A stretch of DNA of 64,000 bases, from assembly GCA_035691845.1 (NCBI GenBank), contig DASSIN010000061.1, forward strand, positions 2,950-66,949. The letters are read 5' to 3'. Every line of letters starts with the position of its first letter. Within the stretch, counting starts at the first letter, position 1. Below, in pieces: positions 1-64,000 of this stretch. Source of the stretch: Candidatus Eiseniibacteriota bacterium. Lineage in GTDB: Bacteria > Eisenbacteria > RBG-16-71-46. Under the pieces are notes generated by a model, which worked only from the letters and a program-made list of their open reading frames with translations, was not told the origin of the DNA and ran no database searches. Both the position numbers and the translations under genes were made by a program.

Positions 1-406
1 GCGCCGCCGCGTCCTCGCCGCGGCGCGCCACCGTGAACCACGGCCCCGGCACGCCGACGGCCGCGAACCGCTCGCGCATCGCGATCTTGACGCGCGCCGC
101 GCGCACCGCGTCCGGCGGATGATGCGGCAGTTGGAGCCGCTGGCACGCGCGCGCCGCCAGCGCGACGCCGTCGTCGTCGGCCGCGATCACCGCGCCCAGC
201 GGATGCGCGGCCGCGAACCGCAGCACGGTGTCGAGCGCCGCCGGCGCCCCCGGGTCGAGCACCAGGTGCCCATCGGGCTGGAACGCGGCCAGCGCCTGCG
301 AGCGCTCCGAGGCCACGGTGAGCGGAACGCCGAGCGCGCGCGCCGCATCCACGAACGCACCCGCCCGGTAGCTGCGCGTGGTCACGATCAGCAGGACGCG
401 GGGCAT
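1..406 (-). CDS. N-terminal part of an ATP-grasp-like enzyme (partial, runs off window start)
   Basis: The minus-strand reading gives MPRVLLIVTTRSYRAGAFVDAARALGVPLTV...RVKIAMRERFAAVGVPGPWF, which resembles a pre-ATP-grasp domain followed by the K..R..F...G.P.P motif that opens ATP-grasp folds. The ATG is complementary to 404-406. It is not in the track, presumably because no stop lies within the window. Confidence 0.35.
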   Translation of the reverse strand, partial: MPRVLLIVTTRSYRAGAFVDAARALGVPLTVASERSQALAAFQPDGHLVLDPGAPAALDTVLRFAAAHPLGAVIAADDDGVALAARACQRLQLPHHPPDAVRAARVKIAMRERFAAVGVPGPWFTVARRGEDAAA

Positions 407-554
407 CCCGCCAGTCTACCGGAGCGGGCCCGAGGGCGGAGCAGCGAAGCGGGCGCCGATTTGACGCCGGTGCTAGCGTCAAGGCTGGCGTGAGGCAATC
501 GTGCCCACGCCTCAAACCCGCCGGGTGCGATCCGTCCCGGCGCGAGGAGGTTCC

Positions 555-1004
555 ATGCATCCGCGCATGTTCCATGCGCGCGCGTCCCGCTGCGGCTGCG
601 GCGGGCGCTGCGACGCCCCATCCCATCACCATCACTTCAACCCGGGCGAAGAGTCGGGCGCCGGCGGCTTCGGCGTGCGCCGGCCGCTGCGGTTCCTGGC
701 CTGGAAGCTGCGGCTCGACGAGCGGCAGGTGGCCGAACTGGCGCGCGTGCTGAACGAGCTGAAGACCGAGCGCGCGCAGGCGGCGGTGGACGACCGGCGC
801 GCGTTGTCGCTGTTCGCCGACGCGGCGGCGGGCGAAAGCTTCGATCAGGCCAAGGCGGCGGAGGCCGCGAAGCTGCGCGCCCAGAGCGCGGAGCGGCTGC
901 AGGGCAGCGTGGCGCGGTTTCTGGAACGCACCCACGCGACGCTCGATGCCGAGCAGCGCGAGCGGCTGGCGTACCTGATCCGCACCGGAACGCTGGTGCT
1001 GTAG
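555..1004 (+). CDS. Small His-rich protein with two L(D/T)xxQ motifs, possibly a Spy/CpxP/ZraP-like chaperone or metal-binding protein
   Basis: A GAGGAGG Shine-Dalgarno sits 5 nt before the ATG at 555. The protein has a CGCGGRC and HHHH N-terminus and two helices with LDERQ and LDAEQ (LTXXQ-like). No obvious signal peptide. Confidence 0.4.
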   Translation: MHPRMFHARASRCGCGGRCDAPSHHHHFNPGEESGAGGFGVRRPLRFLAWKLRLDERQVAELARVLNELKTERAQAAVDDRRALSLFADAAAGESFDQAKAAEAAKLRAQSAERLQGSVARFLERTHATLDAEQRERLAYLIRTGTLVL

Positions 1005-1103
1005 CGCGGGCGGGGCGGCGCGGTCGCCGCCGCCCCGTTTCTCGCGGCGCAGGATCAGGCGGGCGGGTGGCTTCGCGATGGCCGCCACGCGCCGTGAACG
1101 ACG

Positions 1104-2075
1104 CTATCCCGCGGTCGTTTCGCCGCCGAGCAGCGCCAGCACCTCGCCCGTGACGTAGCTGGAATCGGCCTCCGAGGCGAAGTAGACGTAGGCGGGCGCG
1201 ATCTCCTCGGGCTGGGCGGGGCGCTTCATCGGCACGTCCTGCCCGAATTGCTCGACCTGGTCCGCGTCGCGGTCGGACGGGTTCAGCGGCGTCCACACCG
1301 GGCCCGGCGCCACCGCGTTCACGCGGATGCCGCGCGACACCAGCATCTGCGCCAGCGACTTCGTGAACGCCAGGATCGCGCCCTTGGTGCTGGAGTAGTC
1401 GAGCAGGTGCGCGTCGCCCTCGAGCCCGGTGATCGAGGCGGTGTTGACGATCGCGGCGCCCGGCTCCAGGTGCTGCAGCGCGGCCTTCACCATGTAGAAA
1501 TAGCCGTGGACGTTGGTGCGGAACGTGCGATCCCACTGCGCGAGCGAGATGTCCTCCGGATCGTCGTGCGACTGCTGGAACGCGGCGTTGTTGACGAGCA
1601 CGTGCAGTGCGCCGAGCCGCTCGACGGTGCGCTCAACGGCCTGGCGGCAGAAGTCGGGATCGGAGACGTCGCCCGGCAGCAGCAGCACGTTGCGTCCCTC
1701 CGCCTCGATCGCCTCGCGCGTCTCCTCGGCGTCCTCGGCCTCGACCGGCAGGAACACGATCGCGACGTCGGCACCCTCGCGCGCGAACAGCGTCGCCACC
1801 GCGCGGCCGATGCCGGAATCGCCGCCCGTCACGAGCGCCACCTTGCCTTCGAGCTTGCCGGCGGCGCGGTACTCGGGCGCCTGGTAGCGCGGGCGCGGCC
1901 GCATGCGCGATTCGATCCCGGGCTTGGGCTGATGCTGGGCGGGAAATGGCGGCTCGGGCTCGCGGCGGCGGCGCGGCGCGCGCTCGTGCCGCGCCGGGGT
2001 GCGGCGTGCTCCGGCCGGCGCCGCGGCTGGCGCCGAGGCGGCCCGGGTGGTGCGCGAATGCGTGGTTCGGGGCAT
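1104..2075 (-). CDS. Short-chain dehydrogenase/reductase (YghA/YhxC-like SDR)
   Basis: KLEGKVALVTGGDSGIGRAVA is a Rossmann TGxxxGxG motif. The N-terminus (PQHQPKPGIE..M.P.P..Y) is typical of this SDR subfamily, and the catalytic YxxxK region is present. The start was chosen at the internal M; the track ORF extends to 2171. Confidence 0.75.
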   Translation of the reverse strand: MPRTTHSRTTRAASAPAAAPAGARRTPARHERAPRRRREPEPPFPAQHQPKPGIESRMRPRPRYQAPEYRAAGKLEGKVALVTGGDSGIGRAVATLFAREGADVAIVFLPVEAEDAEETREAIEAEGRNVLLLPGDVSDPDFCRQAVERTVERLGALHVLVNNAAFQQSHDDPEDISLAQWDRTFRTNVHGYFYMVKAALQHLEPGAAIVNTASITGLEGDAHLLDYSSTKGAILAFTKSLAQMLVSRGIRVNAVAPGPVWTPLNPSDRDADQVEQFGQDVPMKRPAQPEEIAPAYVYFASEADSSYVTGEVLALLGGETTAG

Positions 2076-2192
2076 CGGGTCCTCCGCTGTTTCGTGGGCT
2101 CCAGGCGAATGCGCGGGGGGCCGCGCGTGACGTTCTCGATGCCACGTCCGCGGCGGCGCACCCGCCCGCACGCGCCGACGCGCGCGGGCGCT

Positions 2193-3338
2193 TCAGCCCG
2201 CACGTCGGGATTCGGCCACCGCCTCCTCCGCATGGTCATTGCACGCGCGCCCGGCGAGCCAGTCCGACAGCTGCTCCAGACCCTGATCGAGCGACACCTC
2301 GGGCGCGTAGCCCAGCCGGTTCCGGATCGCGGTCAGGTCGGCGGTGCAGTGCCGGATGTCGCTGACGCGGTACCGGCCGGTGATCTCGGGCGTGAGGTCG
2401 GGTCGGCCGAGCGCGCGCGCGAACCGCGTCGCGATCTCGGACACCGTGGCCGCGCGTCCGCTGGCGACGTTGAATGCGCATCCGGGGGCGGCCGGACGCT
2501 CCAGCGCGAGCAGGCACGCGCGCGCCACGTCGCGCACGTGCACGAAGTCCCGCAGCTGGCGACCGTCCTCGTAGATCAGCGGCCGGCTGCCGTTCAGCAG
2601 CCGCGCCGCGAACGCCGCCAGCACGCCGGTGTACGGACTGAACAGCGCCTGGCGCGGGCCGTAGACGTTGAAGAGCCGCAGCACCACGGTCGGAATCCCG
2701 TTCGTGGCGCCCGCCAGCAGCGCGAGCCGCTCCTGGTCGTACTTGGACAGCGCGTACACCGACGACGGCGCCGGCGCCTTGCTCTCGGGGGTCGGCCGCG
2801 GCCGCAGCGGCTCGCCGTCCGGCTCGCGCACGTTCCACTCGCCACGCGCGAGCTGCTCGCGCGTGCGTTCGATCCGCTCCACCGGCCGCCCGGCGGTGTT
2901 CACGTACAGCCCCTCGCCGTAGATGCTCATGCTGGAGGCCACCACCAGCCGGCGGATCGGCCGTCCGGCGAGCGCCTCCAGCAGCACGGCCGTGCCATGG
3001 GTGTTGGCGGACACGTACTCGGCGATCTCGAACCGGCTCTGCCGCACGCCGACGCGCGCCGCCAGGTGCACCACCGCGGACACACCCTCGAGCGCGCTGC
3101 GCACCGCGACGGGGTCGCGCACGTCCCCCACCCGCAGCTCGGCCCTGGGGTGCAGGTGCTCGGGGCGCGTGGCGCGGTGGCCGTGCACCTGCGCCACCAG
3201 CGCGTCCAGCACGCGCACGCGCGCGCCGCGCGCGATCAGCGCGTCGGTCACGTGGGAGCCGATGAATCCGGCCCCTCCGGTGACGAGCACGAGTCTCGGA
3301 TCCGCATGTCGGTCGTTGGGGATGCTCGGCATCGCCAT
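2193..3338 (-). CDS. NAD-dependent epimerase/dehydratase (UDP-sugar 4-epimerase family)
   Basis: LVLVTGGAGFIGSH is an extended-SDR GxxGxxG motif; the catalytic S...YxxxK region is present. It is co-oriented directly downstream of the UXS-like gene. Confidence 0.75.
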   Translation of the reverse strand: MAMPSIPNDRHADPRLVLVTGGAGFIGSHVTDALIARGARVRVLDALVAQVHGHRATRPEHLHPRAELRVGDVRDPVAVRSALEGVSAVVHLAARVGVRQSRFEIAEYVSANTHGTAVLLEALAGRPIRRLVVASSMSIYGEGLYVNTAGRPVERIERTREQLARGEWNVREPDGEPLRPRPTPESKAPAPSSVYALSKYDQERLALLAGATNGIPTVVLRLFNVYGPRQALFSPYTGVLAAFAARLLNGSRPLIYEDGRQLRDFVHVRDVARACLLALERPAAPGCAFNVASGRAATVSEIATRFARALGRPDLTPEITGRYRVSDIRHCTADLTAIRNRLGYAPEVSLDQGLEQLSDWLAGRACNDHAEEAVAESRRAG

Positions 3339-3350
3339 CCTCCTTGCGGT

Positions 3351-4466
3351 TCAGGGCGCGGGCGAGCGCCACCCGTTGCGATGGGAACCGTCGCGGACGC
3401 CGGCGGGCGCGAGGCGCGCGACCTCGATCGGACCGTCGGCGTCCACGCCGTCGACGGCGGATGCGGCGCGCGGGTCGCCCCCGGCCGCCAGCACCTGGCG
3501 GAACCAGGCGATCGTCCGCCGCAGGCCCTCTTCGACCGGAACGCGTGGCGCCCATCCCAGCATGCGCGACGCCAGCGTGATGTCGGGACGGCGCAGGCGC
3601 GGGTCGTCGACGGGCAGCGGCCCATGCACGATCGGCACCTCCGCACCCGTCAGGCGGCGCACCATGCGCGCCAGCTCCAGCACGGAATGCTCGACCGGGT
3701 TGCCGAGGTTGACGGGACCGGTGCACGCGCCCTGCATCATTCGGCGCACGCCCTCCACCAGATCGTCGACGTACTGGAACGAGCGCGTCTGGCTGCCGTC
3801 GCCGTAGATGGTGAGCGGGCGCCCGGTGAGCGCCTGCAGGATGAAGTTGACGACCACGCGCCCGTCGTCCACGCGCATGCGCGGGCCGTAGGTGTTGAAG
3901 ATCCGGATCACGCGCACCGGCACCTCGTGGGCGCGGTGGTAGGCCAGCGCCATGGCCTCGGCGTAGCGCTTGCCCTCGTCGTACACGCTGCGCGGCCCCA
4001 CCGGGTTCACGTGGCCCCAGTAGCTCTCGCGCTGCGGATGCTCGTGCGAATCGCCGTACACCTCGCTGGTGCTGGCCAGCAGGAACGCGGCGCGCTTGCG
4101 GCGCGCGAGCTGCAGCAGCTGGAACGTGCCCTCGGCGTTGCTGCGCAGCGTGTGGACCGGATGCGCCAGGTACTTGGGCGGCGACGCCGGGCTCGCGAAG
4201 TGCAGCAGCCAGTCGAGCCGGCCGGGCTCCTCCAGCGGCTCGACCACGTCGTGCTCGTGGAAGGTGAAGCGCGGGTGGTCTGCGAATCGTTCGAGGTTCG
4301 AGCGGTCGCCGGTGAGGAAGTTGTCGACGCCGACCACGTCCCAGCCCTCGCCGAGCAGGCGCGCCACGAGGTGGCTGCCGATGAACCCCGCCGCGCCGGC
4401 CACCAGGGCGCGCCGGCGTCCGGGGTGCGATCCATTGGGGCTGGGAGCTGCCGGGCGCTCGCTCAT
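3351..4466 (-). CDS. UDP-glucuronate decarboxylase (UDP-xylose synthase, UXS/ArnA-decarboxylase-like)
   Basis: [38 protein letters not shown]...[11 protein letters not shown] closely follows the UXS family signature DNFFTG..N..H and IRHDV.EP. Confidence 0.75.
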
Positions 4467-5072
4467 CGGCTTCGACCCATCGGCCAGGGATCAACGCGCA
4501 TCGCCATTCCACCGATCCGTCGCAGCCGTCCCCTGCGGGGCGCGGACGGCACCGTCACGTGGGTCTGATGAATGGATCCCTCCCAACGGACCAAGCTATT
4601 TGGGCTCAATGGCTTGAACGATTCTCCCGTCCTTGGACAACAGTGGTGGAAACGCGCGTATTCTCATACGTGTCGCACGTGCTCCACCGGCGCCACGCCG
4701 GGGGCGTTCCCGGGCCATGCCACGCGCGGGAGCGGGCGACGCGCAACTCCAGAAACGAGTGCGACCGGACGATGACAGAGAGGGGAGGGTGCGAGGCGCA
4801 ACGGAGCGGTTGCTCCGCTGTCGGTGTAGTTCCATTCCGGCCGGCAGGCGCCGGATGGACGTTCGCAGGCGCCGCGCGCATTTCCAGAATCTGCAAGCCT
4901 GGAGGGGTGAGCTGTCATCAAATGAAGCACTCACCCGTAACCCGCGCGCGGACACACGGATGACCTCGCGGCACCCTCATTGCCAATGACCGAACCGACT
5001 CGCGGACGCGGCGACCTCGCCACGTTCCCTCCCATCGCTGCGCTGCGCACTGGCTTCGTGCGGCTCCAGCCC

Positions 5073-8000
5073 ATGATGGCCGGCACCCGCTTCCACATGA
5101 AGCAGGCGGTCGAGCTGTCGCGTCGCACGCCCACCTGGGCGTGGGCCGTGATCACGCTGCTGCTGCTGTGCGCCGAGGGATGGCACGAGTACGAGACCTC
5201 CGCGATCCAGTCGCGGCTGCTGTCGCAACTGGCGGCGCGCGTGTCGTACACGGTCGAGCCCGGCCCGAGCCCGACGATCGTGCTGCCGCAGCAGGGCCCG
5301 CTCGACGAGCGCCGCGGCTACGCGCGCATCGACGAGTTCGCCCGCCGGCTGGCGAAGCAGGGGTTCCGGCTCACCGAGCAGGCGCGGTTCTCCCCCATGC
5401 TGGCCCAGCTCGCGAAGTGGAAGGTGCCGCCTCCCTACCGCGAGAAGGCGGCGGCCGGGCTCGTCATTCGCGGGCGCGGCGGCGACACGTTGTTCGACGC
5501 CGTGCCGCACGACGGGCTCTACCAGCGCTACGACAACATTCCGCCGCTGGTGGTGAACACGCTGCTCTACATCGAGAACCGGAAGCTCGGCGGCGACGAC
5601 AGCCCGTCGGCCAACCCGGCCGTGGACTGGGGCCGGTCGGCGAAGGCGGGGCTGCTGTACGCCGGCAGCCGCATCGGGCTCCCGACGCGGATCGAGGGCG
5701 GCAGCACGCTCGCCGTGCAGCTCGAGAAGTACCGCCATTCCGGCGCGGGTCAGACGCACTCCGGCGTCGACAAGCTGCGGCAGATCTTCGCCGCCTCGCT
5801 GCGCGCCTATCGCGACGGCCCCGACACGCGCGTCGAGCGGCGCCGGATCGTGCTCGACTACCTGAACACCATGCCGCTCGCCGCCTCGGCCGGCCACGGC
5901 GAGGTCGAGGGCCTGCGCGACGGACTGCGCGTGTGGTTCGGTCTCGATCCCGACCAGGTGGGCCGCGACCTGCGACAGACCGACGACACGCCCGCCAAGG
6001 CGCGCGCCTACAAGCACACGCTGGCGCTGCTGTACGCGGTGCGCGCGCCCAGCGACCTGCTGGTGCACGATCGCGCGTCGCTCGAGGCGCGCATCGACAA
6101 CTACACGCGGCTGCTCGAGGCGGCGGGGCTCGTGAGCCACGACCTGGCGCAGGCCGTGCGCGAGACACCGCTCCGATTCGCGGACGCGGCGCAGGTGGCG
6201 AGCACCGATCCCGACAAGCCCACCTCGCGCGAGTACAAGGCCGAGAACGCGCTGCGCCGCGAGCTGGCGAACCTGCTCGACGTGCCCAGCTACTACGACC
6301 TGAACCGCCTCGATCTGCGCGCCGAGACCAGCATCGACGTGGCGCTGCAGGACTCGGTCGAGCAGACGTTCGCGCGGCTCGCCTCGCCCGAGTTCGTGGC
6401 CGCGCACGGCCTGATGGGCGAGCACCTGCTGCCGAGCGGCGATCCCTCCAAGGTGATCTACAGCATGCTGCTGTACGACGTCACGCCCGACGGCGACGTC
6501 GAGCGCGTGCACACCGACAACCTGCACGGCCCGTTCGACGTGAACGAGGACATGAAGATGGAGCTCGGCTCGACGGCCAAGCTCCGCACCCTCGCCCACT
6601 ACCTCGAGATCGTGAGCCAGCTCCACCAGGAGCTGTCGCCGCTCAAGCCCGACAGCCTGCGGGTGGTCGCGCGCGACGGCAGGGACGAGCTGACGCGCTG
6701 GGCGGCGGGCACGCTGCTCGATCGTCCGGGAGCGCCGCTCGATTCGCTGCTGGAGTGGTCGCTGGACCGCACCTATTCGGCCAGCCCCTACGAGCAGTTC
6801 TTCACCGGCGGCGGCGTGCACTCGTTCGAGAACTTCGATGCCGACGACAACCACCGCATCGTGACGGTGCGCGAGGCGGTGGCGCGCTCGGTCAATCTCG
6901 CGTTCATCCGGCTGATGCGCGACGTCGTGCGCTGGCACGAGGCGCGGCTCCCCTACGACGCCGACGCCGTGCTGGACAACCCCGACCATCCGCTGCGCCA
7001 CAAGATGCTGCTCGAGGCGGCCGACGAGGAATCGCGGCAGATCCTGGCCAAGTCGTGGAAGAGCTACCGCGGCCTCGCGCCCGCCCAGGTGGTGAACGCG
7101 CTGCTCGGCAGCCGCGCGACCGCGATCCGCTCGCGCGCGGTGCTGTACTTCGCATGGCACCCCGGCGCGAGCGCCGCGGACCTGCAGCGCGACCTGGGCC
7201 CCGGCTTCCACGGCGTGCCGCCCGACGTGTGGCCCAAGCTGGCGGCGAAATACGCCAGGCCCGAATTCACGCTGCTCGACTACGCCTACCTGCTCGGCCG
7301 CCATCCGCTCGACGTGTGGTGCGCGGGCGCCATGGCGCGCGACTCGAGCCTGAAGTGGAGCGCGCTCGTGCAGCAGAGCGCCCCGGCGCGCGCGCTGGCC
7401 TCGCAGTGGCTGCTCGAGCCCAAGCACGTCGGCGCCCAGAACCTGCGACTGCGGATCATGATCGAGCGCGACGCGTTCGAGGCGATGACGCCCGCGTGGC
7501 GTCGGCTCGGGTTCCCGTTCGCGCACCTGGTGCCCTCCTACGCCACCGCGATCGGCAGCTCGGGCGACCGCCCCGCGGCGCTGGCCGAGCTGATGGGCAT
7601 CATCGTGCACGGCGGCACGCGCCAGCAGGCGCCGCGCCTGCGCCAGGTGGCGTTCGCGCCCGGCACGCCGTACGAGACGGCGTTCGAGGCCAGTCCCGTG
7701 ACCGAGGAGCGGCTGATGTCGCCGCAGATCGCGGCCGCGATGCGCCGCGTGCTGCTGGGCCCCGTGGACCACGGCACCGCCGTGCGGCTGAAGGACGTGT
7801 TCCTGGCGCCCGATTCCACCGCGCTCGCCGTGGGCGGCAAGACCGGCTCGGGCGACAACCGCTTCGAAACGTTCGCCAAGGGCGGGCGGTTGATCTCGTC
7901 CAAGGCGGTGAGTCGCACGGCCGCGTTCGTGTTCTACCTGGGGCCCAAGCACTACGGCGTGATCACCGCCGGCGTGTTCGGGCCCGAGGCCGAGCACTAC

Positions 8001-8663
8001 GTGTTCACGAGCGCGCTGCCGCTGGCGGTGATGCGGATCATGGCGCCCGCGATCCAGCAGCGGCTGCTGGGCGAGCCGCGCCGCACGCCCGAGCTGCAGC
8101 CGAGCATGGCGGCGCTGACGCCGGCGGCCAAGGACAGCGCCGGCGCCCCCGTCACGCACACGGCGACGCCCGGCGACTCGCAGGCGCAGACCCGCGCCCG
8201 CACCGTGACCCCCGACAGCGTGCGTCCCGCGCGGCCCGCCGAGACGCCGGCGCCCGCGCGCGTGCACGTGGCCGCCGACACCGCCGCGCCCGCGCGCGAG
8301 CGCGCGCCGGAGATCACGCGCGAGCGCGTGGCGACGACCGAGGAGACGCGTGGGCGCACGCCCGAAGTGTCGCGCGCCCACGTGGCGAGCGAGACCACCG
8401 AAGCCTCGCGCACGCGCACCGGCGGCGAGCGCGAGCCGGCGCGCAGCGTGCAGGCCGCGCCGGAGAATCGCGGCCACGAAGCCTCCGTGCCGGCCGCGTC
8501 ACGTCCGCGGATGCGCGTGTGGACGAATCCCGAACCGACCCGGGTCGGGACGCATGCGGTGCCGAAGACGCACGTCACGCGCCCCGCACCCGCCGTCCGG
8601 GACTCCGCCCGCCGGCGCGTGCGCCCGCTGCATCACGCCCCGGAAGGGCCCGTCGAGGCCTGA
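5073..8663 (+). CDS. Class-A penicillin-binding-protein-like (divergent GT51 transglycosylase plus transpeptidase) with a ~250-aa low-complexity C-terminal tail
   Basis: N-terminal TM helix (WAWAVITLLLLCAEGW). GT51-like motifs: LLYIENRKLGG, RIEGGSTLAVQLEKY (compare GxSTITQQ) and RRRIVLDYLNTMPL. Transpeptidase motifs: STAK (SxxK) and VGGKTGSGDN (KTG). The C-terminus is T/R/A/E/P-rich. The start is ambiguous among 5073, 5076 and 5097. Confidence 0.6.
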   Translation: MMAGTRFHMKQAVELSRRTPTWAWAVITLLLLCAEGWHEYETSAIQSRLLSQLAARVSYTVEPGPSPTIVLPQQGPLDERRGYARIDEFARRLAKQGFRLTEQARFSPMLAQLAKWKVPPPYREKAAAGLVIRGRGGDTLFDAVPHDGLYQRYDNIPPLVVNTLLYIENRKLGGDDSPSANPAVDWGRSAKAGLLYAGSRIGLPTRIEGGSTLAVQLEKYRHSGAGQTHSGVDKLRQIFAASLRAYRDGPDTRVERRRIVLDYLNTMPLAASAGHGEVEGLRDGLRVWFGLDPDQVGRDLRQTDDTPAKARAYKHTLALLYAVRAPSDLLVHDRASLEARIDNYTRLLEAAGLVSHDLAQAVRETPLRFADAAQVASTDPDKPTSREYKAENALRRELANLLDVPSYYDLNRLDLRAETSIDVALQDSVEQTFARLASPEFVAAHGLMGEHLLPSGDPSKVIYSMLLYDVTPDGDVERVHTDNLHGPFDVNEDMKMELGSTAKLRTLAHYLEIVSQLHQELSPLKPDSLRVVARDGRDELTRWAAGTLLDRPGAPLDSLLEWSLDRTYSASPYEQFFTGGGVHSFENFDADDNHRIVTVREAVARSVNLAFIRLMRDVVRWHEARLPYDADAVLDNPDHPLRHKMLLEAADEESRQILAKSWKSYRGLAPAQVVNALLGSRATAIRSRAVLYFAWHPGASAADLQRDLGPGFHGVPPDVWPKLAAKYARPEFTLLDYAYLLGRHPLDVWCAGAMARDSSLKWSALVQQSAPARALASQWLLEPKHVGAQNLRLRIMIERDAFEAMTPAWRRLGFPFAHLVPSYATAIGSSGDRPAALAELMGIIVHGGTRQQAPRLRQVAFAPGTPYETAFEASPVTEERLMSPQIAAAMRRVLLGPVDHGTAVRLKDVFLAPDSTALAVGGKTGSGDNRFETFAKGGRLISSKAVSRTAAFVFYLGPKHYGVITAGVFGPEAEHYVFTSALPLAVMRIMAPAIQQRLLGEPRRTPELQPSMAALTPAAKDSAGAPVTHTATPGDSQAQTRARTVTPDSVRPARPAETPAPARVHVAADTAAPARERAPEITRERVATTEETRGRTPEVSRAHVASETTEASRTRTGGEREPARSVQAAPENRGHEASVPAASRPRMRVWTNPEPTRVGTHAVPKTHVTRPAPAVRDSARRRVRPLHHAPEGPVEA

Positions 8664-8782
8664 CCCGCCGCCCATCGCCGCCAACGTGCGCGTCCTCACG
8701 GGGTCGCGCGGCGTCCAACCCTTGTGGCCCCGAGCCGGCTGACGCCGGTTCCCGAAGTGAGCCCGCAGGCGGCGAGGTCGGC

Positions 8783-9028
8783 ATGGTGTTCGACAAGTGC
8801 GTTTCGTGTGGCGTGATCTCGCCCGAGAGCGAGTACTGCCCGGCGTGCGGCAAGGCGAAGAAGAAGTGGTGCCCGCGCTGCGGCCGCTGGCAGGCCGCGT
8901 GGTACTCGACGATGGAGATGGACGATCCCAGCGAGAGCCAGGAGACCATCTCGCAGTACCAGGCCGAGGCGCAGTTCTGCCCCGACTGCGGCTGGGAGCT
9001 GCAGGCCAAGTCGGCCCCGCACGAGTGA
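8783..9028 (+). CDS. Small zinc-ribbon protein with four CxxC pairs
   Basis: ATG at 8783 with a GAGG 6 nt upstream. The 81-aa protein has CVSC, CPAC, CPRC and CPDC spaced as two rubredoxin-like knuckles. In the track it is embedded in the artefactual long ORF 5141..9028. Confidence 0.5.
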   Translation: MVFDKCVSCGVISPESEYCPACGKAKKKWCPRCGRWQAAWYSTMEMDDPSESQETISQYQAEAQFCPDCGWELQAKSAPHE

Positions 9029-9053
9029 CGGCGAGGGGCGATCGCCCGCTCCG

Positions 9054-9467
9054 CTACGCCTCGGCGGTGTAATTGGCCTCGAGCCAGTACGCGCGCACGC
9101 GCTCGATCAGCTCGCGCAATTCGCGCTCGTTCCCGGGCCGCGGCACCACGCTGTTGACGCCGGCGTCGTACAGCTCGCCGACCCGGTCCTGATCGCGGTC
9201 GGTGGCGAGCGCGACCAGCGGCGTGCGCCGCAGGCGGTCGTCGGAGCGCAGCGCCGCCGCGATCTCCGCCGCGCCGGCATCCGTCGCGACGTCGAGGATC
9301 ACCACGGCCGGAACGACATCGAGCTGGTCCATGCAGCGCAGCAACCCCTCGACCGCACGCGCCGGCGGCGCGCCGCTGACGGACGGCAGCATCTCGCTCC
9401 CGAGCACGGTGCTGTCCAACCCGTCGCGGGAACTCGTAATCAGAAAAGGCCTGGCGCCGATCGACAT
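9054..9467 (-). CDS. Response-regulator receiver-like domain protein (atypical, N-terminally truncated)
   Basis: VVILDVATDAGAAEIAAALRSDD....PLVALATDRD....YDAGVNSVVPRP matches the central and C-terminal receiver pattern (D...T...K-like). The acidic DD pocket is not evident. The upstream part of the track ORF (9054..9866) is the translation of the tRNA-derived repeat. Confidence 0.45.
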   Translation of the reverse strand: MSIGARPFLITSSRDGLDSTVLGSEMLPSVSGAPPARAVEGLLRCMDQLDVVPAVVILDVATDAGAAEIAAALRSDDRLRRTPLVALATDRDQDRVGELYDAGVNSVVPRPGNERELRELIERVRAYWLEANYTAEA

Positions 9468-9655
9468 CGCATCCCCCGGGGACTTGGTAGATGCGACCGC
9501 ACACACCCCCGGTGCCGGCGTCATCGGCATCGAACCGACACCCCTGGGTGGATGCCCCCGATCGTCGCAGGCGACGTGACCGCGATCCGTCGAATCCGGA
9601 GCGCGCGACGGCGACGAGCCCGCTCGGCGCCATCCGCCCTCACGATCCCTCGCGC

Positions 9656-9715
9656 GACAACATGCCGGGAGCAGGAGTCGAACCTGCACGGGGTTTCCCC
9701 CGACGGATTTTAAGT
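9656..9715. repeat. 60-bp direct repeat (att-left), equal to the 3' part of tRNA-Leu from the anticodon loop to the 3' end
   Basis: The sequence GACAACATGCCGGGAGCAGGAGTCGAACCTGCACGGGGTTTCCCCCGACGGATTTTAAGT is identical to 17455-17514. Sequence 5' of it on the minus strand diverges, so this is a partial tRNA copy. Confidence 0.85.
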
Positions 9716-9886
9716 TCCAGTGACGCCAAAGAACCACCGGATACCACCGGGCACTAGTGGCCACAACCGCCCGAGACCGCAACGTCCAACACGCGCGCCG
9801 CGTGACGCTCGCGACTGGCGCTGTCCGATGCTCTCGCCACGCAGACCGCCACACAGACCGCCACACGGGCGCGCCAAGGCTCGCTA

Positions 9887-10444
9887 ATGATTTCGGATCG
9901 ATCTAACCGCCTGCAGAGCTTCTTCGGCGTGGACACGGTCGAGCCCACGGTCTCCATCCTGGGCGATCCGGACGGCGCGAACGCCGAGGCAAACGGGCAT
10001 CGCGTGACCTGGACCCGATGCAACTACGGCGGACGCCGCGCGTGGCTCGTGTGCCCTCACTGCGGCCGCAGGTGCGTGGATCTGTACGGTGACGTCTGTT
10101 GGTGCCGTCGCTGCCTGAGCATCGGCTACTGGTCGCAGCTGCGCGCGAACTGGATCGAGCGACGCCGGTGGAAAGCCGAAGGCATTCGCGTGCGGCTGGG
10201 TGGAGCGCCGGATCTGTCGCACGGGTTCCCGCTACGCCCACGAGGCATGCACCGAAGCGCCTATGCCGAACTTCGGAGACAGGGGTTGGCTCTTGAGAAG
10301 ATCGTGTCGGACGTGGAGTGGGTCCGCTTCGAGCTTGAATGCATCCGTGGCCTGCGTGGCATCTTCCCCGAGCGCCGAATGATCCGTGGCTGGCTCGGAC
10401 AGATACGCGCGACGGCCATGAGTGCTGCCCGGGGCGAGATTTGA
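9887..10444 (+). CDS. Hypothetical zinc-finger protein (island cargo)
   Basis: CPHCGRRC...CWCRRC forms a C4 zinc-ribbon-like cluster. No recognisable family. Confidence 0.35.
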   Translation: MISDRSNRLQSFFGVDTVEPTVSILGDPDGANAEANGHRVTWTRCNYGGRRAWLVCPHCGRRCVDLYGDVCWCRRCLSIGYWSQLRANWIERRRWKAEGIRVRLGGAPDLSHGFPLRPRGMHRSAYAELRRQGLALEKIVSDVEWVRFELECIRGLRGIFPERRMIRGWLGQIRATAMSAARGEI

Positions 10445-10718
10445 ATGCAATCCTCGCTCCCGCCCTTGCCCGCAACCACTCGCGCCAACCTCCCAATCCG
10501 CGCGGACATGAGTGTCTGTTTCGCCGTCGGTGCCTAGCGTCAAGATGATCCGGCTGGTTGGGTCGAATGGTTCCGGCACCACTTTGGCACCAAGCCCCCG
10601 CGAAACCGGGTGCTTCTGCATTTTCCAGTTCTCCGACCAGTCTTGCCGCCCAGCTGTGGGCCGGAAAGAGAAGGGGACGGCTCATGGAAGTGAGCCGCCC
10701 CTAGCTATTGCTGCGTGA

Positions 10719-10982
10719 TTACAGCAGCTTCTTGGCGCGAAGGATCTCAACGTACTGGTCGCGCCCAATGTGACAGGCAAGCAGCCCAGAGAGTTGATCC
10801 TCGGTCAGTTTGAGCTGCTGCCGGATGCTGTGCTGCATTGGCAGGTCGCCCTGCTGCTCGGAGCGCCGGGTTCTGGTGATCGTCTTGCCGTCGTGCTCGA
10901 ACCAAGCAAAGAGATGGGCACCCTGCCGAGTCTTGAGTTCGAGCTTTCTGACGATGAGGTCGAACTCGTGCCTCTTGATCAT
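10719..10982 (-). CDS. Possible HicA-like toxin (mRNA interferase fold) of a type II TA pair
   Basis: MIKRHEFDLIVRKLELKTRQGAHLF.WFEHDGKTITRTRRS....DLPMQHSIRQQLKL fits the HicA pattern (K..E...I.KLG....GSH.......G......P.H..DL..G....I.KQ.GL), with GAH in place of GSH. It is the last gene of a three-gene minus-strand operon with a 4-nt gap to the upstream gene. Confidence 0.35.
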   Translation of the reverse strand: MIKRHEFDLIVRKLELKTRQGAHLFAWFEHDGKTITRTRRSEQQGDLPMQHSIRQQLKLTEDQLSGLLACHIGRDQYVEILRAKKLL

Positions 10983-10986
10983 CTAC

Positions 10987-11397
10987 TCAGCGAGGACGCA
11001 CGTGCGCGAGCAAGGCCTGACGGACCACATCGAGGTCGGGCCCAAGCCGGTCCGGCTCTTTGGTCAAAGTGTGGAACAGTTGACCGATGGCGCGCTGCAG
11101 ATCACGAAGTGCAACGCTCCTATCCTCGCCGAAGCCGAACTCATTGAATGCCGGAGCTTCCGCAATGGCGTGCGAACCCTCCGAGGCGAATCGCACGAGG
11201 AAGGGCGTGTAAACGCGAAGCTCAGGATCGAGCAGATGGCCCACGGCGATTTCGTCCACCGTCTTCGGTGGCTTGAGCGCGATTTCGACCGTCTCGACGG
11301 AAGGCCGAAATTCCATCCATGCGCTACGGGTGCGCCCGGACTCTGGCTCTGCTGGCGGGGTCACAACAATGTCGGCTTGAATGGTCATGGCAGTCAT
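10987..11397 (-). CDS. Hypothetical protein (candidate antitoxin or partner of the HicA-like gene)
   Basis: 136 aa with no clear motif. The stop overlaps the upstream gene's start region (11394-11397 overlap), suggesting translational coupling. Confidence 0.35.
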   Translation of the reverse strand: MTAMTIQADIVVTPPAEPESGRTRSAWMEFRPSVETVEIALKPPKTVDEIAVGHLLDPELRVYTPFLVRFASEGSHAIAEAPAFNEFGFGEDRSVALRDLQRAIGQLFHTLTKEPDRLGPDLDVVRQALLAHVRPR

Positions 11398-11855
11398 TCC
11401 TGAGATGTCGAGTCCGGGACCAAGGTAGCGTCGATGAAGGCTTCTCCGATCACCGCGTCGTTCATGAGCACTTGGAACACGTAACGGCCCTCTTCGATCA
11501 ACGGCAGGGGCATCGGAAAAGGCACGAGGAAGTCCGTTGAGCTTAACCGATCCTGGACCATGATGGTGCCAGAGGCTTCGGCGAGCACATTGCCGGACTT
11601 GACCTGAACGAAACGGACAGCCACCCGGTAGTAGCCGACCGCGTCCGCGATCTTGCCGTAAACCGTAAGCTGACGGGCAGTTGGGAACTTATGAGCGATC
11701 ACCCGATCGAAAATGCCAATGAGCGACTTCTTGCCGCTGACCGGCTCGGTCGCGGCTACGTCGCAGACTAGGGCGGCCACCAAGAACGGAAGTACCTGGC
11801 TTTCCCGTCGGCGTTCGTCGCTCATGCGCCCCTTTCGTGGACCCTCAGTCTTCAA
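11394..11855 (-). CDS. Hypothetical protein (island cargo, first gene of the three-gene operon)
   Basis: 153-aa ORF with no recognisable domain. An alternative start is MSDERR, 10 codons in. Confidence 0.35.
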   Translation of the reverse strand: MKTEGPRKGRMSDERRRESQVLPFLVAALVCDVAATEPVSGKKSLIGIFDRVIAHKFPTARQLTVYGKIADAVGYYRVAVRFVQVKSGNVLAEASGTIMVQDRLSSTDFLVPFPMPLPLIEEGRYVFQVLMNDAVIGEAFIDATLVPDSTSQE

Positions 11856-12012
11856 GGCGTCTAAGCATAAGGTACGCCTACGCTACCCGCAACGGCGGAG
11901 TCCCCTGCACCTGCGGGCAGCCCATCGCAAGCTCAAGGCACATGCCCCGATGCCGGCACCGATGCCGGCACGCTCGACGCAAAGCCGCCGGCAGGCGGCT
12001 TTGGACGAGGCC

Positions 12013-12085
12013 CGGCGATCGAGTCGCGGTGCCAAAGCACAATTCCTGGTTGCGTTCGGAAGCGTGCTCAATCGCGGCGCCACAA
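12013..12085 (+). pseudogene. ~75-bp remnant of a DUF3987-like gene 5' region (frameshifted fragment)
   Basis: Near-identical to 14548-14616 inside the intact DUF3987-like gene (GATCGAGTCGCGGTGC..CACAATTCCTGGT.GCGTTCGGAAGCGTGCTCAATCGCGGC). It encodes ..AQFLVAFGSVLNRG.. but with a +2 indel relative to the intact copy. Confidence 0.6.
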
Positions 12086-12111
12086 GCGACCCACCCCTGT
12101 GGGTGACTCCC

Positions 12112-12504
12112 CTACTTCGCGGTCCCCGAGCTGTCCGGGACGAGGATCGCAATTCCACTAGCGCGGACCGCCGGGATGTTCGGGCGGCCGTTCAGGGATG
12201 CCGCGTGATAGCCCTCGAACGACACACTTACGATGCCGTTCCCGCCCAGCTTGCGGGCCTCTTCTTTCAGAAGAGGCAGTACGTCGTCCTCGTTCACGCT
12301 ACTGAAAGCGGTTGCGCCACGCTTCGACGCGCGCACGCGGCCCAGCTCCTTAGCGCCAGGCGGCTCAGTTGAATAGAGCGTCACCGGCGATCCGGCTGGT
12401 CGCGGGGCCAATTCAAGGCCGTTCATCCTGATCGAGTTGGTCGAAGTTGTGGCGCACCCGCAGCAGACCAAGAGCGTCAGGGCGATGGTGAGGGAACGAT
12501 TCAT
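12112..12504 (-). CDS. Lipoprotein (island cargo)
   Basis: MNRSLTIALTLLVCCGC with lipobox L-V-C-C-G-C. 130 aa. Confidence 0.45.
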   Translation of the reverse strand: MNRSLTIALTLLVCCGCATTSTNSIRMNGLELAPRPAGSPVTLYSTEPPGAKELGRVRASKRGATAFSSVNEDDVLPLLKEEARKLGGNGIVSVSFEGYHAASLNGRPNIPAVRASGIAILVPDSSGTAK

Positions 12505-12588
12505 GGCGGCCTCCTATCGAACTCGGGAACAACGGTCAACGGCGCTACTTCTCATTCCGCACGAAGAGACGAGGCGGGCAGGGTGAAG

Positions 12589-12849
12589 CTACTTTGACCC
12601 CTTGCTCCCGAAATCCACGGTCGGAAGCCCGGTCCACATGTTGCCGAGCAGCGTCGGCGAGGTCACTTGAAAGTCGCTGCGATAGTATATGTCGCCCGCT
12701 TCGGTCACGACATAGACTCGGTCGCCCTGAATCGCAACCCCAGCGATCGGGTGTCCGACCGAAGCCGAGGCCGAACGGGTGCCGAGGTGGTAAGCGGCGG
12801 CGATGGCCAAGATCGCGAGCGCGACGTTTCTCGCCGTGGACGAACGCAT
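12589..12849 (-). CDS. Small secreted protein (island cargo)
   Basis: N-terminal signal-peptide-like segment VALAILAIAAAYHLG. 86 aa. Confidence 0.35.
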   Translation of the reverse strand: MRSSTARNVALAILAIAAAYHLGTRSASASVGHPIAGVAIQGDRVYVVTEAGDIYYRSDFQVTSPTLLGNMWTGLPTVDFGSKGSK

Positions 12850-12903
12850 GCGGCCTCCGGGTATGGGTGAGGAGGATGGATCCGGACAACGGCAGCCATG
12901 ACC

Positions 12904-13839
12904 TTACTTCCGTTTGCCTCTCTTGCCGAGCACCCGAGCGCGCGTTGGCGAAGTTCGGAGCCTCCGTTGCCTTGCCCTGTAGTCCCGGGCCACCTGTGCG
13001 TCTCTTGCGCGACGACAGGCCTCTCTCTGGCACCACGTTCGCTGCCCTGGCGCGGGTTGCCGCGAAGGCTGAAACATGGTCCCGCATGATGCACAGATCG
13101 CTAGAGGCCCACCCAACGCGGACAGCAGCTGTGCGGCCAGGGCACTCCTCAGGCCGGAGTAGGCAAAGGCGATCCTCCTGCCGTCCTCAATCCATGAGAG
13201 AGCCAGCCTAACGCCACTTCCCACGACCCAGCCGTTCAGCTGCCACGCTAACAGCCGCCGTTTCTCTTGGAGTGGCACCTGGGCCGATGGGGCCACAAGG
13301 AACTCGCCAACCCTGCCAATGTGCTCGGCGTGGAACGGGGGAATCCTCTCCCCTGTTGTCAGACACTTCGCTGCCACAAAGAGGGAGCGGACCTGCCGGG
13401 CGAGGATTAGCCACTCTTCGACGGGCTCGAAGTAGACCCCTCCGGACTCCGCCGGGGATCCTTCCGGCCATCCCGGCCAGCATGGAGTGCATCCGGGACA
13501 CGCGGCCAGAGCTACCCCATGCTGACAGATCCCGAGAGGGCCAAGACTGGTTGCCAGCCGCTCAACGGCGCGGTGCTGAAACCTGGCCGAAGCTAGCCCC
13601 ATGAAGTCGGCTAGGAGAGTGCGCGGAGGCGAAACCTCCCTCACGGGCTCTCCTTCCTGATAGAGAACCCTCGATTCATCTACCCGAAGGCCCTGAGGAA
13701 TCATTAGGCGAACCGCCGCGTAGCTCGGGAGCACGTCGGCGAAAGGAACTCCGCTTCCGAAGTCGCTGATGCCGGATCTGAGGATCGTCATACCGGCATC
13801 ATATCGGAATCCTGTCCAGAACGGGGCTCCTTCTTCCAC
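12904..13839 (-). CDS. Hypothetical protein with a Cys-rich C-terminus (island cargo)
   Basis: 311 aa. The C-terminal CASCG...WCQREAC cluster is followed by an R/K-rich tail, suggesting a zinc-binding, nucleic-acid-binding end. No family assigned. Confidence 0.4.
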   Translation of the reverse strand: MEEGAPFWTGFRYDAGMTILRSGISDFGSGVPFADVLPSYAAVRLMIPQGLRVDESRVLYQEGEPVREVSPPRTLLADFMGLASARFQHRAVERLATSLGPLGICQHGVALAACPGCTPCWPGWPEGSPAESGGVYFEPVEEWLILARQVRSLFVAAKCLTTGERIPPFHAEHIGRVGEFLVAPSAQVPLQEKRRLLAWQLNGWVVGSGVRLALSWIEDGRRIAFAYSGLRSALAAQLLSALGGPLAICASCGTMFQPSRQPAPGQRTWCQREACRRARDAQVARDYRARQRRLRTSPTRARVLGKRGKRK

Positions 13840-13892
13840 TCTGCCCCCGTCGCGTCCGGAGATGTCCTTCGGCGCATTCGGGGGGTTCGAGC

Positions 13893-14111
13893 ATGGACAG
13901 GCTCCTGTTGAGGCCCGGAGAGGTGGCGGTCCTCCTGGGAATCGGAAGATCGACCGCCTACCAGCTGATTGCCCAGAGGGTCATCCCGTCGGTCAAGATC
14001 GGCAAGAGGATCAGGGTCTCCCCTGCGGCCCTAGATGACTGGATTGCCAAGAACGCACAACGGCCCCGCCAACCGGGAGCGGTACGGCAGTCCTCGCGGG
14101 GGCGGTCATGA
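13893..14111 (+). CDS. AlpA/Xis-family helix-turn-helix DNA-binding protein (excisionase-like)
   Basis: LLRPGEVAVLLGIGRSTAYQLIAQRVIPSVKIGKRIRVSPAALDDWI is the canonical phage AlpA/excisionase HTH pattern. Confidence 0.6.
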   Translation: MDRLLLRPGEVAVLLGIGRSTAYQLIAQRVIPSVKIGKRIRVSPAALDDWIAKNAQRPRQPGAVRQSSRGRS

Positions 14112-14350
14112 GCCCGCGACCCCTCGAAGACCTCGCCGGCCGTCCTGCCTATCCCGACGAGCGATACTTCCACACCGATCTGCCAGAACTTGAAGTGGAT
14201 GACATGCGCATTGAGCGGGAGTGCCGCCGACTCGCCGCTCTTCAAGCGGCGCTGCAAGGGCATCGGGTGCCACCATGGATCCTCGAACGCATCGAGTGCA
14301 TTGACGACGAACTCCGCCGCCGCGGCTGCGAGGTGAGTCGTGGACAGTGA
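14108..14350 (+). CDS. Hypothetical protein
   Basis: 80-aa ORF overlapping the upstream stop by 4 nt. No motif. Confidence 0.3.
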   Translation: MSPRPLEDLAGRPAYPDERYFHTDLPELEVDDMRIERECRRLAALQAALQGHRVPPWILERIECIDDELRRRGCEVSRGQ

Positions 14351-15818
14351 GAGCCGGCTCGCACGCTGCCTCTTGCCCGAAATTGGACCGGAAACCAAAC
14401 CCCGGAGCTTGGCCCACAAGCCACACGTTTCCGCTCCGGGCCACACGCCAGAAGGCGCGGAGTCGTGGCCTGAGCCTCCAAGTGCGGCAGCATTTCACGG
14501 GCTGGCGGGCGAGCTGGTGGCGATGCTCGATCCACACACGGAGGCCGATCGAGTCGCGGTGCTCGCACAATTCCTGGTCGCGTTCGGAAGCGTGCTCAAT
14601 CGCGGCCCGCATTGCGTCGTGGAGTCCGACGTTCACGCATGCAATCTGTTCCTGGCGCTGGTGGGCGAGTCGTCCAGGGCAAGGAAGGGCACGAGCTGGG
14701 GCCATATTCGAAGGCTCTTTCGTTTGGTCGATGACGCGTGGGAAGCGTCAAGAGTTGCGACCGGCTTGTCCTCGGGCGAGGGGCTGATTTGGGCCGTGCG
14801 CGACCCTATTGAGAAGCAGCAGCCGATCAAGCAGAGCGGGCGGGTCACAGGCTATGAGCCGCTGATCGTGGACGCGGGCGAAACCGACAAGCGTCTCCTC
14901 GTCATCGAGTCCGAGTTCAGCTCCGCGCTCAAGGTGATGGGCAGGGATGGCAACACCCTCTCACCCATCATCCGTGCCGCCTGGGACACGGACAACCTTC
15001 GCTCCCTCACCAAGAACAGCCCTGCTCACGCGGTGGGCGCGCACATCTCCCTCATCGGCCACATTACCCGCCAGGAGCTTCGGCGCGATCTGACCGCAAC
15101 CGACATGGCCAACGGCTTCGGCAACCGCTTCCTTTGGCTGGCTGTGCGGCGCTCGAAGGCGCTGCCAGAGGGCGGCCACCTGGACGAGTCGCAGTTCAAG
15201 GCCTTCGCCGGTCGCGTCGCCACCGTCGTGGCACGCGCACGGCAAGTCCGCGAGATGCTGCGTGATGAGCAAGCCAGAGAGCTTTGGGCGGACGCATACC
15301 TTCAACTCTCGGAAGGCCGCCCCGGGCTACTCGGCGCAGTCACGTCACGTGCCGAGGCCCAGGTTACCCGGCTCTCGCTCATCTACGCCTTGCTGGACCA
15401 GTCGCCGGCGATCGGGGTCCGTCACCTACGACCTGCGTTGGCCCTGTGGGACTACTGCGACCGTTCGGCGCGTCACATCTTTGGCGAAGCCGCCGAGGAG
15501 AGCCAGGAGGACAGCGATCGTCGGACACTGATCGAGGTCATTGAAGGCCGCGGGGGTTCAGTGACTGCGGCGGAACTGGCGAAGTCTGGCCCTCGCCGGC
15601 TCCGCGGCAACAGCGACGCTGCCGACCTCGCGCTTCAGGAGCTCGCGGGGTTGGGCCTCGGCACATGGCAGGACGTGCCCCCCGGGCCGGGAGGCGGACG
15701 GCCCACAAGACAGTTCTGCCTCACGCCGGATAGCGGAGCGGATTCGAAACGCGTGAGTTCGGCGGTCGATTCAGGGGTTAAGTTTCCGCTCCGTCAGATT
15801 GGGGGCGGCCGTGGCTAG
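14340..15818 (+). CDS. DUF3987-like protein (mobile-element replication/primase-associated family)
   Basis: 492 aa. The central region (LIVDAGETDKRLLVIESEFSSALKV...RLSLIYALLD) resembles DUF3987 proteins, which are encoded next to integrases and primases in islands and satellites. The family assignment is from memory and not searched. Confidence 0.45.
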   Translation: MDSESRLARCLLPEIGPETKPRSLAHKPHVSAPGHTPEGAESWPEPPSAAAFHGLAGELVAMLDPHTEADRVAVLAQFLVAFGSVLNRGPHCVVESDVHACNLFLALVGESSRARKGTSWGHIRRLFRLVDDAWEASRVATGLSSGEGLIWAVRDPIEKQQPIKQSGRVTGYEPLIVDAGETDKRLLVIESEFSSALKVMGRDGNTLSPIIRAAWDTDNLRSLTKNSPAHAVGAHISLIGHITRQELRRDLTATDMANGFGNRFLWLAVRRSKALPEGGHLDESQFKAFAGRVATVVARARQVREMLRDEQARELWADAYLQLSEGRPGLLGAVTSRAEAQVTRLSLIYALLDQSPAIGVRHLRPALALWDYCDRSARHIFGEAAEESQEDSDRRTLIEVIEGRGGSVTAAELAKSGPRRLRGNSDAADLALQELAGLGLGTWQDVPPGPGGGRPTRQFCLTPDSGADSKRVSSAVDSGVKFPLRQIGGGRG

Positions 15819-16143
15819 TCGCGGAAGCAACCTACAGGACCTGCTAGCCGCAGTGGACGATGTTCCGCGCCAAGCAGTCCCTGCGCTCCTCGTGCGGCTG
15901 GCAGCCCGCATGGCCGAACCGTCGGTCGAATCCGATTCTACGCCCCCACCGTCGGCAGACGGCGCCAATCAGGACGGGCAGCTCCTTTCGGTGGCCGAAG
16001 TGGCTGCAAGACTCGGCGTCACCAAACGATGGGTCTACCGTCACGCTGGAACGTGGGCGTTCACGCGCAGGCTCGGGCATCGCACCCTGCGGTTCGAGCG
16101 GCGCGGATTCGAGAAGCTCCTTCAGGCCCGCCCGAGGCTGTGA
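15799..16143 (+). CDS. HTH_17/excisionase-type DNA-binding protein
   Basis: LLSVAEVAARLGVTKRWVYRHAGTWAFTRRLGHRTLRFERRGFEKLL is a MerR-like excisionase HTH. The true start may be internal. Confidence 0.5.
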   Translation: MGAAVASRGSNLQDLLAAVDDVPRQAVPALLVRLAARMAEPSVESDSTPPPSADGANQDGQLLSVAEVAARLGVTKRWVYRHAGTWAFTRRLGHRTLRFERRGFEKLLQARPRL

Positions 16144-16156
16144 TATCATACATCCC

Positions 16157-16336
16157 ATGAAGCGGCCGGTGCGGGTCAGGGTCGAGTCACTGCGGGGCAC
16201 GGTTCCCCTCGTGGTGCGGCTCCCTTCGGCCCTGCATCGCGCGTTGCTTGCGGAGAAGAAGCGTACTGGACGTACCGTGAACCTGATTGTCCGAACGGCC
16301 CTGGAGGCGCGATTGGCGCGGAGGAAGCAGCAGTGA
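16157..16336 (+). CDS. Ribbon-helix-helix (Arc/CopG-like) small protein
   Basis: MKRPVRVRVESLRGTVPLVVRLPSALHRALLAEKKRTGRTVNLIVRTALEARL is an RHH pattern. The stop overlaps the integrase GTG start. Confidence 0.4.
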   Translation: MKRPVRVRVESLRGTVPLVVRLPSALHRALLAEKKRTGRTVNLIVRTALEARLARRKQQ

Positions 16337-17553
16337 GCGCAGAGCGTGGGGTTTACCCGCGACAGAAGAAGGACGGCTCGCTGGTGTGGTGGATCGTCTA
16401 TCACCACCGCGGCCAGCGGTTCCGTGAGAGTAGCCACAGCGCGAACCCGGAGGTTGCTCGGCGGCTGCGCCAGAAGCGTCTGACAGCGCTGGAGCGCGGC
16501 ATCAACGGGCGCGACGCGGACCGGATGCGGTTCGATGCCCTCTCGGCGCTGCTCATCGCGGATTACAAGGTCCGTCAGCGGAAGTCCCTCGATCGCGCCA
16601 AGCTATCCCTCTCCCACCTACGCCGGCACTTCGGCAACTGCCGCGTGAGCGCCATCACCCCGAGCGCCATCAAAGCCTACGTGTCCGAGCGGCTGGAGAC
16701 GGCGAAGCCCGCGAGCGTCCAGCTCGAATGCGCCGCCCTGAAGCGGGCCTTCAATCTCGCCGTGAAGGATGGGCTCCTCGCCACCCGCCCCGCATTCCCG
16801 ACGATCGCGGTTCACAACGTGCGAACCGGATTCCTGGAGCAGGCGCAGCTTCAGGCGGTGCTCGACAACCTCGGTCCCGAGGTTCAGCCGGTGGTGCGAT
16901 TCGCGTCGCTGACCGGCTGGCGCAAGAGTGAGGTGCTCGGTCTCCAGTGGCGGCAGGTCGATTTCGGCGCCGGTGTCGTCCGGCTGGATGTCGGAGCGAC
17001 CAAGAACGGCGAGGGCCGGGTTTTTCCGTTCGCTGCGCTGCCGGAGTTGGATGAGCTTCTGAATGCGCAGCGTGAGCGCACGTCAGCCGTTGAGCGCCAC
17101 CGTGGGCAGGTTATCCCCCACGTGTTCCACCGGCGGGATGGTGGCCCCATCCTGTCGCTCGATCACGCGTGGGCGAGCGCCTGCCGGCGCGCTGGCGTAC
17201 CCGGGCGGCTATTCCACGACCTGCGCCGCACGGCCGTGCGTTCGTTCGAGCGCGCCGGGGTGCCACGCGCCGTGGCTATGCGGCTCTCCGGGCACAAGAC
17301 CGAGGCCATCTACCGGCGCTATGCGATCGTGTCGGAGTCGGACTTGGCGGAAGGTGTCCAGCGGCTCGCCCAGGCGCGTACCGCCACGCAGACCGCCACA
17401 CGGACGGTTCGTGCCGCAGCGGGCGGTTTGGACGAATCCCACAACTCATTGCAGGACAACATGCCGGGAGCAGGAGTCGAACCTGCACGGGGTTTCCCCC
17501 GACGGATTTTAAGTCCGTCGCGTCTGCCATTCCGCCATCCCGGCATCGACTGA
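16333..17553 (+). CDS. Tyrosine site-specific integrase (phage integrase family)
   Basis: N-terminal SAM-like domain; catalytic region R...HDLRRT...HKTEAIYRRY (R, HxxR, Y). The 3' end overlaps the tRNA-Leu/att sequence. Confidence 0.85.
   Translation: MSAERGVYPRQKKDGSLVWWIVYHHRGQRFRESSHSANPEVARRLRQKRLTALERGINGRDADRMRFDALSALLIADYKVRQRKSLDRAKLSLSHLRRHFGNCRVSAITPSAIKAYVSERLETAKPASVQLECAALKRAFNLAVKDGLLATRPAFPTIAVHNVRTGFLEQAQLQAVLDNLGPEVQPVVRFASLTGWRKSEVLGLQWRQVDFGAGVVRLDVGATKNGEGRVFPFAALPELDELLNAQRERTSAVERHRGQVIPHVFHRRDGGPILSLDHAWASACRRAGVPGRLFHDLRRTAVRSFERAGVPRAVAMRLSGHKTEAIYRRYAIVSESDLAEGVQRLAQARTATQTATRTVRAAAGGLDESHNSLQDNMPGAGVEPARGFPRRILSPSRLPFRHPGID
17455..17514. repeat. 60-bp direct repeat (att-right) lying within the intact tRNA-Leu 3' half
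   Basis: Identical to 9656-9715. Confidence 0.85.
17462..17544 (-). tRNA. tRNA-Leu (anticodon UAA), type II with long variable arm
   Basis: The reverse complement reads GCCGGGATGGCGGAATGGCAGACGCGACGGACTTAAAATCCGTCGGGGGAAACCCCGTGCAGGTTCGACTCCTGCTCCCGGCA. There is a 7-bp acceptor stem, an anticodon loop CTTAAAA and a T-arm GGTTCGACTCC. CCA is not encoded. Confidence 0.85.
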
Positions 17554-17612
17554 AATACGAACGCCCGGGGGGTGCGCCCGGGCGTCGTCTCGCGTTGAGT
17601 CTGTCGCGGCGG

Positions 17613-18881
17613 CTAGTGCCCGTGCGCGCCCTCGCCGGCTAACACGTCGGTCACGCGCACGGCGGGCCAGCGCGCGAAGAAGCCGCTGACGGCGAACCCG
17701 AACATGCCGAGGAAGCCCAGCATCACGCCGATCTCGGGCAGACCGATCCACAGGTGGTTGGGGCTGAACGACGGCATCACCAGCAGGTGACGCTCGAGCC
17801 ACATGCCGGCCATGATCACCACCGCGAACGCGGTGAGCCACACCGGGCTCTTCTTCGTGTACATGTTCATCAGCCCGAGGAACGGCAGCGCGAACACCAT
17901 GATGAACACCGCGAACGCGATCGGGCGCCACGGCTGCTCGAACCGCAGGAACACCCACCAGCTCTCGTCGGGGATGTTGGCGTACCAGATCACCAGGTAC
18001 TGGGCCCAGAACTCGTACACCCAGAAGATGCTGAACCCGAAGATCAGCTTGCCGATGTCCCAGAAGTGGTTGGGCGTGATCCACGCCTCGAGGCCGCGGC
18101 GCGCGCGCAGCTGCACGGCGATGAACGCGGTCATGCAGATGCCGTTCAGGTACGCGCCCATGAACACCCACCAGCCGAACAGGCCGCTGGCCCAGCTCGG
18201 CGACAGCGCCATGATGAAGTCCCACGCGAACACGGTGAACACGAACGCGAACGCCACCACGATCTGCGGCGACAGCATGGCGAGCTGGTTGCGCTCGAGC
18301 GTGGCCTCGGCGTCGTCGCCGCGCCAGTTGGCGGCCAGCTTCTCGTAGTGCGGGCGCAGCTCGGGGGCGACGTGGTCGCGCAGCAGCCACGCGTCGCGGC
18401 GCAGCGACACGCGCACGAGCCTGGTGATCAGCCACCACAGCAGGCCGAACCCGGCCAGCGTGCGCACCCACAGGAACGGCACGTTCAGGTACGGGCGCTG
18501 GCGCTCGAGCACGTGGTGCGTCCACGGCAGGTAGGTCCAGATGCCGGCGATCAGCATCACCAGCAGCGCGCCGAGCCCGTACGGCAGGTAGCTCGACAGC
18601 CCCTCGGCGATGCGCGTCACCGGGCCCGCCCAGCGGCCGTTTCCGAGCCGGATCGAGCATGCCAGCACGGCGGCGCCGATCGACACGCCCTCGAAGAACA
18701 CCATGTTGGCGCCGAACGTGCCCCACGCGCGCACCGGCTCCTTCCACAGCAGGAACACGAACGACAGCACGCCCACCGCCATCAGCGCGAACCACAACAG
18801 GCGGCGCGTGGGATTCTGGCGGCCGGGAATGCGGCGCGCGATGTCGGCCAGCACGGCCGTGCGGGCGGCGTCGGCGGTCAT
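17613..18881 (-). CDS. actF: Alternative complex III subunit ActF (NrfD-like membrane subunit)
   Basis: Polytopic membrane protein homologous to ActC. The ATG at 18879-18881 overlaps the actE stop (ATGA). Confidence 0.75.
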   Translation of the reverse strand: MTADAARTAVLADIARRIPGRQNPTRRLLWFALMAVGVLSFVFLLWKEPVRAWGTFGANMVFFEGVSIGAAVLACSIRLGNGRWAGPVTRIAEGLSSYLPYGLGALLVMLIAGIWTYLPWTHHVLERQRPYLNVPFLWVRTLAGFGLLWWLITRLVRVSLRRDAWLLRDHVAPELRPHYEKLAANWRGDDAEATLERNQLAMLSPQIVVAFAFVFTVFAWDFIMALSPSWASGLFGWWVFMGAYLNGICMTAFIAVQLRARRGLEAWITPNHFWDIGKLIFGFSIFWVYEFWAQYLVIWYANIPDESWWVFLRFEQPWRPIAFAVFIMVFALPFLGLMNMYTKKSPVWLTAFAVVIMAGMWLERHLLVMPSFSPNHLWIGLPEIGVMLGFLGMFGFAVSGFFARWPAVRVTDVLAGEGAHGH

Positions 18882-19450
18882 CGGGGGTTCGCCTGCTGCT
18901 GCTGGCGCAGGAAATGGATCAGGTCCCACGCCTCGGCCGCGGTCACCTGCGCGCCGTAGGACGGCATGATCGCCCCGCCGTGCCGGATGTAGGAGTAGAT
19001 CCAGCCGTCCTTCAGCCCGCGCGTGTGGGCGCCCTGCAGGTCGGGCGGCGGAATGAAGAACTGCGCCACCGGGCCGTTGCCCGCCAGCGAGGCGCCGTGG
19101 CAGGGGACGCACGTCTTCGCGAACTTGATGCGCCCGCGCTCCACCGAGGCGGCGCGGTCGGCGGCGGCGGTGCGGTCCACCATCGAGTCGGACATCGCCG
19201 TGCGCTGCTCGGGCGTCAGGTCGGTGCCGGCCAGCGGGCGCTCGATGCCTTCGATCGGCACGCTGGTGGAATCGGGCGCGCGCTCGATCACCTTCTGCGG
19301 CATGATCGCCACGCTCGAGCGCATGTCGCGCTTGTCGAAGTAGGTCAGGTGCACCCACGACTGCGTCACGTCGCGGCAGCCCTGCCGTGCCGAGTACCCG
19401 GCGAAGATCGCGATCGTGCCGATGCCAACCCAGCCGAGCAGCTTAAGCAT
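18878..19450 (-). CDS. actE: Alternative complex III subunit ActE (monoheme cytochrome c)
   Basis: Single CVPCH heme-binding motif, N-terminal TM anchor, ~190 aa. Confidence 0.75.
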   Translation of the reverse strand: MLKLLGWVGIGTIAIFAGYSARQGCRDVTQSWVHLTYFDKRDMRSSVAIMPQKVIERAPDSTSVPIEGIERPLAGTDLTPEQRTAMSDSMVDRTAAADRAASVERGRIKFAKTCVPCHGASLAGNGPVAQFFIPPPDLQGAHTRGLKDGWIYSYIRHGGAIMPSYGAQVTAAEAWDLIHFLRQQQQANPR

Positions 19451-19991
19451 GGACCGCCACCTCTTCCGCGCCCGCGCCGCGCAACAGGCCCTCCGCGCGC
19501 GCGGCGGCGTCGCCGGTGGCCGGCACCCAGATGCCGATCCGGTCCTCGCTGAAGCGCGGATCGTACGGCGCCTTGCTGCGCACCTGCGGCAGCCGGCCCA
19601 ACGCCAGCATGCCGATCAGGTTGAACACGCCGCCGAGCAGGATCATCGACTCGTATGCGATGGTGACGAACGGCGGGATCGACACCAGCTCCTTGCCGGC
19701 CGTGATCAGCGGCCACGACAGCACCGAGTAGATGCACAGCGCGAATCCGCCGGTGAGCCCGCACGCGCCGCCGACGAAACACACCCAGCGCACCAGCGAC
19801 GGGCCCTGCTCCATCGCGCGCTCCAGGTCGTGGAACGGCACCGGCGAGAACACGCTGATGCCGCGCATCCCCGACTGGCGCAGCGCGTCGATCGCGTCCT
19901 TGGCGTCGTCCACGTACACGAAGATGCCCATCACGCCGCGGTACTCGGGCGCGGGCGGCAGGAACGGCCGAAGCAGCGCCGGGGCCTTCAT
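19443..19991 (-). CDS. actD: Alternative complex III subunit ActD (small membrane subunit)
   Basis: ~180 aa with two hydrophobic segments, sitting between actC and actE as in canonical ACIII operons. The start overlaps the actC stop. Confidence 0.65.
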   Translation of the reverse strand: MKAPALLRPFLPPAPEYRGVMGIFVYVDDAKDAIDALRQSGMRGISVFSPVPFHDLERAMEQGPSLVRWVCFVGGACGLTGGFALCIYSVLSWPLITAGKELVSIPPFVTIAYESMILLGGVFNLIGMLALGRLPQVRSKAPYDPRFSEDRIGIWVPATGDAAARAEGLLRGAGAEEVAVHA

Positions 19992-21403
19992 GCGCGCCTC
20001 CGGCGGCGGAACGGCGCCGGCAGCGTCTCCTTGATCTCCGCCACCGAGATCGCCGGCAGCGTGCGCACGAAGATCAGGAAGAACATGAAGAACCACGCGA
20101 ACGCGCCCATGGTGATGGCGAACTCGGTCCACGACATCTTGTAGTTGACCGCCCAGCTGTAGGGCTCGAACGGCCGCGCCAGCGACGTCACGATGATCAC
20201 GAACCGCTCGAACCACATGCCGACGTTCACGAACAGGCACAGCACGAACATCACGGCCATGTTGCGGCGCACCTGCTTGAACCACATCAGCAGCGGCAGG
20301 AACACGTTGCAGGTGATCATGATCCACGTGGCCCACCAGAAGTGGCCGAAGTAGCGGTAGAAGAACGTCTCGCGTTCGTAGCTGCTGGGGCCGTACCAGG
20401 CGATGAAGATCTCGCACAGGTACGAGTAGCCGACGATGGTGGAGGTGAGCAGCACCAGCTTGCCCAGCTTCTCCATGTGGTCGAGCGTGATGACGTGCTC
20501 GAGCCGGAACGCCTTGCGGATCACGACCAGCAGGTTGATGACGAGCGCGACGCCGGAGAAGATCGCGCCGGCCACGAAGTACGGCGCGAAGATGGTCGAG
20601 TGCCACCCCGGCACCTGCGCCATGGCGAAGTCCCACGACACCACCGAGTGCACCGACAGCACCAGCGGCGTGCACAGCGCGGCGAAGTACAGGTACGCGC
20701 CGTAGAAGTGCTTCCACTGCGTGTTGCCGCCGGTCCAGCCGAACGACAGCACGGTGTAGGTGGCCTTGAGGATCTTGTTCTTCACCTGATCGCGCGCCAC
20801 GGCGATGTCGGGGATCAGCCCCACTAGGAAGAAGATGCTGGACAGCGTCAGGTAGGTGGACACCGCGAACACGTCCCACTCCAGCGGCGAGCGGAAGTTG
20901 GGCCACAGCTGGCGCTGATTGGGGTACGGCACCAGCCAGTACGCGAACCACGGGCGCCCGGTGTGCAGGATCGGGAACAGTCCGGCGGTGAGCACGCCGA
21001 ACACCGTCATCGCCTCGGCCACGCGGTACACGGCGCGGCGGAAGTGCGAGCGGAACAGGAACAGGATCGCCGACACCAGCGTGCCGCAGTGCGCGATGCC
21101 GACCCAGAACACGAAGTTGGTGATGTACGCGGCCCACATCACCGGCCGTGTGTAACCGGCCACGCCCAGGCCCAGCACGATCTGGTTGCGCAGGCAGATG
21201 CCGCCCGTCAGCAGCACCGCCAGGTCGAAGATGAACGCCGCCCACCACACCGGCCCGGGCGTGCTGATCATCCGCATCATGTCGCGGTTGATGGACGCGA
21301 ACGTCACCGGCGGACGCGGCTCGGACGAGCGCTCGGCGTCGTGCGACTCGCGCTCCACCTCCATCGCCGGCGGGGTGGTGAAGTCGTCCGGGCGGTCGGT
21401 CAT
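19988..21403 (-). CDS. actC: Alternative complex III subunit ActC (NrfD/PsrC-like quinol-interacting membrane subunit)
   Basis: 471 aa and about 10 TM helices. The start ATG (21401-21403) overlaps the actB stop. Confidence 0.8.
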   Translation of the reverse strand: MTDRPDDFTTPPAMEVERESHDAERSSEPRPPVTFASINRDMMRMISTPGPVWWAAFIFDLAVLLTGGICLRNQIVLGLGVAGYTRPVMWAAYITNFVFWVGIAHCGTLVSAILFLFRSHFRRAVYRVAEAMTVFGVLTAGLFPILHTGRPWFAYWLVPYPNQRQLWPNFRSPLEWDVFAVSTYLTLSSIFFLVGLIPDIAVARDQVKNKILKATYTVLSFGWTGGNTQWKHFYGAYLYFAALCTPLVLSVHSVVSWDFAMAQVPGWHSTIFAPYFVAGAIFSGVALVINLLVVIRKAFRLEHVITLDHMEKLGKLVLLTSTIVGYSYLCEIFIAWYGPSSYERETFFYRYFGHFWWATWIMITCNVFLPLLMWFKQVRRNMAVMFVLCLFVNVGMWFERFVIIVTSLARPFEPYSWAVNYKMSWTEFAITMGAFAWFFMFFLIFVRTLPAISVAEIKETLPAPFRRRRRA

Positions 21404-24400
21404 GCGTTCTCCGGCGCGCGGTCGATCTTGCGCAGATAGGTGATGCCGGGCTTGGTGTTGAGATCGTTGAGCGCCCAGTAGCGCCGCGGGCCCGCGTTCG
21501 AGAGCTGCGCCACGCGCGAGTTCGGGTCCATCAGGTCGCCGAACACGATCGCCTGGCTCGGGCACGACTGCTGGCACGCCGTCAGGATGTCGCCGTCCTT
21601 CAAGCTGCGGTTCTCGTCGCGCGCCTTGCCCTTGCCCTCGAGGATGCGCTGCACGCAGAACGTGCACTTCTCCATCACGCCCTTCGAGCGCACGGTGACG
21701 TCGGGGTTCAGCTGCCAGTTCAGCGGCTCGGGGAACGCGAACGTCCCCTTTTCGGGCGCGGCGTAGTCGAACCAGTTGAACGCGCGCACCTTGTAGGGGC
21801 AGTTGTTGGAGCAGTAGCGCGTGCCGACGCAGCGGTTGTAGACCTGCGCGTTCAGGCCCTCGGGGTTGTGGTAGGTGGCGTACACGGGACACACCGGCTC
21901 GCACGGCGCGTCGGTGCACTGCTGGCACATCATCGGCAGGAACCGCACGTCGTTCTTCCCGCCCGTGATCTTTTCCTCGTAGCGCTCGATGCGGATCCAC
22001 GACATGTCGCGCCCGCGCATGATCATGTCGGGCCCGACCGCCGGGATGTTGTTCTCGGCATAGCACGCCACCACGCACGCGCCGCAGCCGTTGCAGGTGT
22101 TGACGTCGATCGCCATCGCCCAGCGGTGGCGCTGGTTGGGATTGGAGTAGCTGCCGGCGGCGACCGGGATCTGGCGCTCGCTGCGGAACGGCTCGTCGGG
22201 CTGGGACGCATGCACGGCCTGCGAGGGAATCGTCTCGCCCGGCTTCATGCGGTGCGGCTCGCTGGTCTCGCCCGGGCGCGTCATCGCCTTCTCCAGCTCG
22301 GGCGACAGCTCGTAGCGCTCGGGGTGCGGCGGCGACCACGACCCGGCGGCGCCGGCGGCCAGCAGCGCGGAGACCGGGATCACCTGCGCCACGGCGCGCG
22401 TGCCCTGGAACTTCTCCGGCTGGGCCAGCGCGATCCCCGGCGTGCCCGCGGCCTTCGCCACGCGCGCCCTGGTCGCCAGGTACGCGAGCGCGCCGCTCGC
22501 CTGGTCCACCGCCTGCGGCAGCAGCGCGAGCGCGCGCACGCCGCGGCCCTTGGCGTAGCGGCCGTAGGAGGTGTGGCCCTGACCCAGCGGAATCGCGATC
22601 GTGTCCTCGCGGATCGCGGGCGTCACGTAGGCGGGCGCGGTCAGCTTGCCGGCCGGCGTCGTCACCTGCACCAGCTCGCCGGTCTCGACGCCGAGCGATT
22701 TCGCCGTGGCGGGGTTCAGCTCGACCCACGAGCCCCACGTGGCGCTCGTCACCGGATCGGGCAGCTCCTGCAGCCACGCCTTGTTGGCCCCGCGGCCGTC
22801 GTGCAGCACGCTCGGGAACAACACCAGGAACTTGTCGCCATCGCCCGCGAACGTGGGCGCCGCGAACGTCGCGCTGCCGCCGCCCGCGCTCGCCGCGCCG
22901 CCGGCCGGAAGCTGCGCCGGGAACACGCCGCCCTGCTGCACCACGCGGTCCCACGCCGCCTGGCCGGCGCCGGTGCGGCCCTGCCAGTGCGCCTTGAGGT
23001 AGTCGAGCCACGTGGCCTGCGCGATCCCGCCGAACCCGGCGGACTTCGCCAGCGCGATCAGGATGTCGCCGGCCGGACGCGCATCCATCATCGGCAGCGG
23101 CTGCATCGTCGGCTGCGACAGCGTGGTGACGCCCGGGATCGGCGCCGCGTCGCCCCAGCTCTCGAGCCAGTGCTGGGTCGGCAGGATCACGTCGCAGCGC
23201 TCGGCGGTCTCGTCCATCACCCCGGTCAGCGCCACCTTGAAGGGCACCTTGTCCATCGCGGCGGCGAACCCCGCCCAGTCGGGCACGCCGTACGCGGGAT
23301 TGGCGCCCTCGACCACCAGCGCCTGCACCTGCCCCTGCGCCATGCCCTGAATCAGCTTCTGAAGGTCGGCGAAGCTCGCGACGCCGCCGAAGTCGAGCGC
23401 CAGATCGGGACGCACCGTCTGGCCGACGTTGCCGGCCACGCGGTTCAGCAGGTTGACGGCCGCCACCAGCGCCGTCGCCTGATCGCTCTGCGCGCTGACG
23501 CCGCCCGCCACCGCCAGCGAGGGCTTCGCCTTGGCGAACGCGCGCGCCAGACGCACGATCGTGTCCGCCGGCACGCCCGCCTGCGCCGAAGCCGCCTCGG
23601 GCGTCCACGCCGACAGATCCGCGCCGGCCGCGCCGCCGCCTTCCTTCGCGATCACGTTGGCCATCGCCAGCGCCACCGCGATCTCGCCGCCGGGCTTGAC
23701 CGGAACCCACTCGTCCGCGTTCGAGCCCGTGGCCGACATCCGCGGCTCGACCGCCACGAACGTGCCGGCCTCGGGACGCGCGCGCATGGCGGCGAAGTCG
23801 CGCGCCTGCGCCGTGGGCGCGCCGTAGCTGCCGAGGAAGTCGGCGCCGAACGACACCACCATGTTGGCCTTGGCGAAGTCGAGCCACGGCACGCCGTCGC
23901 GGCCGAAGCTCTGCTTCGCCGCGGCGCGCACCGGCTCGTAGGCGAACGGCTCGTACATCAGGTGCGTGCCGCCCGCGCCCGCCGCCCACTCGCCCGCCAG
24001 CGTGGCGAACGTGCCGGTATGGTGCCGGGTGACGAGCGCCACGTGGCCCTTGGCCGCGCCCAGCTTCTGCGCCACGAGGCTCATCGCCTCGTCCCACCTG
24101 GCCGGCCTCCACGCGCCACCCTGCCTGATCATCGGCGTGCGCACCCGGTCGGGGTCGTACAGGCCCTGCAGCGCCGCCTGGCCGCGCGCGCACAGCCCGC
24201 CGCGGTTCAGGGGATGCGCGGGGTTGCCCTCGATCTTGATGGTGCGCCCTTCGCGCGCCTTGACCAGGATGCCGCAGCCGGCGGAGCACTCCTGGCACGT
24301 GCTCGCGTACCAGTTGGCCACACCCGGCAGCACGTCCGCCGGCGGCACCAGGTAGGGGATCAGCTTGTCGGCCTTGCGCGGCGCGCAGCCGGCGGCGCCG

Positions 24401-24462
24401 GCGGTGCCGATGCCGACCAGCTTCAGGAACTCGCGGCGCGAGAACGGCGCGTTGGCGCTCAT
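21400..24462 (-). CDS. actB: Alternative complex III subunit ActB (molybdopterin-oxidoreductase-like domain fused to a 4Fe-4S ferredoxin domain; Tat signal)
   Basis: Twin-arginine signal SRREFLKLVGIGTAGAAG. The N-terminal Cys cluster CQEC..C resembles the MopB family. Multiple CxxCxxCxxxCP ferredoxin motifs in the C-terminal third. 1020 aa. Confidence 0.85.
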   Translation of the reverse strand: MSANAPFSRREFLKLVGIGTAGAAGCAPRKADKLIPYLVPPADVLPGVANWYASTCQECSAGCGILVKAREGRTIKIEGNPAHPLNRGGLCARGQAALQGLYDPDRVRTPMIRQGGAWRPARWDEAMSLVAQKLGAAKGHVALVTRHHTGTFATLAGEWAAGAGGTHLMYEPFAYEPVRAAAKQSFGRDGVPWLDFAKANMVVSFGADFLGSYGAPTAQARDFAAMRARPEAGTFVAVEPRMSATGSNADEWVPVKPGGEIAVALAMANVIAKEGGGAAGADLSAWTPEAASAQAGVPADTIVRLARAFAKAKPSLAVAGGVSAQSDQATALVAAVNLLNRVAGNVGQTVRPDLALDFGGVASFADLQKLIQGMAQGQVQALVVEGANPAYGVPDWAGFAAAMDKVPFKVALTGVMDETAERCDVILPTQHWLESWGDAAPIPGVTTLSQPTMQPLPMMDARPAGDILIALAKSAGFGGIAQATWLDYLKAHWQGRTGAGQAAWDRVVQQGGVFPAQLPAGGAASAGGGSATFAAPTFAGDGDKFLVLFPSVLHDGRGANKAWLQELPDPVTSATWGSWVELNPATAKSLGVETGELVQVTTPAGKLTAPAYVTPAIREDTIAIPLGQGHTSYGRYAKGRGVRALALLPQAVDQASGALAYLATRARVAKAAGTPGIALAQPEKFQGTRAVAQVIPVSALLAAGAAGSWSPPHPERYELSPELEKAMTRPGETSEPHRMKPGETIPSQAVHASQPDEPFRSERQIPVAAGSYSNPNQRHRWAMAIDVNTCNGCGACVVACYAENNIPAVGPDMIMRGRDMSWIRIERYEEKITGGKNDVRFLPMMCQQCTDAPCEPVCPVYATYHNPEGLNAQVYNRCVGTRYCSNNCPYKVRAFNWFDYAAPEKGTFAFPEPLNWQLNPDVTVRSKGVMEKCTFCVQRILEGKGKARDENRSLKDGDILTACQQSCPSQAIVFGDLMDPNSRVAQLSNAGPRRYWALNDLNTKPGITYLRKIDRAPENA

Positions 24463-24484
24463 CGGGCGACCCTCGGGCGCGGGC

Positions 24485-25012
24485 TCAATGGTGACACGTC
24501 AGGCAGTCCATGCTGGCGGGGCGCGCCGGGTTGTTGAGGTTGTCGCGGTGGCACGACACGCACCAGCCCATCTTGAGCGACGGATACTGGTACACCACCT
24601 TCATCGTCTGCACCGGCCCGTGGCACTGCTGGCACGCGAACCCGGCGCGCACGTGGCGCTCGTGGTTGAACTTCACGTGATCGGGCAGCCGGTAGACCTC
24701 GACCCACGGCACCTGCTCGTGGCGGTTCCAGTAGCCCGTCAACTTCTGGATCTCGGGCCGGTCGGTGACCGCGATCTTGTGGCACCCCATGCACGTGCCG
24801 AGCGAGGGGATGTCGGCGATCGGGGACTTCTCGGCGCTGTAGTGGCAGTAGGTGCAGTCCATCCCGAGCTTCCCGGCGTGGATGTCGTGCGGGAACTTGA
24901 TCGGCTGCTCGGGTCCGCGCCGGGCGGGAAGCTCGGTCGTGAACGACTGCGTGAACGCCACCGTGCCGGCGGCGAAGGCAACTATCGCGATGGCGGGGAT
25001 GAGGAGCTTCAT
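24485..25012 (-). CDS. actA: Alternative complex III subunit ActA (pentaheme cytochrome c)
   Basis: Five CxxCH motifs (CTYCH, CMGCH, CQQCH, CVSCH, CLTCH) and an N-terminal TM/signal segment. 175 aa. Confidence 0.85.
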   Translation of the reverse strand: MKLLIPAIAIVAFAAGTVAFTQSFTTELPARRGPEQPIKFPHDIHAGKLGMDCTYCHYSAEKSPIADIPSLGTCMGCHKIAVTDRPEIQKLTGYWNRHEQVPWVEVYRLPDHVKFNHERHVRAGFACQQCHGPVQTMKVVYQYPSLKMGWCVSCHRDNLNNPARPASMDCLTCHH

Positions 25013-25185
25013 CGGACCGGCGCGCACCCTAACCGCCGGTCCGGGGGATGTCAACGGGCTTGTGAAAATGGGCACAAGGTCCGGGGAAGCTCTGGCAATC
25101 GGCGGGACTGGACCGCTGACCCTGGTGAGCGACCGTCTGCCACCGAGCGGCCCCGCAGCGCTCCGCCCGGGCGGCCGCCGGCGGT

Positions 25186-26640
25186 TCACCGCCCGCGGAT
25201 GATGACCTTGAGCAGCGTGCCCGCGGCCACGCGATCGCCGGGCTGCACGTCGTTCAGGATGGCGTCGTCGTCGACGTCCGCCGCGCGCGAGCCCATCCGC
25301 TGCACCACGCTGGCGAAGCTGCCGGCGACCGGCGCCTCCTGCACGCGCACGCGGTCGGGGCGCACGTCGAGCAGCGCGGGATCGCTCACGTTGCGGAACG
25401 AGCGCATGGTGTCGAACTCGCGCTGATCGTCGTCGCCGCCATTCGATGCGCCCAGGATCTGGAACATGCGGTCGTCCTTGCGGATGAACGCTGCGGCCAG
25501 CGTGGCCTGCACCGGCTGGCCCTGCGCGTTCTGGCCGGCCACCTCGACGTGGCCGACCCACGCCGGCAGCCCGCCCACCGACTCGAGCTGGCCGCGGCGC
25601 GCCGTGATCTTGCCGGCCGCCTGGAGCTGATCCACGTACGCGCCCGGGGACGCGCCCTTCGCGTCCACGATCGACACCTGCATCGCGGCGCTCTGGTCGG
25701 ACTTGGCCGCCGTCACCGCCTGCTGGGTGTCCTGGTGCTGCCAGCCGGACGGGAACGTGACCTCGAACGCGAGCGAGGGGTTCACGTAGCGGTCGCCGGT
25801 GAAGTAGCCGTGGCGCGGATCGGACCCGAACACGATGTTGTTCATGCGCCGGACGTATGGCTCGCGCACCACCAGCAGCCCGCTCTTCCCCGCCGTCGCC
25901 TGCTGCGACAGCTGGGTGGTGCGCTGCTCGCGGTCGCCGGGGTCGGGATGGGTGGACAGGAACCCGGGCAGGCGCTGCCCGGCCTTGTCGCCGACGCGCT
26001 TCAGCATCGCGTAGGTGAGCGGCATCTGGCGCGAGTCGTAGCCGGCCTGGGTCGCGTACTGGACGCCCAGCTCGTCGGCCTCGGTCTCGTCCTGCCGGCT
26101 GTAGCGCAGGAACAGCAGCCCCAGCGCCTGCTGCGCCACCCCGCCGAACTGCCGGAACGTGGACGAGGTCGCCGATGCGATCCCGAGCCCGAGCCCGTAG
26201 AGCTGCTGCTGGGTCATCTGCTCGGCCGTGTGGCGGTGGGTGACGTGCCCGCACTCGTGCCCGAGCACGCCCGCGAGCTGCGCCTCGCTGTCCAGATACG
26301 GCAGGATCCCGCGCGTGACGAAGATGTAGCCGCCCGGCATCGCGAACGCGTTCACCGACGGATCGTCGATCAGCGTGAACGTCCAGCCGAGATCGGGCTG
26401 GTGCGACGCGTGCGCCACCTTCTGCCCCACCTGGTTCACGTACGCCTGCAGATCGGCGTCGTCGTACTTGCCGTACTGCTGGATGGTCTCGTTGTAGCCC
26501 TGCAGCCCGAGCGTCTTCTCCTGCCCCGGGCTCACGAGCGACAGCTCTCGGCGGCCGGTGACGGGATTGGTGGCGCACGCCGCCACGAACGCCAGCGCCG
26601 CCGCGATGGCGAGCGCCGCCCACCCTCTGGTCCCGAGCAT
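25186..26640 (-). CDS. M48-family zinc metallopeptidase lipoprotein (BepA/YfgC-like) with C-terminal extension
   Basis: Lipobox LAFVAAC. HExxH as HECGH plus a downstream ETEADE region. A strong GGGAGGA Shine-Dalgarno lies 5 nt before the ATG at 26638-26640. Confidence 0.7.
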   Translation of the reverse strand: MLGTRGWAALAIAAALAFVAACATNPVTGRRELSLVSPGQEKTLGLQGYNETIQQYGKYDDADLQAYVNQVGQKVAHASHQPDLGWTFTLIDDPSVNAFAMPGGYIFVTRGILPYLDSEAQLAGVLGHECGHVTHRHTAEQMTQQQLYGLGLGIASATSSTFRQFGGVAQQALGLLFLRYSRQDETEADELGVQYATQAGYDSRQMPLTYAMLKRVGDKAGQRLPGFLSTHPDPGDREQRTTQLSQQATAGKSGLLVVREPYVRRMNNIVFGSDPRHGYFTGDRYVNPSLAFEVTFPSGWQHQDTQQAVTAAKSDQSAAMQVSIVDAKGASPGAYVDQLQAAGKITARRGQLESVGGLPAWVGHVEVAGQNAQGQPVQATLAAAFIRKDDRMFQILGASNGGDDDQREFDTMRSFRNVSDPALLDVRPDRVRVQEAPVAGSFASVVQRMGSRAADVDDDAILNDVQPGDRVAAGTLLKVIIRGR

Positions 26641-27126
26641 CGATCCTCCCTGCGGCGTTGGCCGCGGTCTGGCGCGCCCTGGCCGGGACGGCTCGGCCTC
26701 GGTCGCGCGCGGGAATCCGGCCGCCACGAGCTCGGCGCGCACGCGTGCCTCGAGCCCGTAGGCCGGCAGCTCGCGGCGGTGGCGGCGGTAGCCGCGCCAC
26801 GCCAGCTCGAGCAGGTAGCTCCACGCCGTCATCCCGCTCCGGTACTGGCCGACGTGCACCAGCTCGTGCGCGAGCAGCGCGAGCCCGTCGGCCGTGCGCG
26901 TGTCGCACGCCCCGCGGCGGAAGTGGATGGTGCGCCCGCGCGTGAGCCCGATCACCTGGGAGAGCGGGGCCATGTACCACGGCAGCCCGTGCTCGCGGAT
27001 GCGCGCGGCCTCCAGGTCCGCGGCCGGGAGGTGCCGGGCGAGCGCCGCCTTCTCGGCCGCGGCGAGCGGCCGGCCGGCGCGGGAGCGCCGTGCCCGGGAT
27101 CGCGGAACTGCGTTAGGGTATGGCAT
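26641..27126 (-). CDS. DUF4157-like (HExxH, eCIS-core-type) domain ORF, in frame with the downstream M48 peptidase and lacking its own stop
   Basis: GLTRGRTIHFRRGACDTRTADGLALLAHELVHVGQY matches the DUF4157 core (grtI.f.....d...........LLaHELtHVvQ). There is no stop codon between it and the M48 ORF. The start was chosen at MPYPN (27124-27126). Confidence 0.35.
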
Positions 27127-27144
27127 GAGGGCGGAATCTAATCT

Positions 27145-27570
27145 ATGGTCTGCCGGATGTTCGAGCGCACCTTTCCCCGGGCCCTGGGCAGCCTGGAGCC
27201 GATGTTCGCGTTCGTCACCGAATTCGCGTCCGCGCAACGCCTTTCGCCCGCGGCCACCGGCGATCTGACGCTGATTGCCGAGGAGTTGTTCACGAACTGC
27301 GTCAAGTATGGCGGGGGCCCGGAGGGGGTCGCGATCGGCCTCGATCGCCAGGGGGCCGAGGTGACGCTCCGGCTCGTGGATCCCGGTGCCAGGCCGTTCG
27401 ACCCCACCGCCGCGCCGGCGGCCGACGTGGCGGCGCCGATCGAGGCCCGGCGGGCGGGCGGCCTGGGGATTCATCTGGTGCGCAGCATCGCCCGCGAGCT
27501 GCGCTATGCGCGCGAAGGCGGCGCCAACGTGGTGACCGCGGTGATTGGGACGGAGGGGGCGGAGGGCTGA
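27145..27570 (+). CDS. Anti-sigma regulatory factor (RsbW/SpoIIAB-like Ser/Thr kinase, HATPase_c)
   Basis: Bergerat-fold motifs: E..TNCVKYG (N-box) and GGLGIHLVRSIA (G-box). 141 aa. Confidence 0.6.
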   Translation: MVCRMFERTFPRALGSLEPMFAFVTEFASAQRLSPAATGDLTLIAEELFTNCVKYGGGPEGVAIGLDRQGAEVTLRLVDPGARPFDPTAAPAADVAAPIEARRAGGLGIHLVRSIARELRYAREGGANVVTAVIGTEGAEG

Positions 27571-27854
27571 TGTTCGAGCTGCGGGTGGAGGACGGGGGCC
27601 GGGTGGCCCTGCAGGGCCGGCTGGACGCCTCCCAGGCGGACGAGGCCGGCGAGCGGCTGGCGGCGCTGTCGGGCGCGGTCGTCCTCGACTGCGCCGCCCT
27701 CGATTACATTTCCAGCGCGGGCATCGGCGTGGTGGTGGAAACCTTCAAGCGCCTGCGGAATACGGGCGGCAGCCTCAAGATGGTCAACGTTCCCCCGCGC
27801 ATCCGCACGGTGTTCACCTATGCCGGGCTCGATCGCGTGCTTCCGATGGAGTGA
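27570..27854 (+). CDS. STAS-domain anti-sigma-factor antagonist (RsbV/SpoIIAA-like)
   Basis: LDCAALDYISSAGIGVVV contains the conserved phosphorylatable Ser in DxISSAG. 94 aa. Start adjoins the upstream stop. Confidence 0.65.
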   Translation: MFELRVEDGGRVALQGRLDASQADEAGERLAALSGAVVLDCAALDYISSAGIGVVVETFKRLRNTGGSLKMVNVPPRIRTVFTYAGLDRVLPME

Positions 27855-27909
27855 CGCCGCCCCCCGCGGCGGATTTTTTCATCAACCTTTTCCCCCCGGG
27901 CCGGTCCTT

Positions 27910-28455
27910 ATGGAAGCAGCCGAGGACGCCGAGCTGGTCCGACGCACGAGACATGGCGACGTTCGGGCGTTCGAGGCGCTGGTCGCGCGGTACGAGCGGC
28001 CGGTGTTCCACCTGGCGATTCGAATGCTGGGCAACCGGGAGGACGCGCGGGACGTGACGCAGGTGGCCTTCGTCAAGGCCTATCAGCGCCTCGATCAGTT
28101 CGACGGTCGCAGCCGGTTCTTCAGTTGGCTGTACCGGATCGCGATCAACGAGTCGCTGAACGCGCGGGCCCGGCGGCAGCCGGCGGAATCCTTGGACGAA
28201 TCGCTTGAGTGGACGGGCCGCTCCCCCGACGAAGAGGCGGGCCGGAGCGAGCTGGAGGAGCTGGTGCAGGAGCTGATGGCGCGGCTCGAACCGGCGCAGC
28301 GGGCGCTGCTCGTGATGCGGCACCAGCTGCAACTGTCGTACGCGGAGATCGGGGAGACGCTGGGCGTCCCCGAGAAGACGGTGAAGTCCCGATTGTTCAC
28401 GGCGCGGCGCGCGCTGGAAGTGCTGCTGCGCCGGCGCGGAGTGACGCAGGCATGA
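27910..28455 (+). CDS. ECF (group 4) RNA polymerase sigma-70 factor
   Basis: Region 2 (FEALVARYERPVFHLAIRMLGNREDARDVTQVAFVKAY) and region 4 HTH (LSYAEIGETLGVPEKTVKSRLFTARRAL) are both present. Confidence 0.8.
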   Translation: MEAAEDAELVRRTRHGDVRAFEALVARYERPVFHLAIRMLGNREDARDVTQVAFVKAYQRLDQFDGRSRFFSWLYRIAINESLNARARRQPAESLDESLEWTGRSPDEEAGRSELEELVQELMARLEPAQRALLVMRHQLQLSYAEIGETLGVPEKTVKSRLFTARRALEVLLRRRGVTQA

Positions 28456-29228
28456 GCGACGACAGGCTCGAACGTGTGATGGACCAGGTGCTGGACGGCA
28501 CGGCGACGCCGGCGGACGCGGCGAAGCTGGACGCGGCACTGGCGGGCGACCCTCGGGCCCGCGCCCGGTACGACGAGATGCGCAGCATGTTCCGGGCGTT
28601 GACGGCCGCTGCCGAGGTGCCGCCCGCCGATCTGCACGAGGGCATCATGGAAGGCGTGAGGGAAAGCGTGGGCCGCGCGCGCGCGACGGTGAGGCCGCAT
28701 CCGTCCGCTGCGCGCGCGGTCCCGCATCCTGCGCTGCTCAAGTTCGCGTTCGCGTTCGCGTGCGGAAGCCTGGCGAGCGCGGTGCTGGTGCTGTCGCTCG
28801 TCGCGGGTGGGCCGCGCGCGAAGGGCGACCGGCTGCAGGCCGAAGGCACGATGGCGCCGCCCTCGCCGGCGTGGAGCGCACCGATCGCGCTCGAGGCCCC
28901 GGGCGCGAGCGCGGAGGCGCGCGTGGCCGCCGACGCGCGCGGCGTGCGCGTGGACCTCGACTGCCGCGGCGGCGCCAGGATGGTGAGGCTCGAGGCGGCG
29001 GGCGGAGCGCTCGCGCCGGCGGGCGTCACGTGGAAAGCCGGCCCGGCAGGGCGCATCACCCCGGCGCCTGACGGGGTCGAGATCGAGCTGGCCGGGCCGG
29101 CGCACTATCAGGTGATTTTCGACCGGATCGGTGCCACGCCGGCCGATCTGACGCTGCAGCTCCAATCCAGTGACGGCATGCGTTCGGTATCTCTGCTCAC
29201 GAGGGACCGCTCTGGCGAGCACCGCTAG
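28452..29228 (+). CDS. Membrane anti-sigma factor (N-terminal anti-sigma domain, single TM, periplasmic C-terminal domain)
   Basis: ATGA overlap with the sigma-factor stop. N-terminal helical ASD-like region; TM segment LLKFAFAFACGSLASAVLVLSLVAGG. Confidence 0.55.
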   Translation: MSDDRLERVMDQVLDGTATPADAAKLDAALAGDPRARARYDEMRSMFRALTAAAEVPPADLHEGIMEGVRESVGRARATVRPHPSAARAVPHPALLKFAFAFACGSLASAVLVLSLVAGGPRAKGDRLQAEGTMAPPSPAWSAPIALEAPGASAEARVAADARGVRVDLDCRGGARMVRLEAAGGALAPAGVTWKAGPAGRITPAPDGVEIELAGPAHYQVIFDRIGATPADLTLQLQSSDGMRSVSLLTRDRSGEHR

Positions 29229-29285
29229 AGCCACAGGCGGCCCGGCGGTCTGACCCCGGTGCACGCAATACGGAGGGGAACGGAC

Positions 29286-30485
29286 ATGACTCGCAGGCAG
29301 CTGACGATCGTGGCAGGGATCCTGGTGCTCGCCACCGGGATCGGGTTCGTGGCCATGCGCGCGAACGGCCCGGTGCGTGACACGAGCGGCGCGATCGGCG
29401 CCGCCCAGCGCTACCACTCGGACCAGATCGCCGAGGGCGACGTGCAGCTCTCCGACGCCCAGGTGCAGGCGTTCCTGCAGAGCGACACGTTCCACAAGAT
29501 CGCGACCAATCCGGAATTCCGGAAGGCCGTGACGAGCGGCGAGTTCGCCAAGGCCGTGCAGGTGAACGGCACCGGGCTGATCTTCCAGGACACGCGCCTG
29601 ATCGCGCTGCTCAAGAGCGACACGTTCCAGAAGTTCGAGTCCGACGCCGGCCTGAGCCAGCTCGCCGCCAGCGACGCGTTCGCCCAGTTCGCGGCCGATG
29701 CCCAGCGCGATCCCTCGCTCGTGGACGCGATGAAGACGATCGTGGCCGACGACCACGCCCGGGCGATCGTGACCGAGACCGGGCTCGTGACGTTGCTGAA
29801 GAGCGACGTGGCGCGCCAGACGCTGCAGAGCGACAACTTCGCCAGGGTGATCGACTCGGGCGCGCTGCAGCGGCTGTCGCACGGCGACGTGTTCGAGAAG
29901 TTCATGGCCGACGTGGCCAGGCTCGGCACCACCGATACCGGGCTCCAGAACCTGATCGAGGCCAACCACCAGTACACCGAGCTGTCCAAGTCGACCGACT
30001 ACGCGGTGCTGGTGAAGGACGGACTCAACAAGCTGATCGACGGCGGGTTCGCCAAGCTCTACACGGCGGGCGACGTGGGCAGCCGCATCACCGACTACCA
30101 GGCGATCTGCAAGGACGCCCCGGCGCTGGCGGCGATCGCCAGCGACGCGTTCAGCCACTACCTGGCCGACGTGGCCAAGACGACCACCGACGCCTCGATG
30201 CAGATCGACGCGGCGAAGCAGCTCGTGGCCAACGACGCGTTCGAGAAGTTCGTGACCGACGCGGGCTTGAAGACGCTCGTCACCGACGCCGGCTTCGTCA
30301 CCGCGCTCCAGAACGACGCCGTGCAGCACGCGCTGACCGACGCCAACGTGCGCACCGTGATCACGGGCGACGACTTCCAGAAGCTCGTCACCAACCCCGA
30401 CTTCCTGAACCTGGCCTCCAAGCCCGAGTTCCTGGCCTCGGTGCGCGACGGCTCGCTGCAGAAGGCGGTGGAGTCGGCCGAGTAG
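29286..30485 (+). CDS. Membrane-anchored tandem-repeat protein (about 16 degenerate ~10-20-aa repeats of pattern L..SD.F.KF..DAGL)
   Basis: GGAGGGG Shine-Dalgarno 7 nt before the ATG. N-terminal TM LTIVAGILVLATGIGFVAM. Repeats such as SDTFHKIATNPEFRKAV, SDTFQKFESDAGL, SDAFAQFAADAQR, NDAFEKFVTDAGLKTLVTDAGFVTALQ. Confidence 0.5.
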   Translation: MTRRQLTIVAGILVLATGIGFVAMRANGPVRDTSGAIGAAQRYHSDQIAEGDVQLSDAQVQAFLQSDTFHKIATNPEFRKAVTSGEFAKAVQVNGTGLIFQDTRLIALLKSDTFQKFESDAGLSQLAASDAFAQFAADAQRDPSLVDAMKTIVADDHARAIVTETGLVTLLKSDVARQTLQSDNFARVIDSGALQRLSHGDVFEKFMADVARLGTTDTGLQNLIEANHQYTELSKSTDYAVLVKDGLNKLIDGGFAKLYTAGDVGSRITDYQAICKDAPALAAIASDAFSHYLADVAKTTTDASMQIDAAKQLVANDAFEKFVTDAGLKTLVTDAGFVTALQNDAVQHALTDANVRTVITGDDFQKLVTNPDFLNLASKPEFLASVRDGSLQKAVESAE

Positions 30486-30593
30486 CTTCGGTTATCGTCA
30501 CGGCACGCACGGGGATCCCGCGCCGGCGGGATCCCCGAAGCGTTTGTGCCGGAACCGCGTTCACGCCCACTCCCACTCCCGACGAGCCTCCCG

Positions 30594-33563
30594 ATGCGCA
30601 GCGCGATCCATGTCGTGTTGCTGGCGTGCGGCGCGCTGCTGCCCGCGGCCGCCCTGGCGGCCGGCGGCTTCCAGGAGATCGACGCCCCGGGTGTCAGGCT
30701 CATCTACCCCGCGCCGCTGCTCTCCTACCTCGCCCCCTACACCGCGCGCTGCTTCGAGAACGCCTACCGGTTCCACACGCGCTACTGGGGCTACGCGCCG
30801 TGGGACCGCGTCAACCTGATCCTGGACGACGCCGGCGACTACGGGAACGCCGGCGTCACGGCGAGCCCGCGCAACACCATGGTGGTGCACATCGCGCCGT
30901 CCAACTTCGTGTACGAGACGGGCCCCAGCAACGAGCGCATCAACTTCACCATGAACCACGAGATGACGCACGTGGTGGCGCTCGATCAGGCGAGCGGCTC
31001 CGACCGGCTGTTCCGGCGGCTGTTCCTGGGCAAGGTGCGCGAGACCGACGAGCACCCGGAGTCGATCCTGTACGGCTACCTGACCGTGCCGCGCCGCGCC
31101 GCGCCGCGCTGGTACCACGAGGGGATCGCGGTGTTCTGCGAGACGTGGATGGCGGGCGGCATCGGCCGCGCGCAGGGGCCGTACGACGAGATGGTGTTCC
31201 GCGCGATGGTGCGCGACTCGGCGCAGTTCTGGGATCCGCTCGGGCTCGAGTCCGAGGGCACGCGCGTGGACTTCCAGGTGGGCGTCAACTCCTACCTGTA
31301 CGGCACGCGCTTCATGGACTACCTGGCGTACCGCTACGGCCCCGACACGCTGCGCGCGTGGATCTCGCGCCAGCCCGGGAGCCGCAAGTACTTCTCGGCC
31401 CAGTTCCGCCACGTGTTCGGACGCTCGCTCGAGGACGTGTGGCACGACTGGGCCGCGTTCGAGCGCGACTTCCAGCATGCGAACCTCGATTCCATTCGCC
31501 GCTACCCGGTGACGCCGGCGCGCGACCTGTCGCGCGAGGCGCTGGGCTCGGTGTCGCGGGCGTACGTGGACTCCGCGCGGCGCGTGGTGTACGTGGCCGT
31601 GCAGGGACGCGGCTCGCTCGCGCACGTGGCGGCGATTCCATTGGACGGCGGGCCCTCCCGCACGCTGGCCGAGGTGAAGGGGCCGGCGCTCTACTTCGTG
31701 TGCGCGCTGGCGTGGGATCCCGATCGGCGCATGCTCTACTACACCGCCGACAACAACGACTGGCGCGACCTGATGAGCCTCGATCCCGCCACCGGCCGCA
31801 CGCGCCGGCTGATCCGGCAGGCGCGGATCGGCGACCTCGCGTTCGATCGCGCGGACAGGAGCCTGTGGGGCGTGCGCCACTTCAACGGTTACTCGACCGT
31901 GGTGCGGCTCGCGCCGCCCTACCGCGACTGGCACCAGGTGTGGACGCTCCCCTACGGGCGCGACCTGTACGACCTCGACATCTCGCCCGACGGGCGCTGG
32001 CTGTCGGCCTCGATGGCGGAGATCAGCGGGCGGCAGAGCCTGCGGCTCTACGATCTGGCGCGGCTCGCGGCCGGCGACACCAGCGCGCGCGAGCTGCACG
32101 ACTTCGGCGCCTCGATCCCGACCGGGTTCGTGTTCACGCCCGACGGCCGCGCGCTGTACGGCACCTCCTACTACACCGGCGTTTCCAACGTGTGGCGCTA
32201 CGACCTGGCGTCGGACTCGCTCGACATCGTGAGCAACGCCGAGACCGGGCTGTTCCGCCCGGTGCCGCTGGGCGGCGATTCCCTGCTGGCGTTCCGCTAC
32301 ACCGGCCAGGGGTTCGTGCCGGCGACGATCGCGGCGCGCCCGCTGCAGGACGTGAGCGCGGTCAGCTTCCTCGGCGCCGAGCTGGTGGAGCGCAGGCCCG
32401 AGCTCAAGAGCTGGAAGGTGCCATCGCCCGCGCACGTCGCGCTCGACTCCACCGCCACGCCGCACCCCTATCGCCCGCTCGCCAGCGTGCGGCCGGTCAA
32501 CGTGTATCCGGTGTTCGAGCGCTACAAGGCCTCGGACGGCGGCGGGCTGCGCGCCAGCTTCGCCGATCCGCTCGGGTTCCATCAGCTGGACGTGAGCGCC
32601 ACGTGGACGGGCGCCCAGGAGCTGCCGTCGGACCAGCGCTGGCACCTGGCGGCCGAGTACCGCCACGCCGGCTGGACCGCGAAGCTGCGCCGCGATCCGG
32701 CCTCGTTCTACGACCTGTTCGGGCCCGTGAAGACCAGCCGGCGCGGCAACAACGCCAGCCTGGCGTGGACCCGCACGCTGATCCGCGACACGCCGCGCAC
32801 GCTGGAGCTGGCCGCGTCCGCCAGCGGCTGGACCGGGCTCGAGCGGCTGCCCGACGCACAGAACGTGGCCACGCTGGCGGGGTTCGACAAGCTGGTGGCG
32901 AGCGAGGCCAGCCTGACGTGGAAGAACCTGCGCTCCTCGATCGGCGCCGCCGACTACGAGAAGGGCCAGATCGCGCGCGTCACGCTGTCGGCCAACACCG
33001 TGCGCCGCGTGCCCACGATCGGCGATGCGCGCTGGCGCACGTTCCCGATCGCCGAGGCGGCGCTCGACCTGGGCCAGCCGCTGCCCGTGCGCAACAGCTC
33101 GCTGTGGCTGCGCACCGCCATCGGCGGCGGCAACGGCGATCCGGCCGAGCCGTTCGCCACCACGTTCTTCGGCGGGTTCGGCAACAACGTGGTGGACCAC
33201 GCCGAGCCCAAACGCTTCCGCGACGTCACGAGCCTGCCCGGGTTCGAGATCGACCAGGTGGCGGGCCGCACCTACGGCCGCGCGCAGCTCGAGCTGAACC
33301 TGCCGCCGCTGCGCTTCGAGCGCGCCGGCGTGGTGCCGTTCTACGCCACCTGGGCGCGGCTGGCGCTGTTCACGACCGCGCTCGCCACCGATCCCGACCG
33401 CCCGGCCGAGCGCGCCCGCTACGGCGACGTGGGCGCGCAGGTGGACGTGCGCTTCCAGCTCCTGACCCAGCAGCCGCTGACGCTGTCGTTCGGGTTCGCG
33501 CGCGCCACGCAGCGCCACGGCCCGGGGCGCGACCAGGGCATGATCTCGCTCAAGATCCTGTGA
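30594..33563 (+). CDS. Secreted ~990-aa protein with a gluzincin-like HExxH...E motif and TolB-like beta-propeller repeats
   Basis: Signal peptide MRSAIHVVLLACGALLPAAALAAG. NHEMTHVV followed about 50 aa later by HEGIAVFCE. Repeats DISPDGRWLS and FTPDGRALYGTSY indicate propeller blades. The C-terminus is rich in beta-strand-like alternating residues. Confidence 0.5.
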   Translation: MRSAIHVVLLACGALLPAAALAAGGFQEIDAPGVRLIYPAPLLSYLAPYTARCFENAYRFHTRYWGYAPWDRVNLILDDAGDYGNAGVTASPRNTMVVHIAPSNFVYETGPSNERINFTMNHEMTHVVALDQASGSDRLFRRLFLGKVRETDEHPESILYGYLTVPRRAAPRWYHEGIAVFCETWMAGGIGRAQGPYDEMVFRAMVRDSAQFWDPLGLESEGTRVDFQVGVNSYLYGTRFMDYLAYRYGPDTLRAWISRQPGSRKYFSAQFRHVFGRSLEDVWHDWAAFERDFQHANLDSIRRYPVTPARDLSREALGSVSRAYVDSARRVVYVAVQGRGSLAHVAAIPLDGGPSRTLAEVKGPALYFVCALAWDPDRRMLYYTADNNDWRDLMSLDPATGRTRRLIRQARIGDLAFDRADRSLWGVRHFNGYSTVVRLAPPYRDWHQVWTLPYGRDLYDLDISPDGRWLSASMAEISGRQSLRLYDLARLAAGDTSARELHDFGASIPTGFVFTPDGRALYGTSYYTGVSNVWRYDLASDSLDIVSNAETGLFRPVPLGGDSLLAFRYTGQGFVPATIAARPLQDVSAVSFLGAELVERRPELKSWKVPSPAHVALDSTATPHPYRPLASVRPVNVYPVFERYKASDGGGLRASFADPLGFHQLDVSATWTGAQELPSDQRWHLAAEYRHAGWTAKLRRDPASFYDLFGPVKTSRRGNNASLAWTRTLIRDTPRTLELAASASGWTGLERLPDAQNVATLAGFDKLVASEASLTWKNLRSSIGAADYEKGQIARVTLSANTVRRVPTIGDARWRTFPIAEAALDLGQPLPVRNSSLWLRTAIGGGNGDPAEPFATTFFGGFGNNVVDHAEPKRFRDVTSLPGFEIDQVAGRTYGRAQLELNLPPLRFERAGVVPFYATWARLALFTTALATDPDRPAERARYGDVGAQVDVRFQLLTQQPLTLSFGFARATQRHGPGRDQGMISLKIL

Positions 33564-34612
33564 CCGCGCTCGTCCCGATCGTCGTCGGCCTGGGGCCGGT
33601 GATCGTGTTCCTCGCCGCGCTGGTGGCGATGGACAGCTATCGCCTGGTGCGGCGCCGCGACGTGGCCATGAGCCTGGCGTGGGGCGCGCTCGCCGCGCTG
33701 CTGGCGTGGTTCGCCAACGGCGCGCTGCTCGCGCGCGGGATGCCGCGGGCGGAGGTGACCGGCACGTTCGCGCCGCTGTTCGAGGAGGCGCTCAAGGCCG
33801 CGTGGGTGGTGGTGCTGCTCGCCACCGACCGCGTCGGGTTCCTGGTGGACGCCGGCATCCACGGATTCGCGATCGGCACCGGGTTCGCACTGGTCGAGAA
33901 CGCGAGCTACGCGCACGCGATCGGCTCGGGCCCGGTGCTGCTGTGGGTGGCGCGCGGGCTCGGCACCGCGGTGATGCACGGCGCCACCACCGCCGTGGTG
34001 GCGATCGCCGCCAAGGCGCTGGCCGAGCGCCACCACCGCCCCGCGTGGCTCGCGACGCTGGCCGGCTGGGCGCCGGCCGTGGTGGTGCACGCGCTGTTCA
34101 ACCGCTACACCGGCTCGCCGCTGGTCTCGACCACGGTGCTGCTCGTCACCATGCCGCTGCTGCTGCTGGGCGTGTTCGAGTGGAGCGAGCGCGCCACGCG
34201 CCGCTGGGTGGGCGCCGGGCTCGATCAGGACGCCGACGCGCTGGAGCAGATGCTGGGCGACACCGCCCACGACACGCCCGCCGGCCGCTACCTGGCCGAG
34301 ATCTCGCACCGGTTCCCGCCCGCCGCGGTGGCGGACATGTTCTGCCTGCTGCGCATCCACCTCGAGCTGTCGGTGCGCGCCAAGGCGCTGCTGATGGCGC
34401 GCGCCGCCGGCGTCGAGATCCCGCTCGACGACGACGAGCTGCGCGCCCAGTTCACCGAGCTCAAGTTCCTCGAACGCTCGATCGGCCGCGCCGGCCTGCT
34501 GGCCCTGGCCCCCCTGCGTCGCAAGAGCAGCCGCGACCTGTGGCAGCTATTGGTCCTGCAACGCGGCTCGCTGTCCGCCAGCTTGCCGCCCGCGCTGCGG
34601 CGGGATCAATAG
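33560..34612 (+). CDS. PrsW/CPBP-family intramembrane metalloprotease
   Basis: Polytopic. Motifs: FEEALKA (EExxK/R), GTGFALVENASYA (FxxxE), HGATTA and HALFNR (HxxxN). A GTG start overlaps the upstream stop. Confidence 0.55.
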   Translation: MTALVPIVVGLGPVIVFLAALVAMDSYRLVRRRDVAMSLAWGALAALLAWFANGALLARGMPRAEVTGTFAPLFEEALKAAWVVVLLATDRVGFLVDAGIHGFAIGTGFALVENASYAHAIGSGPVLLWVARGLGTAVMHGATTAVVAIAAKALAERHHRPAWLATLAGWAPAVVVHALFNRYTGSPLVSTTVLLVTMPLLLLGVFEWSERATRRWVGAGLDQDADALEQMLGDTAHDTPAGRYLAEISHRFPPAAVADMFCLLRIHLELSVRAKALLMARAAGVEIPLDDDELRAQFTELKFLERSIGRAGLLALAPLRRKSSRDLWQLLVLQRGSLSASLPPALRRDQ

Positions 34613-34657
34613 CACAGCGCGTAGGGAAGCCCCGGGGGATTCACGTCCCGGGCTCCC

Positions 34658-35344
34658 TCACCGCCGATAGAGCGCCTTGATCTGGCCCCAAGACTTCGGC
34701 AGTGAGGGAACGGTGTTCGTCTGCCAAGTCACGACATTCTGCCTGTTCGAGAACCTGATCGTCGTGACGCTGCCATCCGACAAGAGGAACACCATCTGTC
34801 GAAGCGTGATCGTCGCGTAATCACTGCATCCCCCGCATGCTCCAATCCCAAATGCGTTCGTATTCATGATCCGGAGCCGCGCACCAAGATATTCGACTCC
34901 GGAAGTCGGCTGAAGACCCCCGGAGAAATATCCCACGACACTGAGCTCCGCCTGATTGGGGAATCCAAGGGTCGAGTGGAAGAACTGCTGCGTGCTATCA
35001 GGTGTGACGCCCAAGTTCGCACATCCAGGTCCATCCGAGGGCAGGTATCCAGGGGCAACCGCTCCCGCCCTGCACAGGCCGCTGCCGACCATCCACCAGT
35101 CGGGCAGCAGGGAGTCGTTCGGAGTTTGAATGATAAGGTCGACGTTGTAGGCCACGATCGGTGCTTGAAAGGAGAACCCGGCGAAAGACGCCACAAGGTC
35201 TTCGCTCCCGACGTTCGTCGAACAGGCGAACGTCTTGCTCGTGACTCCGCCAACTCCGCAATCGTCCCACGCCAGATCGATGGCCTGCGCGCAGGCGGGC
35301 CCCGCCAGTAGCATGGTGACTGCAACTAGAAACCATCGGCCCAT
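34658..35344 (-). CDS. Secreted Cys-containing hypothetical protein
   Basis: Signal peptide MGRWFLVAVTMLLAGPACAQA. 228 aa with several Cys pairs. Lower local GC. Confidence 0.4.
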   Translation of the reverse strand: MGRWFLVAVTMLLAGPACAQAIDLAWDDCGVGGVTSKTFACSTNVGSEDLVASFAGFSFQAPIVAYNVDLIIQTPNDSLLPDWWMVGSGLCRAGAVAPGYLPSDGPGCANLGVTPDSTQQFFHSTLGFPNQAELSVVGYFSGGLQPTSGVEYLGARLRIMNTNAFGIGACGGCSDYATITLRQMVFLLSDGSVTTIRFSNRQNVVTWQTNTVPSLPKSWGQIKALYRR

Positions 35345-35358
35345 CCCGCTCCTCCTGC

Positions 35359-37106
35359 TCACCACAGGCTCTGCCACGCGGAGCCATCGTAGATCTGCGC
35401 CTTGCCCGTGGACGTATTGAAGATCGTGTCCCCCGCTGCCCAATTGGAGAACGCCGAGACGTCGGAAGCTGAAAGCCTCGGAAGCCTGATTCGCCACATG
35501 CTGCCGAGGAGAACGCTCTTACTCGACTGATCGCCCACGTCCAGCTCTTGCGAGGCGCCAAGTCCACCCACGACTCCCCCGCCCGACACGGTCGCTTCGC
35601 ACGAGCTTCCGATAACCACGTGGTGCCCGGAACTTGGCTTGGCGCTCTCGAAGATGGTGAGGTTCGCCACCTCAATGCTCTTCCCAGTCCCGGCGAACTC
35701 GACGTAGGTCGTCTGGCTTGAGCCCGCGCTCGAAAACAGGCATGACCTGACCGCAATCCCGATGTAGTTGCCCGAGTTCGACGTCGCCTTGATCACGGTT
35801 CCGGGTATGTCCTCGAACCAGCACCCTACGATCACGACTTGGTTCGTTTCGGTCAGGTGGATGGCTCCGCCATTGCCGGGGGTTCCCGCAAGCCCGGCTT
35901 GAAAGACACACCGCTCGAAGGCGAGGCCGTTGGCGGTTGTCGCGAGGACAGCGGAGTCGTTGAATCCCTGGAAGAAGCAGTCCTTGAAGTACTGGGTCGT
36001 TGAAGCCTCGGTCTTCGTGGCTGGTGACGGCGAGTCGATGGCCACGCAGCCCTTGCCAGGACTGTCGACATCGACTCTTTCGTAAACGCCCCATACCGAG
36101 AAATTGTTCTCGGGATTCGAGCTGTTGTTCCGCGTTCCATCAACGTGGACGCCATATCCCGCGCAGAAGGAGATCTTCACGTCCCTGACGTGAACGCCGA
36201 ATATGTCCGTGTCCACGCCCGATCCGACCTTGTCGCTCTTGATGCGTATTCCGGCGCCTTCGCCGCTGAGTTTGTTGAATTCGACCGGGCCAACAATGGA
36301 GAGGCGTTCGATCGTCTGGTTGATGCCCTGGATGACGATCAGGTCTGTGTCGACATCCATGTTGTTGGCGTAGTCAAGTATCGTTTGATCAACGCCATCG
36401 CCAAGAATAGTCACTGGCCTGTCGTCGGGCAGCAGCAACGGGGGCGTAAACGAGGGAGCAGTGGTGAGCCCGTAAACGCCGGCCGGTATATAGACTACCC
36501 CCCCCCGGTGGGAAGGGCGTCTATCGTGGCCTGAATGGTGGGGTAGTCGCGGGCGTTGACCCAGGCCACGCCGCCGCGCATCCAGCCGCCCTCGACATCC
36601 TCGTACAGGAGGTACGAGATGTAATCCGCGCCGAAGATGGTGACGATGATGTCGTAGCGCGTCTCGGCAACGTAGAATCCGATGTATCCCTCGCCATCGG
36701 CGATCGGCGCCGACGTCGCGGCCCACGTGCCGGTGGCCTCGTTGTACACAGTCGGGAACGAATCGGTCCGGACAAGACGTGAGCCACGCTCCAGCGGGAT
36801 GGCGTCCGTCCCCGTGTTGTGGATCGTGACCGTGGGTCCGGAGGCCAGGTTCATCGCCGTGATCGTCATCGTGTTGGTGGAGCTATCCGTGCCGTTCTGC
36901 ACGGTACTTCCGACCGCGAGTCGCCCGGTGTCGTAGACGTCCACGGCGACCGCTGCCCCGCCGGAGATCGTGACTGCCGTGCGAACGGTCGCGCCGAGAT
37001 AGTGAGGAACCACTGGCGCGCCCCCGACCGGGACGAGGGTCGAGTCTGAGGTGGATGCCTCGGCGAGGACCCTGGTTTCGTAGTGTCGCAATGTCAGCTT
37101 CGGCAT
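35359..37106 (-). pseudogene. Pectate-lyase-fold (Pectate_lyase_3 / tailspike-like right-handed beta-helix) gene interrupted by a -1 frameshift at a G9 homopolymer
   Basis: The upstream ORF (36495..37106) ends ...YPTIQATIDALPTGGG then stop. The downstream ORF (to 35359) continues VVYIPAGVYGLTT...TILGDG with beta-helix repeats. Ten G instead of nine would fuse them into IDALPTGGGVVYIPAGVY, the canonical N-terminus of this fold. Confidence 0.6.
36497..36505. repeat. Homopolymeric C9 (G9 on the coding strand) tract at the frameshift site
   Basis: Nine consecutive C read directly from the sequence, flanked by TA and GG. Confidence 0.9.
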
Positions 37107-37276
37107 GACAGCCCTTTGGCCGGCGCCGCGCCGGGGTCGGGCGCGGTGGTCATTCGGTCAAGAGCATACCGCTTCACGGGCCCCGGGCTTCAGTCGTTTC
37201 TTCCGTCTGGACCCGAGACTCGCCGGAAGCTGCAGCTACGCGGTTGCCAAGGCGTTATGGCGAGCCCGAGGCCCGA

Positions 37277-38728
37277 TCAATAGCGCGGGACGGCGGGGTC
37301 GATTTCGCGGGACCAGGCGTCGATGCCGCCTTGCAGGTTCTTGAGCTTGCGGAAGCCGGATTGCTTCAGGAACTCCAGCGCGCGCTGGCTCCTCTGGCCG
37401 TGGTGGCAGTAGAGCACGATCTCGCGGCTGGAATCGAGCTCGGAGACGCGCTCGGGCAGGGAGTTGAGCGGCATCAGCGTGGCGCCCTCGATGCGCGCGA
37501 TCTGCCACTCGTGCGGCTCCCGCACGTCCACCAGCATCGGCGGGTCGCCCGCGCGCTGCTGGTCGGCCAGCCCGCGCACGGAGATGTCGTCGGCGCCGGC
37601 GTGCGCATCGGCGGGCACGATGCCGCAGAACTGCTGGTAGTCGATCAGCGCCGTCACGCTCGGATGCTCGCCGCACACCGGGCACTCGGGGTCCTTGCGC
37701 AGCTTGAGCTCGCGGAACCGCATCGCCAGCGCGTCGAACAGCAGCAGCCGGCCGATCAGGGGCTCGCCCGCGCCGAGCAGCAGCTTCAGCGTCTCGATCG
37801 CCTGCACCACGCCGATCACGCCCGGCAGCACGCCGAGCACGCCGCCCTCGGCGCAGGACGGCACGAGCCCGGGCGGCGGCGGATCGGGGTACAGGCAGCG
37901 GTAGCAGGGCCCGCGCTTGGCGTCGAACACGCTGGCCTGGCCCTCGAACCGGAAGATGCTGCCGTACACGTTGGGTTTGCCGAGCAGCACGCACGCGTCG
38001 TTCACGAGGTAGCGCGTCGGGAAGTTGTCGGTGCCATCCACGATCACGTCGTAGCGCGCGAGGATGTCGAGCGCGTTCTCGCTCGAAAGCCGCACGGCGT
38101 GGCGCTCGACCTGCACATTGGGATTGATGTCGCGGATGCGGTCGGCGGCGGAATCGAGCTTGGGACGGCCGACGTCCGCGGTGCCGTGCAGGATCTGGCG
38201 CTGCAGGTTGCTCTCGTCCACCACGTCGAAGTCCACGATGCCCATGCGGCCGACGCCGGCGGCGGCGAGGTACAGCGCGAGCGGCGAGCCGAGCCCGCCG
38301 GCGCCCACGCACAGCACGCTCGAGGCCTTGAGCTTCCGCTGCCCGGCGAGCCCGACCTCGGGCAGGATCAGGTGCCGGCCGTAACGCAGCAGCTCCTCCT
38401 GCGACATCGGCGGCAGGCCGTCCTCGCCCGTCGCCCACGCCGGCGCGCGGCGGCCGCCGGCGATGCTGGGCACGATCGCGACGTGGTCTTCGGCCGAGAC
38501 CGGCGTCGCCTCGCGCGCGAGGTGGCGGATGTCCTCGTCGTTCACGTACACGTTGACGAACCGCCGCAGCCTGCCGTCGGCGTCGTACAGGTGCGCTCGC
38601 AGCGCCGGGTGCGCGGCCACCAGCTTCGCCAGCGCCTCGCCCGCCGTCGCCGCCTCGACCTCGATCGTGGCGAGCCCGCCGGCATAGGCGCGCAGCGGCG
38701 TCGGAATGTGAATGCGGATCGTGCTCAC
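37277..38728 (-). CDS. Fusion protein: ThiS/MoaD/CysO-like sulfur carrier (ending Gly-Gly), then MoeB/ThiF-type E1 adenylyltransferase, then C-terminal rhodanese (MoeZ-like)
   Basis: GTG start with GAGGAG 8 nt upstream. A beta-grasp domain ends ...IVPSIAGG, a 16-aa linker follows, then MSQEELLRYGRHLILPEVGLAGQRKL...VGAGGLGSP (E1 Rossmann), CxxC pairs (CYRC, CPVC) and the rhodanese active site LYCHHGQRS. Confidence 0.75.
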   Translation of the reverse strand: MSTIRIHIPTPLRAYAGGLATIEVEAATAGEALAKLVAAHPALRAHLYDADGRLRRFVNVYVNDEDIRHLAREATPVSAEDHVAIVPSIAGGRRAPAWATGEDGLPPMSQEELLRYGRHLILPEVGLAGQRKLKASSVLCVGAGGLGSPLALYLAAAGVGRMGIVDFDVVDESNLQRQILHGTADVGRPKLDSAADRIRDINPNVQVERHAVRLSSENALDILARYDVIVDGTDNFPTRYLVNDACVLLGKPNVYGSIFRFEGQASVFDAKRGPCYRCLYPDPPPPGLVPSCAEGGVLGVLPGVIGVVQAIETLKLLLGAGEPLIGRLLLFDALAMRFRELKLRKDPECPVCGEHPSVTALIDYQQFCGIVPADAHAGADDISVRGLADQQRAGDPPMLVDVREPHEWQIARIEGATLMPLNSLPERVSELDSSREIVLYCHHGQRSQRALEFLKQSGFRKLKNLQGGIDAWSREIDPAVPRY

Positions 38729-38733
38729 GAACG

Positions 38734-39198
38734 CTACTCCTCTGCGGCGGGATCGGCGGCGGCGCGCGCCGCGTGCGGCGCCACGATCGCCACCTCGACC
38801 TCGTCGAACGCGGCGCGGTCGTCGCGCAGCCGCCAGGCGGTGGTGGCCTCCGCACGCCCGCGCACGACGCCCACGATCACGTAGTCATACCACGGCCAGG
38901 CGTGCTCGAGATCGAACGCCGAGGGGCGCGCCGGGTGGTCGGGGTGCGAGTGGAAGAACGCCACCACGTCCAGCGCTTGCGCGCGCGCGCGGCGTTCGGC
39001 TTCCAGCACCTGCCCGGGCGCGATCAGGTAGCGGTTCGCGCGCGAATCCTCACGCGTGTTCTCGAACGCCATCACCTCGGCCACCTGGCGCGCGCCGTCG
39101 CCGCGTCCCAGCAGCACGCCGCAGCCCTCATCGGGATACGCGCGCTCGAGCGCGGCGTGGATCTGCGCGAGCTGATCGCGCGACAGCTCGAGCCTCAT
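38734..39198 (-). CDS. mec: JAMM/MPN+ metalloprotease (Mec+-like CysO-cysteine peptidase)
   Basis: JAMM motif E...HSHPDHPARPSAFD (HxHx7Sx2D). 154 aa. ATGA overlap with the cysM stop. Confidence 0.7.
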   Translation of the reverse strand: MRLELSRDQLAQIHAALERAYPDEGCGVLLGRGDGARQVAEVMAFENTREDSRANRYLIAPGQVLEAERRARAQALDVVAFFHSHPDHPARPSAFDLEHAWPWYDYVIVGVVRGRAEATTAWRLRDDRAAFDEVEVAIVAPHAARAAADPAAEE

Positions 39199-40136
39199 GC
39201 CGCGCCCTCGGCGTCCCACAGCGGATCGCTCAGGTAGCGCTCGGCGCCGTCCGGCAGCACGCACACCACCACGCCCGACTCGAGTCCGCGCGCCACGCGC
39301 GCGGCGGCCGCCACCGCCGCGCCGGCCGACCAGCCGAGCAGCAGCCCCGCGCGCGCCTGCGCCTTCACCGTGGCGATCGCCTCCTCGCTCGCGATCGCGA
39401 GCGTGCGGCGATGGACGGAAGGATCGTAGATCGGCGGCACGAGCGCGCTCGGCAGATGCTTCAAGCCTTCGAGCGCGTGCAGCGGGCCGTCCGGCTGCAC
39501 GGCGATCACCTCGATCGCGGGATCGAATTCGCGCAGCCGCCGCGCGCATCCCACCAGCGTGCCCGAGGTGCCGATGCCGGCGACCAGGTGCGTGATGCGG
39601 CCCTCGGTCTGCTCCCAGATCTCGACCGCGGTGCCGTGATAGTGCGCGAGCCAGTTGGCGGGGTTGGCGTACTGGTCGGCGTGGAAGTAGCGCTGCGGGT
39701 GGCGGCGCGCCAGCCCGCGCGCCGCGCGGATCGCGCCGTCGGTGCCCTCCATCGGGTCGGTCGGCACGATCTCGGCGCCCAACGCCGCGATCAACCGGCG
39801 GCGCTCGACGTTGGCGTTCCCCGGCAGGCACAGCGTGACCCCGATGCCGCGCCGGGCGCCGATCCAGGCGTAGGCGATCCCGGTGTTGCCGGAGGTGGCA
39901 TCCAGCAGTCGCCGGCCGCCGGCGAGCGAGCCGTCGCGCTCGGCTGCCTGGATGATGGCCCACGCCGCGCGGTCCTTGACCGAGCCACCCGGGTTCGCGC
40001 TCTCCAGCTTCCCGAGCACGGCCACCCCGTCGGGCAGATCGAGGCCCGCGATCGGCACGAGCGGCGTGTGCCCGATGCGGGCGGTCAGGTCGGGAATGGC
40101 CAGATCCGTGGCCTCGGGGGCGTGGTGCCGGTGCAT
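39195..40136 (-). CDS. cysM: Cysteine synthase CysM-like (PLP-dependent, thiocarboxylate-utilising type)
   Basis: PLP-binding region SVKDRAAWAII, glycine-rich loop DATSGNTGIAYAWIGA. 313 aa. Confidence 0.8.
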   Translation of the reverse strand: MHRHHAPEATDLAIPDLTARIGHTPLVPIAGLDLPDGVAVLGKLESANPGGSVKDRAAWAIIQAAERDGSLAGGRRLLDATSGNTGIAYAWIGARRGIGVTLCLPGNANVERRRLIAALGAEIVPTDPMEGTDGAIRAARGLARRHPQRYFHADQYANPANWLAHYHGTAVEIWEQTEGRITHLVAGIGTSGTLVGCARRLREFDPAIEVIAVQPDGPLHALEGLKHLPSALVPPIYDPSVHRRTLAIASEEAIATVKAQARAGLLLGWSAGAAVAAAARVARGLESGVVVCVLPDGAERYLSDPLWDAEGAA

Positions 40137-40275
40137 GAGAACGCGTTTCGATGCGGCAGGCCAACGAACGTTCGAGAATCGTTCCGTGCGCGCGGGATGC
40201 CCCGATCGGCGCCCGATGGGCGCCGCGCGCCCGGCTCACGCGCGCCGCTGGCCTGCCCTCCGGTCCGCGGCTACG

Positions 40276-41307
40276 ATGCGGCGCATGATCCTGGCCGGCG
40301 ACGTCGGGGGCACCAAGACTCATCTGGCGCTGTTCGACCCCAACGGCTCGGCGCGCGAGCCGGTGGCCGATCGCAAGGTGTCGAGCGCCGGGTTCGACTC
40401 GCTGGAAGCGATCGTGCGCGAGTTCCTGGCCGGCGTCGGGGCCGGCGTCGGCGGCCGCGACGCGCGCCCCGCGCGCGCCGTGTTCGGCATCGCCGGGCCG
40501 GTCGTTGACAACACCGTCGACACCACGAACCTGCCGTGGCACATCGACGCCGCGGCGATGAGCGACGTGCTGGGCGGCGCGCGCGTCGATCTCATGAACG
40601 ACCTCGAATCCACGGCGTGGGGGCTGCCGCTGCTGGGCGATCGCGACCTCGAGACGCTGCAGTCGGGCACCCCGGCGCGCGGCAACCGCGTGCTGATCGC
40701 GGCCGGCACCGGGCTCGGCGAGGCGCTGCTGGTGTGGGACGGAGGCACGTGGCGGCCATCGGCATCGGAGGGCGGCCACACCGACTTCGGCCCGCGCGAT
40801 GCGACCGAGGACGAGCTGCTGCGCTGGCTGCGCGCGAAGTACGGCCGCGCGAGCTACGAGCGCATCCTGTCGGGCAAGGGGCTCGCCGACCTCCACCGCT
40901 TCCACGCCGAAACCGGACGCGGCGCCGAGCCCGCCGAGGTGGCGCGCGCGTTCGCGGCGGCGCCGGACCCGGCGGCGGTCGTCACCGCGGCCGCGCTCGA
41001 CGGCGCGAGCGAGCGCGCGCGCCTCACGGTCGAACGCTTCATCTCGATCTATGGAGCCGAGGCCGGCAATCTCGCGCTCAAGGGACTGGCGGTGGCGGGC
41101 GTCTACGTGGGCGGCGGCATCGCGCCGCGCCTGCTGCCACTGCTGCGCCAGGGCGGATTCGTGCGCGCGTTCGGCGACAAGGGCCGGCTGTCGCCGGTGC
41201 TGGCGCGCATGCCCGTCGCGCTGATCCTGGACGACCGCACCGCGCTGTGGGGCGCGGCCGCGGTGGCGATGAACGCCGGCCGCACAACCCACGGAGGAAG
41301 CTCATGA
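40276..41307 (+). CDS. glk: Glucokinase
   Basis: N-terminal ATP-binding motif ILAGDVGGTKTHLALF (compare LVGDIGGTNARFAL). ~340 aa. The start could be 40285. Confidence 0.7.
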   Translation: MRRMILAGDVGGTKTHLALFDPNGSAREPVADRKVSSAGFDSLEAIVREFLAGVGAGVGGRDARPARAVFGIAGPVVDNTVDTTNLPWHIDAAAMSDVLGGARVDLMNDLESTAWGLPLLGDRDLETLQSGTPARGNRVLIAAGTGLGEALLVWDGGTWRPSASEGGHTDFGPRDATEDELLRWLRAKYGRASYERILSGKGLADLHRFHAETGRGAEPAEVARAFAAAPDPAAVVTAAALDGASERARLTVERFISIYGAEAGNLALKGLAVAGVYVGGGIAPRLLPLLRQGGFVRAFGDKGRLSPVLARMPVALILDDRTALWGAAAVAMNAGRTTHGGSS

Positions 41308-43313
41308 CCACGCCCGTCGCGACGGCGCGCGATCTCGATCAGCTCGCGGTCAACACCATCCGGTTCCTGGCCGTGGACGCGGTCGAGAAGGCGAACAGCG
41401 GGCATCCCGGCATGCCGATGGGCATGGCCGACGTCGCGTTCGTGCTGTGGACGCGGTTCATGCGCTACCAGCCGCACGATCCGGCATGGCCCGACCGCGA
41501 CCGGTTCGTGCTGTCGGCGGGCCACGGCTCGATGCTGCTGTACGCGATGCTGCACCTGACCGGCTACGACCTGCCGATGGAGGAGCTGCAGCGCTTCCGC
41601 CAGCTCGGCAGCAGGACGCCCGGGCATCCCGAGTACGGCCACACCGTCGGCGTCGAGACCACCACCGGCCCGCTGGGGCAGGGGTTCGGCAACGGCGTGG
41701 GGCTGGCGCTGGCCGCGAGGATGCTGCGCGCGCGCTTCGATGCCACCGACTTCTCGCCCGTGTCGTGGCGCGTGTTCGGGATCGTGAGCGACGGCGATCT
41801 GATGGAGGGCGTGTCGTCCGAGGCCGCCTCGCTCGCCGGCCACTGGGGGCTCGGCAACCTGATCTACGTCTACGACCGCAACAGCATCACCATCGAGGGC
41901 AGCACCGAGCTGGCGTTCACCGAGAACGTGGGCGCGCGGTTCGAGGCATACGACTGGCACGTGCAGCACATCGACGCGCACGACCGCGGCGAGGTGACGC
42001 ACGCGCTCGAGGCGGCCGTGGCCGAGACCCAGCGTCCGAGCCTGATCGTGGCCACGAGCCACATCGGCTACGGCGCGCCCCACAAGCAGGACACGCGCGA
42101 GGCGCACGGCGAGGCGCTCGGCGCCGACGAGGTGAAGGCCACCAAGCGCGCGCTCGGCTGGCCCGAAAGCCCGACGTTCCTGGTGCCGGACGAGGTGCGC
42201 GGGCTGTTCCGCGCGCGCGCCGAGGCGGTGCGGCCCGCGTACGAGGCGTGGCAGCGCGAGTTCCGCGCGTGGCGGCAGCGTTACCCGGCGCAGGCACAAC
42301 TGTGGGACGCGCACGTCGAGCGGCGCGTGCCGGACGACATCCTGGCGCAGCTCGTGGCCGCCGCGCCGCGCGGCCCGGGCGCCACGCGCGCGCACGGACA
42401 CGCCGTGCTGCAGCGCGCCGCGCACGCGGTGCCGGCGCTGGTGGGCGGCGCCGGCGATCTCGAGCCATCGACCAAGACCGCGATCGACGACTCGGATTCG
42501 ATCGCGCGCGACACGTTCCTGGGCCGCAACCTGCACTTCGGCATCCGCGAGCACGCCATGGTCGCGATCTGCAACGGGCTCGCGCTGTCGGGGGGGTTCA
42601 TCCCCTACGGCAGCTCGTTCCTCGTGTTCACGGACTATTGCCGGCCCTCGCTCCGGCTGTCGGCGCTGATGGGGGTCCAGGCGATCTGGGTGCTGACGCA
42701 CGACAGCGTGTTCCTGGGCGAGGACGGACCCACGCACCAGCCGATCGAGCAGCTCACCTCGCTGCGCGCGATGCCCAACATGCTGGTGATCCGCCCCGCC
42801 GACGGCGTCGAGACCGCGGGCGCGTGGGGCGTGGCGCTGGCGCGGCGCGACGGCCCCACCCTGCTCGCCCTCACGCGCCAGAACCTGCCCGCGCTCGAGC
42901 GCGGCCCGGAGTTCGATCCGGCGTGGCTCGCGCGCGGCGGCTACGTGCTGCGCGACGTCGGGAACCCCACGGCCGTGCTGATCGCCACCGGCTCCGAGGT
43001 ATCGCTTGCGATACAGGCCGCGGACCTGCTCGCGCAGCGGGGCGTCGCGCTGCGCGTCGTCAGCATGCCCGCCCCCCGACGCTTCCTGGAACAGGAGCGT
43101 TCGTGGCGGGACCTGGTGCTCCCGGCCGGAATCCGGCGCATCTCAGTGGAAGCCGCGGCAACCTGGGGCTGGCGCGAGATCGTGGGCGATGACGGGCTCG
43201 CGATCGGCATCGACCGCTATGGCGTGTCGGCGCCGCTGGCGCAGGTGCAGCAGGCATTCGGATTCACGCCCGAGGCCTTGGCCGGGCGCATCCGGGACTG
43301 GCTGGCAGGCTGA
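41304..43313 (+). CDS. tkt: Transketolase
   Basis: GGAGGAA Shine-Dalgarno. TPP-binding motifs SGHPGMPMGMAD and GDGDLMEG. 669 aa. ATGA overlap with the glk stop. Confidence 0.9.
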   Translation: MTTPVATARDLDQLAVNTIRFLAVDAVEKANSGHPGMPMGMADVAFVLWTRFMRYQPHDPAWPDRDRFVLSAGHGSMLLYAMLHLTGYDLPMEELQRFRQLGSRTPGHPEYGHTVGVETTTGPLGQGFGNGVGLALAARMLRARFDATDFSPVSWRVFGIVSDGDLMEGVSSEAASLAGHWGLGNLIYVYDRNSITIEGSTELAFTENVGARFEAYDWHVQHIDAHDRGEVTHALEAAVAETQRPSLIVATSHIGYGAPHKQDTREAHGEALGADEVKATKRALGWPESPTFLVPDEVRGLFRARAEAVRPAYEAWQREFRAWRQRYPAQAQLWDAHVERRVPDDILAQLVAAAPRGPGATRAHGHAVLQRAAHAVPALVGGAGDLEPSTKTAIDDSDSIARDTFLGRNLHFGIREHAMVAICNGLALSGGFIPYGSSFLVFTDYCRPSLRLSALMGVQAIWVLTHDSVFLGEDGPTHQPIEQLTSLRAMPNMLVIRPADGVETAGAWGVALARRDGPTLLALTRQNLPALERGPEFDPAWLARGGYVLRDVGNPTAVLIATGSEVSLAIQAADLLAQRGVALRVVSMPAPRRFLEQERSWRDLVLPAGIRRISVEAAATWGWREIVGDDGLAIGIDRYGVSAPLAQVQQAFGFTPEALAGRIRDWLAG

Positions 43314-43342
43314 AGCTCCGCTCCCCCGGAAAGGGACCACCC

Positions 43343-43807
43343 ATGAAATGGATCACACGCGCGAACGCCAAGGTGGACCGGGTGGCATGCCCATGGTTGA
43401 TCCGGCGGTTCATCGACCCCGATGCCGAATTCCTGTTCGTGCCCGCCGAGCAGGTGCTGGCCACGGCGGAAGCGGAGCAGGCGCTGTCGTACGACGCGCC
43501 CGGCGCGCGCTACACGCACCGTGACGGCAAGTGCACGTTCGAAGTGCTGATGGACGAGTACGAGCTGACCGATCCCGCGCTCAAGCGGCTCGCGCGCATC
43601 GTGCACGGCGCGGACGTCACCAACGACCTGTGGGACGCGGCCGAGGCGCCGGGCCTGAAGGCGCTGGCGCACGGGTTCGCGATGACCACCGCCGACGATC
43701 ACGTGAAGATCGCGCAGGAGTCGGCGATGTACGACGCGCTCTACGCCTGGTGCCAGGCCAAGGCGTCGCACGCGGCGGCGGCGGCGGCGGCCACGCCGAA
43801 CTGGTAG
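43343..43807 (+). CDS. ChrB C-terminal-domain-like protein (chromate-resistance-associated domain)
   Basis: MKWITRANAKVDRVACPWLIRRFIDPDAEFLFVPAEQV matches the W.TR..P..DR.A..WLI.RFIDP.A.F.FV pattern of ChrB_C (family recalled from memory). Confidence 0.45.
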   Translation: MKWITRANAKVDRVACPWLIRRFIDPDAEFLFVPAEQVLATAEAEQALSYDAPGARYTHRDGKCTFEVLMDEYELTDPALKRLARIVHGADVTNDLWDAAEAPGLKALAHGFAMTTADDHVKIAQESAMYDALYAWCQAKASHAAAAAAATPNW

Positions 43808-43879
43808 CGGCGCACTTCACCCCTTGGCTCCATAATCGAGCGCGAGCCATGGCCGGCCGGATGGCGATGGGCGCTGCGA

Positions 43880-44827
43880 TCACCGATACAGAGTCTTCAC
43901 GGCGCCCCAGGTGGAGTGGCGTGCCCCGGTGACGAGCGCGCAGTCCTTGCCGGGCGTGCCGTAGAGCATGCACAGGCAGGTCAGCTCCTTGGGGCCGATC
44001 TGGTAGCGCTGCCCCTTCGGGATCGTGGACTGCATCACGTTCTTTCCGCTGCCATCGTCGTTCTGGTGCGCGAGCCCGAGCAGGTGCCCGATCTCGTGCA
44101 GCATCACCGAGTAGAAGTCGAACCGCGACATCGCCGGCGCGCCCGCCAGCCGGTAGTCCCAGCGGATGCGCGCGCATCCCCCGCCGCCGGCCACCGCCGC
44201 GTGCGTGAACCAGGTGATGTCGGCCTCGCGCAGGCAGTCGGGATACAGCCCCTGTGTGTCGGCCTGCAGGATCGCGAGCACGCCGTCGGCCGGCACCACC
44301 TGCATGCTCGTGTCCGAAACGCCCGGCCCGGCCACGGCGACCAGCCAGCCGGGGCCGAGCACGTTGACGCCACCCGCGTCCAGCTTGCCGTTGCTGTTGT
44401 GCCCCGTCGACGCCGTCTGCCTGCCGTCGGTGCGATGGCCGTCCAGGTCGGCGTTGGAGTACACGCCCTGCAGCGGCGGCCCGATGTCCGGGTCGGCGCA
44501 CACGACGCCGTTCTGATCGGCCGCCCACAGGTTGCCGGCGGCGTACACCAGCCGCAGCCTCGCGCCCACCGTGACCAGCGCCGCGTTCCAGTCGTTCACC
44601 GCCTTCTGGAAGCACTGTCCGCGGCTCACCGCGTCGCCGTAGCCCGCGTTCTCGAGCATCGGATCGAGCGATGGATTGAAGTTGAGCGTCACCGCCGTGT
44701 CGGGCGGACACCACTTGATGGTGCCGGGATTGTCGCAGTCGGTGGTGGTCTGCGCGCGCACGGCGTCGGCGGCGAGCGTGAGCGCGATCGTCAGCGCGGC
44801 GGAGCGGAGCAATCGCACGGCGGTCAT
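43880..44827 (-). CDS. Secreted zinc metalloprotease (metzincin, matrixin/M10-like)
   Basis: Signal peptide LLRSAALTIALTLAADAVRAQ. Zinc site HEIGHLLGLAH (HExxHxxGxxH). GGAGGA Shine-Dalgarno. Confidence 0.6.
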   Translation of the reverse strand: MTAVRLLRSAALTIALTLAADAVRAQTTTDCDNPGTIKWCPPDTAVTLNFNPSLDPMLENAGYGDAVSRGQCFQKAVNDWNAALVTVGARLRLVYAAGNLWAADQNGVVCADPDIGPPLQGVYSNADLDGHRTDGRQTASTGHNSNGKLDAGGVNVLGPGWLVAVAGPGVSDTSMQVVPADGVLAILQADTQGLYPDCLREADITWFTHAAVAGGGGCARIRWDYRLAGAPAMSRFDFYSVMLHEIGHLLGLAHQNDDGSGKNVMQSTIPKGQRYQIGPKELTCLCMLYGTPGKDCALVTGARHSTWGAVKTLYR

Positions 44828-44949
44828 GGCGTCCTCCGGGGGCGTGGGCGGCCTCGCGCGCAGCGCTCGCGAGTGGGAAGTCGGAATGCTGCGAGGCGGT
44901 GAACGCACGGTCAAGGCGAAACGGCGGGCGACCTGCGAGTTCACTGGCG

Positions 44950-44988
44950 GCAAACGAACCGCCCCCGGCGCCGGAGCCCCGGGGGCGG
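44950..44988 (-). terminator. Probable rho-independent terminator downstream of pckG
   Basis: 10-bp GC stem CCGCCCCCGG / CCGGGGGCGG (44959-44988) with a 10-nt loop, followed on the minus strand by TTCGTTTG. Confidence 0.4.
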
Positions 44989-45006
44989 ACGATGATGGCG
45001 GCGCGG

Positions 45007-46824
45007 CTACCGGCCGGGTGTGGCCGCCGTCGCGGTGCTCTTCGCCTGCAGCCGCTGCTCGAGGCCCTTGAGCTCGTCGCGGATGCCCTGCGGCAGCCGG
45101 TCGCCGAAGCGGTCGAGATGCTGCCGGATCTGCGGCATCTCGGCGAGCCAGCCCTCGACGTCCACGCGCGTCAGCTCCTCGAGCACGCCGGGCGCCATGT
45201 TCAGGCCCGAGGTGTCGAGCGCGCCGGGCGCCGGCAGGTGGCCGATCGGCGTCTCCGTGGCTTTGGCGGCGCCGTTCACGCGCTCGAAGATCCACTTGAG
45301 CACGCGGCTGTTCTCGCCGTAGCCGGGCCACAGGAACCGGCCGTCCGCGCCCTTGCGGAACCAGTTCACGTGGTAGATGCGCGGCAGCTTCGCCGCCTCC
45401 CCGCGCGCGCCGATCGCCAGCCAGTGGCCGAAGTAGTCGCCCATGTGGTAGCCGCAGAACGGCAGCATCGCGAACGGATCGAAGCGCAGCTGCCCCACCG
45501 CGCCGGCCGCCGCGGCCGTGGTCTCGCTGCTCATGATCGCGCCCAGGAACGTGCCGTGCTGCCACGAGCGCGCCTCGTTGACGAGCGGCACCGTGCTCGC
45601 GCGCCGTCCGCCGAACAGGATCGCCGAGATCGGCACGCCGCGCGGATTCTCCCACTCCGGCGAGATCGCCGGGCACTGATTGGCGGGCGTGGTGAAGCGC
45701 GCGTTCGGATGCGCGGCCTTGCGCCCCGCCTTCGGATTCCACGGGCGCCGCAGCCAGTCCACCGCCTGCGGTGGCGCCGCGTCGGTCATTCCCTCCCACC
45801 ACACGTCGCCTTCCGGGGTGATCGCGCAGTTGGTGAAGATCGAATTCTTCGCCACCGTGCGCATCGCATTCGGATTGCTGGCCATGCCGGTGCCGGGCGC
45901 GACACCGAAGAATCCGGCCTCGGGATTGATCGCCCACAGCCGGCCGTCCTCGCCGTACTTCATCCACGCGATGTCGTCGCCGACCGTCTCCACCTTCCAG
46001 CCCGGCAGCGTGGGCGTGAGCATGGCGAGGTTGGTCTTGCCGCACGCCGACGGGAACGCGCCCGCCACGTAGATGGTGCGGCCCTCGGGGTTGGTGATGC
46101 CGAGGATCAGCATGTGCTCGGCCATCCAGCCCTCGTCGCGCGCCTGCACCGAGGCGATGCGCAGCGCGTGGCACTTCTTGCCGAGCAGCGCGTTGCCGCC
46201 GTAGCCGGAGCCGAACGACATGATCTCGCGCGTGGCCGGGAAGTGGGAGATGTACCTGTGCTGCGGATTGCACGGCCACGGGCTGTCGGGCTGGTTCTCG
46301 GCCAGCGGGGCGCCCACCGAGTGCAGGCCGCGCACGAACTCGCCGTCGCCGAGCGACTCCAGCACCTTCGTTCCCACCCGCGCCATCAGGTGCATGTTGG
46401 CGACCACGTATGGCGAGTCGGTGATCTCGACGCCGATCTTGGCGATCGGCGAGCCGATCGGGCCCATGCTGTAGGGGATCACGTACATGGTGCGCCCCTG
46501 CATGCAGCGGTAGAACAGCTCGTCCAGCGTGGTCTTCATCTCGGCCGGGTCGCGCCAGTGATTGCTGGGGCCGGCGTCCTCGCGCTCGGGCGAGCAGATG
46601 AACGTGAACTCCTCGACGCGCGCCACGTCGGCGGGGTCGGAGCGCACGGCGATCGAGTTCGGCCGCCTGGCCGGATCGAGCATCATGCCGGTGCCGGTCT
46701 GGACCATCAGGCGCAGCATGGCCTGATACTCCGCCGGCGAGCCGTCGCACCACACCACGGCGTCCGGCTGGCACAGATCGGCCGTGTCACGCACCCAGGC
46801 TTCGAGCTTCGCGTTGCGGGTCAT
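45007..46824 (-). CDS. pckG: Phosphoenolpyruvate carboxykinase (GTP)
   Basis: Kinase-1a P-loop [11 protein letters not shown]. The GTP-PEPCK signature [11 protein letters not shown]. Nucleotide-binding FGGRRA. 605 aa. Confidence 0.9.
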
Positions 46825-47126
46825 GGCGTCGTCCTGGGATCACCCGACAGCGGATCACCCGGTTGGGGTAGGCCCGCCCACCGCACGGGCAGGATTCGAG
46901 GTTTGCGCGCATGGTAGCGCGGCCCCGTGCGGTGGGGCAAAGACGGTTGCGGGCGCGCGCCGTCGACCGGCCTGACATCGTGTCACGACGCCCGCTTGCG
47001 CGCGGGGGCCGTGCGCGCGAAGGTGGCATCGGAACCCATGCACGCGGGGTGGCGGCGGGTTGCGCGGGCCGGATCGCCCGCGGCGCCGCCGGCACCGCGG
47101 CCCGCGCCTTGTCTGGAGGAACCGTC

Positions 47127-48266
47127 ATGCCCAGCCGCGCCCATCAACTGCTCGAGCTCGGACAGAGCGTGTGGCTCGACTACATCCACCGCGCGCAGCT
47201 CGCCTCGGGCGAGTTCACGAGCCTGGTGCGCGATTCCGGCGTGGTGGGCGTCACGTCGAACCCCACCATCTTCCAGCAGGCGATCGCCGAGGGAAAGGTG
47301 TACCAGGGCGCGATCGACGCCGGCGTGGCGCGCCATCTCGAGGGCGAGGCGCTGTTCGAGAGCCTGGCGCTCGACGACATCCGCACCGCGTGCGATCTGC
47401 TGGCGCCGGTGTTCGCGCGCACCGGCGGCCGCGACGGACGCGTGAGCCTGGAGGTGGCGCCGCGCGCGGCGTTCGACACCCACACCACGATCGCCGACGG
47501 GCGCCGGCTGCACCGCGAGGCCGGCCGACCCAACGTGATGATCAAGGTGCCGGCCACCGAGGCCGGGCTGCCGGCGATCGCCGAGCTGACCGCCGAGGGC
47601 GTGTGCGTCAACATCACGCTGATCTTCTCGCTCGACCGCTACGCGCAGGTGATCGACGCCTGGCTCGCCGGACTCGAGCGGCGCGTGGCCTCGCGGCTCG
47701 ACATCTCCGAGATCTTCTCGGTGGCGTCGTTCTTCGTGTCGCGCGTGGACACCAAGGTGGACGGCGCGATCGAGCAGCGGCTGAAGGCGCTGCCCGACGG
47801 CCCCGAGCGCCGCGAGCTCGAGGGCCTGCGCGGCCAGGCGGCGGTGGCGAACGCCCGGCTCGCGTATCAGAAGTTCCGCGACGCGTTCGGGAGCGCGCGG
47901 TTCGCCGCGCTGCGCGAGCGCGGCGCGCACGTGCAGCGCCCGCTGTGGGCCTCGACCAGCACCAAGAACCCCGCCTACCCGGACACGCTGTACGTGGACG
48001 AGCTGATCGGTTCCGACACGGTGAACACGATGCCACCGAAGACGCTGCAGGCGTTCAACGACCACGGCACGCTGGCCGTGACGATCGATCGCGACCTGGA
48101 CCAGGCGCGGCGGCTGTTCCAGCGGCTGCCCGAGCTCGGCATCCCGGTGAACGAGCTGATCGCGCAGCTCGAGGGCGAGGGCGTGAAGACGTTCGCGAAG
48201 TCGTTCGACTCCCTGCTCGAGACGCTGGAGCAGTCGCGCCAGGCGGCGGCCGGACGCATGCGATGA
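47127..48266 (+). CDS. tal: Transaldolase
   Basis: GGAGGAA Shine-Dalgarno. GVTSNPTIF and NVMIKVPAT (active-site Lys) motifs. 379 aa. Confidence 0.85.
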   Translation: MPSRAHQLLELGQSVWLDYIHRAQLASGEFTSLVRDSGVVGVTSNPTIFQQAIAEGKVYQGAIDAGVARHLEGEALFESLALDDIRTACDLLAPVFARTGGRDGRVSLEVAPRAAFDTHTTIADGRRLHREAGRPNVMIKVPATEAGLPAIAELTAEGVCVNITLIFSLDRYAQVIDAWLAGLERRVASRLDISEIFSVASFFVSRVDTKVDGAIEQRLKALPDGPERRELEGLRGQAAVANARLAYQKFRDAFGSARFAALRERGAHVQRPLWASTSTKNPAYPDTLYVDELIGSDTVNTMPPKTLQAFNDHGTLAVTIDRDLDQARRLFQRLPELGIPVNELIAQLEGEGVKTFAKSFDSLLETLEQSRQAAAGRMR

Positions 48267-49936
48267 GCGGCTGGACGCCCGAGCGCGTGCGCGACGTCTC
48301 GGCGCGGCTGTGGCGTCGCGACGTGACGTTGTGGGGCGACGCGCCCGGGCGCCGGCGCGTGGCCGCCGACCGCCTGGGCTGGCTCGAGCTGCCGTGGAAG
48401 ATGGAGGCCGAGGTCCCGGGGATCGAGCGGTTCGCGCGCGAGGTGGCGGCCGACGGCTTCACCCACGCCGTGCTGCTCGGCATGGGCGGCTCGAGCCTCG
48501 CGCCCGAGGTGATGCGGCTCACGTTCGGCGTGCGTCCCGGATTCCTCGACCTGGCCGTGCTCGACAACACCTCCCCCGCCGCGGTGCGCGCCGTGATGGG
48601 CTCCCACGACCCCGCGCGCACGCTGGTGGTGGTGTCGTCCAAGTCCGGCGCCACGATCGAGGTGGACTGCTTCGAGCGCACGCTGTTCCCGTGGGTGGCG
48701 GCGGCGCGCGGCGGCGAGGCCGGCGCGGCGTTCGTGGCCATCACCGACCCGGGCACGCCGCTCGCGACGCGCGCGCGCGAGCGCGGCTACCGGCGCACGT
48801 TCGTGAATCCGCCCGACATCGGCGGGCGCTACTCGGCGCTGTCGCTGTTCGGGCTCGTGCCCGCCGCGCTGTGCGGCGTGGACGTCGGCGCGCTGCTGGC
48901 GCATGCGCGCGCGTTCGGCGAGCGCGCGCGCGCGGGCGACGACCTCACCGCGGCGCAGCTCGGCGCCACGCTCGGCGCGCTGGCGCGCGCAGGGCGCGAC
49001 AAGCTCACGTTCGTCGCCGGGCGGGGCGCCGAGTCGCTGGGCGCGTGGCTCGAGCAGCTGATCGCCGAGAGCACCGGCAAGGAGGGCCGCGGCATCGTGC
49101 CCGTTGACCACGAGCCGCTGGCGCCGCCCGCGGCCTACGGCGACGACCGCGTGTTCGTCGCGCTCGCGACCGACCGCTCGCCCGTCGAGCCCGATCCCGC
49201 GCTGCAGTCGCTGGCCGCACACGCGCATCCGGTGCTGCGCGAGCCGCTGAACGCGCTCGACGAGCTGGGTGCCGCGTTCCTGCGCTGGGAGATCGCCACC
49301 GCCGTGGCGGGCGCGGCGCTCGACCTCGATCCGTTCGACGAGCCCAACGTGGCCGAGGCCAAGCACGCGACGCGCGAGGTGCTGGAACGCGCGATCGCGC
49401 GCGGCGGGTTCCAGGATCCCGCGCCGCGCTTCGCCGGGCGCAGCGTGCGCGTGTTCGCGCCCGATTCCGTTGCCGAGCGCGTGCGCGAGGGCGCCGAGCG
49501 GCGCGGGCATCCGGCGTCGTGGATCGCCGCGCTGCTCGCGCTCGCGCGCCCCGGCGACTACGTGGCGCTGCTGGCCTATCTGCACCGCACGCCCGAGATC
49601 CACGAGCGGCTCACGCGCCTGCGGGTCGCGGCGCGCGCCGCCACGCGCTGCGCCACCACGCTCGGCTACGGCCCGCGCTACCTGCACTCGACCGGACAGC
49701 TCCACAAGGGCGGTCCCAACACCGGAATGTTCCTGCAGATCACGGGCGACGAGGGCGGCGACGTACCGATCCCCGACCAGTCGTTCGGCTTCGCCTGGCT
49801 GCGCCGCGCCCAGGCCGATGGCGACTACGACGTGCTGGCCCGCCACGACCGCCGCGTGATGCGCGTCGACCTCGGCCCCGATCTGGAATCCGCGCTGGAC
49901 GAGATCGTCGACACCCTGACCGCCGCGCGGGTGTAG
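48263..49936 (+). CDS. pgi: Glucose-6-phosphate isomerase
   Basis: ATGA overlap with the tal stop. SIS-domain motifs LLGMGGSSL and VVSSKSGATIE. 557 aa. Confidence 0.8.
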   Translation: MSGWTPERVRDVSARLWRRDVTLWGDAPGRRRVAADRLGWLELPWKMEAEVPGIERFAREVAADGFTHAVLLGMGGSSLAPEVMRLTFGVRPGFLDLAVLDNTSPAAVRAVMGSHDPARTLVVVSSKSGATIEVDCFERTLFPWVAAARGGEAGAAFVAITDPGTPLATRARERGYRRTFVNPPDIGGRYSALSLFGLVPAALCGVDVGALLAHARAFGERARAGDDLTAAQLGATLGALARAGRDKLTFVAGRGAESLGAWLEQLIAESTGKEGRGIVPVDHEPLAPPAAYGDDRVFVALATDRSPVEPDPALQSLAAHAHPVLREPLNALDELGAAFLRWEIATAVAGAALDLDPFDEPNVAEAKHATREVLERAIARGGFQDPAPRFAGRSVRVFAPDSVAERVREGAERRGHPASWIAALLALARPGDYVALLAYLHRTPEIHERLTRLRVAARAATRCATTLGYGPRYLHSTGQLHKGGPNTGMFLQITGDEGGDVPIPDQSFGFAWLRRAQADGDYDVLARHDRRVMRVDLGPDLESALDEIVDTLTAARV

Positions 49937-50042
49937 CCGTTTCGAGCGGGCGGTGGCGCGCCGTGCGTGCAGGTCGCCGCGTGAACGGGTAAGCTCCCGC
50001 GACATCTGCTCCAGCCCGCTCCCCTCATCCGGAAGGAATCCC

Positions 50043-51254
50043 ATGCCCCGCGTCCGCCTCGCCGCCGTGCTCCCGACCGCCTGCCTCGGGCCGGCGATTG
50101 CCCTGCTCGCCTGGGCCGCGGCGCCTGCTCCGCCGGACGGGAAGAGCCTGGTGGACGACGTGTCGCGCACCTATCGCGGGCTCGATCACTACGACTTCGC
50201 CGGCAGCGTGACGCTGCGCGTGAACGCCAACGGCACGCAGCAGTCGTTCGAGATCCCGATGCGCGTCGCGCACGAGAAGCCGGGGCGCGATCACGTCGAG
50301 ATGCGGCATCCGATGATGGGCTTGATGGTGGTCTCGGACGGCGCGCACACCACGACCTGGCTGGCGCAGACCAACCGCTACGTCACGCGCGACGCCACGC
50401 CGCCGGCCGACAGCCTGGGCAACGCCGCGCCCGCCGGCTCGCCGATCGCGCGCTACTTCAACCTGGCCGCGAACATGAAGTCCGCGCGCGTGCTGGGCGA
50501 GCAGAGGATCCCGGTGGGCGGCGCCACGGCCGACACCTGGGTGCTCGAGCTGGTGCCCGATGCCGCGACCGCGATGGGCGGCGATTCCACCGCCAGCGCG
50601 GTGAGCACGCTGTGGATCGACAAGGCGCGGCACGTGGTGCTGCGCGACAGCACGCACATCCACTCGTCGCACTCGCCGATGGGCGGCGGCGTGCTCGACA
50701 TGACGCAGACGATCGCGATCAGCCAGGCGCGCGTGAACGAGCCGGTGCCCGACACGCTGTTCGCGTTCCACGCCCCCGCTGGCGCGCAGCAGGCGGCCGA
50801 CCCGTCGCAGCTCGCGGGCGGCGCGCCCACCACCAACCTCACCGGCCAGCAGGCGACCGACTTCACGCTCAAGGACGTGCTCGGGCGGCCGCACAAGCTG
50901 TCGGCCTATCGCGGCAAGGTGGTGATGCTTGACTTCTGGGCCACGTGGTGCGGCCCGTGCCGGATCGAGATGCCGACGGTGCAGAAGCTGTCGCGCGAGT
51001 ACCGGGTGAAGGGGCTGGTGACGTTCGCCGTGAACGTGGGCGAGACGGTGGCCAAGGTGAAGCCGTTCCTGGCCAAGAACGGCTACACGATGTCGGTGCT
51101 GCTCGACCCCGATCAGGCCGTCGCCGCCAACTATCAGGCGAGCGCGATTCCGACGCTCGTGATCATCGGTCGCAAGGGCGACATCGTCGCCTATTTCACC
51201 GGCGTGCACGACGAGGACACGCTGCGCGCCGCGCTCAAGAAAGCCGGACTGTAG
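50043..51254 (+). CDS. Secreted two-domain protein: N-terminal LolA-like/unknown domain plus C-terminal TlpA/ResA-like thiol-disulfide oxidoreductase
   Basis: Signal peptide. C-terminal thioredoxin fold with WATWCGPC, and the cis-Pro loop AIPTLVII. Confidence 0.6.
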   Translation: MPRVRLAAVLPTACLGPAIALLAWAAAPAPPDGKSLVDDVSRTYRGLDHYDFAGSVTLRVNANGTQQSFEIPMRVAHEKPGRDHVEMRHPMMGLMVVSDGAHTTTWLAQTNRYVTRDATPPADSLGNAAPAGSPIARYFNLAANMKSARVLGEQRIPVGGATADTWVLELVPDAATAMGGDSTASAVSTLWIDKARHVVLRDSTHIHSSHSPMGGGVLDMTQTIAISQARVNEPVPDTLFAFHAPAGAQQAADPSQLAGGAPTTNLTGQQATDFTLKDVLGRPHKLSAYRGKVVMLDFWATWCGPCRIEMPTVQKLSREYRVKGLVTFAVNVGETVAKVKPFLAKNGYTMSVLLDPDQAVAANYQASAIPTLVIIGRKGDIVAYFTGVHDEDTLRAALKKAGL

Positions 51255-51282
51255 CCGCGCGCTGGGGCGCGCTCGGCCGCGC

Positions 51283-52344
51283 TCAGCGCCGCGCGGAATC
51301 CGGGGATTCCCGGCGACCGAACCACACCCGCGCCTGCGCCGGATCCACGTTGCCTCCCGACAGGATCACGCCGATGCGCGCGCCCGGCGCGGCGAGCGCG
51401 CCCGAGCGCAGCGCGGCGAGCCCGAGCACGCCGGTCGGCTCGACCACGAGCTTGATGCGCTCCCACACGAACCGCATCGCCTCGATCAGCGCGGCGTCGG
51501 ACACGCACGTCATCGCGTGCACGTGACGGCGCATGATCGCGAACGGCAGCTCGCCCACGCTGGTGGTGCGCGCGCCGTCGGCGATGGTGTCGGGCGGCGC
51601 GGCCAGCGTCACGCGCTGCCCGGCGCGGAACGACTGCCCGCCGTCGTCGCCGGCCGCGGGCTCGACGCCGGTCACGCGGCAGCCGGGCGAGGCGTGGAAC
51701 GCGGCCACGGCGCAGCCCGACAACAGCCCGCCGCCGCCGACCGGCACCAGCAGGTGATCGAGGCCGCCCACGTCCTCGATCAGCTCGAGCGCGGCGGTGC
51801 CCTGGCCGGCCACGATGTCGGGATGGTCGAACGGCGGCACCAGCGTGAGCCCGCGCTCGCGCGCGAGCCGCGCGGCCAGCCCCTCGCGCGTTTCGCCCAG
51901 CCGGTCGTGGAACTGGACCTCGGCGCCGTAGCCGCGCGTGGCCGCCAGCTTGGGCGCGGGCGCGGTGCTCGGCATCACGATCACGGCCGGGACGCCGTGC
52001 AGCTTCGCCGCCAGCGCCACCGCCTGCGCGTGGTTGCCGGACGAGAACGTGACCACGCCGCGCGCGCGCACCGCCGGCGGCAGCGAGCGAACGGCGTTCC
52101 ACGCGCCGCGGAACTTGAACGCACCCATGCGCTGAAGGCACTCGGCCTTGAGGAACACGCGCGCCCCCACCTCGCGGTCGAGCGTGCGCGAGGTGACGAC
52201 CGGCGTCCTGTGCGCAACACCCGCGATGCGCGCGCGCGCCGCGAGCAGGTTCGCGACCAGCGTGGCGTCGTCGGGCGCCACGGGCGCGGGCGCGGGGCCC
52301 GCGTCACGCGCGTTCGCGGGCCCGGGCGATTCCGGCGCGGTCAC
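51283..52344 (-). CDS. Threonine/serine dehydratase (PLP-dependent ammonia-lyase)
   Basis: PLP Lys motif in GAFKFRGAWN; glycine loop SSGNHAQAVA; C-terminal GGGGLLSG. The start is tentatively the GTG overlapping the fumC stop (GTGA). Confidence 0.65.
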   Translation of the reverse strand: MTAPESPGPANARDAGPAPAPVAPDDATLVANLLAARARIAGVAHRTPVVTSRTLDREVGARVFLKAECLQRMGAFKFRGAWNAVRSLPPAVRARGVVTFSSGNHAQAVALAAKLHGVPAVIVMPSTAPAPKLAATRGYGAEVQFHDRLGETREGLAARLARERGLTLVPPFDHPDIVAGQGTAALELIEDVGGLDHLLVPVGGGGLLSGCAVAAFHASPGCRVTGVEPAAGDDGGQSFRAGQRVTLAAPPDTIADGARTTSVGELPFAIMRRHVHAMTCVSDAALIEAMRFVWERIKLVVEPTGVLGLAALRSGALAAPGARIGVILSGGNVDPAQARVWFGRRESPDSARR

Positions 52345-53750
52345 CCTCCGGCGCCGCCGCCGGCGTCGAGCCCGGGCTCCGTCTGCCGGCGCGGATCGAG
52401 CGCGTGGTCGATGTCGGCCGGCGACAGCTTCGTCATCTCGCGCGCCAGCTCGCGCACCGGACGGCGCTCGGCGAACGAGCGCTTGGCGATCTTCGCGGCC
52501 GCGTCGTAGCCGATCAGCGGATTGAGCGCGGTCGCCATGCTGGGCGAGATCTCGACGTAGCCGCGGCACGTCTCGACGTTGGCCGTCGTCCCGGCCAGCG
52601 CCTTGTCGGCGAACACGCGGCTGGCGGCCGCCAGCAGCCGGATGCTGTCGAGCAGGTTCTTCGCCATCATCGGCAACATGGTGTTGAGATCGAGCTGCCC
52701 CCACTGCGCGCCCATCGCCACCGCCTGGTGGTTGCCCGACACCTGCGCGCCCACCATGATCACCGCCTCGCAGATCACCGGATTCACCTTGCCCGGCATG
52801 ATGCTCGAGCCGGGCTGGATCGCGGGCAGCGTGACCTCGCTCAATCCGCAGCGCGGGCCCGAGTTCATCAGCCGCACGTCGTTGGCGATCTTGATCAGCG
52901 ACGCCGCCAGCGAGTGCAGCGCGGCGCTGGCCCACAGCGCGCCGTCCTGCGCGCCCTGGGCCTCGAAGTGGTTCGGCGCCTCGACGAACGGGAGCCCGGT
53001 CGCGTCCGCCAGCGCGGCCGCCACGCGCCGCCCGAACTCGGGGTGCGCGTTGATGCCGGTGCCGACCGCGGTGCCGCCGATCGCGAGCTCGCACAGGTCC
53101 GGCAGCGTGGCCGCGATGCGCGCCTTGCCGTGCGCGATCTGCGAGGCGTAGCCCGAGAACTCCTGCCCCAGCCGGATCGGGGTCGCGTCCATCAGGTGCG
53201 TGCGCCCGGTCTTGATCACGTCGTCCCACTCGCGCGCCTTGCGCTGCAACACCGCCTGCAACGTATCGAGCGCCGGCAGCAGGTCGCGCTGGAGCTCGCG
53301 CGCGGCCGACACGTGCAGCACGGTCGGGATCACGTCGTTGCTGCTCTGGCACAGGTTGACGTGGTCGTTGGGATGCACCTTCGTGCCGTCCCCGAGCAGC
53401 GCCGCGGCGCGGTGCGCGATCACCTCGTTGGCGTTCATGTTGGTGCTGGTGCCGCTGCCGGTCTGGAACACGTCGATCGGGAACTCCGCGTCCCACCGGC
53501 CGTCGGCCACCTCGCCCGCCGCGCGCGCGATCGCGGTGGCGAGCGGCGCGTGCAGCAGTCCCAGCGCCAGATTGGTCTCGGCCGCCATGCGCTTCACCAG
53601 CCCGAGCGCGTGCACGAACGCGGGCGGCAGCGGCTGGCCCGAGATCGGGAAGTTCTCGACCGCGCGCTGCGTCTGCGGGCCGTACAGGGCTTTGGCCGGC
53701 ACCTGCATCTCGCCCAGACTGTCCTTCTCGGTTCGAAATTCGACGGTCAT
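52341..53750 (-). CDS. fumC: Class II fumarate hydratase (fumarase C / aspartase family)
   Basis: Fumarate-lyase signature GSSIMPGKVNP. N-terminus MTVEFRTEKDSLGEMQVPAKALYGPQTQRAVENF. 469 aa. The printed numbering places the start codon 1 nt lower than the track frame. Confidence 0.75.
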   Translation of the reverse strand: MTVEFRTEKDSLGEMQVPAKALYGPQTQRAVENFPISGQPLPPAFVHALGLVKRMAAETNLALGLLHAPLATAIARAAGEVADGRWDAEFPIDVFQTGSGTSTNMNANEVIAHRAAALLGDGTKVHPNDHVNLCQSSNDVIPTVLHVSAARELQRDLLPALDTLQAVLQRKAREWDDVIKTGRTHLMDATPIRLGQEFSGYASQIAHGKARIAATLPDLCELAIGGTAVGTGINAHPEFGRRVAAALADATGLPFVEAPNHFEAQGAQDGALWASAALHSLAASLIKIANDVRLMNSGPRCGLSEVTLPAIQPGSSIMPGKVNPVICEAVIMVGAQVSGNHQAVAMGAQWGQLDLNTMLPMMAKNLLDSIRLLAAASRVFADKALAGTTANVETCRGYVEISPSMATALNPLIGYDAAAKIAKRSFAERRPVRELAREMTKLSPADIDHALDPRRQTEPGLDAGGGAGG

Positions 53751-54199
53751 GTCGCTGCTCCCGGGTTCAGGTGCTCGAATCCGCACAGCTCGACCCGGTT
53801 CTGGTCCGGGTCGCTGAAGTAGATGGAATCCGCATGCCACGCGCGAAACGTGATCGGGCCCTCGACCGCGATCCCGAGCGCCTCGAGGCGCGCCTGTTCG
53901 GCCGGGATCGCGGCGCGCGCGATCGCGATCGCGAAATGCGCCGGGCCGCCGGTGTGCGCGGCGCCGAACGACAGCGGCCGGCTGGTGAGCCCGATGCGCG
54001 GCAGCGCGCCCGCCGCACCGCTCCACAGCCACGCCCACGTCTCGCTGTCCTGGCGCTCGAGCGCCAACCCGACCACGTCGCGGTAGAACGCCACCGCGCG
54101 CGGCACGTCGGCCACGCGCAGCACCAGCTCCGACAGCCCGTGCCGGGCCGCGATCCCGGCCGGCGCCGCCGCGCCGCGCGCCGCCTGGCCGCCCGTCAT
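53747..54199 (-). CDS. VOC-family (glyoxalase/bleomycin-resistance/dioxygenase fold) protein
   Basis: Paired beta-alpha-beta-beta-beta modules: LVLRVADVPRAVAFYRDVVGL and HFAIAIARAAIPAEQARLEALGI. 150 aa. Confidence 0.5.
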   Translation of the reverse strand: MTGGQAARGAAAPAGIAARHGLSELVLRVADVPRAVAFYRDVVGLALERQDSETWAWLWSGAAGALPRIGLTSRPLSFGAAHTGGPAHFAIAIARAAIPAEQARLEALGIAVEGPITFRAWHADSIYFSDPDQNRVELCGFEHLNPGAAT

Positions 54200-54612
54200 G
54201 CCGGCAGGATCTCGAACCGGCTCGTGATCTCGACCGCCGGGCGCAGCATGGCGTGCACGCTGCAGTACTTCGTGTCCGACAGCCGGATCGCGTCCGCCAC
54301 CGCCGCCTCGCTGACGTCGTGGCCGGTGACGCGGTGCAGCACGTCGATGCGCGTGTAGGCGCGCGGGTGCTCCTCGCGCCGCTCACCGCTCACCACCACC
54401 TCGTAGTCGGTGATCTGCTGGCGCTTCTTGCGCAGGATGCTGATCACGTCCATGCCGGTGCAGCCGCCGAGCGCGGCCAGCACCGCCTGGATCGGCGAGG
54501 CCGCCATCGCGTCGGCGCCGGAGTCGAGCGTCATCATGAACCGCCCGACGTGCACCGAGAACCGCAGGCCCTGCTCGACGGTGGTGAGTCGCAGATGGGC
54601 GCGATCCGTCAT
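54196..54612 (-). CDS. osmC: OsmC/Ohr-family peroxiredoxin-like protein
   Basis: Two conserved Cys (GGCTGMD and KYCSVH), typical of OsmC. 138 aa. Confidence 0.65.
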   Translation of the reverse strand: MTDRAHLRLTTVEQGLRFSVHVGRFMMTLDSGADAMAASPIQAVLAALGGCTGMDVISILRKKRQQITDYEVVVSGERREEHPRAYTRIDVLHRVTGHDVSEAAVADAIRLSDTKYCSVHAMLRPAVEITSRFEILPA

Positions 54613-54625
54613 CCATGCCTCCCGC

Positions 54626-56071
54626 TCATGCCGCGTCCGGCGCCACCACCGTGGCGGCCGGCAGCGGGTTCTCGGGCACCGCGCCCAGCCCGCGCAGCTT
54701 GTTGTAGCCGTCGAGCGCCGCCACCTTGTAGCACTCGGCCAGCGTCGGATAGTTGAACACGTTGGCGACGAAGTAATCGAGCGTGCCGTTCAGGCTCATC
54801 ACCGCCTGCCCGATGTGCACCAGTTCCGTGGCCTGAGTGCCGAGGCACCACACGCCGAGGATGCTGCGATTCTCGATGTGGAACAGCAGCTTCAGCATCC
54901 CGTCCGGGTCGCCCAGGATCTGCCCGCGCGCGATCTCGCGGTAGCGCGCGATCCCGGTCTCGAACGGAACCCCCCTGGAGGTCAGCTCGGCCTCGGTCTT
55001 CCCCACCCACGCCACCTCGGGGATCGCGTAGATCCCGAACGGGAACAGCTCCGGCACCGCCTCGGCCGGAACGCCGAACGCGTGGCACACGGCCAGCCGA
55101 CCCTGCTCCATGCTGGTCGCCGCCAGCGCCGGGAAGCCGATCACGTCGCCCACCGCGTACACGTGCGGCACGCTCGTCTGATAGAAGCGGTTGACGGCGA
55201 TGCGCCCGCGCGCGTCGGCGGCGAGGCCGGCGCGGTCGAGTGCGAGCTCCGCCGTCGCGCCCACCCGGCCCGCCGACACCAGCACCAGGTCGGTGACGAA
55301 GCGCTTGCCGCTGTTCGTCACCACCACCGGACGGCCGTCGCCGTGGCGCTCGAGGCGCGCCACCTCCTCGCCCAGCCGGAACGTGACGCCGAGATTGCGC
55401 GCCTGGTACACGAGCGCGTCCGCGATCTCGCGGTCCATCATCTCCAGCAGCTCGGTGCGCCGATCGAGCAGCGTCACCTCGATGCCGAGCGCCGCGAAGA
55501 TGGTGGCGTACTCGGTGCCGATGATGCCGGCGCCCACCACGGTGAGCGCGCGCGGCAGCCGCTCGAGCTTCAGAATGTCGTCGCTCGTCAGCACGGTGGT
55601 GTGGTCCACCGTGAGCCCGGGCGGCATGCCGGGCGTGGTGCCGACCGCGATCACGACGCACTTCGCGCGGTAGCGCTCGGTGCCGGCGCCGTCGTCCACC
55701 ACCAGCGTGTCCGGACTCTCGAACGACGCGGTGCCGCCGATCAGCGTGACCCCGTTGCGGCCGAGCTGCGAGCGCACCACGTCCTGCTCCACCTGCATCA
55801 CGTGGTGCGCGCGCACCAGCAGATCCTGGATGGTGATGTCGGTGTCGCACCGGAACGACTGTCCGTACACGGAGCGCTGGCGCAGGCCCGACAGATCGAT
55901 CACCGCCTCGCGCAGCGTCTTGCTCGGAATCGTGCCGGTGTTGATCTGCACGCCGCCCACGTCGCGGCGTTTCTCGATCACCGCCACCGTGCGCCCCAGC
56001 TTGGCCGCCTGGATGGCCGCCTTCTGGCCGCCCGGACCGCTGCCGATCACGATCACGTCGAACTCGTGCAT
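54626..56071 (-). CDS. sthA: Soluble pyridine nucleotide transhydrogenase (Si-specific, SthA/UdhA)
   Basis: FAD motif VIVIGSGPGG. The redox-region analogue GGVQINTGTIPSK. NAD motif VVGAGIIG. C-terminus LAECYKVAAL. 481 aa. Confidence 0.75.
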   Translation of the reverse strand: MHEFDVIVIGSGPGGQKAAIQAAKLGRTVAVIEKRRDVGGVQINTGTIPSKTLREAVIDLSGLRQRSVYGQSFRCDTDITIQDLLVRAHHVMQVEQDVVRSQLGRNGVTLIGGTASFESPDTLVVDDGAGTERYRAKCVVIAVGTTPGMPPGLTVDHTTVLTSDDILKLERLPRALTVVGAGIIGTEYATIFAALGIEVTLLDRRTELLEMMDREIADALVYQARNLGVTFRLGEEVARLERHGDGRPVVVTNSGKRFVTDLVLVSAGRVGATAELALDRAGLAADARGRIAVNRFYQTSVPHVYAVGDVIGFPALAATSMEQGRLAVCHAFGVPAEAVPELFPFGIYAIPEVAWVGKTEAELTSRGVPFETGIARYREIARGQILGDPDGMLKLLFHIENRSILGVWCLGTQATELVHIGQAVMSLNGTLDYFVANVFNYPTLAECYKVAALDGYNKLRGLGAVPENPLPAATVVAPDAA

Positions 56072-56147
56072 GCCCCCTCGCGCGCGTGGCCCGAGTCCCG
56101 CAGCATAGGCCCCGCGTGGAAGCCCCACAACCCCGCCCCGCCGGGGC

Positions 56148-57152
56148 TCACACCCGGAACAACGTTTCCGCGAACGGCCACCGGGCATCGCGCCACTGCG
56201 CCACGTGCGCGAACCCCGCGCGCGCGCCGAGCGCGATCGCCTCGTGCGCCTCGTACTTGTGCGAGCCCTCGGTCCACAGCGTCTCGCCGGCCGCGAACCG
56301 CACCTCGAGCGACAGCGCGCCGATGCGCGCGCGCTGCGCCGTGCGCGCGCGCAGGTGCATCTCGATCCGCCGCTCGGCGGCGTTCCAGCGCGCCTCGTGC
56401 GCGAATGCGGCGACGTCGAAATCCCCCGCCAGCTCGCGATTGATGCGCGCGAGCGCGTTGCGGTCGAACGCCGCCGTGACGCCGGCGGCGTCGTCGTAGG
56501 CGGGGATCAGCCGCTCCGGCCGGTGCTCGAGGTCGGTGCCGAGCAGCAGCGCGTCGCCCGGGTCCAGCTTCAGCCGCACCGCGGCCAGGAACCGCTCGCC
56601 CTCCTCGCGCGTGAAGTTGCCGATCGAGCTGCCGAGGAACAGCACCAGCAGCCGCTCGCCCGGCCGGCGCCGCGCGCACACCTGCTCGAGCCCGGCCAGG
56701 TAGTCGGCCTCGACCGGCAGCACGCGCACGCGCTCGGCCGCCAGGTCGCGCGCGCAGCGCGCGAGCGAGGCCGCGGCCAGGTCGATCGGGTGGTAGGCGA
56801 GCGTGGCGCGCGCCGCGAACGGCTCCAGCACGAACGGCGTCTTGCGCCCGCTGCCGCTGCCCAGCTCGGCCACCCGCACGCGCCCCGGCACGCGCCGCGC
56901 GAGCTCGCCGGCGCACGCCGCCAGCACGCGCTCGTCGGCGGCGGTGAGCCCGTACTCGGGCAGCCAGGTGATGGCGTCGAACAGCGCGGCGCCGACGGCG
57001 TCGTACAGCCAGCGCGCGGACAGGCGTCTGGGGCGCGCCGCCAGTCCGGCCGCCACGTCGGCGGCGAATGCCGGATCGAAGGCCGCCGGCACGCCCGCGG
57101 CCACGCCGTTCGCGAGCGTCGCGCGCGCGCTCGCGTTGCGCTCGAACGTCAC
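56148..57152 (-). CDS. egtD: L-histidine N-alpha-methyltransferase EgtD (hercynine-forming)
   Basis: YDAVGAALFDAITWLPEYGLTAAD and SAM motif VAELGSGSGRKT. A GTG start overlaps the egtB stop (GTGA). 334 aa. Confidence 0.8.
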   Translation of the reverse strand: MTFERNASARATLANGVAAGVPAAFDPAFAADVAAGLAARPRRLSARWLYDAVGAALFDAITWLPEYGLTAADERVLAACAGELARRVPGRVRVAELGSGSGRKTPFVLEPFAARATLAYHPIDLAAASLARCARDLAAERVRVLPVEADYLAGLEQVCARRRPGERLLVLFLGSSIGNFTREEGERFLAAVRLKLDPGDALLLGTDLEHRPERLIPAYDDAAGVTAAFDRNALARINRELAGDFDVAAFAHEARWNAAERRIEMHLRARTAQRARIGALSLEVRFAAGETLWTEGSHKYEAHEAIALGARAGFAHVAQWRDARWPFAETLFRV

Positions 57153-58456
57153 GGCCGCACCAGCCGGAACGCGGCGTACACGTAGCCGTAGTGCGGCTGG
57201 AACCAGTTGCGGAACGAGCGGCGCAGCATGCACGCGGCGGTGCGCATCGAGCCGCCCTTCATCGCGAAGTGCTTCCCGTCGAAGAAGTCCGCCGAGTATC
57301 CGGGATAGAACGGGAATCGCTCGAACCCCGCGAACGGCGCCCACACGCTCGCGGTCCATTCCCAGCCGTTGCCGAGCGTGTCGTCCAGCCCGAACGCGCT
57401 CCGGCCCGCCGGGAACGCGCCCACCGGCGTCGGATCCCAGCGCGCGAAATCGAAGTTGCCGCGCTCGGGCGAGGGCGGCGCATCGCCCCACGGGTAGGCG
57501 CGCTCGCCGCCGTCCGGCGCGCCGTAGGCGTAGCGGTGGAACTCGGCCTCGGTGGGCAGCCGGCCTCCGCTCCAGCGCGCGTACGCGCTGGCCTCGGCAT
57601 GGCTCACGAACACCGGCCGATCGAGCTGCAGCGGCGCGTCCGCGAACATGCCGTGCGAGGTCCACGCGCCGGCGCGCCCGCCCCAGAACGCCGGGTGCTC
57701 GAGCGCGACCGATTCGCGCCAGGTCCAGTCGGCATCCGACCACAGCCGGCGCTCGCGGTAGCCGCCCGCGTTCACGAACCCGAGCCACTCGCCGTTCGTG
57801 ACCTTGTGCGCGTCCACGCGGAACGCGGGCACGTCCACCGCGTGCGCGTCGAATTCGTTGTCCCAGCCGAACCCGGCGCCGCGCGCGAGCCCGAGCGTGG
57901 CGCGGCCGGCGGGGATGTCGATCGCCGCGCGCGCGGGCGGGGCGCCGGCGGCGGGCGGATCCGCCGCGGGCGCGCGCTTCAGCGCGTGCGGGAGCTGGTG
58001 GAACAGATAGGCCAGCGTCTCGGCGTGCATCAGCCGGTGCTCGATCGCCACTTCGCACACCGTCGCCAACTCGGGGGGCGCGTCCCCGCCCGCCAGCAGC
58101 GCGTCCACCTCGTCGCGCGAACGGCGGTCGTAGTCGCGCACATCCTGATCCGACGGCCACTCCGATTTCGGCTCGTTCGGCAGCCCGCCGTCCACGGGAT
58201 CGATCCCGAACGCGAACAGCCTGTCGAACCGTTCGTGGAACGCCGCCCGTTGGAACGTGCGGCGCGCGATCAGGTTCGTGTCGAACGCCTCGACGTGGCC
58301 GAGATAGAAGATCAGCCGATGGCGCTCGGGGATCGGCCGCTCGTACAGCGCGTCGGGCTGCAGCACATCGAACATCGCGTCGGTGCGGCGGCGCGCGTCG
58401 GCCAGGCGGCGAACGAGCGTGGCGCGGTCATCGACGTCGAGGCGGGTGACGGTCAT
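57149..58456 (-). CDS. egtB: Hercynine sulfoxide synthase EgtB (DinB_2 domain plus FGE-sulfatase domain)
   Basis: N-terminal DinB-like region with HRLIFYLGHVEAF. C-terminal FGE-like region GNGWEWTASVW. 435 aa. Confidence 0.8.
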   Translation of the reverse strand: MTVTRLDVDDRATLVRRLADARRRTDAMFDVLQPDALYERPIPERHRLIFYLGHVEAFDTNLIARRTFQRAAFHERFDRLFAFGIDPVDGGLPNEPKSEWPSDQDVRDYDRRSRDEVDALLAGGDAPPELATVCEVAIEHRLMHAETLAYLFHQLPHALKRAPAADPPAAGAPPARAAIDIPAGRATLGLARGAGFGWDNEFDAHAVDVPAFRVDAHKVTNGEWLGFVNAGGYRERRLWSDADWTWRESVALEHPAFWGGRAGAWTSHGMFADAPLQLDRPVFVSHAEASAYARWSGGRLPTEAEFHRYAYGAPDGGERAYPWGDAPPSPERGNFDFARWDPTPVGAFPAGRSAFGLDDTLGNGWEWTASVWAPFAGFERFPFYPGYSADFFDGKHFAMKGGSMRTAACMLRRSFRNWFQPHYGYVYAAFRLVRP

Positions 58457-58521
58457 GGGTTCCCCCTGCACGCGGCGGCCACGGGCCGCCCCGGATCGGT
58501 TGTCGAACGTCTGGCGCGCAT

Positions 58522-60057
58522 CTATGAGCCCTCCGCGCGCAGCCGGAGCCCCTTCGGCACCACCACGCGATCGAGCGCGTCGAACAGCGCCTGCACCAGC
58601 AGCGCGAGCGCCGCGGCGGGGATCGCGCCCTGCAGGATCAGCGCGTGGCGCCGCAGCTGGATGCCGGTGAGAATCGGATCGCCGAGCCCGCCCGCGCCCA
58701 CCAGCGCGGCCAGCGTGGCGGTGCCGACGTTGATGACGGCGCTGGTTTTGATGCCCGCCATCACCGCCGGCATCGCCATCGGCAGCCGCACGCGCAGCAG
58801 CTGCGCCCGGGGGGAGAGCCCGAGCGCGGCCGCGGCCTCGTCCAGCGCGGGCGGGATCGTGGTGAGCCCGACGTAGGTGTTGCGCACGATCGGCAGCAGG
58901 CTGTAGAGGAACAGCGCCACCAGCGCCGGCGCCGCCCCGATGCCGAGCAGCGGGATCAGGAACGCGAGCAGCGCCAGCGACGGCACGGTCTGCAGCAGGC
59001 CGGCGATCGACAGGGTGAGCTGCGCCAGGGCGCGCGAACGCGTGGCCAGCACCCCGAACGGAACGCCGAGCACGATCGCGAGCCCGAGCGAGATGCCGAC
59101 CAGCTTCAGGTGCTGGAGCGTGTTGCGCGCGATGGACGCCGCCACGCCCGGCTCCCCGCCGGCGGAGGCGCCGGCGCCGAGCGTCTCCATCAGCAGCGAG
59201 TCGGCGGCCGCGTTCTCGTCCGCCTTGCGCAGCACCACGCGCGCGTTGGCGTGGATCATCTCCCGCTCGCCGATCCGTCCGGTCAGCGCGCGGATCGCGG
59301 CCAGCGCGCGCGGCGCGCGCCGCGCGAGATCGAGCCGGTAGAGCCACACGGCGTCGTAGCGCGGGAAGAAGCCGCGATCGTCGACCAGCGTCACCAGGTG
59401 CAGATCCGCGATCTCGGCGTCGGTGGTGTAGATGTCGGTGCCGTCCAGCCGGCCGGCGGCGAGCGCCGCGTACGCCAGCTCGTGCTGGATGCCGGTCGGA
59501 TCCAGCCGCTCGAGCCCGTAGCGTTTCGCGAGCCCGGGCCAGCCGTCGGCGCGGCCCAGGAACTCGTGCGACAGCCCGAGCCGGAGGTCGGGGTGCGCGG
59601 CGAGATCGGACAGCCGGGTGAGCCCGTCGCGGCGCGCGGCGTCCGCGGTGACGGCGATCGCGTAGCCGTCGTTGAAGCCGATCGGGGCGCTGATGCCGAC
59701 GCCCTGCGCCGCCAGCGCCGCGCGCATCGCGTCGGGATCGGTGCGGCCGGGCGTCTTCAGGATCACCTCGGCGATCGTGCCGGTGTACTCCGGGTACACG
59801 TCCACGCCGCCCGACGTCAACGCCTGCCACACGATGTCGGTTCCGCCCAGGTTGCGGCGATGCGTGGCCGGCACGCCGTCGCGCTCGAGCTGGCGCGTGA
59901 GCGCGGCCCCCAGGATCCACGATTCCGGGAACGCCTTCGACCCCACCACCACCGGCGTCGCGGCCGCGGCCGGGGCCGCGACGCCGGCGAATGCCGCCAT
60001 CGCGGCCAGCATCTGCAGCATGCCCCGCCACATGGTGTGGGTGCGCCCGGGGATCAT
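58522..60057 (-). CDS. ABC transporter fused substrate-binding domain (OpuAC/ProX-type, N-terminal) plus permease (C-terminal), OpuB/EgtU family
   Basis: Signal peptide. SBP region VVVGSKAFPESWILGAALTRQL...YPEYTGT. Permease region with the EAA-like loop LDEAAAALGLSPRAQLLRVRLP. 511 aa. The start could instead be MWRGML (60033). Confidence 0.7.
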   Translation of the reverse strand: MIPGRTHTMWRGMLQMLAAMAAFAGVAAPAAAATPVVVGSKAFPESWILGAALTRQLERDGVPATHRRNLGGTDIVWQALTSGGVDVYPEYTGTIAEVILKTPGRTDPDAMRAALAAQGVGISAPIGFNDGYAIAVTADAARRDGLTRLSDLAAHPDLRLGLSHEFLGRADGWPGLAKRYGLERLDPTGIQHELAYAALAAGRLDGTDIYTTDAEIADLHLVTLVDDRGFFPRYDAVWLYRLDLARRAPRALAAIRALTGRIGEREMIHANARVVLRKADENAAADSLLMETLGAGASAGGEPGVAASIARNTLQHLKLVGISLGLAIVLGVPFGVLATRSRALAQLTLSIAGLLQTVPSLALLAFLIPLLGIGAAPALVALFLYSLLPIVRNTYVGLTTIPPALDEAAAALGLSPRAQLLRVRLPMAMPAVMAGIKTSAVINVGTATLAALVGAGGLGDPILTGIQLRRHALILQGAIPAAALALLVQALFDALDRVVVPKGLRLRAEGS

Positions 60058-60824
60058 CGCGCGGCCTCGAGCGCGACCGGCGGTCGCTGGGCGCGCACGA
60101 ACTCGCGCACGAATGGCTCCGCCGGGCGCTCCAGCAGATCCGCCGCCGTGCCGCGCTGGACGATGCGGCCGTCGCGCATCAACGCGATCTCGTCGCCGAG
60201 CCAGGCCGCCTCGGCCATGTCGTGGGTCACGAACACCACGGTCTTGCGCAGCTCGCCGAACAGCCGCTTGAGCTCCTGCTGCAGCCGCGCGCGCACCATC
60301 GGGTCGAGCGCGCCGAGCGGCTCGTCCATCAGCAGCACGCCGGGATCGAGCAGCAGCGCCCGCATCAGCCCCACGCGCTGGCGCTGCCCGCCCGAGAGCT
60401 GCGCCGGATAGCGCGCGAGCAGCTCCTCCGGCAGATGCGCGAGCGCGGCCAGCACGCGCACGCGCGCGGCGATGCGCGCGTCGTTCCAGCCGAGATCGCG
60501 CGCCACCAGCGCCACGTTCTCGAACGCCGTCAGGTGCGGGAACAGTCCGCCCTCCTGGATGACGTAGCCGAGCTCGAGCCGGAGCGCGCGGCGGTTGGCG
60601 GGCGTGAGCGCCACGTCGCCGAACCGGATCGTGCCCTGGTCGGGCGTCACCAGTCCGACCAGCATCCGCAGCAGCGTGGACTTCCCGCACCCGCTCGGAC
60701 CCACCAGCGCGAGGCACGTGCGCGGCGGCACCACGAGCGAGGCCACGTCCACCACCGCGCGGCCGTCGTAACGCTTGATGACGCGGTCGAGCGCGATCGC
60801 GCCCGCCGGGGATTCCGGGGTCAT
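60054..60824 (-). CDS. ABC transporter ATP-binding protein (OpuBA/EgtV-like)
   Basis: Walker A GPSGCGKST, ABC signature LSGGQRQR, Walker B LLMDEPLGALD. The start was chosen at MTPESP; the track ORF extends to 60908. Confidence 0.7.
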   Translation of the reverse strand: MTPESPAGAIALDRVIKRYDGRAVVDVASLVVPPRTCLALVGPSGCGKSTLLRMLVGLVTPDQGTIRFGDVALTPANRRALRLELGYVIQEGGLFPHLTAFENVALVARDLGWNDARIAARVRVLAALAHLPEELLARYPAQLSGGQRQRVGLMRALLLDPGVLLMDEPLGALDPMVRARLQQELKRLFGELRKTVVFVTHDMAEAAWLGDEIALMRDGRIVQRGTAADLLERPAEPFVREFVRAQRPPVALEAAR

Positions 60825-60961
60825 CACCCACTCCTCGAATGGAGCGTGAGCGCCCGGTGCGGGGAAGGATCCGGGGTCGAACGACGGTAGTCTCCCGTCC
60901 CGGGTCATGCAACCCGGCCGGCGTGGCGGCGGGCGGGCCCGCGGTGCGCTAGTCTGCCCGG

Positions 60962-62326
60962 ATGGATCGCTACGACGTGATCGTGATCGGCGCGGGGCAG
61001 GCGGCCACGCCGCTGGCCCACGCGCTCGCGGCGCGCGGCCGGCGCGTGGCGGTGGCCGAGCGCGCGCGGGTCGGCGGCTCGTGCGTCAATTTCGGCTGCA
61101 CCCCCACCAAGGCGGCGCTGGCCTCGGCGCGCGCCGCGCGCCAGGCGCGCACCGCCGGCCGGTTCGGGGTGCGGGTGGGCGCGGTGCGCGTGGATTTCGG
61201 CGCGGTGCTGGCGCGCGCGCGCGCGATCGCGGCCGAATCGCGCGCCGGGATCGAGCGCGGCCTGGCCGGCGACAATCCCCGCTGGCTGCACGGCGCCGCG
61301 CGGCTGGCCGGGCGTGACGGCGGCGGCTTCCGCGTGCGCGTCGGCGAACACGAATTCGCGGCGCGCGACGTGGTGCTCGACACGGGCACCCGCACCGCGA
61401 TGCCGTCGATCCCGGGGCTGCTCGAATCGGGCGTGCTGCACGCCGGCAACTGGCTCGATCGCGAGGACCGCCCCGACCACGTGGTGATGCTGGGCGGCGG
61501 CGTGGTCGCGCTCGAGATGAGCCAGTTCTACGTGCGCATGGGATGCAGCGTCACGCTGCTCGAGCGCTCGGCCCGCATCGCCGGCCGCGAGGACGAGGAC
61601 GTGGCCGCGGCGCTGCAGCGCGTGATCGCGCACGAAGGCGTGCAGGTGTTCACCGGCAGCAGCATCGAGCGCGTGGAGGGCGCCTCCGGCGCGCTGCGCG
61701 TGCGCGCCACGCACGACGGCGCGGCGCGCTGGATCGAGGCCACACACGTGTTCGCGGCCACCGGGCGCAAGCCCAACACCGACGACCTGGGCCTCGACAC
61801 CATCGGCGTCGAACCGGACGCGCGCGGCATCATCGCGGTGGACGAGCGGCTGCGCACGAGCGTGCCGGGCGTGTGGGCGGCGGGCGACATCCGCGGCGGT
61901 CCGCAGTTCACGCACACGTCGTGGGACGACCACCGCATCCTGCTCGACCAGATGACGGGCGAGGGCCGCCGCACCACGCGTCGCATCGTGCCGTACGCGA
62001 TCTTCATCGACCCCGAGCTCGGCCGCGTGGGCCCGACCGAAGCCGAGGCGCGCGCGCACGGGCTGGACGTGCGCGTGCACCGCTACGACCTCGCGCGCAG
62101 CGGCCGCGCGCGCGAGATGGACGCCACCGAGGGGTTCATCAAGGTGCTGGTGAACCTGGACGGCACGATCGCGGGCGCGGCGGTGCTGGCCGAGAGCGGC
62201 GCCGAGCTGGTGCACATGTACGTGGACCTGATGAACGCCGGCGCGAAGGCGGCGGTGCTGCGCGACGCCGTGCACATCCACCCCACGCTGGCCGAGGCGG
62301 TGCAGGGCGCGGTGTCGGACGTGTGA
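60962..62326 (+). CDS. FAD-dependent pyridine nucleotide-disulfide oxidoreductase (class I, mercuric-reductase/dihydrolipoamide-dehydrogenase family)
   Basis: FAD motif VIVIGAGQAA. Redox-active CVNFGCTPTK. Dimerisation-domain His-Pro in HIHPTLAE. 454 aa. Confidence 0.75.
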   Translation: MDRYDVIVIGAGQAATPLAHALAARGRRVAVAERARVGGSCVNFGCTPTKAALASARAARQARTAGRFGVRVGAVRVDFGAVLARARAIAAESRAGIERGLAGDNPRWLHGAARLAGRDGGGFRVRVGEHEFAARDVVLDTGTRTAMPSIPGLLESGVLHAGNWLDREDRPDHVVMLGGGVVALEMSQFYVRMGCSVTLLERSARIAGREDEDVAAALQRVIAHEGVQVFTGSSIERVEGASGALRVRATHDGAARWIEATHVFAATGRKPNTDDLGLDTIGVEPDARGIIAVDERLRTSVPGVWAAGDIRGGPQFTHTSWDDHRILLDQMTGEGRRTTRRIVPYAIFIDPELGRVGPTEAEARAHGLDVRVHRYDLARSGRAREMDATEGFIKVLVNLDGTIAGAAVLAESGAELVHMYVDLMNAGAKAAVLRDAVHIHPTLAEAVQGAVSDV

Positions 62327-62395
62327 TCGTCGGGCCCGCATGCTGCGGGCGACGTGATGTTCGCGGCGGAACGGCGCTCGTAATAGACTGCGCGC

Positions 62396-64000
62396 GTGAC
62401 GATCGAAGCCCCGTTCCGACACAGCCGCGAGCGTCCCGACGAGGTCCCCGAGGCGCTGCAGCACTCGCTGTTCCTCGCGCGGCTCGACGACCTGGTGAAC
62501 TGGGGTCGCGCCAATTCCCTGTGGCCGATGTTCTTCGGCCTGTCGTGCTGCTTCGTCGAGATGGCCACGTCCATCACCTCGCGCCACGACATCTCGCGCT
62601 TCGGCGCCGAGGTGATGCGCGGCTCGCCGCGCCAGTCCGACGTGATGGTCGTGGCCGGCACGGTGTTCAAGAAGATGGCGGCGCCGATCCTGCGGCTGTA
62701 CGAGCAGATGCTCGACCCGCGCTGGGTCATCTCGATGGGCTCGTGCTCGAACTCGGGCGGCATGTACGACGTGTATTCGGTGGTGCAGGGCGTGGACACG
62801 CTGCTGCCGGTGGACGTCTACATCCAGGGTTGCCCGCCGCGGCCCGAGTCGGTGATGGAGGCGCTGATCCTGCTGCAGCAGAAGATCAGGCGCAGCGAGC
62901 ACCCGGCGCTCGAGGCGATCAAGCGGCGCCGCGACGTCACCGGCAGCACGCGCCCGCCGCGCGTCGAGGGCGTCACCGTGAGCCTCGATCCGCGCGGGCC
63001 CGGGCTCGAGGGCACGCGGCCGCGCGGCACGATCCTGCGCCCCGGCTCGCCGTTCTCGGCCGCCTACTTCGAGCCGTGGACGCCGCCCACGCCGATCGCG
63101 GTGAACGCCGCCGGCCTGGACGGCGTGGAGGACGGCCTGCGCGCCGCGGTGGGCGAGGTCACGCGCGACGGGACGGCGAGCGACACGCTCACGCTGATCG
63201 TCGCGCCGGAGCAGCTCGAGCCCGCGCTCCGGCACCTGCAGCCGCGGTTCCGGCGGCTCGAGTTCGCGTGCGGCGTCGACAACCGGCCGCGCGGCGGCGG
63301 CTTCCGCGCGCTGCACCACCTGGCCGCGCTCGAGCCCGGGCGGCCGTCGCTGCGGCTGGCGGTGGACATGCCGGCCGAGGATCCGCATCTGCCGACCGCG
63401 ACCCGCGTGTATCCGGTCGCCGACTGGTACGAGCGCGAGATGATGGACATGTTCGGGATCCAGGTGGACGGGCACCCCGATCCGCGCCGGCTGTACATGC
63501 CGTCGTGCTGGAACGGCCATCCGCTGCGCAAGGACCACCCGTATCGCGCCACCGAGATGCCGCCGTTCACCGCCGCCGACGCGCTGGAATGGGAGCGCGC
63601 CAGCGAGGACTACTCGCGCATCCGCCCGGGACCGGGGCGCATGGTGCTCAACATGGGCCCGCACCATCCCGCCACGCACGGCGTGATCCGCTTCGTCCTC
63701 GAGCTGGACGGCGAGAACATCGTGGACCTGGACACCGAGGTCGGTTACCACCACCGCGGGCCGGAGAAGATCGCGGAGCGGCAGACGTGGCACAAGTTCC
63801 TGCCCTACACCGACCGCGTGGACTACCTGGCCGGCGTCTACAACAACCTGCCCTATTGCCTCGCGGTCGAGCGGCTGCTCGGCATTCGCGTGCCGGAGCG
63901 GGCGCAGGTGATCCGCGTGATGATGTCCGAGCTGTTCCGGATCTCGTCCCACCTGGTGTGGGTCGGCACCTACGCGCAGGACGCGGGCGCGCTGACGCCC
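62396..64000 (+). CDS. nuoB: NADH-quinone oxidoreductase subunits B, C and D encoded as one continuous ORF (NuoB-C-D fusion), partial at window end
   Basis: GTG start after TAATAG stops. NuoB region: [16 protein letters not shown]...[10 protein letters not shown]...GCPPRPE. About 80-aa linker. NuoC region: [11 protein letters not shown]...[24 protein letters not shown]. NuoD region: [25 protein letters not shown]...[10 protein letters not shown]. The B-C junction was verified codon by codon; the C-D junction and the rest to the window end were translated by eye. No stop within the window. The ORF is not in the track because it is open-ended. Confidence 0.7.

Follow-up and report, generated by a model that had tools for sequence, protein, structure and literature searches.

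A 7.8 kb segment of the window, the whole 64-kb stretch of Candidatus Eisenbacteria DNA analysed, is bounded by two 60-bp direct repeats (9656–9715 and 17455–17514). As originally predicted, these are identical at 60/60 positions, with mismatches directly outside on both sides; a perfect 60-mer recurring within 64 kb is not a chance product. The right copy (attR core) meets the 3′ end of an intact tRNA-Leu(UAA) gene on the reverse strand, directly downstream of actF and the single tRNA that ARAGORN calls in the window (17461–17545; Rfam bounds 17462–17544, 83 nt, 60.7 bits where the gathering score is 29). Its fold is a class II cloverleaf (−43.5 kcal/mol, z −4.0). The repeat had been placed inside this 83-nt tRNA; the intact gene is there, but the repeat is not wholly within it, comprising 54 nt of tRNA and 6 nt past the 3′ end. 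Identity between element and tRNA begins with the final base pair of the anticodon stem. The left copy (attL core) is a displaced 3′ fragment of the same tRNA (54 nt + 6 nt), partial and non-folding as had been stated: with its flank it yields no ARAGORN tRNA call and folds no better than shuffles (z −0.34), and its sole Rfam match, to tRNA-Sec, falls below threshold (29 bits versus 47). This junction anatomy is established.

The tRNA-proximal part of the segment is a rightward, forward-strand operon (13893–17553), with established gene families. Its first gene (13893–14111) encodes an HTH_17/AlpA-type excisionase-regulator (PF12728, E 6.2e-15; PF05930, E 9.4e-4; PHROG 66 'excisionase and transcriptional regulator', E 7.4e-10). 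There follows c80 (14108–14350, 80 aa), whose gene ends overlap both the AlpA-like and the helicase gene; it has no family match in Pfam, PHROGs or PADLOC and is also called in an independent Logan assembly. The largest backbone gene, absent from the original prediction, specifies a DUF3987-family helicase (14340–15818; start near 14520 according to NCBI, 433 aa) of superfamily 6, with an MCM-like AAA+ core and a C-terminal winged helix. Its AF2 model (pLDDT 85.9, residues 1–36 disordered) retrieves exclusively MCM proteins as top PDB matches in Foldseek (E 3e-8). There is no direct Pfam PF13148 match for the protein itself; it has 7,100 homologues and, among the matches listed, most contain PF13148, with fusions to PrimPol (PF09250), PriCT (PF08708) or zf-CHC2 (PF01807) in many. 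The primase domain of its closest homologues is missing here. A PriCT–DUF3987 protein is a proven 5′–3′ helicase (PMC11724360).

A second HTH_17 protein, with a C-terminal HTH, adjoins the integrase module (15799–16143; PF12728 E 5.3e-6, at cut-off; PHROG 66 E 3.6e-5) and is a candidate recombination directionality factor. Comparison of the two HTH_17 proteins led us to reject it as a recent paralogue of the first. Next comes a 59-aa gene (16157–16336) whose stop overlaps the integrase start by 4 nt (GTGA), with sub-threshold matches (E 0.008–0.05) to RHH_1 (E 0.052), TraY (0.049) and PSK_trans_fac. The original prediction had set two HTH genes and an RHH gene just upstream of the integrase. 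Both HTH_17 assignments hold (Pfam, PHROG 66), but only 15799–16143 is close by, the other heading the operon 2.2 kb away; the small gene does adjoin the integrase, its RHH assignment being sub-threshold.

The predicted tyrosine integrase is indeed present at the intact tRNA (16333–17553, forward strand; PF00589 E 6.6e-15; PHROG 1 E 3e-50) and is of lambda type, with lambda Int as the nearest solved structures (residues 75–330) and R197, K224, H295, R298, H321 and Y327/330 all present. The catalytic domain ends near 17340, and the ORF continues through the repeats of the putative P-arm, the 60-bp core and the antisense tRNA. The 13-mer CAGACCGCCACAC has exactly three exact copies in the 64 kb, each beside a core: two in tandem at 9842–9866 (forward strand), 126 nt inside attL, and one paired with a degenerate copy at 17377–17401 (forward strand), 53 nt before the attR core and within the integrase 3′ tail. 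We infer that these are candidate arm-type binding sites of the integrase, forming a putative P′-arm and P-arm, respectively.

The remaining genes (9887–13839) had been described as entirely uncharacterised, which is mostly correct; six of the element's 13 genes have no detectable family. One exception is the DUF6941 protein (11394–11855, reverse strand; PF22091 E 1.8e-13, above the curated cut-off), for which we found no phage or plasmid tblastn match and no literature on the domain. The other is c185 (9887–10444, forward strand), a four-Cys Zn-ribbon and helical-hairpin protein from a widespread unnamed family on mobile elements, with 3,657 cluster representatives at E ≤ 1e-3. It has the conserved motif WTxCNYGGxRPWFxCPxCGRR...RPKGMHxxTY, no Pfam match and an AF2 model (pLDDT 85.7) that finds no fold match in the PDB or BFVD. 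In L106/L107, its homologues come after an HTH_17/AAA_25 module; others lie on 4.5–5.7 kb Psychrobacter plasmids, adjoining an 'inovirus-type Gp2 protein' gene.

The other genes run leftward, on the reverse strand. Divergent from the operon is c311 (12904–13839), a putative ORFan with a C-terminal four-Cys ribbon and basic tail and possibly the element's regulator. It matches only itself among 5.8 billion proteins, has no plasmid or PDB match, and shows weak C-terminal matches alone (phrog_10853, E 0.0017; PADLOC PprRE, E 1.9e-4); with a weak codon-phase GC signal, its coding status is insecure. The small protein c86 (12589–12849) has an N-terminal signal-like segment and a 37% identical homologue just downstream of tRNA-Leu in the relative L010. 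A putative lipoprotein (12112–12504) shows, by eye, a signal peptide with a Cys-containing lipobox-like motif, alongside weak matches to DUF4156 (PF13698, E 0.0015, below cut-off) and phrog_27267 (E 6e-4). Beyond the DUF6941 gene lie c136 (10987–11397; 136 aa, called as 133 aa in the Logan assembly), with no relatives detected in Pfam, PHROGs, NCBIfam, PADLOC and further searches, and c87 (10719–10982; 87 aa, GC3 0.78), which is called in the Logan assembly and matches nothing in Pfam, PHROGs, NCBIfam, PADLOC, plasmids or the PDB. Just past this last leftward gene is a terminator-like hairpin (10674–10701, reverse strand; 11-bp stem, 8 GC pairs), a consensus match only, such sites being no more numerous than shuffles predict. 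A non-coding fragment of ~65 nt (12015–12078, forward strand) is a copy from the 5′ part of the DUF3987 gene (14543–14606), with a 42-nt core 98% identical and a 2-nt indel; it is a rearrangement scar.

Pfam, PHROGs, NCBIfam and PADLOC yielded no match to a structural, packaging, relaxase or T4SS family, although the genes without a family may hide a transfer or packaging function. The smallest mobilizable islands typically carry no transfer genes of their own, as here, and the c185 family occurs on very small plasmids beside the Gp2 (HUH-like) gene, so we asked whether the segment moves by conjugation, through an oriT and the relaxase/T4SS of a co-resident conjugative element. This seems improbable: a relaxase, coupling protein or oriT-like feature was looked for in the element and none detected, the Psychrobacter plasmids with c185 homologues are typed non-mobilizable, and no conjugation is on record for Eisenbacteria.

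The composition of the segment is foreign. Interior GC is lower, as claimed, at 64.6% versus 71.7% for the rest, the minimum among all 7.7 kb windows, and the windowed tetranucleotide analysis proposed alongside that claim gives the most deviant usage of the whole stretch here (peak distance 0.47; baseline 0.12–0.18). GC3 is 0.65–0.83 in island genes versus 0.92–0.98 in host genes. The element was found in one sample and one genomic context only; the independent Logan assembly (SRR25158202) reproduces it with one mismatch. Its contigs break inside the cores, exactly 30 nt into each, and the 7,799-bp Logan contig is uninformative on circles, since any k=31 unitig between two 60-bp repeats looks the same. 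For k below 60, the de Bruijn graphs of 'integrated' and 'circle plus empty site' are identical, and an assembler could have threaded a purely free circle with a 60-bp tRNA match into the chromosome path. We regard such an artefact as very improbable: a single MAG contig crosses both junctions in one piece, and integrase relatives are integrated beside tRNAs in many independent assemblies. Even then, a free circle with 54 nt of host tRNA and a tyrosine integrase is an attP-bearing integrative element, and the biological conclusion would hardly change.

Comparison with relatives, the proposed check for an island-free site, bears out the insertion. Three relatives (ActF 74–85% identical) keep the flank order ActF, tRNA-Leu, (response regulator), Zn-ribbon gene and PBP without the island, whose absence there is established. 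In L108 (74%), ActF and tRNA-Leu(UAA) are followed after 340 nt by a response-regulator homologue, the Zn-ribbon gene and PBP; its DNA alignment to the window ends at 17462, one base inside the tRNA 3′ end, and restarts at 9232. L022 (76%) has ActF, tRNA-Leu, the Zn-ribbon gene and PBP, and L018 and L019 (85%) show the same flanks, with neither a 7.8 kb island nor a second copy of the core. Of 14 Eisenbacteria-type loci, 13 keep the ActF–tRNA-Leu(UAA) linkage. In 38 of 80 metagenomic relatives of the integrase, a tRNA gene lies 110–460 nt past the catalytic domain, convergent as here in 33; one of them, L088, is a complete sister element of 9.6 kb between 61-nt repeats of tRNA-Leu(CAA).

Some features would suit a decaying, now immobile relic, integrated once and eroding, its genes no longer a working system. 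Besides the scar at 12015–12078 and the helicase without a primase domain, the integrase ORF has lost its customary stop and extends across the tRNA (the stop precedes the tRNA in 22 of 34 relatives), and decay at the same site is seen in L018, where ~100 nt of integrase tail and the arm motif pair survive beside tRNA-Leu with no integrase. We nevertheless judge this rather unlikely. The 60-bp cores are still identical though the attL copy is not under selection, which argues for recent integration; the operon genes are all intact, with tight or overlapping junctions, as are the Int catalytic residues, and codon composition shows no drift towards the host's.

The element resembles tRNA-targeting islands in repeats that are the tRNA 3′ part from the anticodon stem-loop, an intact tRNA regenerated beside int, arm-type repeats flanking the core, foreign composition and absence from relatives. 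It differs in its host, an uncultured candidate phylum, and in an int ORF that runs through core and antisense tRNA. Tyrosine integrases of the lambda/P4 type that target tRNAs reportedly include an anticodon-loop sublocation class (Williams, 2002).

[quoted passage not shown] They also have a small gene between alpA and prim (up1, to which c80 is analogous by position) and an 'integrase-overlapping gene', iolg, with the same 4-nt overlap as the RHH-like gene, its positional analogue; divergent variants carry two alpA-type copies, as here. [quoted passage not shown] The segment may thus be a true 'minimalist' satellite, refining rather than contradicting the genomic-island reading: a helper phage would induce the AlpA-like gene, leading to excision, DUF3987 replication and packaging of concatemers in unmodified helper capsids. 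We hold this to be a possibility of some weight, though not the probable case. The site is a tRNA and not beside fis, the PICMI hallmark according to its authors (PMC10803314); phylum, gene number (13 versus about 6) and order (alpA, up, prim, HTH, RHH, int, on a single strand) also differ. VEIMEs are defined by their occurrence as concatemers in virions, and the habitat here is soil. No helper phage is known for the element, 50,697 phage records hold no DNA match, and IMG/VR viral contigs have no integrase relative and only a partial helicase relative (118 residues, 47%). The int, AlpA and DUF3987 core also occurs in islands not known as satellites. Among islands, those associated with pAgo, encoding the PrimPol AgaPP and the PriCT–DUF3987 helicase AgaPH (PMC11724360), likewise lie between an integrase and a tRNA, have reduced GC, encode HTH proteins and use a DUF3987 helicase as replication protein; ours is much smaller, with no PrimPol, PriCT domain or Argonaute.

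Site-specific integration into a tRNA 3′ end, as originally proposed, agrees with the junctions, integrase, composition and relatives, and the 7.8 kb segment is very probably an integrative element (genomic island) in tRNA-Leu(UAA). In the mechanism we propose, the integrase would recombine attP with the chromosomal tRNA-Leu(UAA). The attP core would be a 60-bp tRNA copy that starts at the anticodon stem-loop and extends 6 nt beyond the 3′ end, with CAGACCGCCACAC arm repeats on either side; the exchange would regenerate the intact tRNA at the int-proximal junction and leave the 3′ fragment at the far one. The operon would supply excision and copying of the circle, through the two HTH_17 proteins, RHH-like gene, integrase and DUF3987 helicase, and the leftward genes would be accessory cargo. 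Because no primase is encoded, priming would come from the host or a helper; given the helicase without a primase domain and the helicase-gene fragment, the replication module may be incomplete. Lacking capsid, packaging and conjugation genes, the element would need a helper phage or another mobile element for cell-to-cell transfer, as PICMI and VEIME satellites do. We found no paper mentioning an integrase in Candidatus Eisenbacteria. No such island has been described in the phylum so far; this one would be of an ordinary kind, hosted by an uncultured soil bacterium.

The 7.8 kb element is delimited by two exact copies of a 60-bp direct repeat (attL, 9656–9715; attR, 17455–17514), which form the exact part of a 75-nt repeat family, the longest direct repeat between 8.5 and 19 kb; mismatches lie directly beyond both ends of the 60-nt block. 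ARAGORN calls a single tRNA gene in the window, a tRNA-Leu(UAA) at 17461–17545 on the minus strand (Rfam placement 17462–17544, 60.7 bits), for which folding gives a class II cloverleaf (−43.5 kcal/mol, z −4.0). Read in the tRNA orientation, the shared block runs from the last anticodon-stem base pair through the anticodon loop, variable arm, T arm and acceptor 3′ strand; the tRNA is intact, as the original prediction had it, but the repeat does not lie wholly inside, extending 6 nt beyond the discriminator. The left copy, described there as a non-folding tRNA half, indeed gives no cloverleaf with its flank (z −0.34), no ARAGORN call and just a sub-threshold Rfam match to tRNA-Sec (29 bits). 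The repeats thus correspond to a tRNA 3′ part, once within an intact tRNA and once as a fragment—the junction anatomy of a classical tRNA-integrating island. Insertion of tyrosine-integrase elements into tRNA 3′ ends is textbook biology. The tRNA-Leu of the window (17461–17470) and that of a related locus, L018, are without an encoded CCA (…CCCGGCA followed by TG or CG); …GGCACCA is encoded in the tRNA 3′ ends of five further loci (L108, L009, L027, L028 and L086). The tRNA 3′ end in the window may be a copy supplied by the element.

Composition sets the interior apart, as had been claimed. GC content falls to 64.6% (9716–17454) against 71.7% elsewhere in the window, the minimum over all 7.7 kb windows; the tetranucleotide distance from the window background reaches 0.47, compared with 0.12–0.18 elsewhere; and the island genes have a GC3 of 0.65–0.83, whereas host genes on both sides have 0.92–0.98. 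The deviation peaks at 10–12 kb. A second, weaker anomaly lies at 33000–36000 (GC about 0.65, tetranucleotide distance 0.29), where the sole Pfam match among the long ORFs tested is a marginal Beta_helix (35359–36726, minus strand).

The repeat is also present in independently assembled reads. In the Logan assembly of SRR25158202, a 3,097-bp contig is identical to 17485–20581 and a 7,799-bp contig (L105) matches 9686–17484 with one mismatch. The latter comprises the 7,739-nt interior with 30 nt of core on either side, and the former likewise ends 30 nt into the core, as k = 31 unitigs must at a 60-bp repeat, which shows the repeat to be real in the reads. We considered whether L105 could be the excised circle, its length being equal to the repeat spacing, and rejected this: it maps to 9686–17484, the exact outcome expected of k = 31 unitigs, and so is no evidence for a circular form. 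At NCBI, the helicase of the element and ActF, the host protein beside the tRNA, are 100% identical to Candidatus Eisenbacteria MAG entries VFK69_02095 and VFK69_02105; exact-protein look-ups with the integrase and the NCBI helicase call returned no recorded entry.

The integrase gene (int, 16333–17553) abuts the tRNA as predicted, its catalytic domain ending 121 nt away, and matches Phage_integrase (PF00589, E 6.6e-15) and, over nearly its full length, PHROG 1 (E 3e-50). Its closest solved structures by phmmer are those of lambda Int (residues 75–330), giving a core-binding plus catalytic fold in which the full R-K-H-R-H-Y set is in place (R197, K224, H295, R298, H321 and Y327/330). The protein has about 74 residues N-terminal to the lambda-aligned part, and four copies of a repeat flank the core. 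Three exact copies of the 13-mer CAGACCGCCACAC are present in the 64 kb, a tandem pair at 9842–9866 and a single one at 17389–17401, the latter beside a degenerate copy at 17377; in the predicted attP, one pair would lie on each side of the core, at 53 nt and 126 nt. From these flanking pairs and the N-terminal extension, we infer that the protein fits a heterobivalent integrase with candidate arm-type sites.

No stop codon interrupts the int ORF ahead of the tRNA (17341–17553), and it continues across the arm repeats, then the whole 60-bp core and the antisense strand of the tRNA. The predicted C terminus would accordingly differ between the integrated form (…RRILSPSRLPFRHPGID, 406 aa) and the excised circle (…RRILSSSDAKEPPDTTGH, 407 aa). 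Among 34 related loci examined, the stop precedes the tRNA in 22 (by 11–40 nt in 16 of these) and the frame reads into it in 12. Read-through is thus a frequent accident of high-GC sequence and not a special device.

Two HTH_17 proteins (13893–14111 and 15799–16143), not recent paralogues of each other, both match the excisionase/regulator family PHROG 66, bearing out their earlier reading as Xis/AlpA-type. The accompanying ribbon–helix–helix (RHH) assignment fared less well: the 59-aa gene concerned (16157–16336), whose 3′ end overlaps the beginning of int by 4 nt, has sub-threshold RHH/TraY similarity only.

We then compared the junctions with relatives, filtering tblastx comparisons for high-GC noise. 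ActF followed by tRNA-Leu(UAA) is kept in 13 of 14 Eisenbacteria-type loci among GTDB species representatives; these relatives are 55–66% identical in ActF, with non-syntenic genes downstream of the tRNA, and the ActF scan recovered no empty site among them. A protein search with ActF, with look-ups of the genomic context of its matches, supplied closer relatives. In L108 (GCA_037024475.1, ActF 74% identical), the order is ActF, tRNA-Leu(UAA), 340 nt, a response-regulator homologue, a Zn-ribbon gene and a PBP gene, and its DNA alignment to the window ends at 17462 and picks up again at 9232. L022 (ActF 76%) has ActF, tRNA-Leu, the Zn-ribbon gene and PBP. L018 and L019 (ActF 85%) have ActF, tRNA-Leu, about 100 nt, a CxxCxxCC gene that is not found in the window, the response regulator (60% identical), the Zn-ribbon gene and PBP, with no second copy of the core. 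The island is thus missing from the same site in relatives that, at 74–85% ActF identity, are not of the same species; the 7.8 kb segment is therefore an insertion between genes that adjoin each other in relatives, and the exact attB was not recovered for the reason that no same-species genome was among those compared. Junctions, integrase, composition and island-free relatives together support the predicted site-specific integration into a tRNA 3′ end.

Two features of these flanks deserve mention in their own right. The 'response regulator' (9054–9467, minus strand) is very divergent: homologues in relatives are 34–60% identical, L022 has none, and we found no Pfam match at E ≤ 0.01, with weak NCBIfam matches to PleD/PhoB receiver regions. 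The tRNA-Leu(UAA) of L022 (11437–11521) has acceptor, anticodon and T stems strongly unlike those of the window, L018 and L108, within syntenic flanks.

The roughly 100 nt after the tRNA-Leu of L018, the closest relative (2770–2870; also in L019, L020 and L021), are about 80% identical to window 17365–17460, that is, to the int 3′ tail including the repeat motif. Their translation gives a recognizable int-tail peptide, and no integrase gene follows. On this similarity, the stretch resembles a stump left by a related element once resident in the same tRNA, making tRNA-Leu a recurrent target; the site seems to have been used repeatedly, with such elements decaying there. An 'int-like' match beyond the tRNA of another relative, L009, was dropped, being mostly antisense tRNA translation and compositional noise.

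The original prediction passed over the ORF at 14340–15818, a replication gene of DUF3987 type. It has 7,100 homologues; among the matches listed, PF13148 (DUF3987) is present in most, and many have a fused primase domain (PrimPol, PriCT or zf-CHC2), whereas the window protein lacks all of these domains. The protein itself has no direct Pfam match even at E ≤ 5, its assignment coming from homologues of 46–69% identity that carry PF13148. An AlphaFold model built with 67 sequences (pLDDT 85.9, residues 1–36 disordered) retrieves MCM helicases as all of its top 50 PDB matches (E down to 3e-8), and R115, K116, G117, D178, K184, R185 and E192 are invariant in the 67-sequence alignment; the gene is predicted to encode an AAA+ fold of MCM type whose P-loop and acidic motifs are conserved. 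A PriCT–DUF3987 protein has been characterized as a Walker A/B-dependent 5′–3′ helicase of superfamily 6 (PMC11724360).

To place the integrase, we sampled 80 metagenomic relatives (41–57% identity). A tRNA gene lies 110–460 nt beyond the catalytic domain in 38 of these, convergent as in the window in 33 of the 38; many of the other sequences end too early for a nearby tRNA to be judged. Targets include Leu(UAA), Leu(CAA), Leu(UAG), Ser, Phe, Asp, Val, Gly, Ala, Arg and Lys tRNAs. One relative, L088 (63–9728), is a complete sister element of ~9.6 kb with exact 61-nt tRNA-Leu(CAA) repeats and an integrase 44% identical to ours, and with no Pfam match for any other ORF. The island's DUF3987 helicase is carried by none of the 80. 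A 62%-identical helicase instead occurs in L023 (2917–5952), followed by a small gene, HTH_17, an integrase and a convergent tRNA-Glu(CUC)—the module order of the window, with an unrelated integrase (28% identity). Replication and integration modules therefore assort independently and are exchanged between elements.

Six plus-strand genes (13893–17553: HTH_17, c80 at 14108–14350, helicase, HTH_17, the RHH-like gene and int) form an operon with overlapping or tight junctions. In the circular form, c185 (9887–10444) would come after this operon, across attP. A leftward, minus-strand set diverges from it at a 53-nt intergenic region, consisting of c311 (12904–13839), c86 (12589–12849), a lipoprotein-like gene, a gap, the DUF6941 gene (11394–11855), c136 (10987–11397) and c87 (10719–10982), and closes at a terminator-like hairpin. 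The gap, between the DUF6941 and lipoprotein-like genes, holds a non-coding copy of ~65 nt (12015–12078) of the helicase 5′ part (14543–14606), 42 nt of it at 98% identity, with a 2-nt indel. This copy is the scar of a past recombination, possibly between two related elements. Taken with the left part's composition, which deviates more strongly, it suggests that the element is of mosaic origin.

The cargo had been called entirely uncharacterized, which does not hold for the DUF6941 protein, a member of a named family (with no informative match beyond it), or for c185, whose family numbers 3,657 cluster representatives. The c185 family shares a conserved four-Cys Zn-ribbon and an RPKGMH motif, with no Pfam family and no significant fold match in the PDB or BFVD. 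Homologues come after an 'inovirus-type Gp2 protein' gene on Psychrobacter plasmids of 4.5–5.7 kb (L111, 2404–2934; L112, 2547–3038) and after an HTH_17/AAA_25 module in another island (L106, 8001–8594). For c136 and c87, Pfam, NCBIfam, PADLOC, PDB and plasmid searches gave no informative match, and a HicB/HicA identity for the pair, suggested by the sequences themselves, found no support in the same sources. The only homologue of c311 among 5.8 billion proteins is its own copy in the Logan assembly; a C-terminal four-Cys ribbon yields marginal matches only. Its position divergent to the operon suggests, speculatively, a regulator. Its weak codon-position GC signal leaves two readings of c311, a fast-evolving regulator or no gene at all. 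PADLOC matched the island to no defence family, save for a marginal match by c311.

What kind of element is this? It would work like a minimal excision–replication island. PICIs and cfPICIs carry packaging or capsid-redirecting genes (terS, ppi, cpm, capsid and portal) besides int, alpA and pri-rep. No such Pfam or PHROG family was found in any ORF; since six ORFs match no detectable family, this absence is not absolute. P4-like satellites carry psu, delta, sid, epsilon and the alpha primase-helicase. We found no Pfam or PHROG match to these genes, and the helicase here, of DUF3987 type, lacks a primase domain. Neither a relaxase, coupling protein or T4SS of an ICE or IME (Pfam, PHROGs and NCBIfam) nor prophage structural, terminase or lysis genes (Pfam and PHROGs) were detected in the element. 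The whole element had no DNA match to phage records; viral contigs scanned with Int gave nothing, and with the helicase one partial match.

The gene core is that of PICMIs, defined by co-located int, alpA (PF05930/PF12728) and prim (DUF3987/DUF5906) genes (PMC10803314), all three of which have counterparts here in int, the alpA-type HTH_17 gene and the DUF3987 helicase. PICMIs average 6.7 kb and lack capsid genes; in them, too, a small gene separates alpA from prim and another overlaps int by 4 nt, and they are induced by a helper phage and packaged as concatemers (PMC10803314). Their hallmark, according to the authors, is insertion next to fis, in Vibrionaceae hosts (PMC10803314), whereas our element lies in tRNA-Leu(UAA) downstream of actF in Candidatus Eisenbacteria. 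In Vibrio PICMIs, the int, AlpA and DUF3987 core is experimentally enough for a satellite lifestyle (PMC10803314), and capsid-less integrative elements with similar toolkits (VEIMEs) are phage-packaged in many marine phyla (PMC9618062). Sharing this minimal toolkit makes the element a concrete candidate for capsid-less satellites in soil bacteria. We nevertheless regard satellite status as possible but rather doubtful, and it is distinctly improbable that this is a working 'minimalist' phage satellite of a soil candidate phylum whose leftward genes (c311 and DUF6941/c136/c87) encode a new helper-interference or anti-phage function.

As the mode of insertion is textbook, the finding in itself changes no general picture; what the analysis adds to the prediction is the gene for the helicase, the arm repeats and the island-free relatives. 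The value of the finding is local: in the uncultured Candidatus Eisenbacteria, it provides a cleanly delimited element whose att sites are exact and which combines candidate arm sites with a compact excision–replication operon. A full-text literature search returned no paper naming both Eisenbacteria and integrase. Two families merit attention: that of c185, a very widespread unnamed Zn-ribbon family that travels with replication modules on small plasmids and on islands, and c311, an ORFan in the position expected of a master regulator. Of modest interest are the host phylum and the occurrence of a PICMI-like minimal core outside Vibrionaceae. Should the element prove to be a satellite, it would be the first mobile element described for Eisenbacteria and, indirectly, the first evidence of a phage–host–satellite system there.

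Follow-up and report, generated by a model that had tools for sequence, protein, structure and literature searches.

A conserved seven-gene cassette linking an ECF sigma factor to a PrsW-family protease: a candidate trans-envelope proteolytic switch of two-membrane bacteria

A cassette of seven genes, all on the + strand, was found in the window, i.e. the whole 64,000-nt stretch of DNA analysed here, which originates from a metagenome-assembled genome of Candidatus Eisenbacteria. It encodes, in this order, a kinase, a STAS protein, an ECF sigma factor, an anti-sigma factor, a repeat protein, a 989-aa protein and a PrsW-family protease. We propose, with about even confidence, that the cassette is a conserved self-contained ECF module of two-membrane bacteria, acting as a trans-envelope proteolytic switch that regulates itself and in which the PrsW homologue is the site-1 protease. 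Below we report the observed gene content, domain assignments, conservation of catalytic residues, synteny, gene fusions and motif specificity; the interactions and cleavages within the cassette are modelled by analogy with B. subtilis PrsW-RsiW. No description of this cassette was found in the literature searched, in agreement with the first-pass annotation of this DNA, which had not recognised the arrangement. It looks like an apparently undescribed variant of protease-triggered envelope signalling.

Gene calls in the window were based on a GC3 frame plot and translations, and all genes named in the first-pass annotation were recovered in their places. The five-gene unit described there consists of real genes, but the unit is bigger, as the kinase and STAS genes had not been listed. 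Similarly, the overlapping stop and start codons thought to couple three genes do exist, but they join three gene pairs: kinase/STAS (ATGA, 27567-27570), sigma/anti-sigma (ATGA, 28452-28455) and 989-aa/PrsW (GTGA, 33560-33563). The repeat gene does not overlap its two neighbours, from which it is separated by gaps of 57 and 108 nt.

The first gene (27145..27570, +) encodes an RsbW-like serine kinase/anti-sigma regulatory protein of 141 aa, matching Pfam HATPase_c_2 with 76.4 bits (cut-off 27.4). It adjoins the gene for a 94-aa STAS anti-sigma-factor antagonist (27570..27854, +; Pfam STAS 55.7 bits, NCBIfam TIGR00377 58.9 bits with a cut-off of 53.45). The latter protein contains the segment D-Y-I-S-S-A-G, of which SSAG was also present in the homologues looked at; its serine occupies what we take to be the position phosphorylated in SpoIIAA/RsbV. 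A HATPase_c_2 protein adjoining a STAS protein with a conserved serine identifies a partner-switching pair, and phosphorylation of this serine is predicted from the sequence. Directly 3' of the STAS stop codon, a terminator-like GC hairpin is followed by a T-run (CGCCGCCCCCCGCGGCG then GATTTTTTCA; 27855..27880, +), which suggests that the kinase and STAS genes are transcribed as a unit of their own, apart from the sigma operon. Two terminator-like sites were detected in the scan while 2.1 were expected from shuffles, so the suggestive part is the position of the hairpin and not the number of sites.

The ECF sigma factor (27910..28455, +; 181 aa when read from its ATG at 27910) was assigned with Pfam and NCBIfam. 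It contains sigma-70 regions 2 and 4 only (Sigma70_r2 67.1 bits, Sigma70_r4_2 56.7 bits) and matches TIGR02937 with 113.1 bits, above the cut-off of 42.9, which places it among the ECF (group 4) sigma factors. Its start codon was placed by means of a conserved in-frame start located 1-8 nt 3' of the motif described below. The best named NCBIfam model was SigW (118.8 bits); identity as a SigW equivalog (NF007223 / TIGR02948) was rejected, the scores being below both cut-offs (118.8 vs 209 and 109.4 vs 243 bits). The following gene (28452..29228, +) encodes a single-pass anti-sigma factor of 258 aa, recognised by weak NCBIfam anti-sigma matches (NF052375, E 1.7e-5; PRK13920, E 2.5e-4) and by a transmembrane helix at residues 94-121, which separates a cytoplasmic N-domain from a periplasmic domain of ~137 aa. 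In split-type loci, an ORF of 215-275 aa with a transmembrane helix at about residues 95-125 is present at the anti-sigma position.

A bipartite ECF-type motif (CATCAACCTTTT-N-GGTCCTT; 27877..27912, +; 30.3 bits) runs into the sigma ATG and represents a candidate autoregulated promoter. Of 57 loci, 52 had the consensus CCAACYTT-N12-TGTAnTT ahead of the sigma gene, and 27 of 61 had a second copy that precedes the repeat gene by 75-118 nt. In the window, no site other than the copy at the sigma gene reaches 14 bits. Across ~1.3 Mb of related loci, all 68 matches of at least 22 bits were inside the cassette, upstream of either the sigma gene or the repeat gene. The sigma start codon lies only ~3 nt past the -10-like element, which misfits normal promoter geometry. 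The copy preceding the repeat, 989-aa and PrsW genes is equally consistent with a sigma factor that has these genes as its output.

The repeat protein (399 aa; 29286..30485, +) is membrane-anchored, with an N-terminal transmembrane helix (residues 4-27) followed by a juxtamembrane module and then by degenerate 9-residue repeats. The periodicity is visible as BLOSUM autocorrelation peaks at lags 9, 18, 27, 45 and 54, and TRF reported a 27-nt period in the gene at 30371-30432. The juxtamembrane module (GAIGAAxRY...DV.L.D...QAFLQSD.FH) is kept across phyla, and the repeat domain of locus L076 contains ASDAFRQVM about 25 times. Two relatives scored above the cut-off (29.1 bits) of Pfam STI1-HOP_DP (PF17830), namely P0259 with 43.5 and P0260 with 30.0 bits; the other relatives remained below it and the window protein did not match this model. 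The STI1 similarity of the relatives may come from repeat composition. In several loci (L059, L070, L073, L075-L077, L080, L081, L085), the anti-sigma N-domain, a transmembrane helix and the repeat domain are encoded by a single ORF, a fusion seen in both Gemmatimonadales and Vicinamibacterales.

Between the repeat and 989-aa genes, folding revealed a strong GC-rich RNA hairpin (30489..30557, +; core stem 30510-30537) with a minimum free energy of -46.8 kcal/mol (z = -4.6), matched by none of 200 shuffles. Of the related loci, 49% have a comparable hairpin at the same junction, vs 6% in a coding-region control. As the hairpin lacks a T-run, it may serve in attenuation or in RNA stability.

The 989-aa envelope protein (30594..33563, +) has more than 6400 relatives and was characterized with AlphaFold2, Foldseek and sequence alignment. 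A signal peptide (residues 1-24) is followed by an HExxH domain (residues 25-305), a TolB-like propeller (residues 309-580; 31518-32333) and a predicted beta-barrel of ~16 strands (residues 633-988; 32490-33557), the full-length model having a pLDDT of 79.7 and a pTM of 0.76. Residues H122, E123, H126, E176, G177 and A179 were conserved in all 82 aligned sequences. They comprise the motif HEMTH (residues 122-126; 30957-30971) and Glu176 (31119-31121) within WYHEGIA, i.e. the HExxH plus downstream Glu of gluzincins (clan MA); whether this signature is intact in orthologues had been raised at the first pass, and it is. In the full-length model, both HExxH and Glu176 are on helices after a beta-sheet, while the domain modelled alone reached a pLDDT of 45, too low for interpretation. 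Pfam matches of this domain were sub-threshold but concordant (Peptidase_MA_2 in 8 of 31 sequences, best E 1.9e-4; BSP in 7 of 31; DUF2268, SprT-like, WLM and YgjP-like in one or two sequences each), and profile searches of PDB sequences with it gave no match. When the propeller was compared with the PDB by Foldseek, TolB entries came first (E 4e-9 to 1e-7, probability 1.0, target-normalised TM-score ~0.5), and Pfam PD40 matched weakly in 23 of 30 family members. As for the barrel, 18 of 30 members matched Pfam Omp85_2 below threshold, and a homologue is listed in UniRef as a 'surface antigen (D15) domain' protein. The barrel also has a long internal loop that is conserved (FFGGFGNN..D...R.R) and recalls loop 6 of Omp85. 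No Omp85 model matched the barrel of this family above cut-off, a profile search of PDB sequences with the barrel gave no match, and a POTRA domain was not detected in the 989-aa protein. A C-terminal barrel would mean outer-membrane anchoring rather than release, and on the basis of the structural model the protein is probably anchored in this way. From the first-pass description of a ~990-aa secreted HExxH beta-propeller protein, the signal peptide, the HExxH motif and the propeller hence remain, but 'secreted' is probably wrong. The enzymatic domains are more likely in the periplasm, an orientation suggested only by analogy with Omp85 topology.

The last gene (33560..34612, +) encodes a PrsW-family glutamic-type intramembrane protease of 350 aa, composed of the protease domain (~residues 1-205) and a family-specific cytoplasmic domain (~residues 206-338; 34175-34573). 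The protein is 100% identical to an NCBI entry named 'PrsW family glutamic-type intramembrane protease [Candidatus Eisenbacteria bacterium]' and matches Pfam PF13367 over residues 35-202 with 68.6 bits (cut-off 23.5). All four PrsW motifs are present: E75, E76 and K79 (EExxK), F109 and E113 (FxxxE), H140 (lone His), and H177 and N181 (HxxxN); in one alignment of the family (A2) they were all invariant. In an alignment of 67 sequences from several phyla, E75, E76, K79, F109, E113, N114, H177 and N181 were invariant and H140 was present in 65. The motifs of B. subtilis PrsW are E75E76xxK79, F110xxxE114, H138 and H175xxxD/N179, and mutagenesis showed that E75/E76 and H175 matter. The CPBP/Abi immunity family (Pfam PF02517) gave no match at E <=0.01, leaving PF13367 as the only family matched; with the four motifs kept, the protein is assigned to PrsW and not to the immunity-type CPBP clade, membership of which the first-pass annotation had named as refuting its proposal. 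The B. subtilis-type PrsW equivalog (NCBIfam NF033739) was rejected with 16.8 bits vs a cut-off of 225, so that the protein is classified as a family member only and functional orthology with B. subtilis PrsW is not established. Its C-terminal domain, which matched no Pfam family and no PDB sequence, is conserved and not polymorphic, and occurred in one architecture only among the best 150 of 652 cluster representatives (E <=0.001). By analogy, the PrsW homologue may cleave the anti-sigma factor at site 1, for which the support is contextual: the linkage in 75 of 75 loci and the fusions of anti-sigma and repeat domains.

Conservation of the arrangement was examined in species-representative genomes, from which 80 loci belonging to several phyla were taken. 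The same gene order recurs in these loci while the flanking genes are unrelated from one locus to another, hence the arrangement is not due to chance. The cassette was present in at least six phyla (Eisenbacteria, Krumholzibacteria, Zixibacteria, Gemmatimonadota, Ignavibacteria/Bacteroidota and Acidobacteriota), and 231 species-representative genomes carried the 989-aa gene. In all 75 loci with room for it, a PrsW gene was located directly 3' of the 989-aa gene and in the same orientation, mostly with a start-stop gap of -3 to +20 nt. Upstream, the sigma gene was detected by tblastn in 46 of 50 loci (47 when L051, recognised by its motif, is included), the STAS gene in 47 of 50, and a kinase match within 5 kb of the 989-aa gene in 43 of 50. 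Synteny in relatives, which the first-pass annotation had named as a check on its proposal, is thereby confirmed for both the PrsW and sigma genes. The kinase and STAS genes are inverted in Gemmatimonadales, and two loci (L011 and L018) retain the kinase, STAS, repeat, 989-aa and PrsW genes with no sigma or anti-sigma gene between them. The tightest linkage in the cassette is that of the 989-aa gene with PrsW, not that of PrsW with the anti-sigma gene.

In the resting state of the proposed model, the membrane anti-sigma factor would retain the sigma factor through its cytoplasmic N-domain. The anti-sigma apparatus would extend into the periplasm via the nonapeptide-repeat domain, which is a separate membrane-anchored protein here and fused elsewhere. 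The 989-aa protein, anchored by its barrel, would face the periplasm with its propeller and zinc-peptidase domains and could engage or trim the repeat/anti-sigma ectodomain. The PrsW homologue, whose gene is translationally coupled to the 989-aa gene, would then make a membrane-proximal site-1 cut, after which a site-2 protease encoded elsewhere and cytoplasmic proteases would release the sigma factor. The freed sigma factor would transcribe its own operon from CCAACYTT-N12-TGTAnTT and, in many genomes, also the repeat, 989-aa and PrsW genes from the second motif copy. Acting on its own cassette, it would generate positive feedback, with the cassette as its own main local target. The RsbW/STAS pair, probably transcribed separately, and the cytoplasmic domain of PrsW would probably supply cytoplasmic input. 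The first-pass annotation had already spoken of a self-contained cascade; the fusions and the cassette-specific ECF-type motif add support for one such functional module. The two loci without sigma and anti-sigma genes and the ~3-nt distance between the -10-like element and the start codon count against the proposed switch.

As a less likely, tentative alternative, the sigma factor may be part of an ordinary ECF switch activated otherwise, with a dedicated regulon made up of the repeat protein, the 989-aa outer-membrane protease and a PrsW that does not act on the anti-sigma factor. These proteins would then serve in inducible envelope protein processing or quality control: the repeat protein would be a holdase with STI1-like helices, the 989-aa protein would act as a peptidase gated by its propeller, and PrsW would clear membrane-anchored fragments. 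Such roles are consistent with the second motif copy and the restriction of strong motif matches to the cassette, with the loci L011 and L018, with the closest linkage being that of the 989-aa gene and PrsW, and with the resemblance of the repeats to STI1/DP helices. However, the fusions to the anti-sigma N-domain in several orders place the repeat domain within the sensing apparatus, not among the effectors only. Moreover, a regulon and a proteolytic switch are not mutually exclusive, as exemplified by FecA-type systems, which are sensor and target at once.

Another reading, which we regard as improbable, is that of a type Vd-like autotransporter: the Omp85-like barrel of the 989-aa protein would export the N-terminal peptidase and propeller of the same chain to the cell surface, producing an extracellular protease or adhesin whose linkage to the sigma and PrsW genes reflects co-regulation only. 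Patatin-like type Vd proteins consist of an N-terminal passenger, a linker and a C-terminal barrel; the order of domains is similar here, with ~16 strands in the barrel, and the sub-threshold Omp85_2 matches point in this direction as well. Nevertheless, no POTRA domain was detected, TolB-like propellers are typically periplasmic, and the strict coupling to an inner-membrane protease, together with the periplasm-facing anti-sigma and repeat domains, would be hard to explain. We consider it very improbable that the PrsW-like protein is a CPBP/Abi immunity protein, that it exports toxins within a polymorphic toxin system, or that the cassette serves anti-phage defence, in each case unrelated to sigma signalling. 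The PrsW-like protein does bear an extra C-terminal domain, but this domain is conserved in a single architecture among the best 150 of 652 cluster representatives, and PF13367 is the sole family matched. No toxin or immunity-like genes were found in the cassette, and PADLOC models gave 0 matches to its seven proteins. Signalling-type PrsW proteins with cytoplasmic domains are also distinct from toxin-linked ones (Zhang et al. 2012).

If the cassette is indeed a PrsW-dependent switch, it would be a compact and defined genetic system for dissecting the control of PrsW-type site-1 cleavage; we know of no identified activator of PrsW, even in Bacillus. Here, a PrsW homologue is kept beside an ECF sigma/anti-sigma pair and three candidate regulators, namely the outer-membrane protease/propeller protein, the repeat ectodomain (part of the anti-sigma factor in some lineages) and the partner-switching pair. 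The linkage spans hundreds of species of poorly studied soil and sediment phyla. A testable function could be assigned to three unannotated families or domains (the ~990-aa envelope protein, the nonapeptide-repeat ectodomain and the PrsW C-terminal domain), and the bipartite promoter-like motif is highly specific and usable as a reporter. Going further, although we think it rather unlikely, the cassette might be a new trans-envelope sensor, in which a propeller-gated zinc peptidase anchored in the outer membrane reads the envelope via the repeat tether, trimming licenses PrsW, and RsbW/STAS provides a second input, forming a two-input AND-gate on an ECF sigma factor. If true, the envelope state read might be, for example, outer-membrane integrity, periplasmic width or peptidoglycan mesh, the repeat tether would be of variable length, and the new cytoplasmic domain of PrsW would receive the phosphorylation-based input from RsbW/STAS. 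Such an AND-gate would span much of the FCB group, Gemmatimonadota and Acidobacteriota.

Individual parts of the cassette resemble known proteins to different extents. The propeller (residues 309-580) superposes on TolB, and S9 (prolyl oligopeptidase) propellers follow lower in the Foldseek list. In contrast to both, the 989-aa protein contains neither the TolB N-terminal domain nor the S9 catalytic domain, and its propeller is placed between a zincin-like domain and a membrane barrel. The predicted C-terminal barrel of ~16 strands recalls the Omp85 proteins BamA, TamA, FhaC and type Vd PlpD, but no POTRA domain was detected and no Omp85 model scored above its cut-off. In eukaryotic co-chaperones, STI1/DP helices bind hydrophobic client segments. 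Like the STI1/DP repeats of Hop/Sti1 and ubiquilins, the cassette repeats are short, helix-forming and rich in D/N-P/A-x-F, and their relatives score on STI1-HOP_DP and weakly on UBQLN1; unlike them, the cassette protein is bacterial and periplasmic and has a strict 9-residue period. By analogy with the disordered ectodomain of RsgI, the low-complexity ectodomain of the cassette anti-sigma factor could act as a sensor. An added cytoplasmic C-terminal domain is also known from PrsW proteins fused to PilZ, cNMP-binding, FHA or Zn-ribbon domains (e.g. Leptospira LIC_20173), proposed to be signalling peptidases (Zhang et al. 2012); the domain found here, in contrast, has no Pfam or PDB match and was seen in its own subfamily only, among the best 150 of 652 cluster representatives.

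At the level of whole systems, the RsbW-RsbV and SpoIIAB-SpoIIAA pairs likewise combine a HATPase_c_2 kinase with a conserved-serine STAS protein beside a sigma gene, and in Bordetella the partner-switching proteins BtrU/V/W are tied to the ECF sigma factor BtrS. Unlike partner-switching systems, this cassette has no conserved PP2C phosphatase, and its sigma factor already has a membrane anti-sigma factor. As proposed here, FecA-FecR-FecI and the sigma-E system (RseA/DegS/RseP) connect a component of the outer membrane or periplasm with an ECF sigma factor and its single-pass anti-sigma factor, and sequential proteolysis frees the sigma factor. Still, the outer-membrane partner in the cassette is a predicted Omp85-like barrel with propeller and zinc-peptidase domains instead of a TonB-dependent transducer, and the site-1 candidate is a PrsW-type glutamic protease instead of DegS or Prc.

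The closest parallels are sigma-W/RsiW/PrsW/RasP of B. subtilis and PrsW-RsiT of C. difficile. SigW is the best named model for the cassette sigma factor, the single-pass anti-sigma factor is translationally coupled to the sigma gene, and the four PrsW motifs occur at almost equal residue numbers. The sigma-W consensus is TGAAAC-N16-CGTA, and the cassette motif shares the AAC-N17-GTA spacing of sigma-W-type ECF promoters. The cassette proteins nevertheless reach neither the PrsW nor the SigW equivalog cut-off of NCBIfam, and PrsW bears an extra cytoplasmic domain of ~135 aa. In Bacillus, prsW is not known to be linked to sigW-rsiW, whereas its homologue was in the same cassette in every genome examined. 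Finally, the cassette hosts have two membranes, and the cassette adds to the Bacillus scheme an outer-membrane protease/propeller protein, a nonapeptide-repeat ectodomain and a partner-switching pair.

The cassette consists of seven + strand genes at 27145-34612 of the window (G+C ~72%), called from third-position GC and translations. An RsbW-like kinase (27145-27570, 141 aa; HATPase_c_2, 76 bits) is followed by a STAS protein (27570-27854, 94 aa; Pfam STAS, 55.7 bits), an ECF sigma factor (27910-28455, 181 aa; TIGR02937, 113 bits) and an anti-sigma factor (28452-29228, 258 aa) with a single transmembrane (TM) helix at residues 94-121 and weak NCBIfam anti-sigma matches. The top named model for the sigma factor was SigW, at 119 bits and under the SigW cut-off. 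The remaining genes encode a repeat protein (29286-30485, 399 aa) with an N-terminal TM helix and 9-residue periodicity, a 989-aa envelope protein (30594-33563) with signal peptide, HExxH motif, propeller and barrel, and a PrsW-family protein (33560-34612, 350 aa; PF13367, 68.6 bits against a cut-off of 23.5). Stop and start codons overlap in three gene pairs: kinase/STAS, sigma/anti-sigma and 989-aa/PrsW. The genes listed in the first-pass annotation were thus all present and correctly described, apart from three amendments.

Just upstream and divergent from the cassette lies a gene for a 762-aa protein with eCIS_core (DUF4157, 43 bits) and Peptidase_M48 (132 bits) domains (25186-27474, - strand), an adjacency that is not kept at other loci. 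Directly 3' of the PrsW gene, ~2.5 kb of lower G+C (34650-37200, 0.65) and weak codon-position signal contain a right-handed beta-helix protein (35359-36726, - strand; Beta_helix 25 bits, slightly under cut-off) and ORFs without any family match. Further on, ThiS, ThiF and Rhodanese domains share one 483-aa ORF (37277-38728, - strand), indicating a sulfur-carrier protein fused to its own activating enzyme; a PALP-family enzyme is encoded nearby at 39195-40136. Elsewhere, the region ~10000-17600 (G+C 0.62-0.67 vs ~0.72) ends at a gene for a tyrosine integrase (16333-17553, + strand), which touches or overlaps tRNA-Leu(TAA) (17461-17545, - strand). Most of its ORFs had no Pfam match, one encodes a DUF6941 protein, and the region is probably a mobile element integrated at the tRNA. 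The window also encodes a 1020-aa molybdopterin oxidoreductase with 4Fe-4S dicluster domains fused at its C-terminus (21400-24462, - strand), and a 1227-aa protein (4980-8663, + strand) in which the only recognised domain is a transglycosylase (PBP-type glycosyltransferase, residues 181-326), leaving ~900 residues without domain assignment.

The gene order recurs in other genomes. Among the genomes scanned, one for each GTDB species, 231 encode a relative of the 989-aa protein, and 80 loci were retrieved, belonging by their record titles to Eisenbacteria, Krumholzibacteria, Zixibacteria, Gemmatimonadota, Ignavibacteria/Bacteroidota and Acidobacteriota. Neighbours were scored by tblastn with the seven window proteins, counting testable loci only. 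PrsW lay at most 400 nt downstream of the 989-aa gene on the same strand in 75/75 loci. Upstream of the 989-aa gene, a sigma gene was found within 5 kb in 46/50 loci (and at one further locus, L051, via its motif), STAS in 47/50 and the kinase in 43/50. Three long contigs share the identical seven-gene order with unrelated flanks. The association proposed in the first-pass annotation holds in relatives. Two variants were observed: the kinase-STAS pair is inverted in Gemmatimonadales, and two related genomes (L011, 6341-11913; L018, 6476-11991) have kinase-STAS-repeat-989aa-PrsW without an intervening sigma/anti-sigma pair. On one Eisenbacteria-like contig (L004, 11092-13622, - strand), PP2C and FHA-GAF-SpoIIE phosphatases directly follow PrsW. 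They are candidates for the phosphatases that the partner-switching pair lacks; their position is not kept at other loci.

Upstream of the sigma gene, 52/57 loci carry a bipartite motif, CCAACYTT-N12-TGTAnTT, which also stands before the repeat gene in 27/61. When a matrix limited to the two conserved blocks was run over both strands of ~1.3 Mb of related loci, every match of at least 22 bits (68/68) sat upstream of a sigma or repeat gene, and the sole site in the 64 kb of the window was 27877-27912. The AAC-N17-GTA spacing agrees with that of sigma-W-type ECF promoters. From sequence, we read the motif as the putative promoter of the sigma factor itself, by which the cassette would be autoregulated. 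The conserved in-frame start codon of the sigma gene lies only 1-8 nt (usually 3) past the -10-like element, and this short gap implies either that the mRNA is leaderless and its geometry unusual, or that the motif has another role. A consensus scan of 26900-35000 for sigma-70 promoters found none. The terminator-like hairpin and T-run directly 3' of the STAS gene (27855-27880) suggest that kinase and STAS are transcribed separately. Another strong hairpin (z = -4.6) separates the repeat and 989-aa genes, and similar hairpins occur at this junction in 49% of loci, compared with 6% in a coding-region control.

Divergence is rapid in the repeat protein, and a word-based search returned only 24 homologues. 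A juxtamembrane module (GTIGAAxRY…DV.L.D…QAFLQSD.FH) is nevertheless kept in all phyla just outside the membrane and is followed by the 9-residue repeats, which are near-perfect in Gemmatimonadales (e.g. ASDAFRQVM ~25 times at locus L076); some relatives exceed the Pfam STI1-HOP_DP cut-off. In several genomes, an anti-sigma N-domain is encoded in one ORF together with a TM helix, the juxtamembrane module and the repeats. Such fusions were found in Gemmatimonadales (loci L070, L073, L075-L077, L080 and L081), Vicinamibacterales (L059) and a metagenomic locus (L085), always between the sigma and 989-aa genes. We regard them as the decisive observation, which places the repeat domain on the extracytoplasmic side of the anti-sigma apparatus. 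Another locus, L086 (4000-4371; GCA_046708005.1, JBKKDV010000014.1), carries sigma, an anti-sigma::repeat fusion and PrsW, with the 989-aa gene cut to a 123-aa ORF. It was rejected as a variant lacking the 989-aa protein, since it keeps this remnant, which matches just the final barrel strands; a natural deletion or an artefact of assembly would account for it.

The 989-aa protein has >6400 relatives, most of them unnamed. In an AlphaFold2 model built with 30 homologues (pLDDT 79.7, pTM 0.76), a signal peptide precedes an alpha/beta N-domain (residues 25-305), in which helix 112-132 carries HExxH and helix 172-186 carries Glu176. A beta-propeller (309-580) comes next, and the C-terminal part forms a beta-barrel of ~16 strands (633-988). 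Residues H122, E123, H126 and E176-G177-x-A179 are kept in 82/82 sequences from several phyla, which answers for orthologues whether HExxH...E is intact; the latter segment, WYHEGIA, recalls the M1-type Glu helix. Pfam matches of N-domains from diverse phyla were concordant in pointing to the zincin clan, all sub-threshold (Peptidase_MA_2 in 8/31, BSP in 7/31, further DUF2268, SprT-like, WLM and YgjP-like). Sub-threshold Omp85_2 matches occurred in 18/30 family members, and one UniRef homologue is named a 'surface antigen (D15) domain' protein. Foldseek against PDB gave TolB as first match (E 4e-9), profile searches of PDB sequences with the N-domain or the barrel returned nothing meaningful, and the N-domain predicted alone from a 10-sequence alignment was unusable (pLDDT 45). 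These matches do not prove that the protein belongs to the zincin or Omp85 families. Given the barrel in the model, the protein, earlier taken for a secreted candidate protease, is best described as outer-membrane-anchored and not as freely secreted, with the probable zinc-peptidase and propeller domains probably facing the periplasm by Omp85 topology.

The PrsW homologue matches, at 100% identity, an NCBI protein encoded in a metagenome-assembled Candidatus Eisenbacteria genome. All four motifs defined for B. subtilis PrsW (E75E76xxK79, F110xxxE114, H138 and H175xxxD/N179; PMC12943098) are present, as E75 E76 K79, F109 E113, H140 and H177 N181, and these residues are invariant in the family except H140 (65/67). 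The Bacillus PrsW equivalog model scored 16.8 bits against a cut-off of 225; by sequence the protein classifies as a PrsW-family member, not an equivalog of the Bacillus enzyme. It bears an extra, strongly conserved C-terminal domain of ~135 aa, which the positive-inside rule, applied beyond the final TM helix, puts in the cytoplasm. A profile of this domain found 652 cluster representatives among 1.84 billion proteins; in the best 150, all except fragments or frameshifted entries have it at ~residues 200-335 of a ~335-aa protein. Three odd-length matches (P0340, P0408 and P0334) were rejected as new architectures, being frameshifted or low-quality sequences. The domain had no PDB sequence match in a profile search, and in Pfam only noise (e.g. 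MCR_alpha_N at E 0.08-0.2). Fusions of PrsW proteins to cytoplasmic signalling domains have been noted earlier and proposed as signalling peptidases (PMC3482391).

The best-supported reading, to which we give roughly an even chance, is that the cassette forms a trans-envelope regulated-proteolysis switch. The sigma factor would be held by the anti-sigma factor, whose ectodomain apparatus, including the repeats, would be engaged or trimmed by the outer-membrane-anchored peptidase/propeller protein. The PrsW homologue would cut at site 1, a site-2 protease whose gene lies elsewhere would finish the release, and the freed sigma factor would then drive its own operon and the repeat-989aa-PrsW genes. 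Cytoplasmic input would probably come from the partner-switching pair and the cytoplasmic domain of PrsW.

The main rival holds that repeat-989aa-PrsW are not activators, being instead the dedicated output of the sigma factor, an envelope protein-processing machine. The sigma-type motif ahead of the repeat gene and the arrangement in L011 and L018 speak for it, whereas the anti-sigma::repeat fusions oppose it as the whole story; we consider it a possibility of distinctly lower standing, and the two models can coexist. That the 989-aa protein is a type Vd-like surface protease appears unlikely to us. Least likely, and taken together very improbable, are an immunity-type CPBP protein, a toxin-exporting PrsW and anti-phage defence, all of which we rejected. 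The concern that the PrsW-like protein might belong to the immunity-type CPBP clade is dispelled by a Pfam search, in which PF13367 was matched and CPBP/Abi was not.

Database names of the cassette proteins are generic ('PrsW family glutamic-type intramembrane protease', 'TolB family protein', 'hypothetical'), and the cassette includes three protein families or domains without functional annotation. In the searchable literature, which excludes most subscription journals, we found no description of the cassette, of a PrsW gene linked to an ECF sigma/anti-sigma pair, of the 989-aa architecture or of a nonapeptide-repeat anti-sigma ectodomain; PrsW and STAS do not come up in the main text of the ECF reclassification paper. 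The proposed switch builds on the observed gene content, motifs, synteny, fusions and motif specificity, and takes every interaction and cleavage from the precedent of PrsW-RsiW in B. subtilis. We rate the cassette as a variant of the known regulated proteolysis of ECF anti-sigma factors by PrsW-type proteases.

Follow-up and report, generated by a model that had tools for sequence, protein, structure and literature searches.

A run of nine G residues on the coding strand (G9) interrupts a gene for a tailspike-family beta-helix protein in the window, by which we mean the whole 64-kb stretch of DNA analysed here, taken from a soil or groundwater MAG of the uncultured Candidatus Eisenbacteria, with a genome of 71% GC. 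We consider it probable, at roughly 60%, that this run is a slipped-strand contingency locus standing in its OFF state, in preference to a dead gene or a sequencing mistake. A reversible slippage switch appears the most likely explanation because the same run, or a second run in the same gene, occurs at other lengths in relatives, in some of them in frame and in some not. The features of the locus are as follows.

35359..37106, minus strand: whole interrupted gene, which with G10 encodes a 582-aa tailspike-family beta-helix protein

36495..37106, minus strand: upstream ORF of 203 aa plus TAG, comprising an all-beta N-terminal domain (residues 1-180) and the beta-helix cap helix; NCBI hypothetical protein HET7224495.1

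36498..36506, minus strand: the homopolymer, G9 on the coding strand and C9 on the plus strand, encoding Gly201-203 as GGG GGG GGG

35359..36498, minus strand: remainder of the gene, corresponding to residues 204-582 once the frame is restored, with the right-handed beta-helix and a small C-terminal domain; no credible start codon of its own

34658..35344, minus strand: partner gene, whose 228-aa product has a Sec-type signal peptide and ends in ...SWGQIKALYRR

34613..37276, no strand assigned: low-GC islet of 2.6 kb with the two-gene cassette, GC 0.56-0.67 against 0.70-0.75 around it

33563-34612, plus strand: PrsW gene flanking the islet

37277-38728, minus strand: ThiS-ThiF-rhodanese gene flanking the islet

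At the junction the coding strand reads ...CTT CCC ACC GGG GGG GGG TAG, and the 203-aa ORF ends in ...IDALPTGGG with its TAG stop directly 3' of the run. The earlier note had described a homopolymer splitting this gene, and the run is indeed there, at 36498-36506 and not at 36497-36505; the stop, which had been placed inside the run, comes right after it on the coding strand. The beta-helix sequence continues in the frame that would be reached by a -1 ribosomal shift, which equals the addition of one G (...GG GTA GTC TAT ATA, translated as VVYIPAG). By inserting a single G we confirmed the claim that one extra G restores a 582-aa ORF, the G10 product reading IDALPTGGGVVYIPAGVY, and deletion of two G's (G7) also restored the frame and gave a 581-aa product; by length, then, G9 is OFF (203 aa) and G10 or G7 is ON. 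The G9 length is shared by the NCBI MAG and by Logan contig L001 (SRR25158202), two assemblies that lie 1 SNP apart over 4844 nt. The two assemblies may come from the same reads.

The G9 run is the sole homopolymer of at least 8 nt in the 64-kb window, the next longest being a G7 at 42590, and in other lineages, too, this same gene holds the sole run of at least 8 nt of those loci. In 7-10% of composition-matched Markov simulations of order 3-5, a G/C run of at least 9 nt arose at some point within 64 kb. A chance origin of such a run is not negligible, and it is the placement that marks it as non-random. Across approximately 12,100 codons of confident window genes, Gly or Pro occurs at least three times in a row at 18 places, none of which uses a run of more than 4 nt; most are written GGC GGC GGC, and GGG accounts for only 20% of the Gly codons in the window.

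A close relative, L011 (SRR23012440), has flanking genes 94-95% identical to those of the window (dS 0.16) and the same arrangement of the islet between PrsW and ThiS-ThiF-rhodanese. Its run lies at the same codon and is G8, also out of frame, with an OFF product of 227 aa, and this run is the only indel between the window and L011 in the 1740 nt of coding sequence, at 78-90% nucleotide identity. We obtained a dN/dS of 0.10 in the N half of the gene and of 0.089 in its C half; judged by these ratios, both halves are under strong purifying selection. Values of about 0.1 on both halves mean that the gene has been functional over nearly all of the divergence between the window and L011. On the question whether orthologues carry G10 or a broken tract, we found neither a G10 nor a G7 allele, the G run being present in only two lineages, the window and L011, both OFF; more distant homologues have no run and encode the glycines as GGC GGA, GGC GGC GGC or GGC GGT.

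Moreover, other Eisenbacteria copies of the cassette carry a second homopolymer in the same gene, a poly-C run over a poly-Pro stretch of the N domain. In L016 this run is C9 and keeps the frame, being also the sole run of at least 8 nt in 17.2 kb; L020 has C8, likewise in frame; and in L017, L018 and L019 a C9 breaks the frame, leaving pieces of 109 + 512 aa and an OFF product (L017) with about 50 genuine residues. The last three stem from three separate sequencing runs (SRR24032790/801/802) and are identical over 2660 nt; contigs of low coverage occur among the metagenome contigs, L002 (ERZ1292640) being labelled cov_5 and L020 (ERZ1292635) cov_3. Poly-Pro in a high-GC genome could give C runs without selection.

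Our search found 687 relatives of the protein at E<=1e-3, and many of those of 550-630 aa match the profile unbroken from position 1 to 571; in this family an uninterrupted architecture is the norm. Under the G10 reading the junction aligned gap-free to homologues (P0003, LPPIGGVVYIPAG; P0006, VPSGGGTVFLPAG). Short members ending near profile position 204 (P0103, P0105, P0124 and others) were considered as further frameshifts and rejected, since they read in frame through the junction and are contig-end truncations or another beta-helix subtype. In some family members the N domain is missing, and these begin near profile position 165.

Structure prediction by AF2 for the monomer, with a 60-sequence alignment, gave a right-handed beta-helix with a pLDDT of 91.2 and a pTM of 0.79; with a 3-sequence alignment the model was poor (pLDDT 58). 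Foldseek returned a probability of 1.0 to GH87, AlgE4, GH28 and tailspikes, and the profile matched PDB entries 7chu (1.8e-14) and AlgE4 (1.6e-13), in alignments that begin at profile position 181-185 and span the junction. Relatives are found in SU10-like phage tail modules: SU10_portal, SU10_MCP or SU10_adaptor lies beside the gene in L013, L014 and L015, and P0027, P0033 and P0048, which belong to the same family by profile (E 1e-42 to 1e-55), are encoded right after SU10_adaptor or one gene after it. The earlier description of a pectate-lyase-fold, tailspike-like beta-helix is borne out by the model, by the Foldseek and PDB profile matches and by these phage relatives. Pfam scores fell short of the gathering cutoffs, PF13229 reaching 23.7 bits (cutoff 25.9) and PF12708 16.9 bits at residues 189-263, spanning the junction (cutoff 27); at E<=0.01, PF13229 matched 34/60 family members and PF12708 17/60. 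The Pectate_lyase_3 motif that had been proposed is thus partly present, with its GA.GDG.TDDT portion absent and the PF12708 score below cutoff.

Other searches placed the protein no further. The N domain had no PDB match by profile (best E 0.23), PHROGs gave nothing useful for the beta-helix protein (best E 0.17) and no match for the neighbour genes in L013, and PADLOC and NCBIfam gave no defence system and no named family for the beta-helix protein. Viral contigs scanned with the family alignment held no relative, the GTDB species representatives, which do not include the window's own genome, gave only distant, motif-limited matches, and a metagenome scan returned only L002 again and two weak matches. 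The beta-helix protein carries no signal peptide, so that a surface or secreted product, as the earlier note had it, is no more than putative, and the usual surface-antigen argument for contingency genes cannot simply be carried over to it.

The partner gene starts 14 nt past the beta-helix stop behind a strong AGGAGGA Shine-Dalgarno sequence, and the two genes are probably co-transcribed. A promoter scan yielded nothing. A homologous partner lies directly 3' of the gene in L002, L011, L012 and L016, as read from their sequences, and a gene of 230-237 aa, known by place and size, occupies the partner position in L017-19 and L020. The partner had no match in Pfam, PHROG, NCBIfam or PADLOC. Around the window copy, Pfam assignments for eight flanking genes gave housekeeping functions, among them PrsW, ThiS-ThiF-rhodanese, CysM-like and glucokinase genes, and a prophage around the islet was therefore ruled out; nor does the window copy lie in a phage structural module beside adaptor or nozzle genes.

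The earlier note had offered a phase-variable locus as the third of its alternatives, and it is this one that the G8 of L011, the dN/dS of about 0.1 and the occurrence of the second run both ON and OFF favour. We propose that the run would act as a hypermutable simple-sequence repeat inside a functional gene, gaining or losing G's by slipped-strand mispairing during replication. G10 or G7 would yield the full 582- or 581-aa protein, with its N-terminal domain, beta-helix and C-terminal domain, and with G8, G9 or G11 translation would end at the run or shortly after it; the assembled genotype would accordingly be OFF and make the 203-aa N-terminal fragment only. The OFF state may also reduce expression of the partner by polarity, as the partner starts 14 nt after the beta-helix stop. 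Such switching would presumably be frequent and reversible within the population, and selection would be expected to maintain the run. The fold and the family point to a putative polysaccharide-binding or polysaccharide-cleaving beta-helix of phage tail-spike ancestry, whose putative targets are possibly the cell's own surface polysaccharide or phage interactions. The locus combines four of the features by which contingency loci are recognised, namely a repeat of unstable length in an ORF, toggling of the frame, the same position with a change of length, and an intact gene under purifying selection.

Recent non-adaptive gene loss is unlikely, though it deserves serious weight. The runs would then be accidental mutational hot spots at which the gene was lost three times, independently and recently: in the window lineage by a change from G10 to G9, in L011 by one to G8, and in that of L017 at the C run. 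It would be decaying, and no switching would be under selection. This fits the finding that every carrier of the G run is OFF, as are three of the five run-bearing lineages; dN/dS averaged across the whole divergence is blind to recent relaxation, and a cassette in a small islet of foreign composition might be dispensable. However, all three inactivations would have come about through homopolymer length and no other type of lesion, no further indel accompanies them over 1740 nt at 78-90% nucleotide identity, and the runs have been kept through a dS of 0.36-1.2, although Gly3/Pro3 elsewhere in the genome is encoded without them. A G9 run also reverts as readily as it forms, and the OFF state is therefore mechanistically reversible in any case. 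We regard as rather improbable a miscounted homopolymer, in which the true length is G10, the gene is intact and G9 is an artefact of sequencing, PCR or assembly. Two assemblers gave G9, the G8 of L011 would require a 2-nt error, and the out-of-frame C9 agrees across three separate sequencing runs (L017-19); errors would need to have struck this gene's run repeatedly and always out of frame. On the other hand, G runs are error-prone in library PCR and Illumina sequencing and hard to size accurately in databases, where their lengths can depart from the real distribution (PMC9187656), and the contigs come from low-coverage metagenomes, with the NCBI MAG and the Logan contig possibly sharing reads.

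Recoding without a change in the DNA, either by RNA polymerase slippage or by a -1 ribosomal frameshift on G GGG GGG before the TAG, would produce short and long proteins at a fixed ratio, and we think it very unlikely. A 9-nt homopolymer does cover the RNA:DNA hybrid, and tRNA-Gly re-pairs perfectly after a -1 slip with a stop as the next codon; for A/T runs, slippage of transcription at long tracts is established (PMC1088944). But G9 needs a shift of -1 and the G8 of L011 a shift of +1 (or -2), and therefore no single programmed direction is conserved. The 98 nt downstream fold no better than shuffles (z -0.49 in the window, +0.11 in L011) and share no structure, other family members have neither run nor slippery site, and the OFF products are unlike one another (window, 203 aa; L011, 227 aa; L017, about 50 genuine residues). 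A programmed -1 frameshift as a designed mechanism was accordingly rejected, on the lack of a downstream structure and on the differing direction for G9 and G8; some low-level slippage may still leak. Hardly credible, finally, is a pair of genuine separate genes for an N-domain and a beta-helix protein, as NCBI annotates them (203 aa, HET7224495.1, and 359 aa, HET7224494.1), even though members without an N domain exist, beginning near profile position 165. Such a split severs the beta-helix cap, separating helix 191-196 from the first strand at 203-206 (model pLDDT 91), and homologues read straight across the junction. The annotated 359-aa start is a TTG without a Shine-Dalgarno sequence that drops the conserved residues 204-223. 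Independent translation of the beta-helix ORF was rejected, since none of the in-frame starts 3' of the G9 run has a Shine-Dalgarno sequence, and in L011 a TAG lying 7 codons ahead of the run closes the downstream frame, in which no start occurs before about residue 275.

The slipped-strand switch that we prefer resembles several known systems. The sortase-dependent pilus genes of Bifidobacterium breve UCC2003 (bbr_0113a/b, bbr_1889a/b) contain G10-G12 runs, are annotated as two ORFs and vary in run length within cultures (PMC9187656). Here, as there, a high-GC non-pathogen carries an intragenic G run in the first gene of an operon annotated as two ORFs, the length of the run sets expression of the fusion protein and of the downstream genes, and length differs between strains. 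In B. breve, however, Maximum Depth Sequencing has measured the heterogeneity within cultures, and the gene encodes a defined surface pilin bearing a signal peptide and LPXTG, whereas the product here is a tailspike-family beta-helix that lacks a signal peptide, in an uncultured organism known from assemblies alone. The poly-G/C loci of Neisseria, Haemophilus and Campylobacter likewise have runs of at least 8 nt in an ORF, ON/OFF states set by frame, a conserved run of variable length and intact flanking coding sequence (PMC5084427, PMC6321876), but such loci number in the tens in those genomes, and Campylobacter has no mismatch repair, compared with one run of at least 8 nt in 64 kb of a 71% GC genome here. 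Mycobacterium tuberculosis is similar in its high GC and few runs and in the frameshifting of a conserved gene by a G/C run, as in the glpK 7C run (bioRxiv 10.1101/717272) and the ESX-1-associated runs (PMC11898584); it differs in that those are metabolic or secretion genes in a clinical setting with reversion demonstrated, and ours is a phage-derived gene from a MAG of soil or groundwater. By profile, the protein is of the same family as the tail fibre/tailspike of SU10-like (Kuravirus-type) podophages (SU10: PMC9509320), with a right-handed beta-helix and with exchangeable C-terminal modules behind a conserved N-terminal one, and its fold compares with tailspikes and pectate-lyase-fold depolymerases (PDB 7chu, 6nw9, 2vbe; AlgE4 2pyg; GH87 6k0m). 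Unlike the phage genes, the window copy sits between the PrsW and ThiF housekeeping genes and not in a prophage, and it is paired with a secreted 228-aa partner that is absent from phage loci. A wider reading, which we put forward tentatively and as no better than possible, is that of a domesticated phage tail-spike module, present in Candidatus Eisenbacteria as a chromosomal two-gene cassette, that is doubly diversified, by phase variation at two independently evolved runs and by recombination that swaps the beta-helix/partner module as a unit, with the breakpoint exactly at the poly-G at the N-domain/beta-helix junction; it would form a switchable, exchangeable surface-polysaccharide or phage-interaction system of an uncultured soil phylum, in which the run would serve both as switch and as the joint between modules.

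NCBI annotates the gene as two ordinary proteins, and such switches are therefore invisible in current MAG annotation. Homopolymer phase variation is a textbook property of host-adapted pathogens and of a few commensals, and in our literature search pairing phase variation with 'metagenome-assembled', no paper among those listed used that word. If heterogeneity of run length were confirmed at the level of reads, contingency loci would be seen at work in an uncultured, free-living lineage of very high GC. Confirmation would also supply a recipe for finding them in MAGs, namely a lone long run in a run-avoiding genome, of a length that differs between near-identical strains, in a gene with low dN/dS. 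For the organism itself, it would mean that a chromosomal tailspike-family cassette with its secreted partner is a switched trait, probably one of the cell surface or of phage interaction.

The run of nine G that the earlier note reported does split the tailspike-family beta-helix gene, but it lies one base rightward of the 36497-36505 given there, as a C9 on the plus strand at 36498-36506. On the coding strand the sequence across it is ...CCC ACC GGG GGG GGG TAG TCT ATA TAC CGG..., and the beta-helix frame resumes with the run's final G (GTA GTC TAT ATA CCG GCC, encoding VVYIPA) and continues to a stop at 35359. Translation of the frame bore out the further claim that one extra G yields a protein of 582 aa; removal of two G's gives 581 aa. 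The features concerned are as follows.

37106-36495, minus strand: upstream ORF of 203 aa, with the C-terminus IDALPTGGG followed by TAG
34658-35344, minus strand: partner gene, directly 3' of the beta-helix gene
34613-37276: low-GC islet of 2.6 kb holding the two cassette genes only (GC 0.56-0.67 vs 0.70-0.75 around it)

The run is the only homopolymer of at least 8 in the 64-kb window, where the other C and G runs reach at most 6 and 7 (a G7 at 42590-42596 is the second-longest homopolymer). Since 7-10% of composition-matched Markov simulations of 64 kb (order 3-5) contained a G/C run of at least 9, its presence is just mildly unusual and its placement is the key point. GGG makes up 20% of glycine codons both in the interrupted gene and in the window's confident genes; in about 12,100 codons of the latter, all 18 stretches of at least three Gly or three Pro keep to runs of 4 nt or fewer, with GGC GGC GGC used nearly always for Gly3. 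Judged by this codon usage, a long run at glycines would be exactly what the genome normally avoids. More distant homologues use mixed codons for the corresponding glycines and have no run: AGC GGC GGA in loci L002 and L020, ATT GGC GGA in L003, GGC GGC GGC in L012 and GGC GGT in L013.

That the two reading frames form one gene is indicated by its homologues. Against a library of 1.84 billion proteins, a profile built from the restored protein and two homologues gave 687 matches at E<=1e-3, many of them to proteins 550-630 aa long that align uninterrupted over profile positions 1-571 (for example P0003, P0005-8, P0010, P0015 and P0025), and homologues align with the G10 reading without a gap over the junction:

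Window (G10 reading): IDALPTGGGVVYIPAG
P0003: VDSLPPIGGVVYIPAG
P0006: IDAVPSGGGTVFLPAG
P0048: VDAVPSTGGTVYIPAG

AlphaFold2, run on the restored protein with a 60-sequence alignment, returned a model with pLDDT 91.2 and pTM 0.79, in which a predicted all-beta N domain (1-180) and a cap helix (191-196) precede a right-handed beta-helix (residue 203 to roughly 535), followed by a small C-terminal domain; the frameshift separates the cap helix from the first strand. Against the PDB the family profile matched 7chu (1.8e-14) and AlgE4 (1.6e-13) as well as GH87 and the Sf6 tailspike; these beta-helix enzyme and tailspike matches begin at about profile position 181 and span the junction, and Foldseek was consistent with them. 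The window protein's own Pfam matches fell slightly under the gathering scores. NCBI lists the split gene as two ordinary proteins, HET7224495.1 for the 203-aa ORF and HET7224494.1 (annotated as 359 aa) downstream, both from a 70.6-kb contig of a Candidatus Eisenbacteria MAG. Separate translation of the beta-helix is not credible, because in the syntenic locus L011 a TAG 7 codons ahead of the run closes its frame, with the first start at about residue 275, and no Shine-Dalgarno sequence was found at the window's in-frame starts beyond the run.

Relatives P0048, P0027 and P0033 are encoded inside tightly packed phage structural modules with SU10_portal, SU10_MCP and SU10_adaptor, immediately behind the adaptor gene or one gene further. 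In SU10, tail-fibre genes occupy the corresponding place and the fibres dock on adaptor and nozzle (PMC9509320), from which we infer a tail fibre or tailspike family whose N-terminal module is conserved and whose C-terminal modules are exchangeable. The family shows high modularity: P0009 (776 aa) carries two tandem cap, beta-helix and C-terminal modules without an N domain, and in P0042, P0097 and P0110 the N domain is fused to a different beta-helix subtype. Unlike the phage members, the window copy lies outside any prophage. Its islet is flanked by housekeeping genes, PrsW and a ThiS-ThiF-rhodanese triple fusion (483 aa, 37280-38728, minus strand) adjoining a PALP (CysM-like) enzyme gene (39198-40136, minus strand), which together look like a sulfur-carrier cysteine or thiocarboxylate pathway cluster, with a glucokinase gene further out. 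On the PrsW side are two large genes of 418 and 1025 aa (29229-33560, plus strand, GC3 0.96-0.97) for which Pfam gave nothing at E<=1e-5, then an M48 peptidase gene and a molybdopterin oxidoreductase gene. An 852-aa protein encoded at 25189-27744 (minus strand) unites an eCIS_core domain (PF13699, residues 227-304) and a peptidase M48 domain (433-607).

The window protein has its closest relatives in cassettes of the same type, and in all Eisenbacteria-type loci read the partner gene immediately follows that for the beta-helix protein. The partner protein (228-241 aa) has a signal peptide, conserved cysteines (LAWD.CG..G...K.F.C.TN...CGGC) and, in all sequences read (window/L001, L011, L002, L012 and L016), the C-terminus WGQI[KQ][AG][LM]Y[RL]; it is absent from the phage loci and had no match in Pfam, PHROGs, NCBIfam or PADLOC. 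Genes at the partner position in other loci are as follows.

L002, 1266-1958
L011, 2268-2957
L012, 2064-2762
L016, 7291-8016
L017-19 and L020: a candidate partner gene of 230-237 aa, known by place and size

Some of these cassettes carry a second run, encoding polyproline in the N domain:

L016: C9 (GAC CCC CCC CCA CCA CCG), in frame, 577 aa
L020 (ENA ERZ1292635): C8 at the site shared with L016, in frame, 585 aa
L017, L018 and L019: C9 (GAT CCG CCC CCC CCC T ACG), out of frame

L016 is an NCBI Eisenbacteria MAG (GCA_016223045.1; P0007 is MBI5709540.1) with housekeeping flanks, and its C9 is the sole run of at least 8 within 17.2 kb. L017-19 (Logan SRR24032790/801/802) are identical across 2660 nt; their gene is split into 109 and 512 aa, and C8 or C11 would give the full-length frame. 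P0007 and P0012 are just 33% identical. Thus five chromosomal-cassette lineages have a G/C run of at least 8 in the gene, at two sites, two in frame and three out of frame. In both long loci, which span 64 kb and 17 kb, the one such run lies inside the beta-helix gene, the chance of which, given one run per locus, is about 0.027 x 0.10. Phage family members, L002 and L003 have no run of at least 7, and L012 none within the gene. The L012 contig, which encodes the intact homologue P0006, opens with a C12 (1-12) located 260 nt before the gene; a further homopolymer, possibly near the promoter, may have interrupted assembly there. That runs recur in the gene across cassette lineages gives the strongest reason to see them as part of its biology and not as accidents or errors.

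A second assembly, L001 (Logan SRR25158202, 4844 nt), equals window 32909-37752 save for one SNP and has G9 too, its reads possibly being shared with the MAG. L011 (Logan SRR23012440, 3527 nt) shares the order of ThiF-type gene, cassette and PrsW, and its run lies at the identical codon as G8, likewise out of frame (G7 or G10 would restore it).

Divergence between the window and L011 (nucleotide identity; dS; dN/dS)
Flanks (ThiF-type gene, PrsW): 94-95%; 0.16; 0.13-0.19
N half of the gene: 90%; 0.36; 0.10
C half of the gene: 78%; 1.18; 0.089
Partner gene: 71%; 1.57; 0.13

Over the 1740-nt coding sequence the sole indel is the 1-nt difference in run length. Together with the low dN/dS, this argues that both halves have been functional through essentially the whole divergence, and on that comparison each out-of-frame state must have arisen recently and independently of the other.

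Around the run (window 36408-36596 vs L011 1020-1207) there is one mismatch in the 90 nt ahead and divergence right behind, synonymous pS rising from 0.115 at codons 151-210 to at least 0.58 from codon 211. Likewise, L016 and L020 are 86% identical in nucleotides over the N domain to codon ~209 with no similarity beyond (L020:131-839), and the C half of L020 is 48% identical to that of the window. Two independent divergence steps at this junction, the site of the G run, point to a recurrent recombination boundary, across which beta-helix and partner seem to be exchanged together. From position 50 onward L002 matches L020 at 99.4% identity, its first 49 nt being unrelated (L020 719-767 face L002 1-49); they hold GGAGGA-N6-GTG in another frame and a TGA at 30-32 in the beta-helix frame, and represent either the end of a chimeric contig or an allele without the N domain.

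Among the alternatives raised by the earlier note, phase variation is best supported, by the recurrent runs, the G9/G8 difference and the low dN/dS: we put at about 0.6 the probability that a chromosomal, phage-derived tailspike-family gene of Candidatus Eisenbacteria is switched ON and OFF by slipped-strand changes in a homopolymer, the window copy being OFF. Its main rival, plain gene decay, is unlikely, as it would require three independent inactivations, each by a change in run length and with no other lesion, and a G9 run reverts as readily as it forms. The length of a G-run is notoriously difficult to determine (PMC9187656), and a miscount of a true G10 would explain the window; it is nevertheless still less probable, since the G8 of L011 would require a 2-nt error, three separate sequencing runs concur on the out-of-frame C9 of L017-19, and a second run recurs in other cassettes. 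Recoding without a change in DNA appears very improbable. Whereas a 9-nt run is compatible with low-level transcriptional slippage, programmed frameshifting would have to be -1 on G9 and +1 on G8, there is no RNA structure downstream of the run (z -0.49 and +0.11), and the products of the OFF state show no conservation (203 aa in the window, 227 aa in L011, about 50 genuine residues in L017).

A slipped-strand switch at this locus would be a mechanism of a well-known kind in an unusual organism and gene. No signal peptide was found in the beta-helix protein; from its fold and ancestry, and solely from these, it would bind or cleave polysaccharide, and the putative target is plausibly the cell's own surface polymer, or else the role may be connected with phage.
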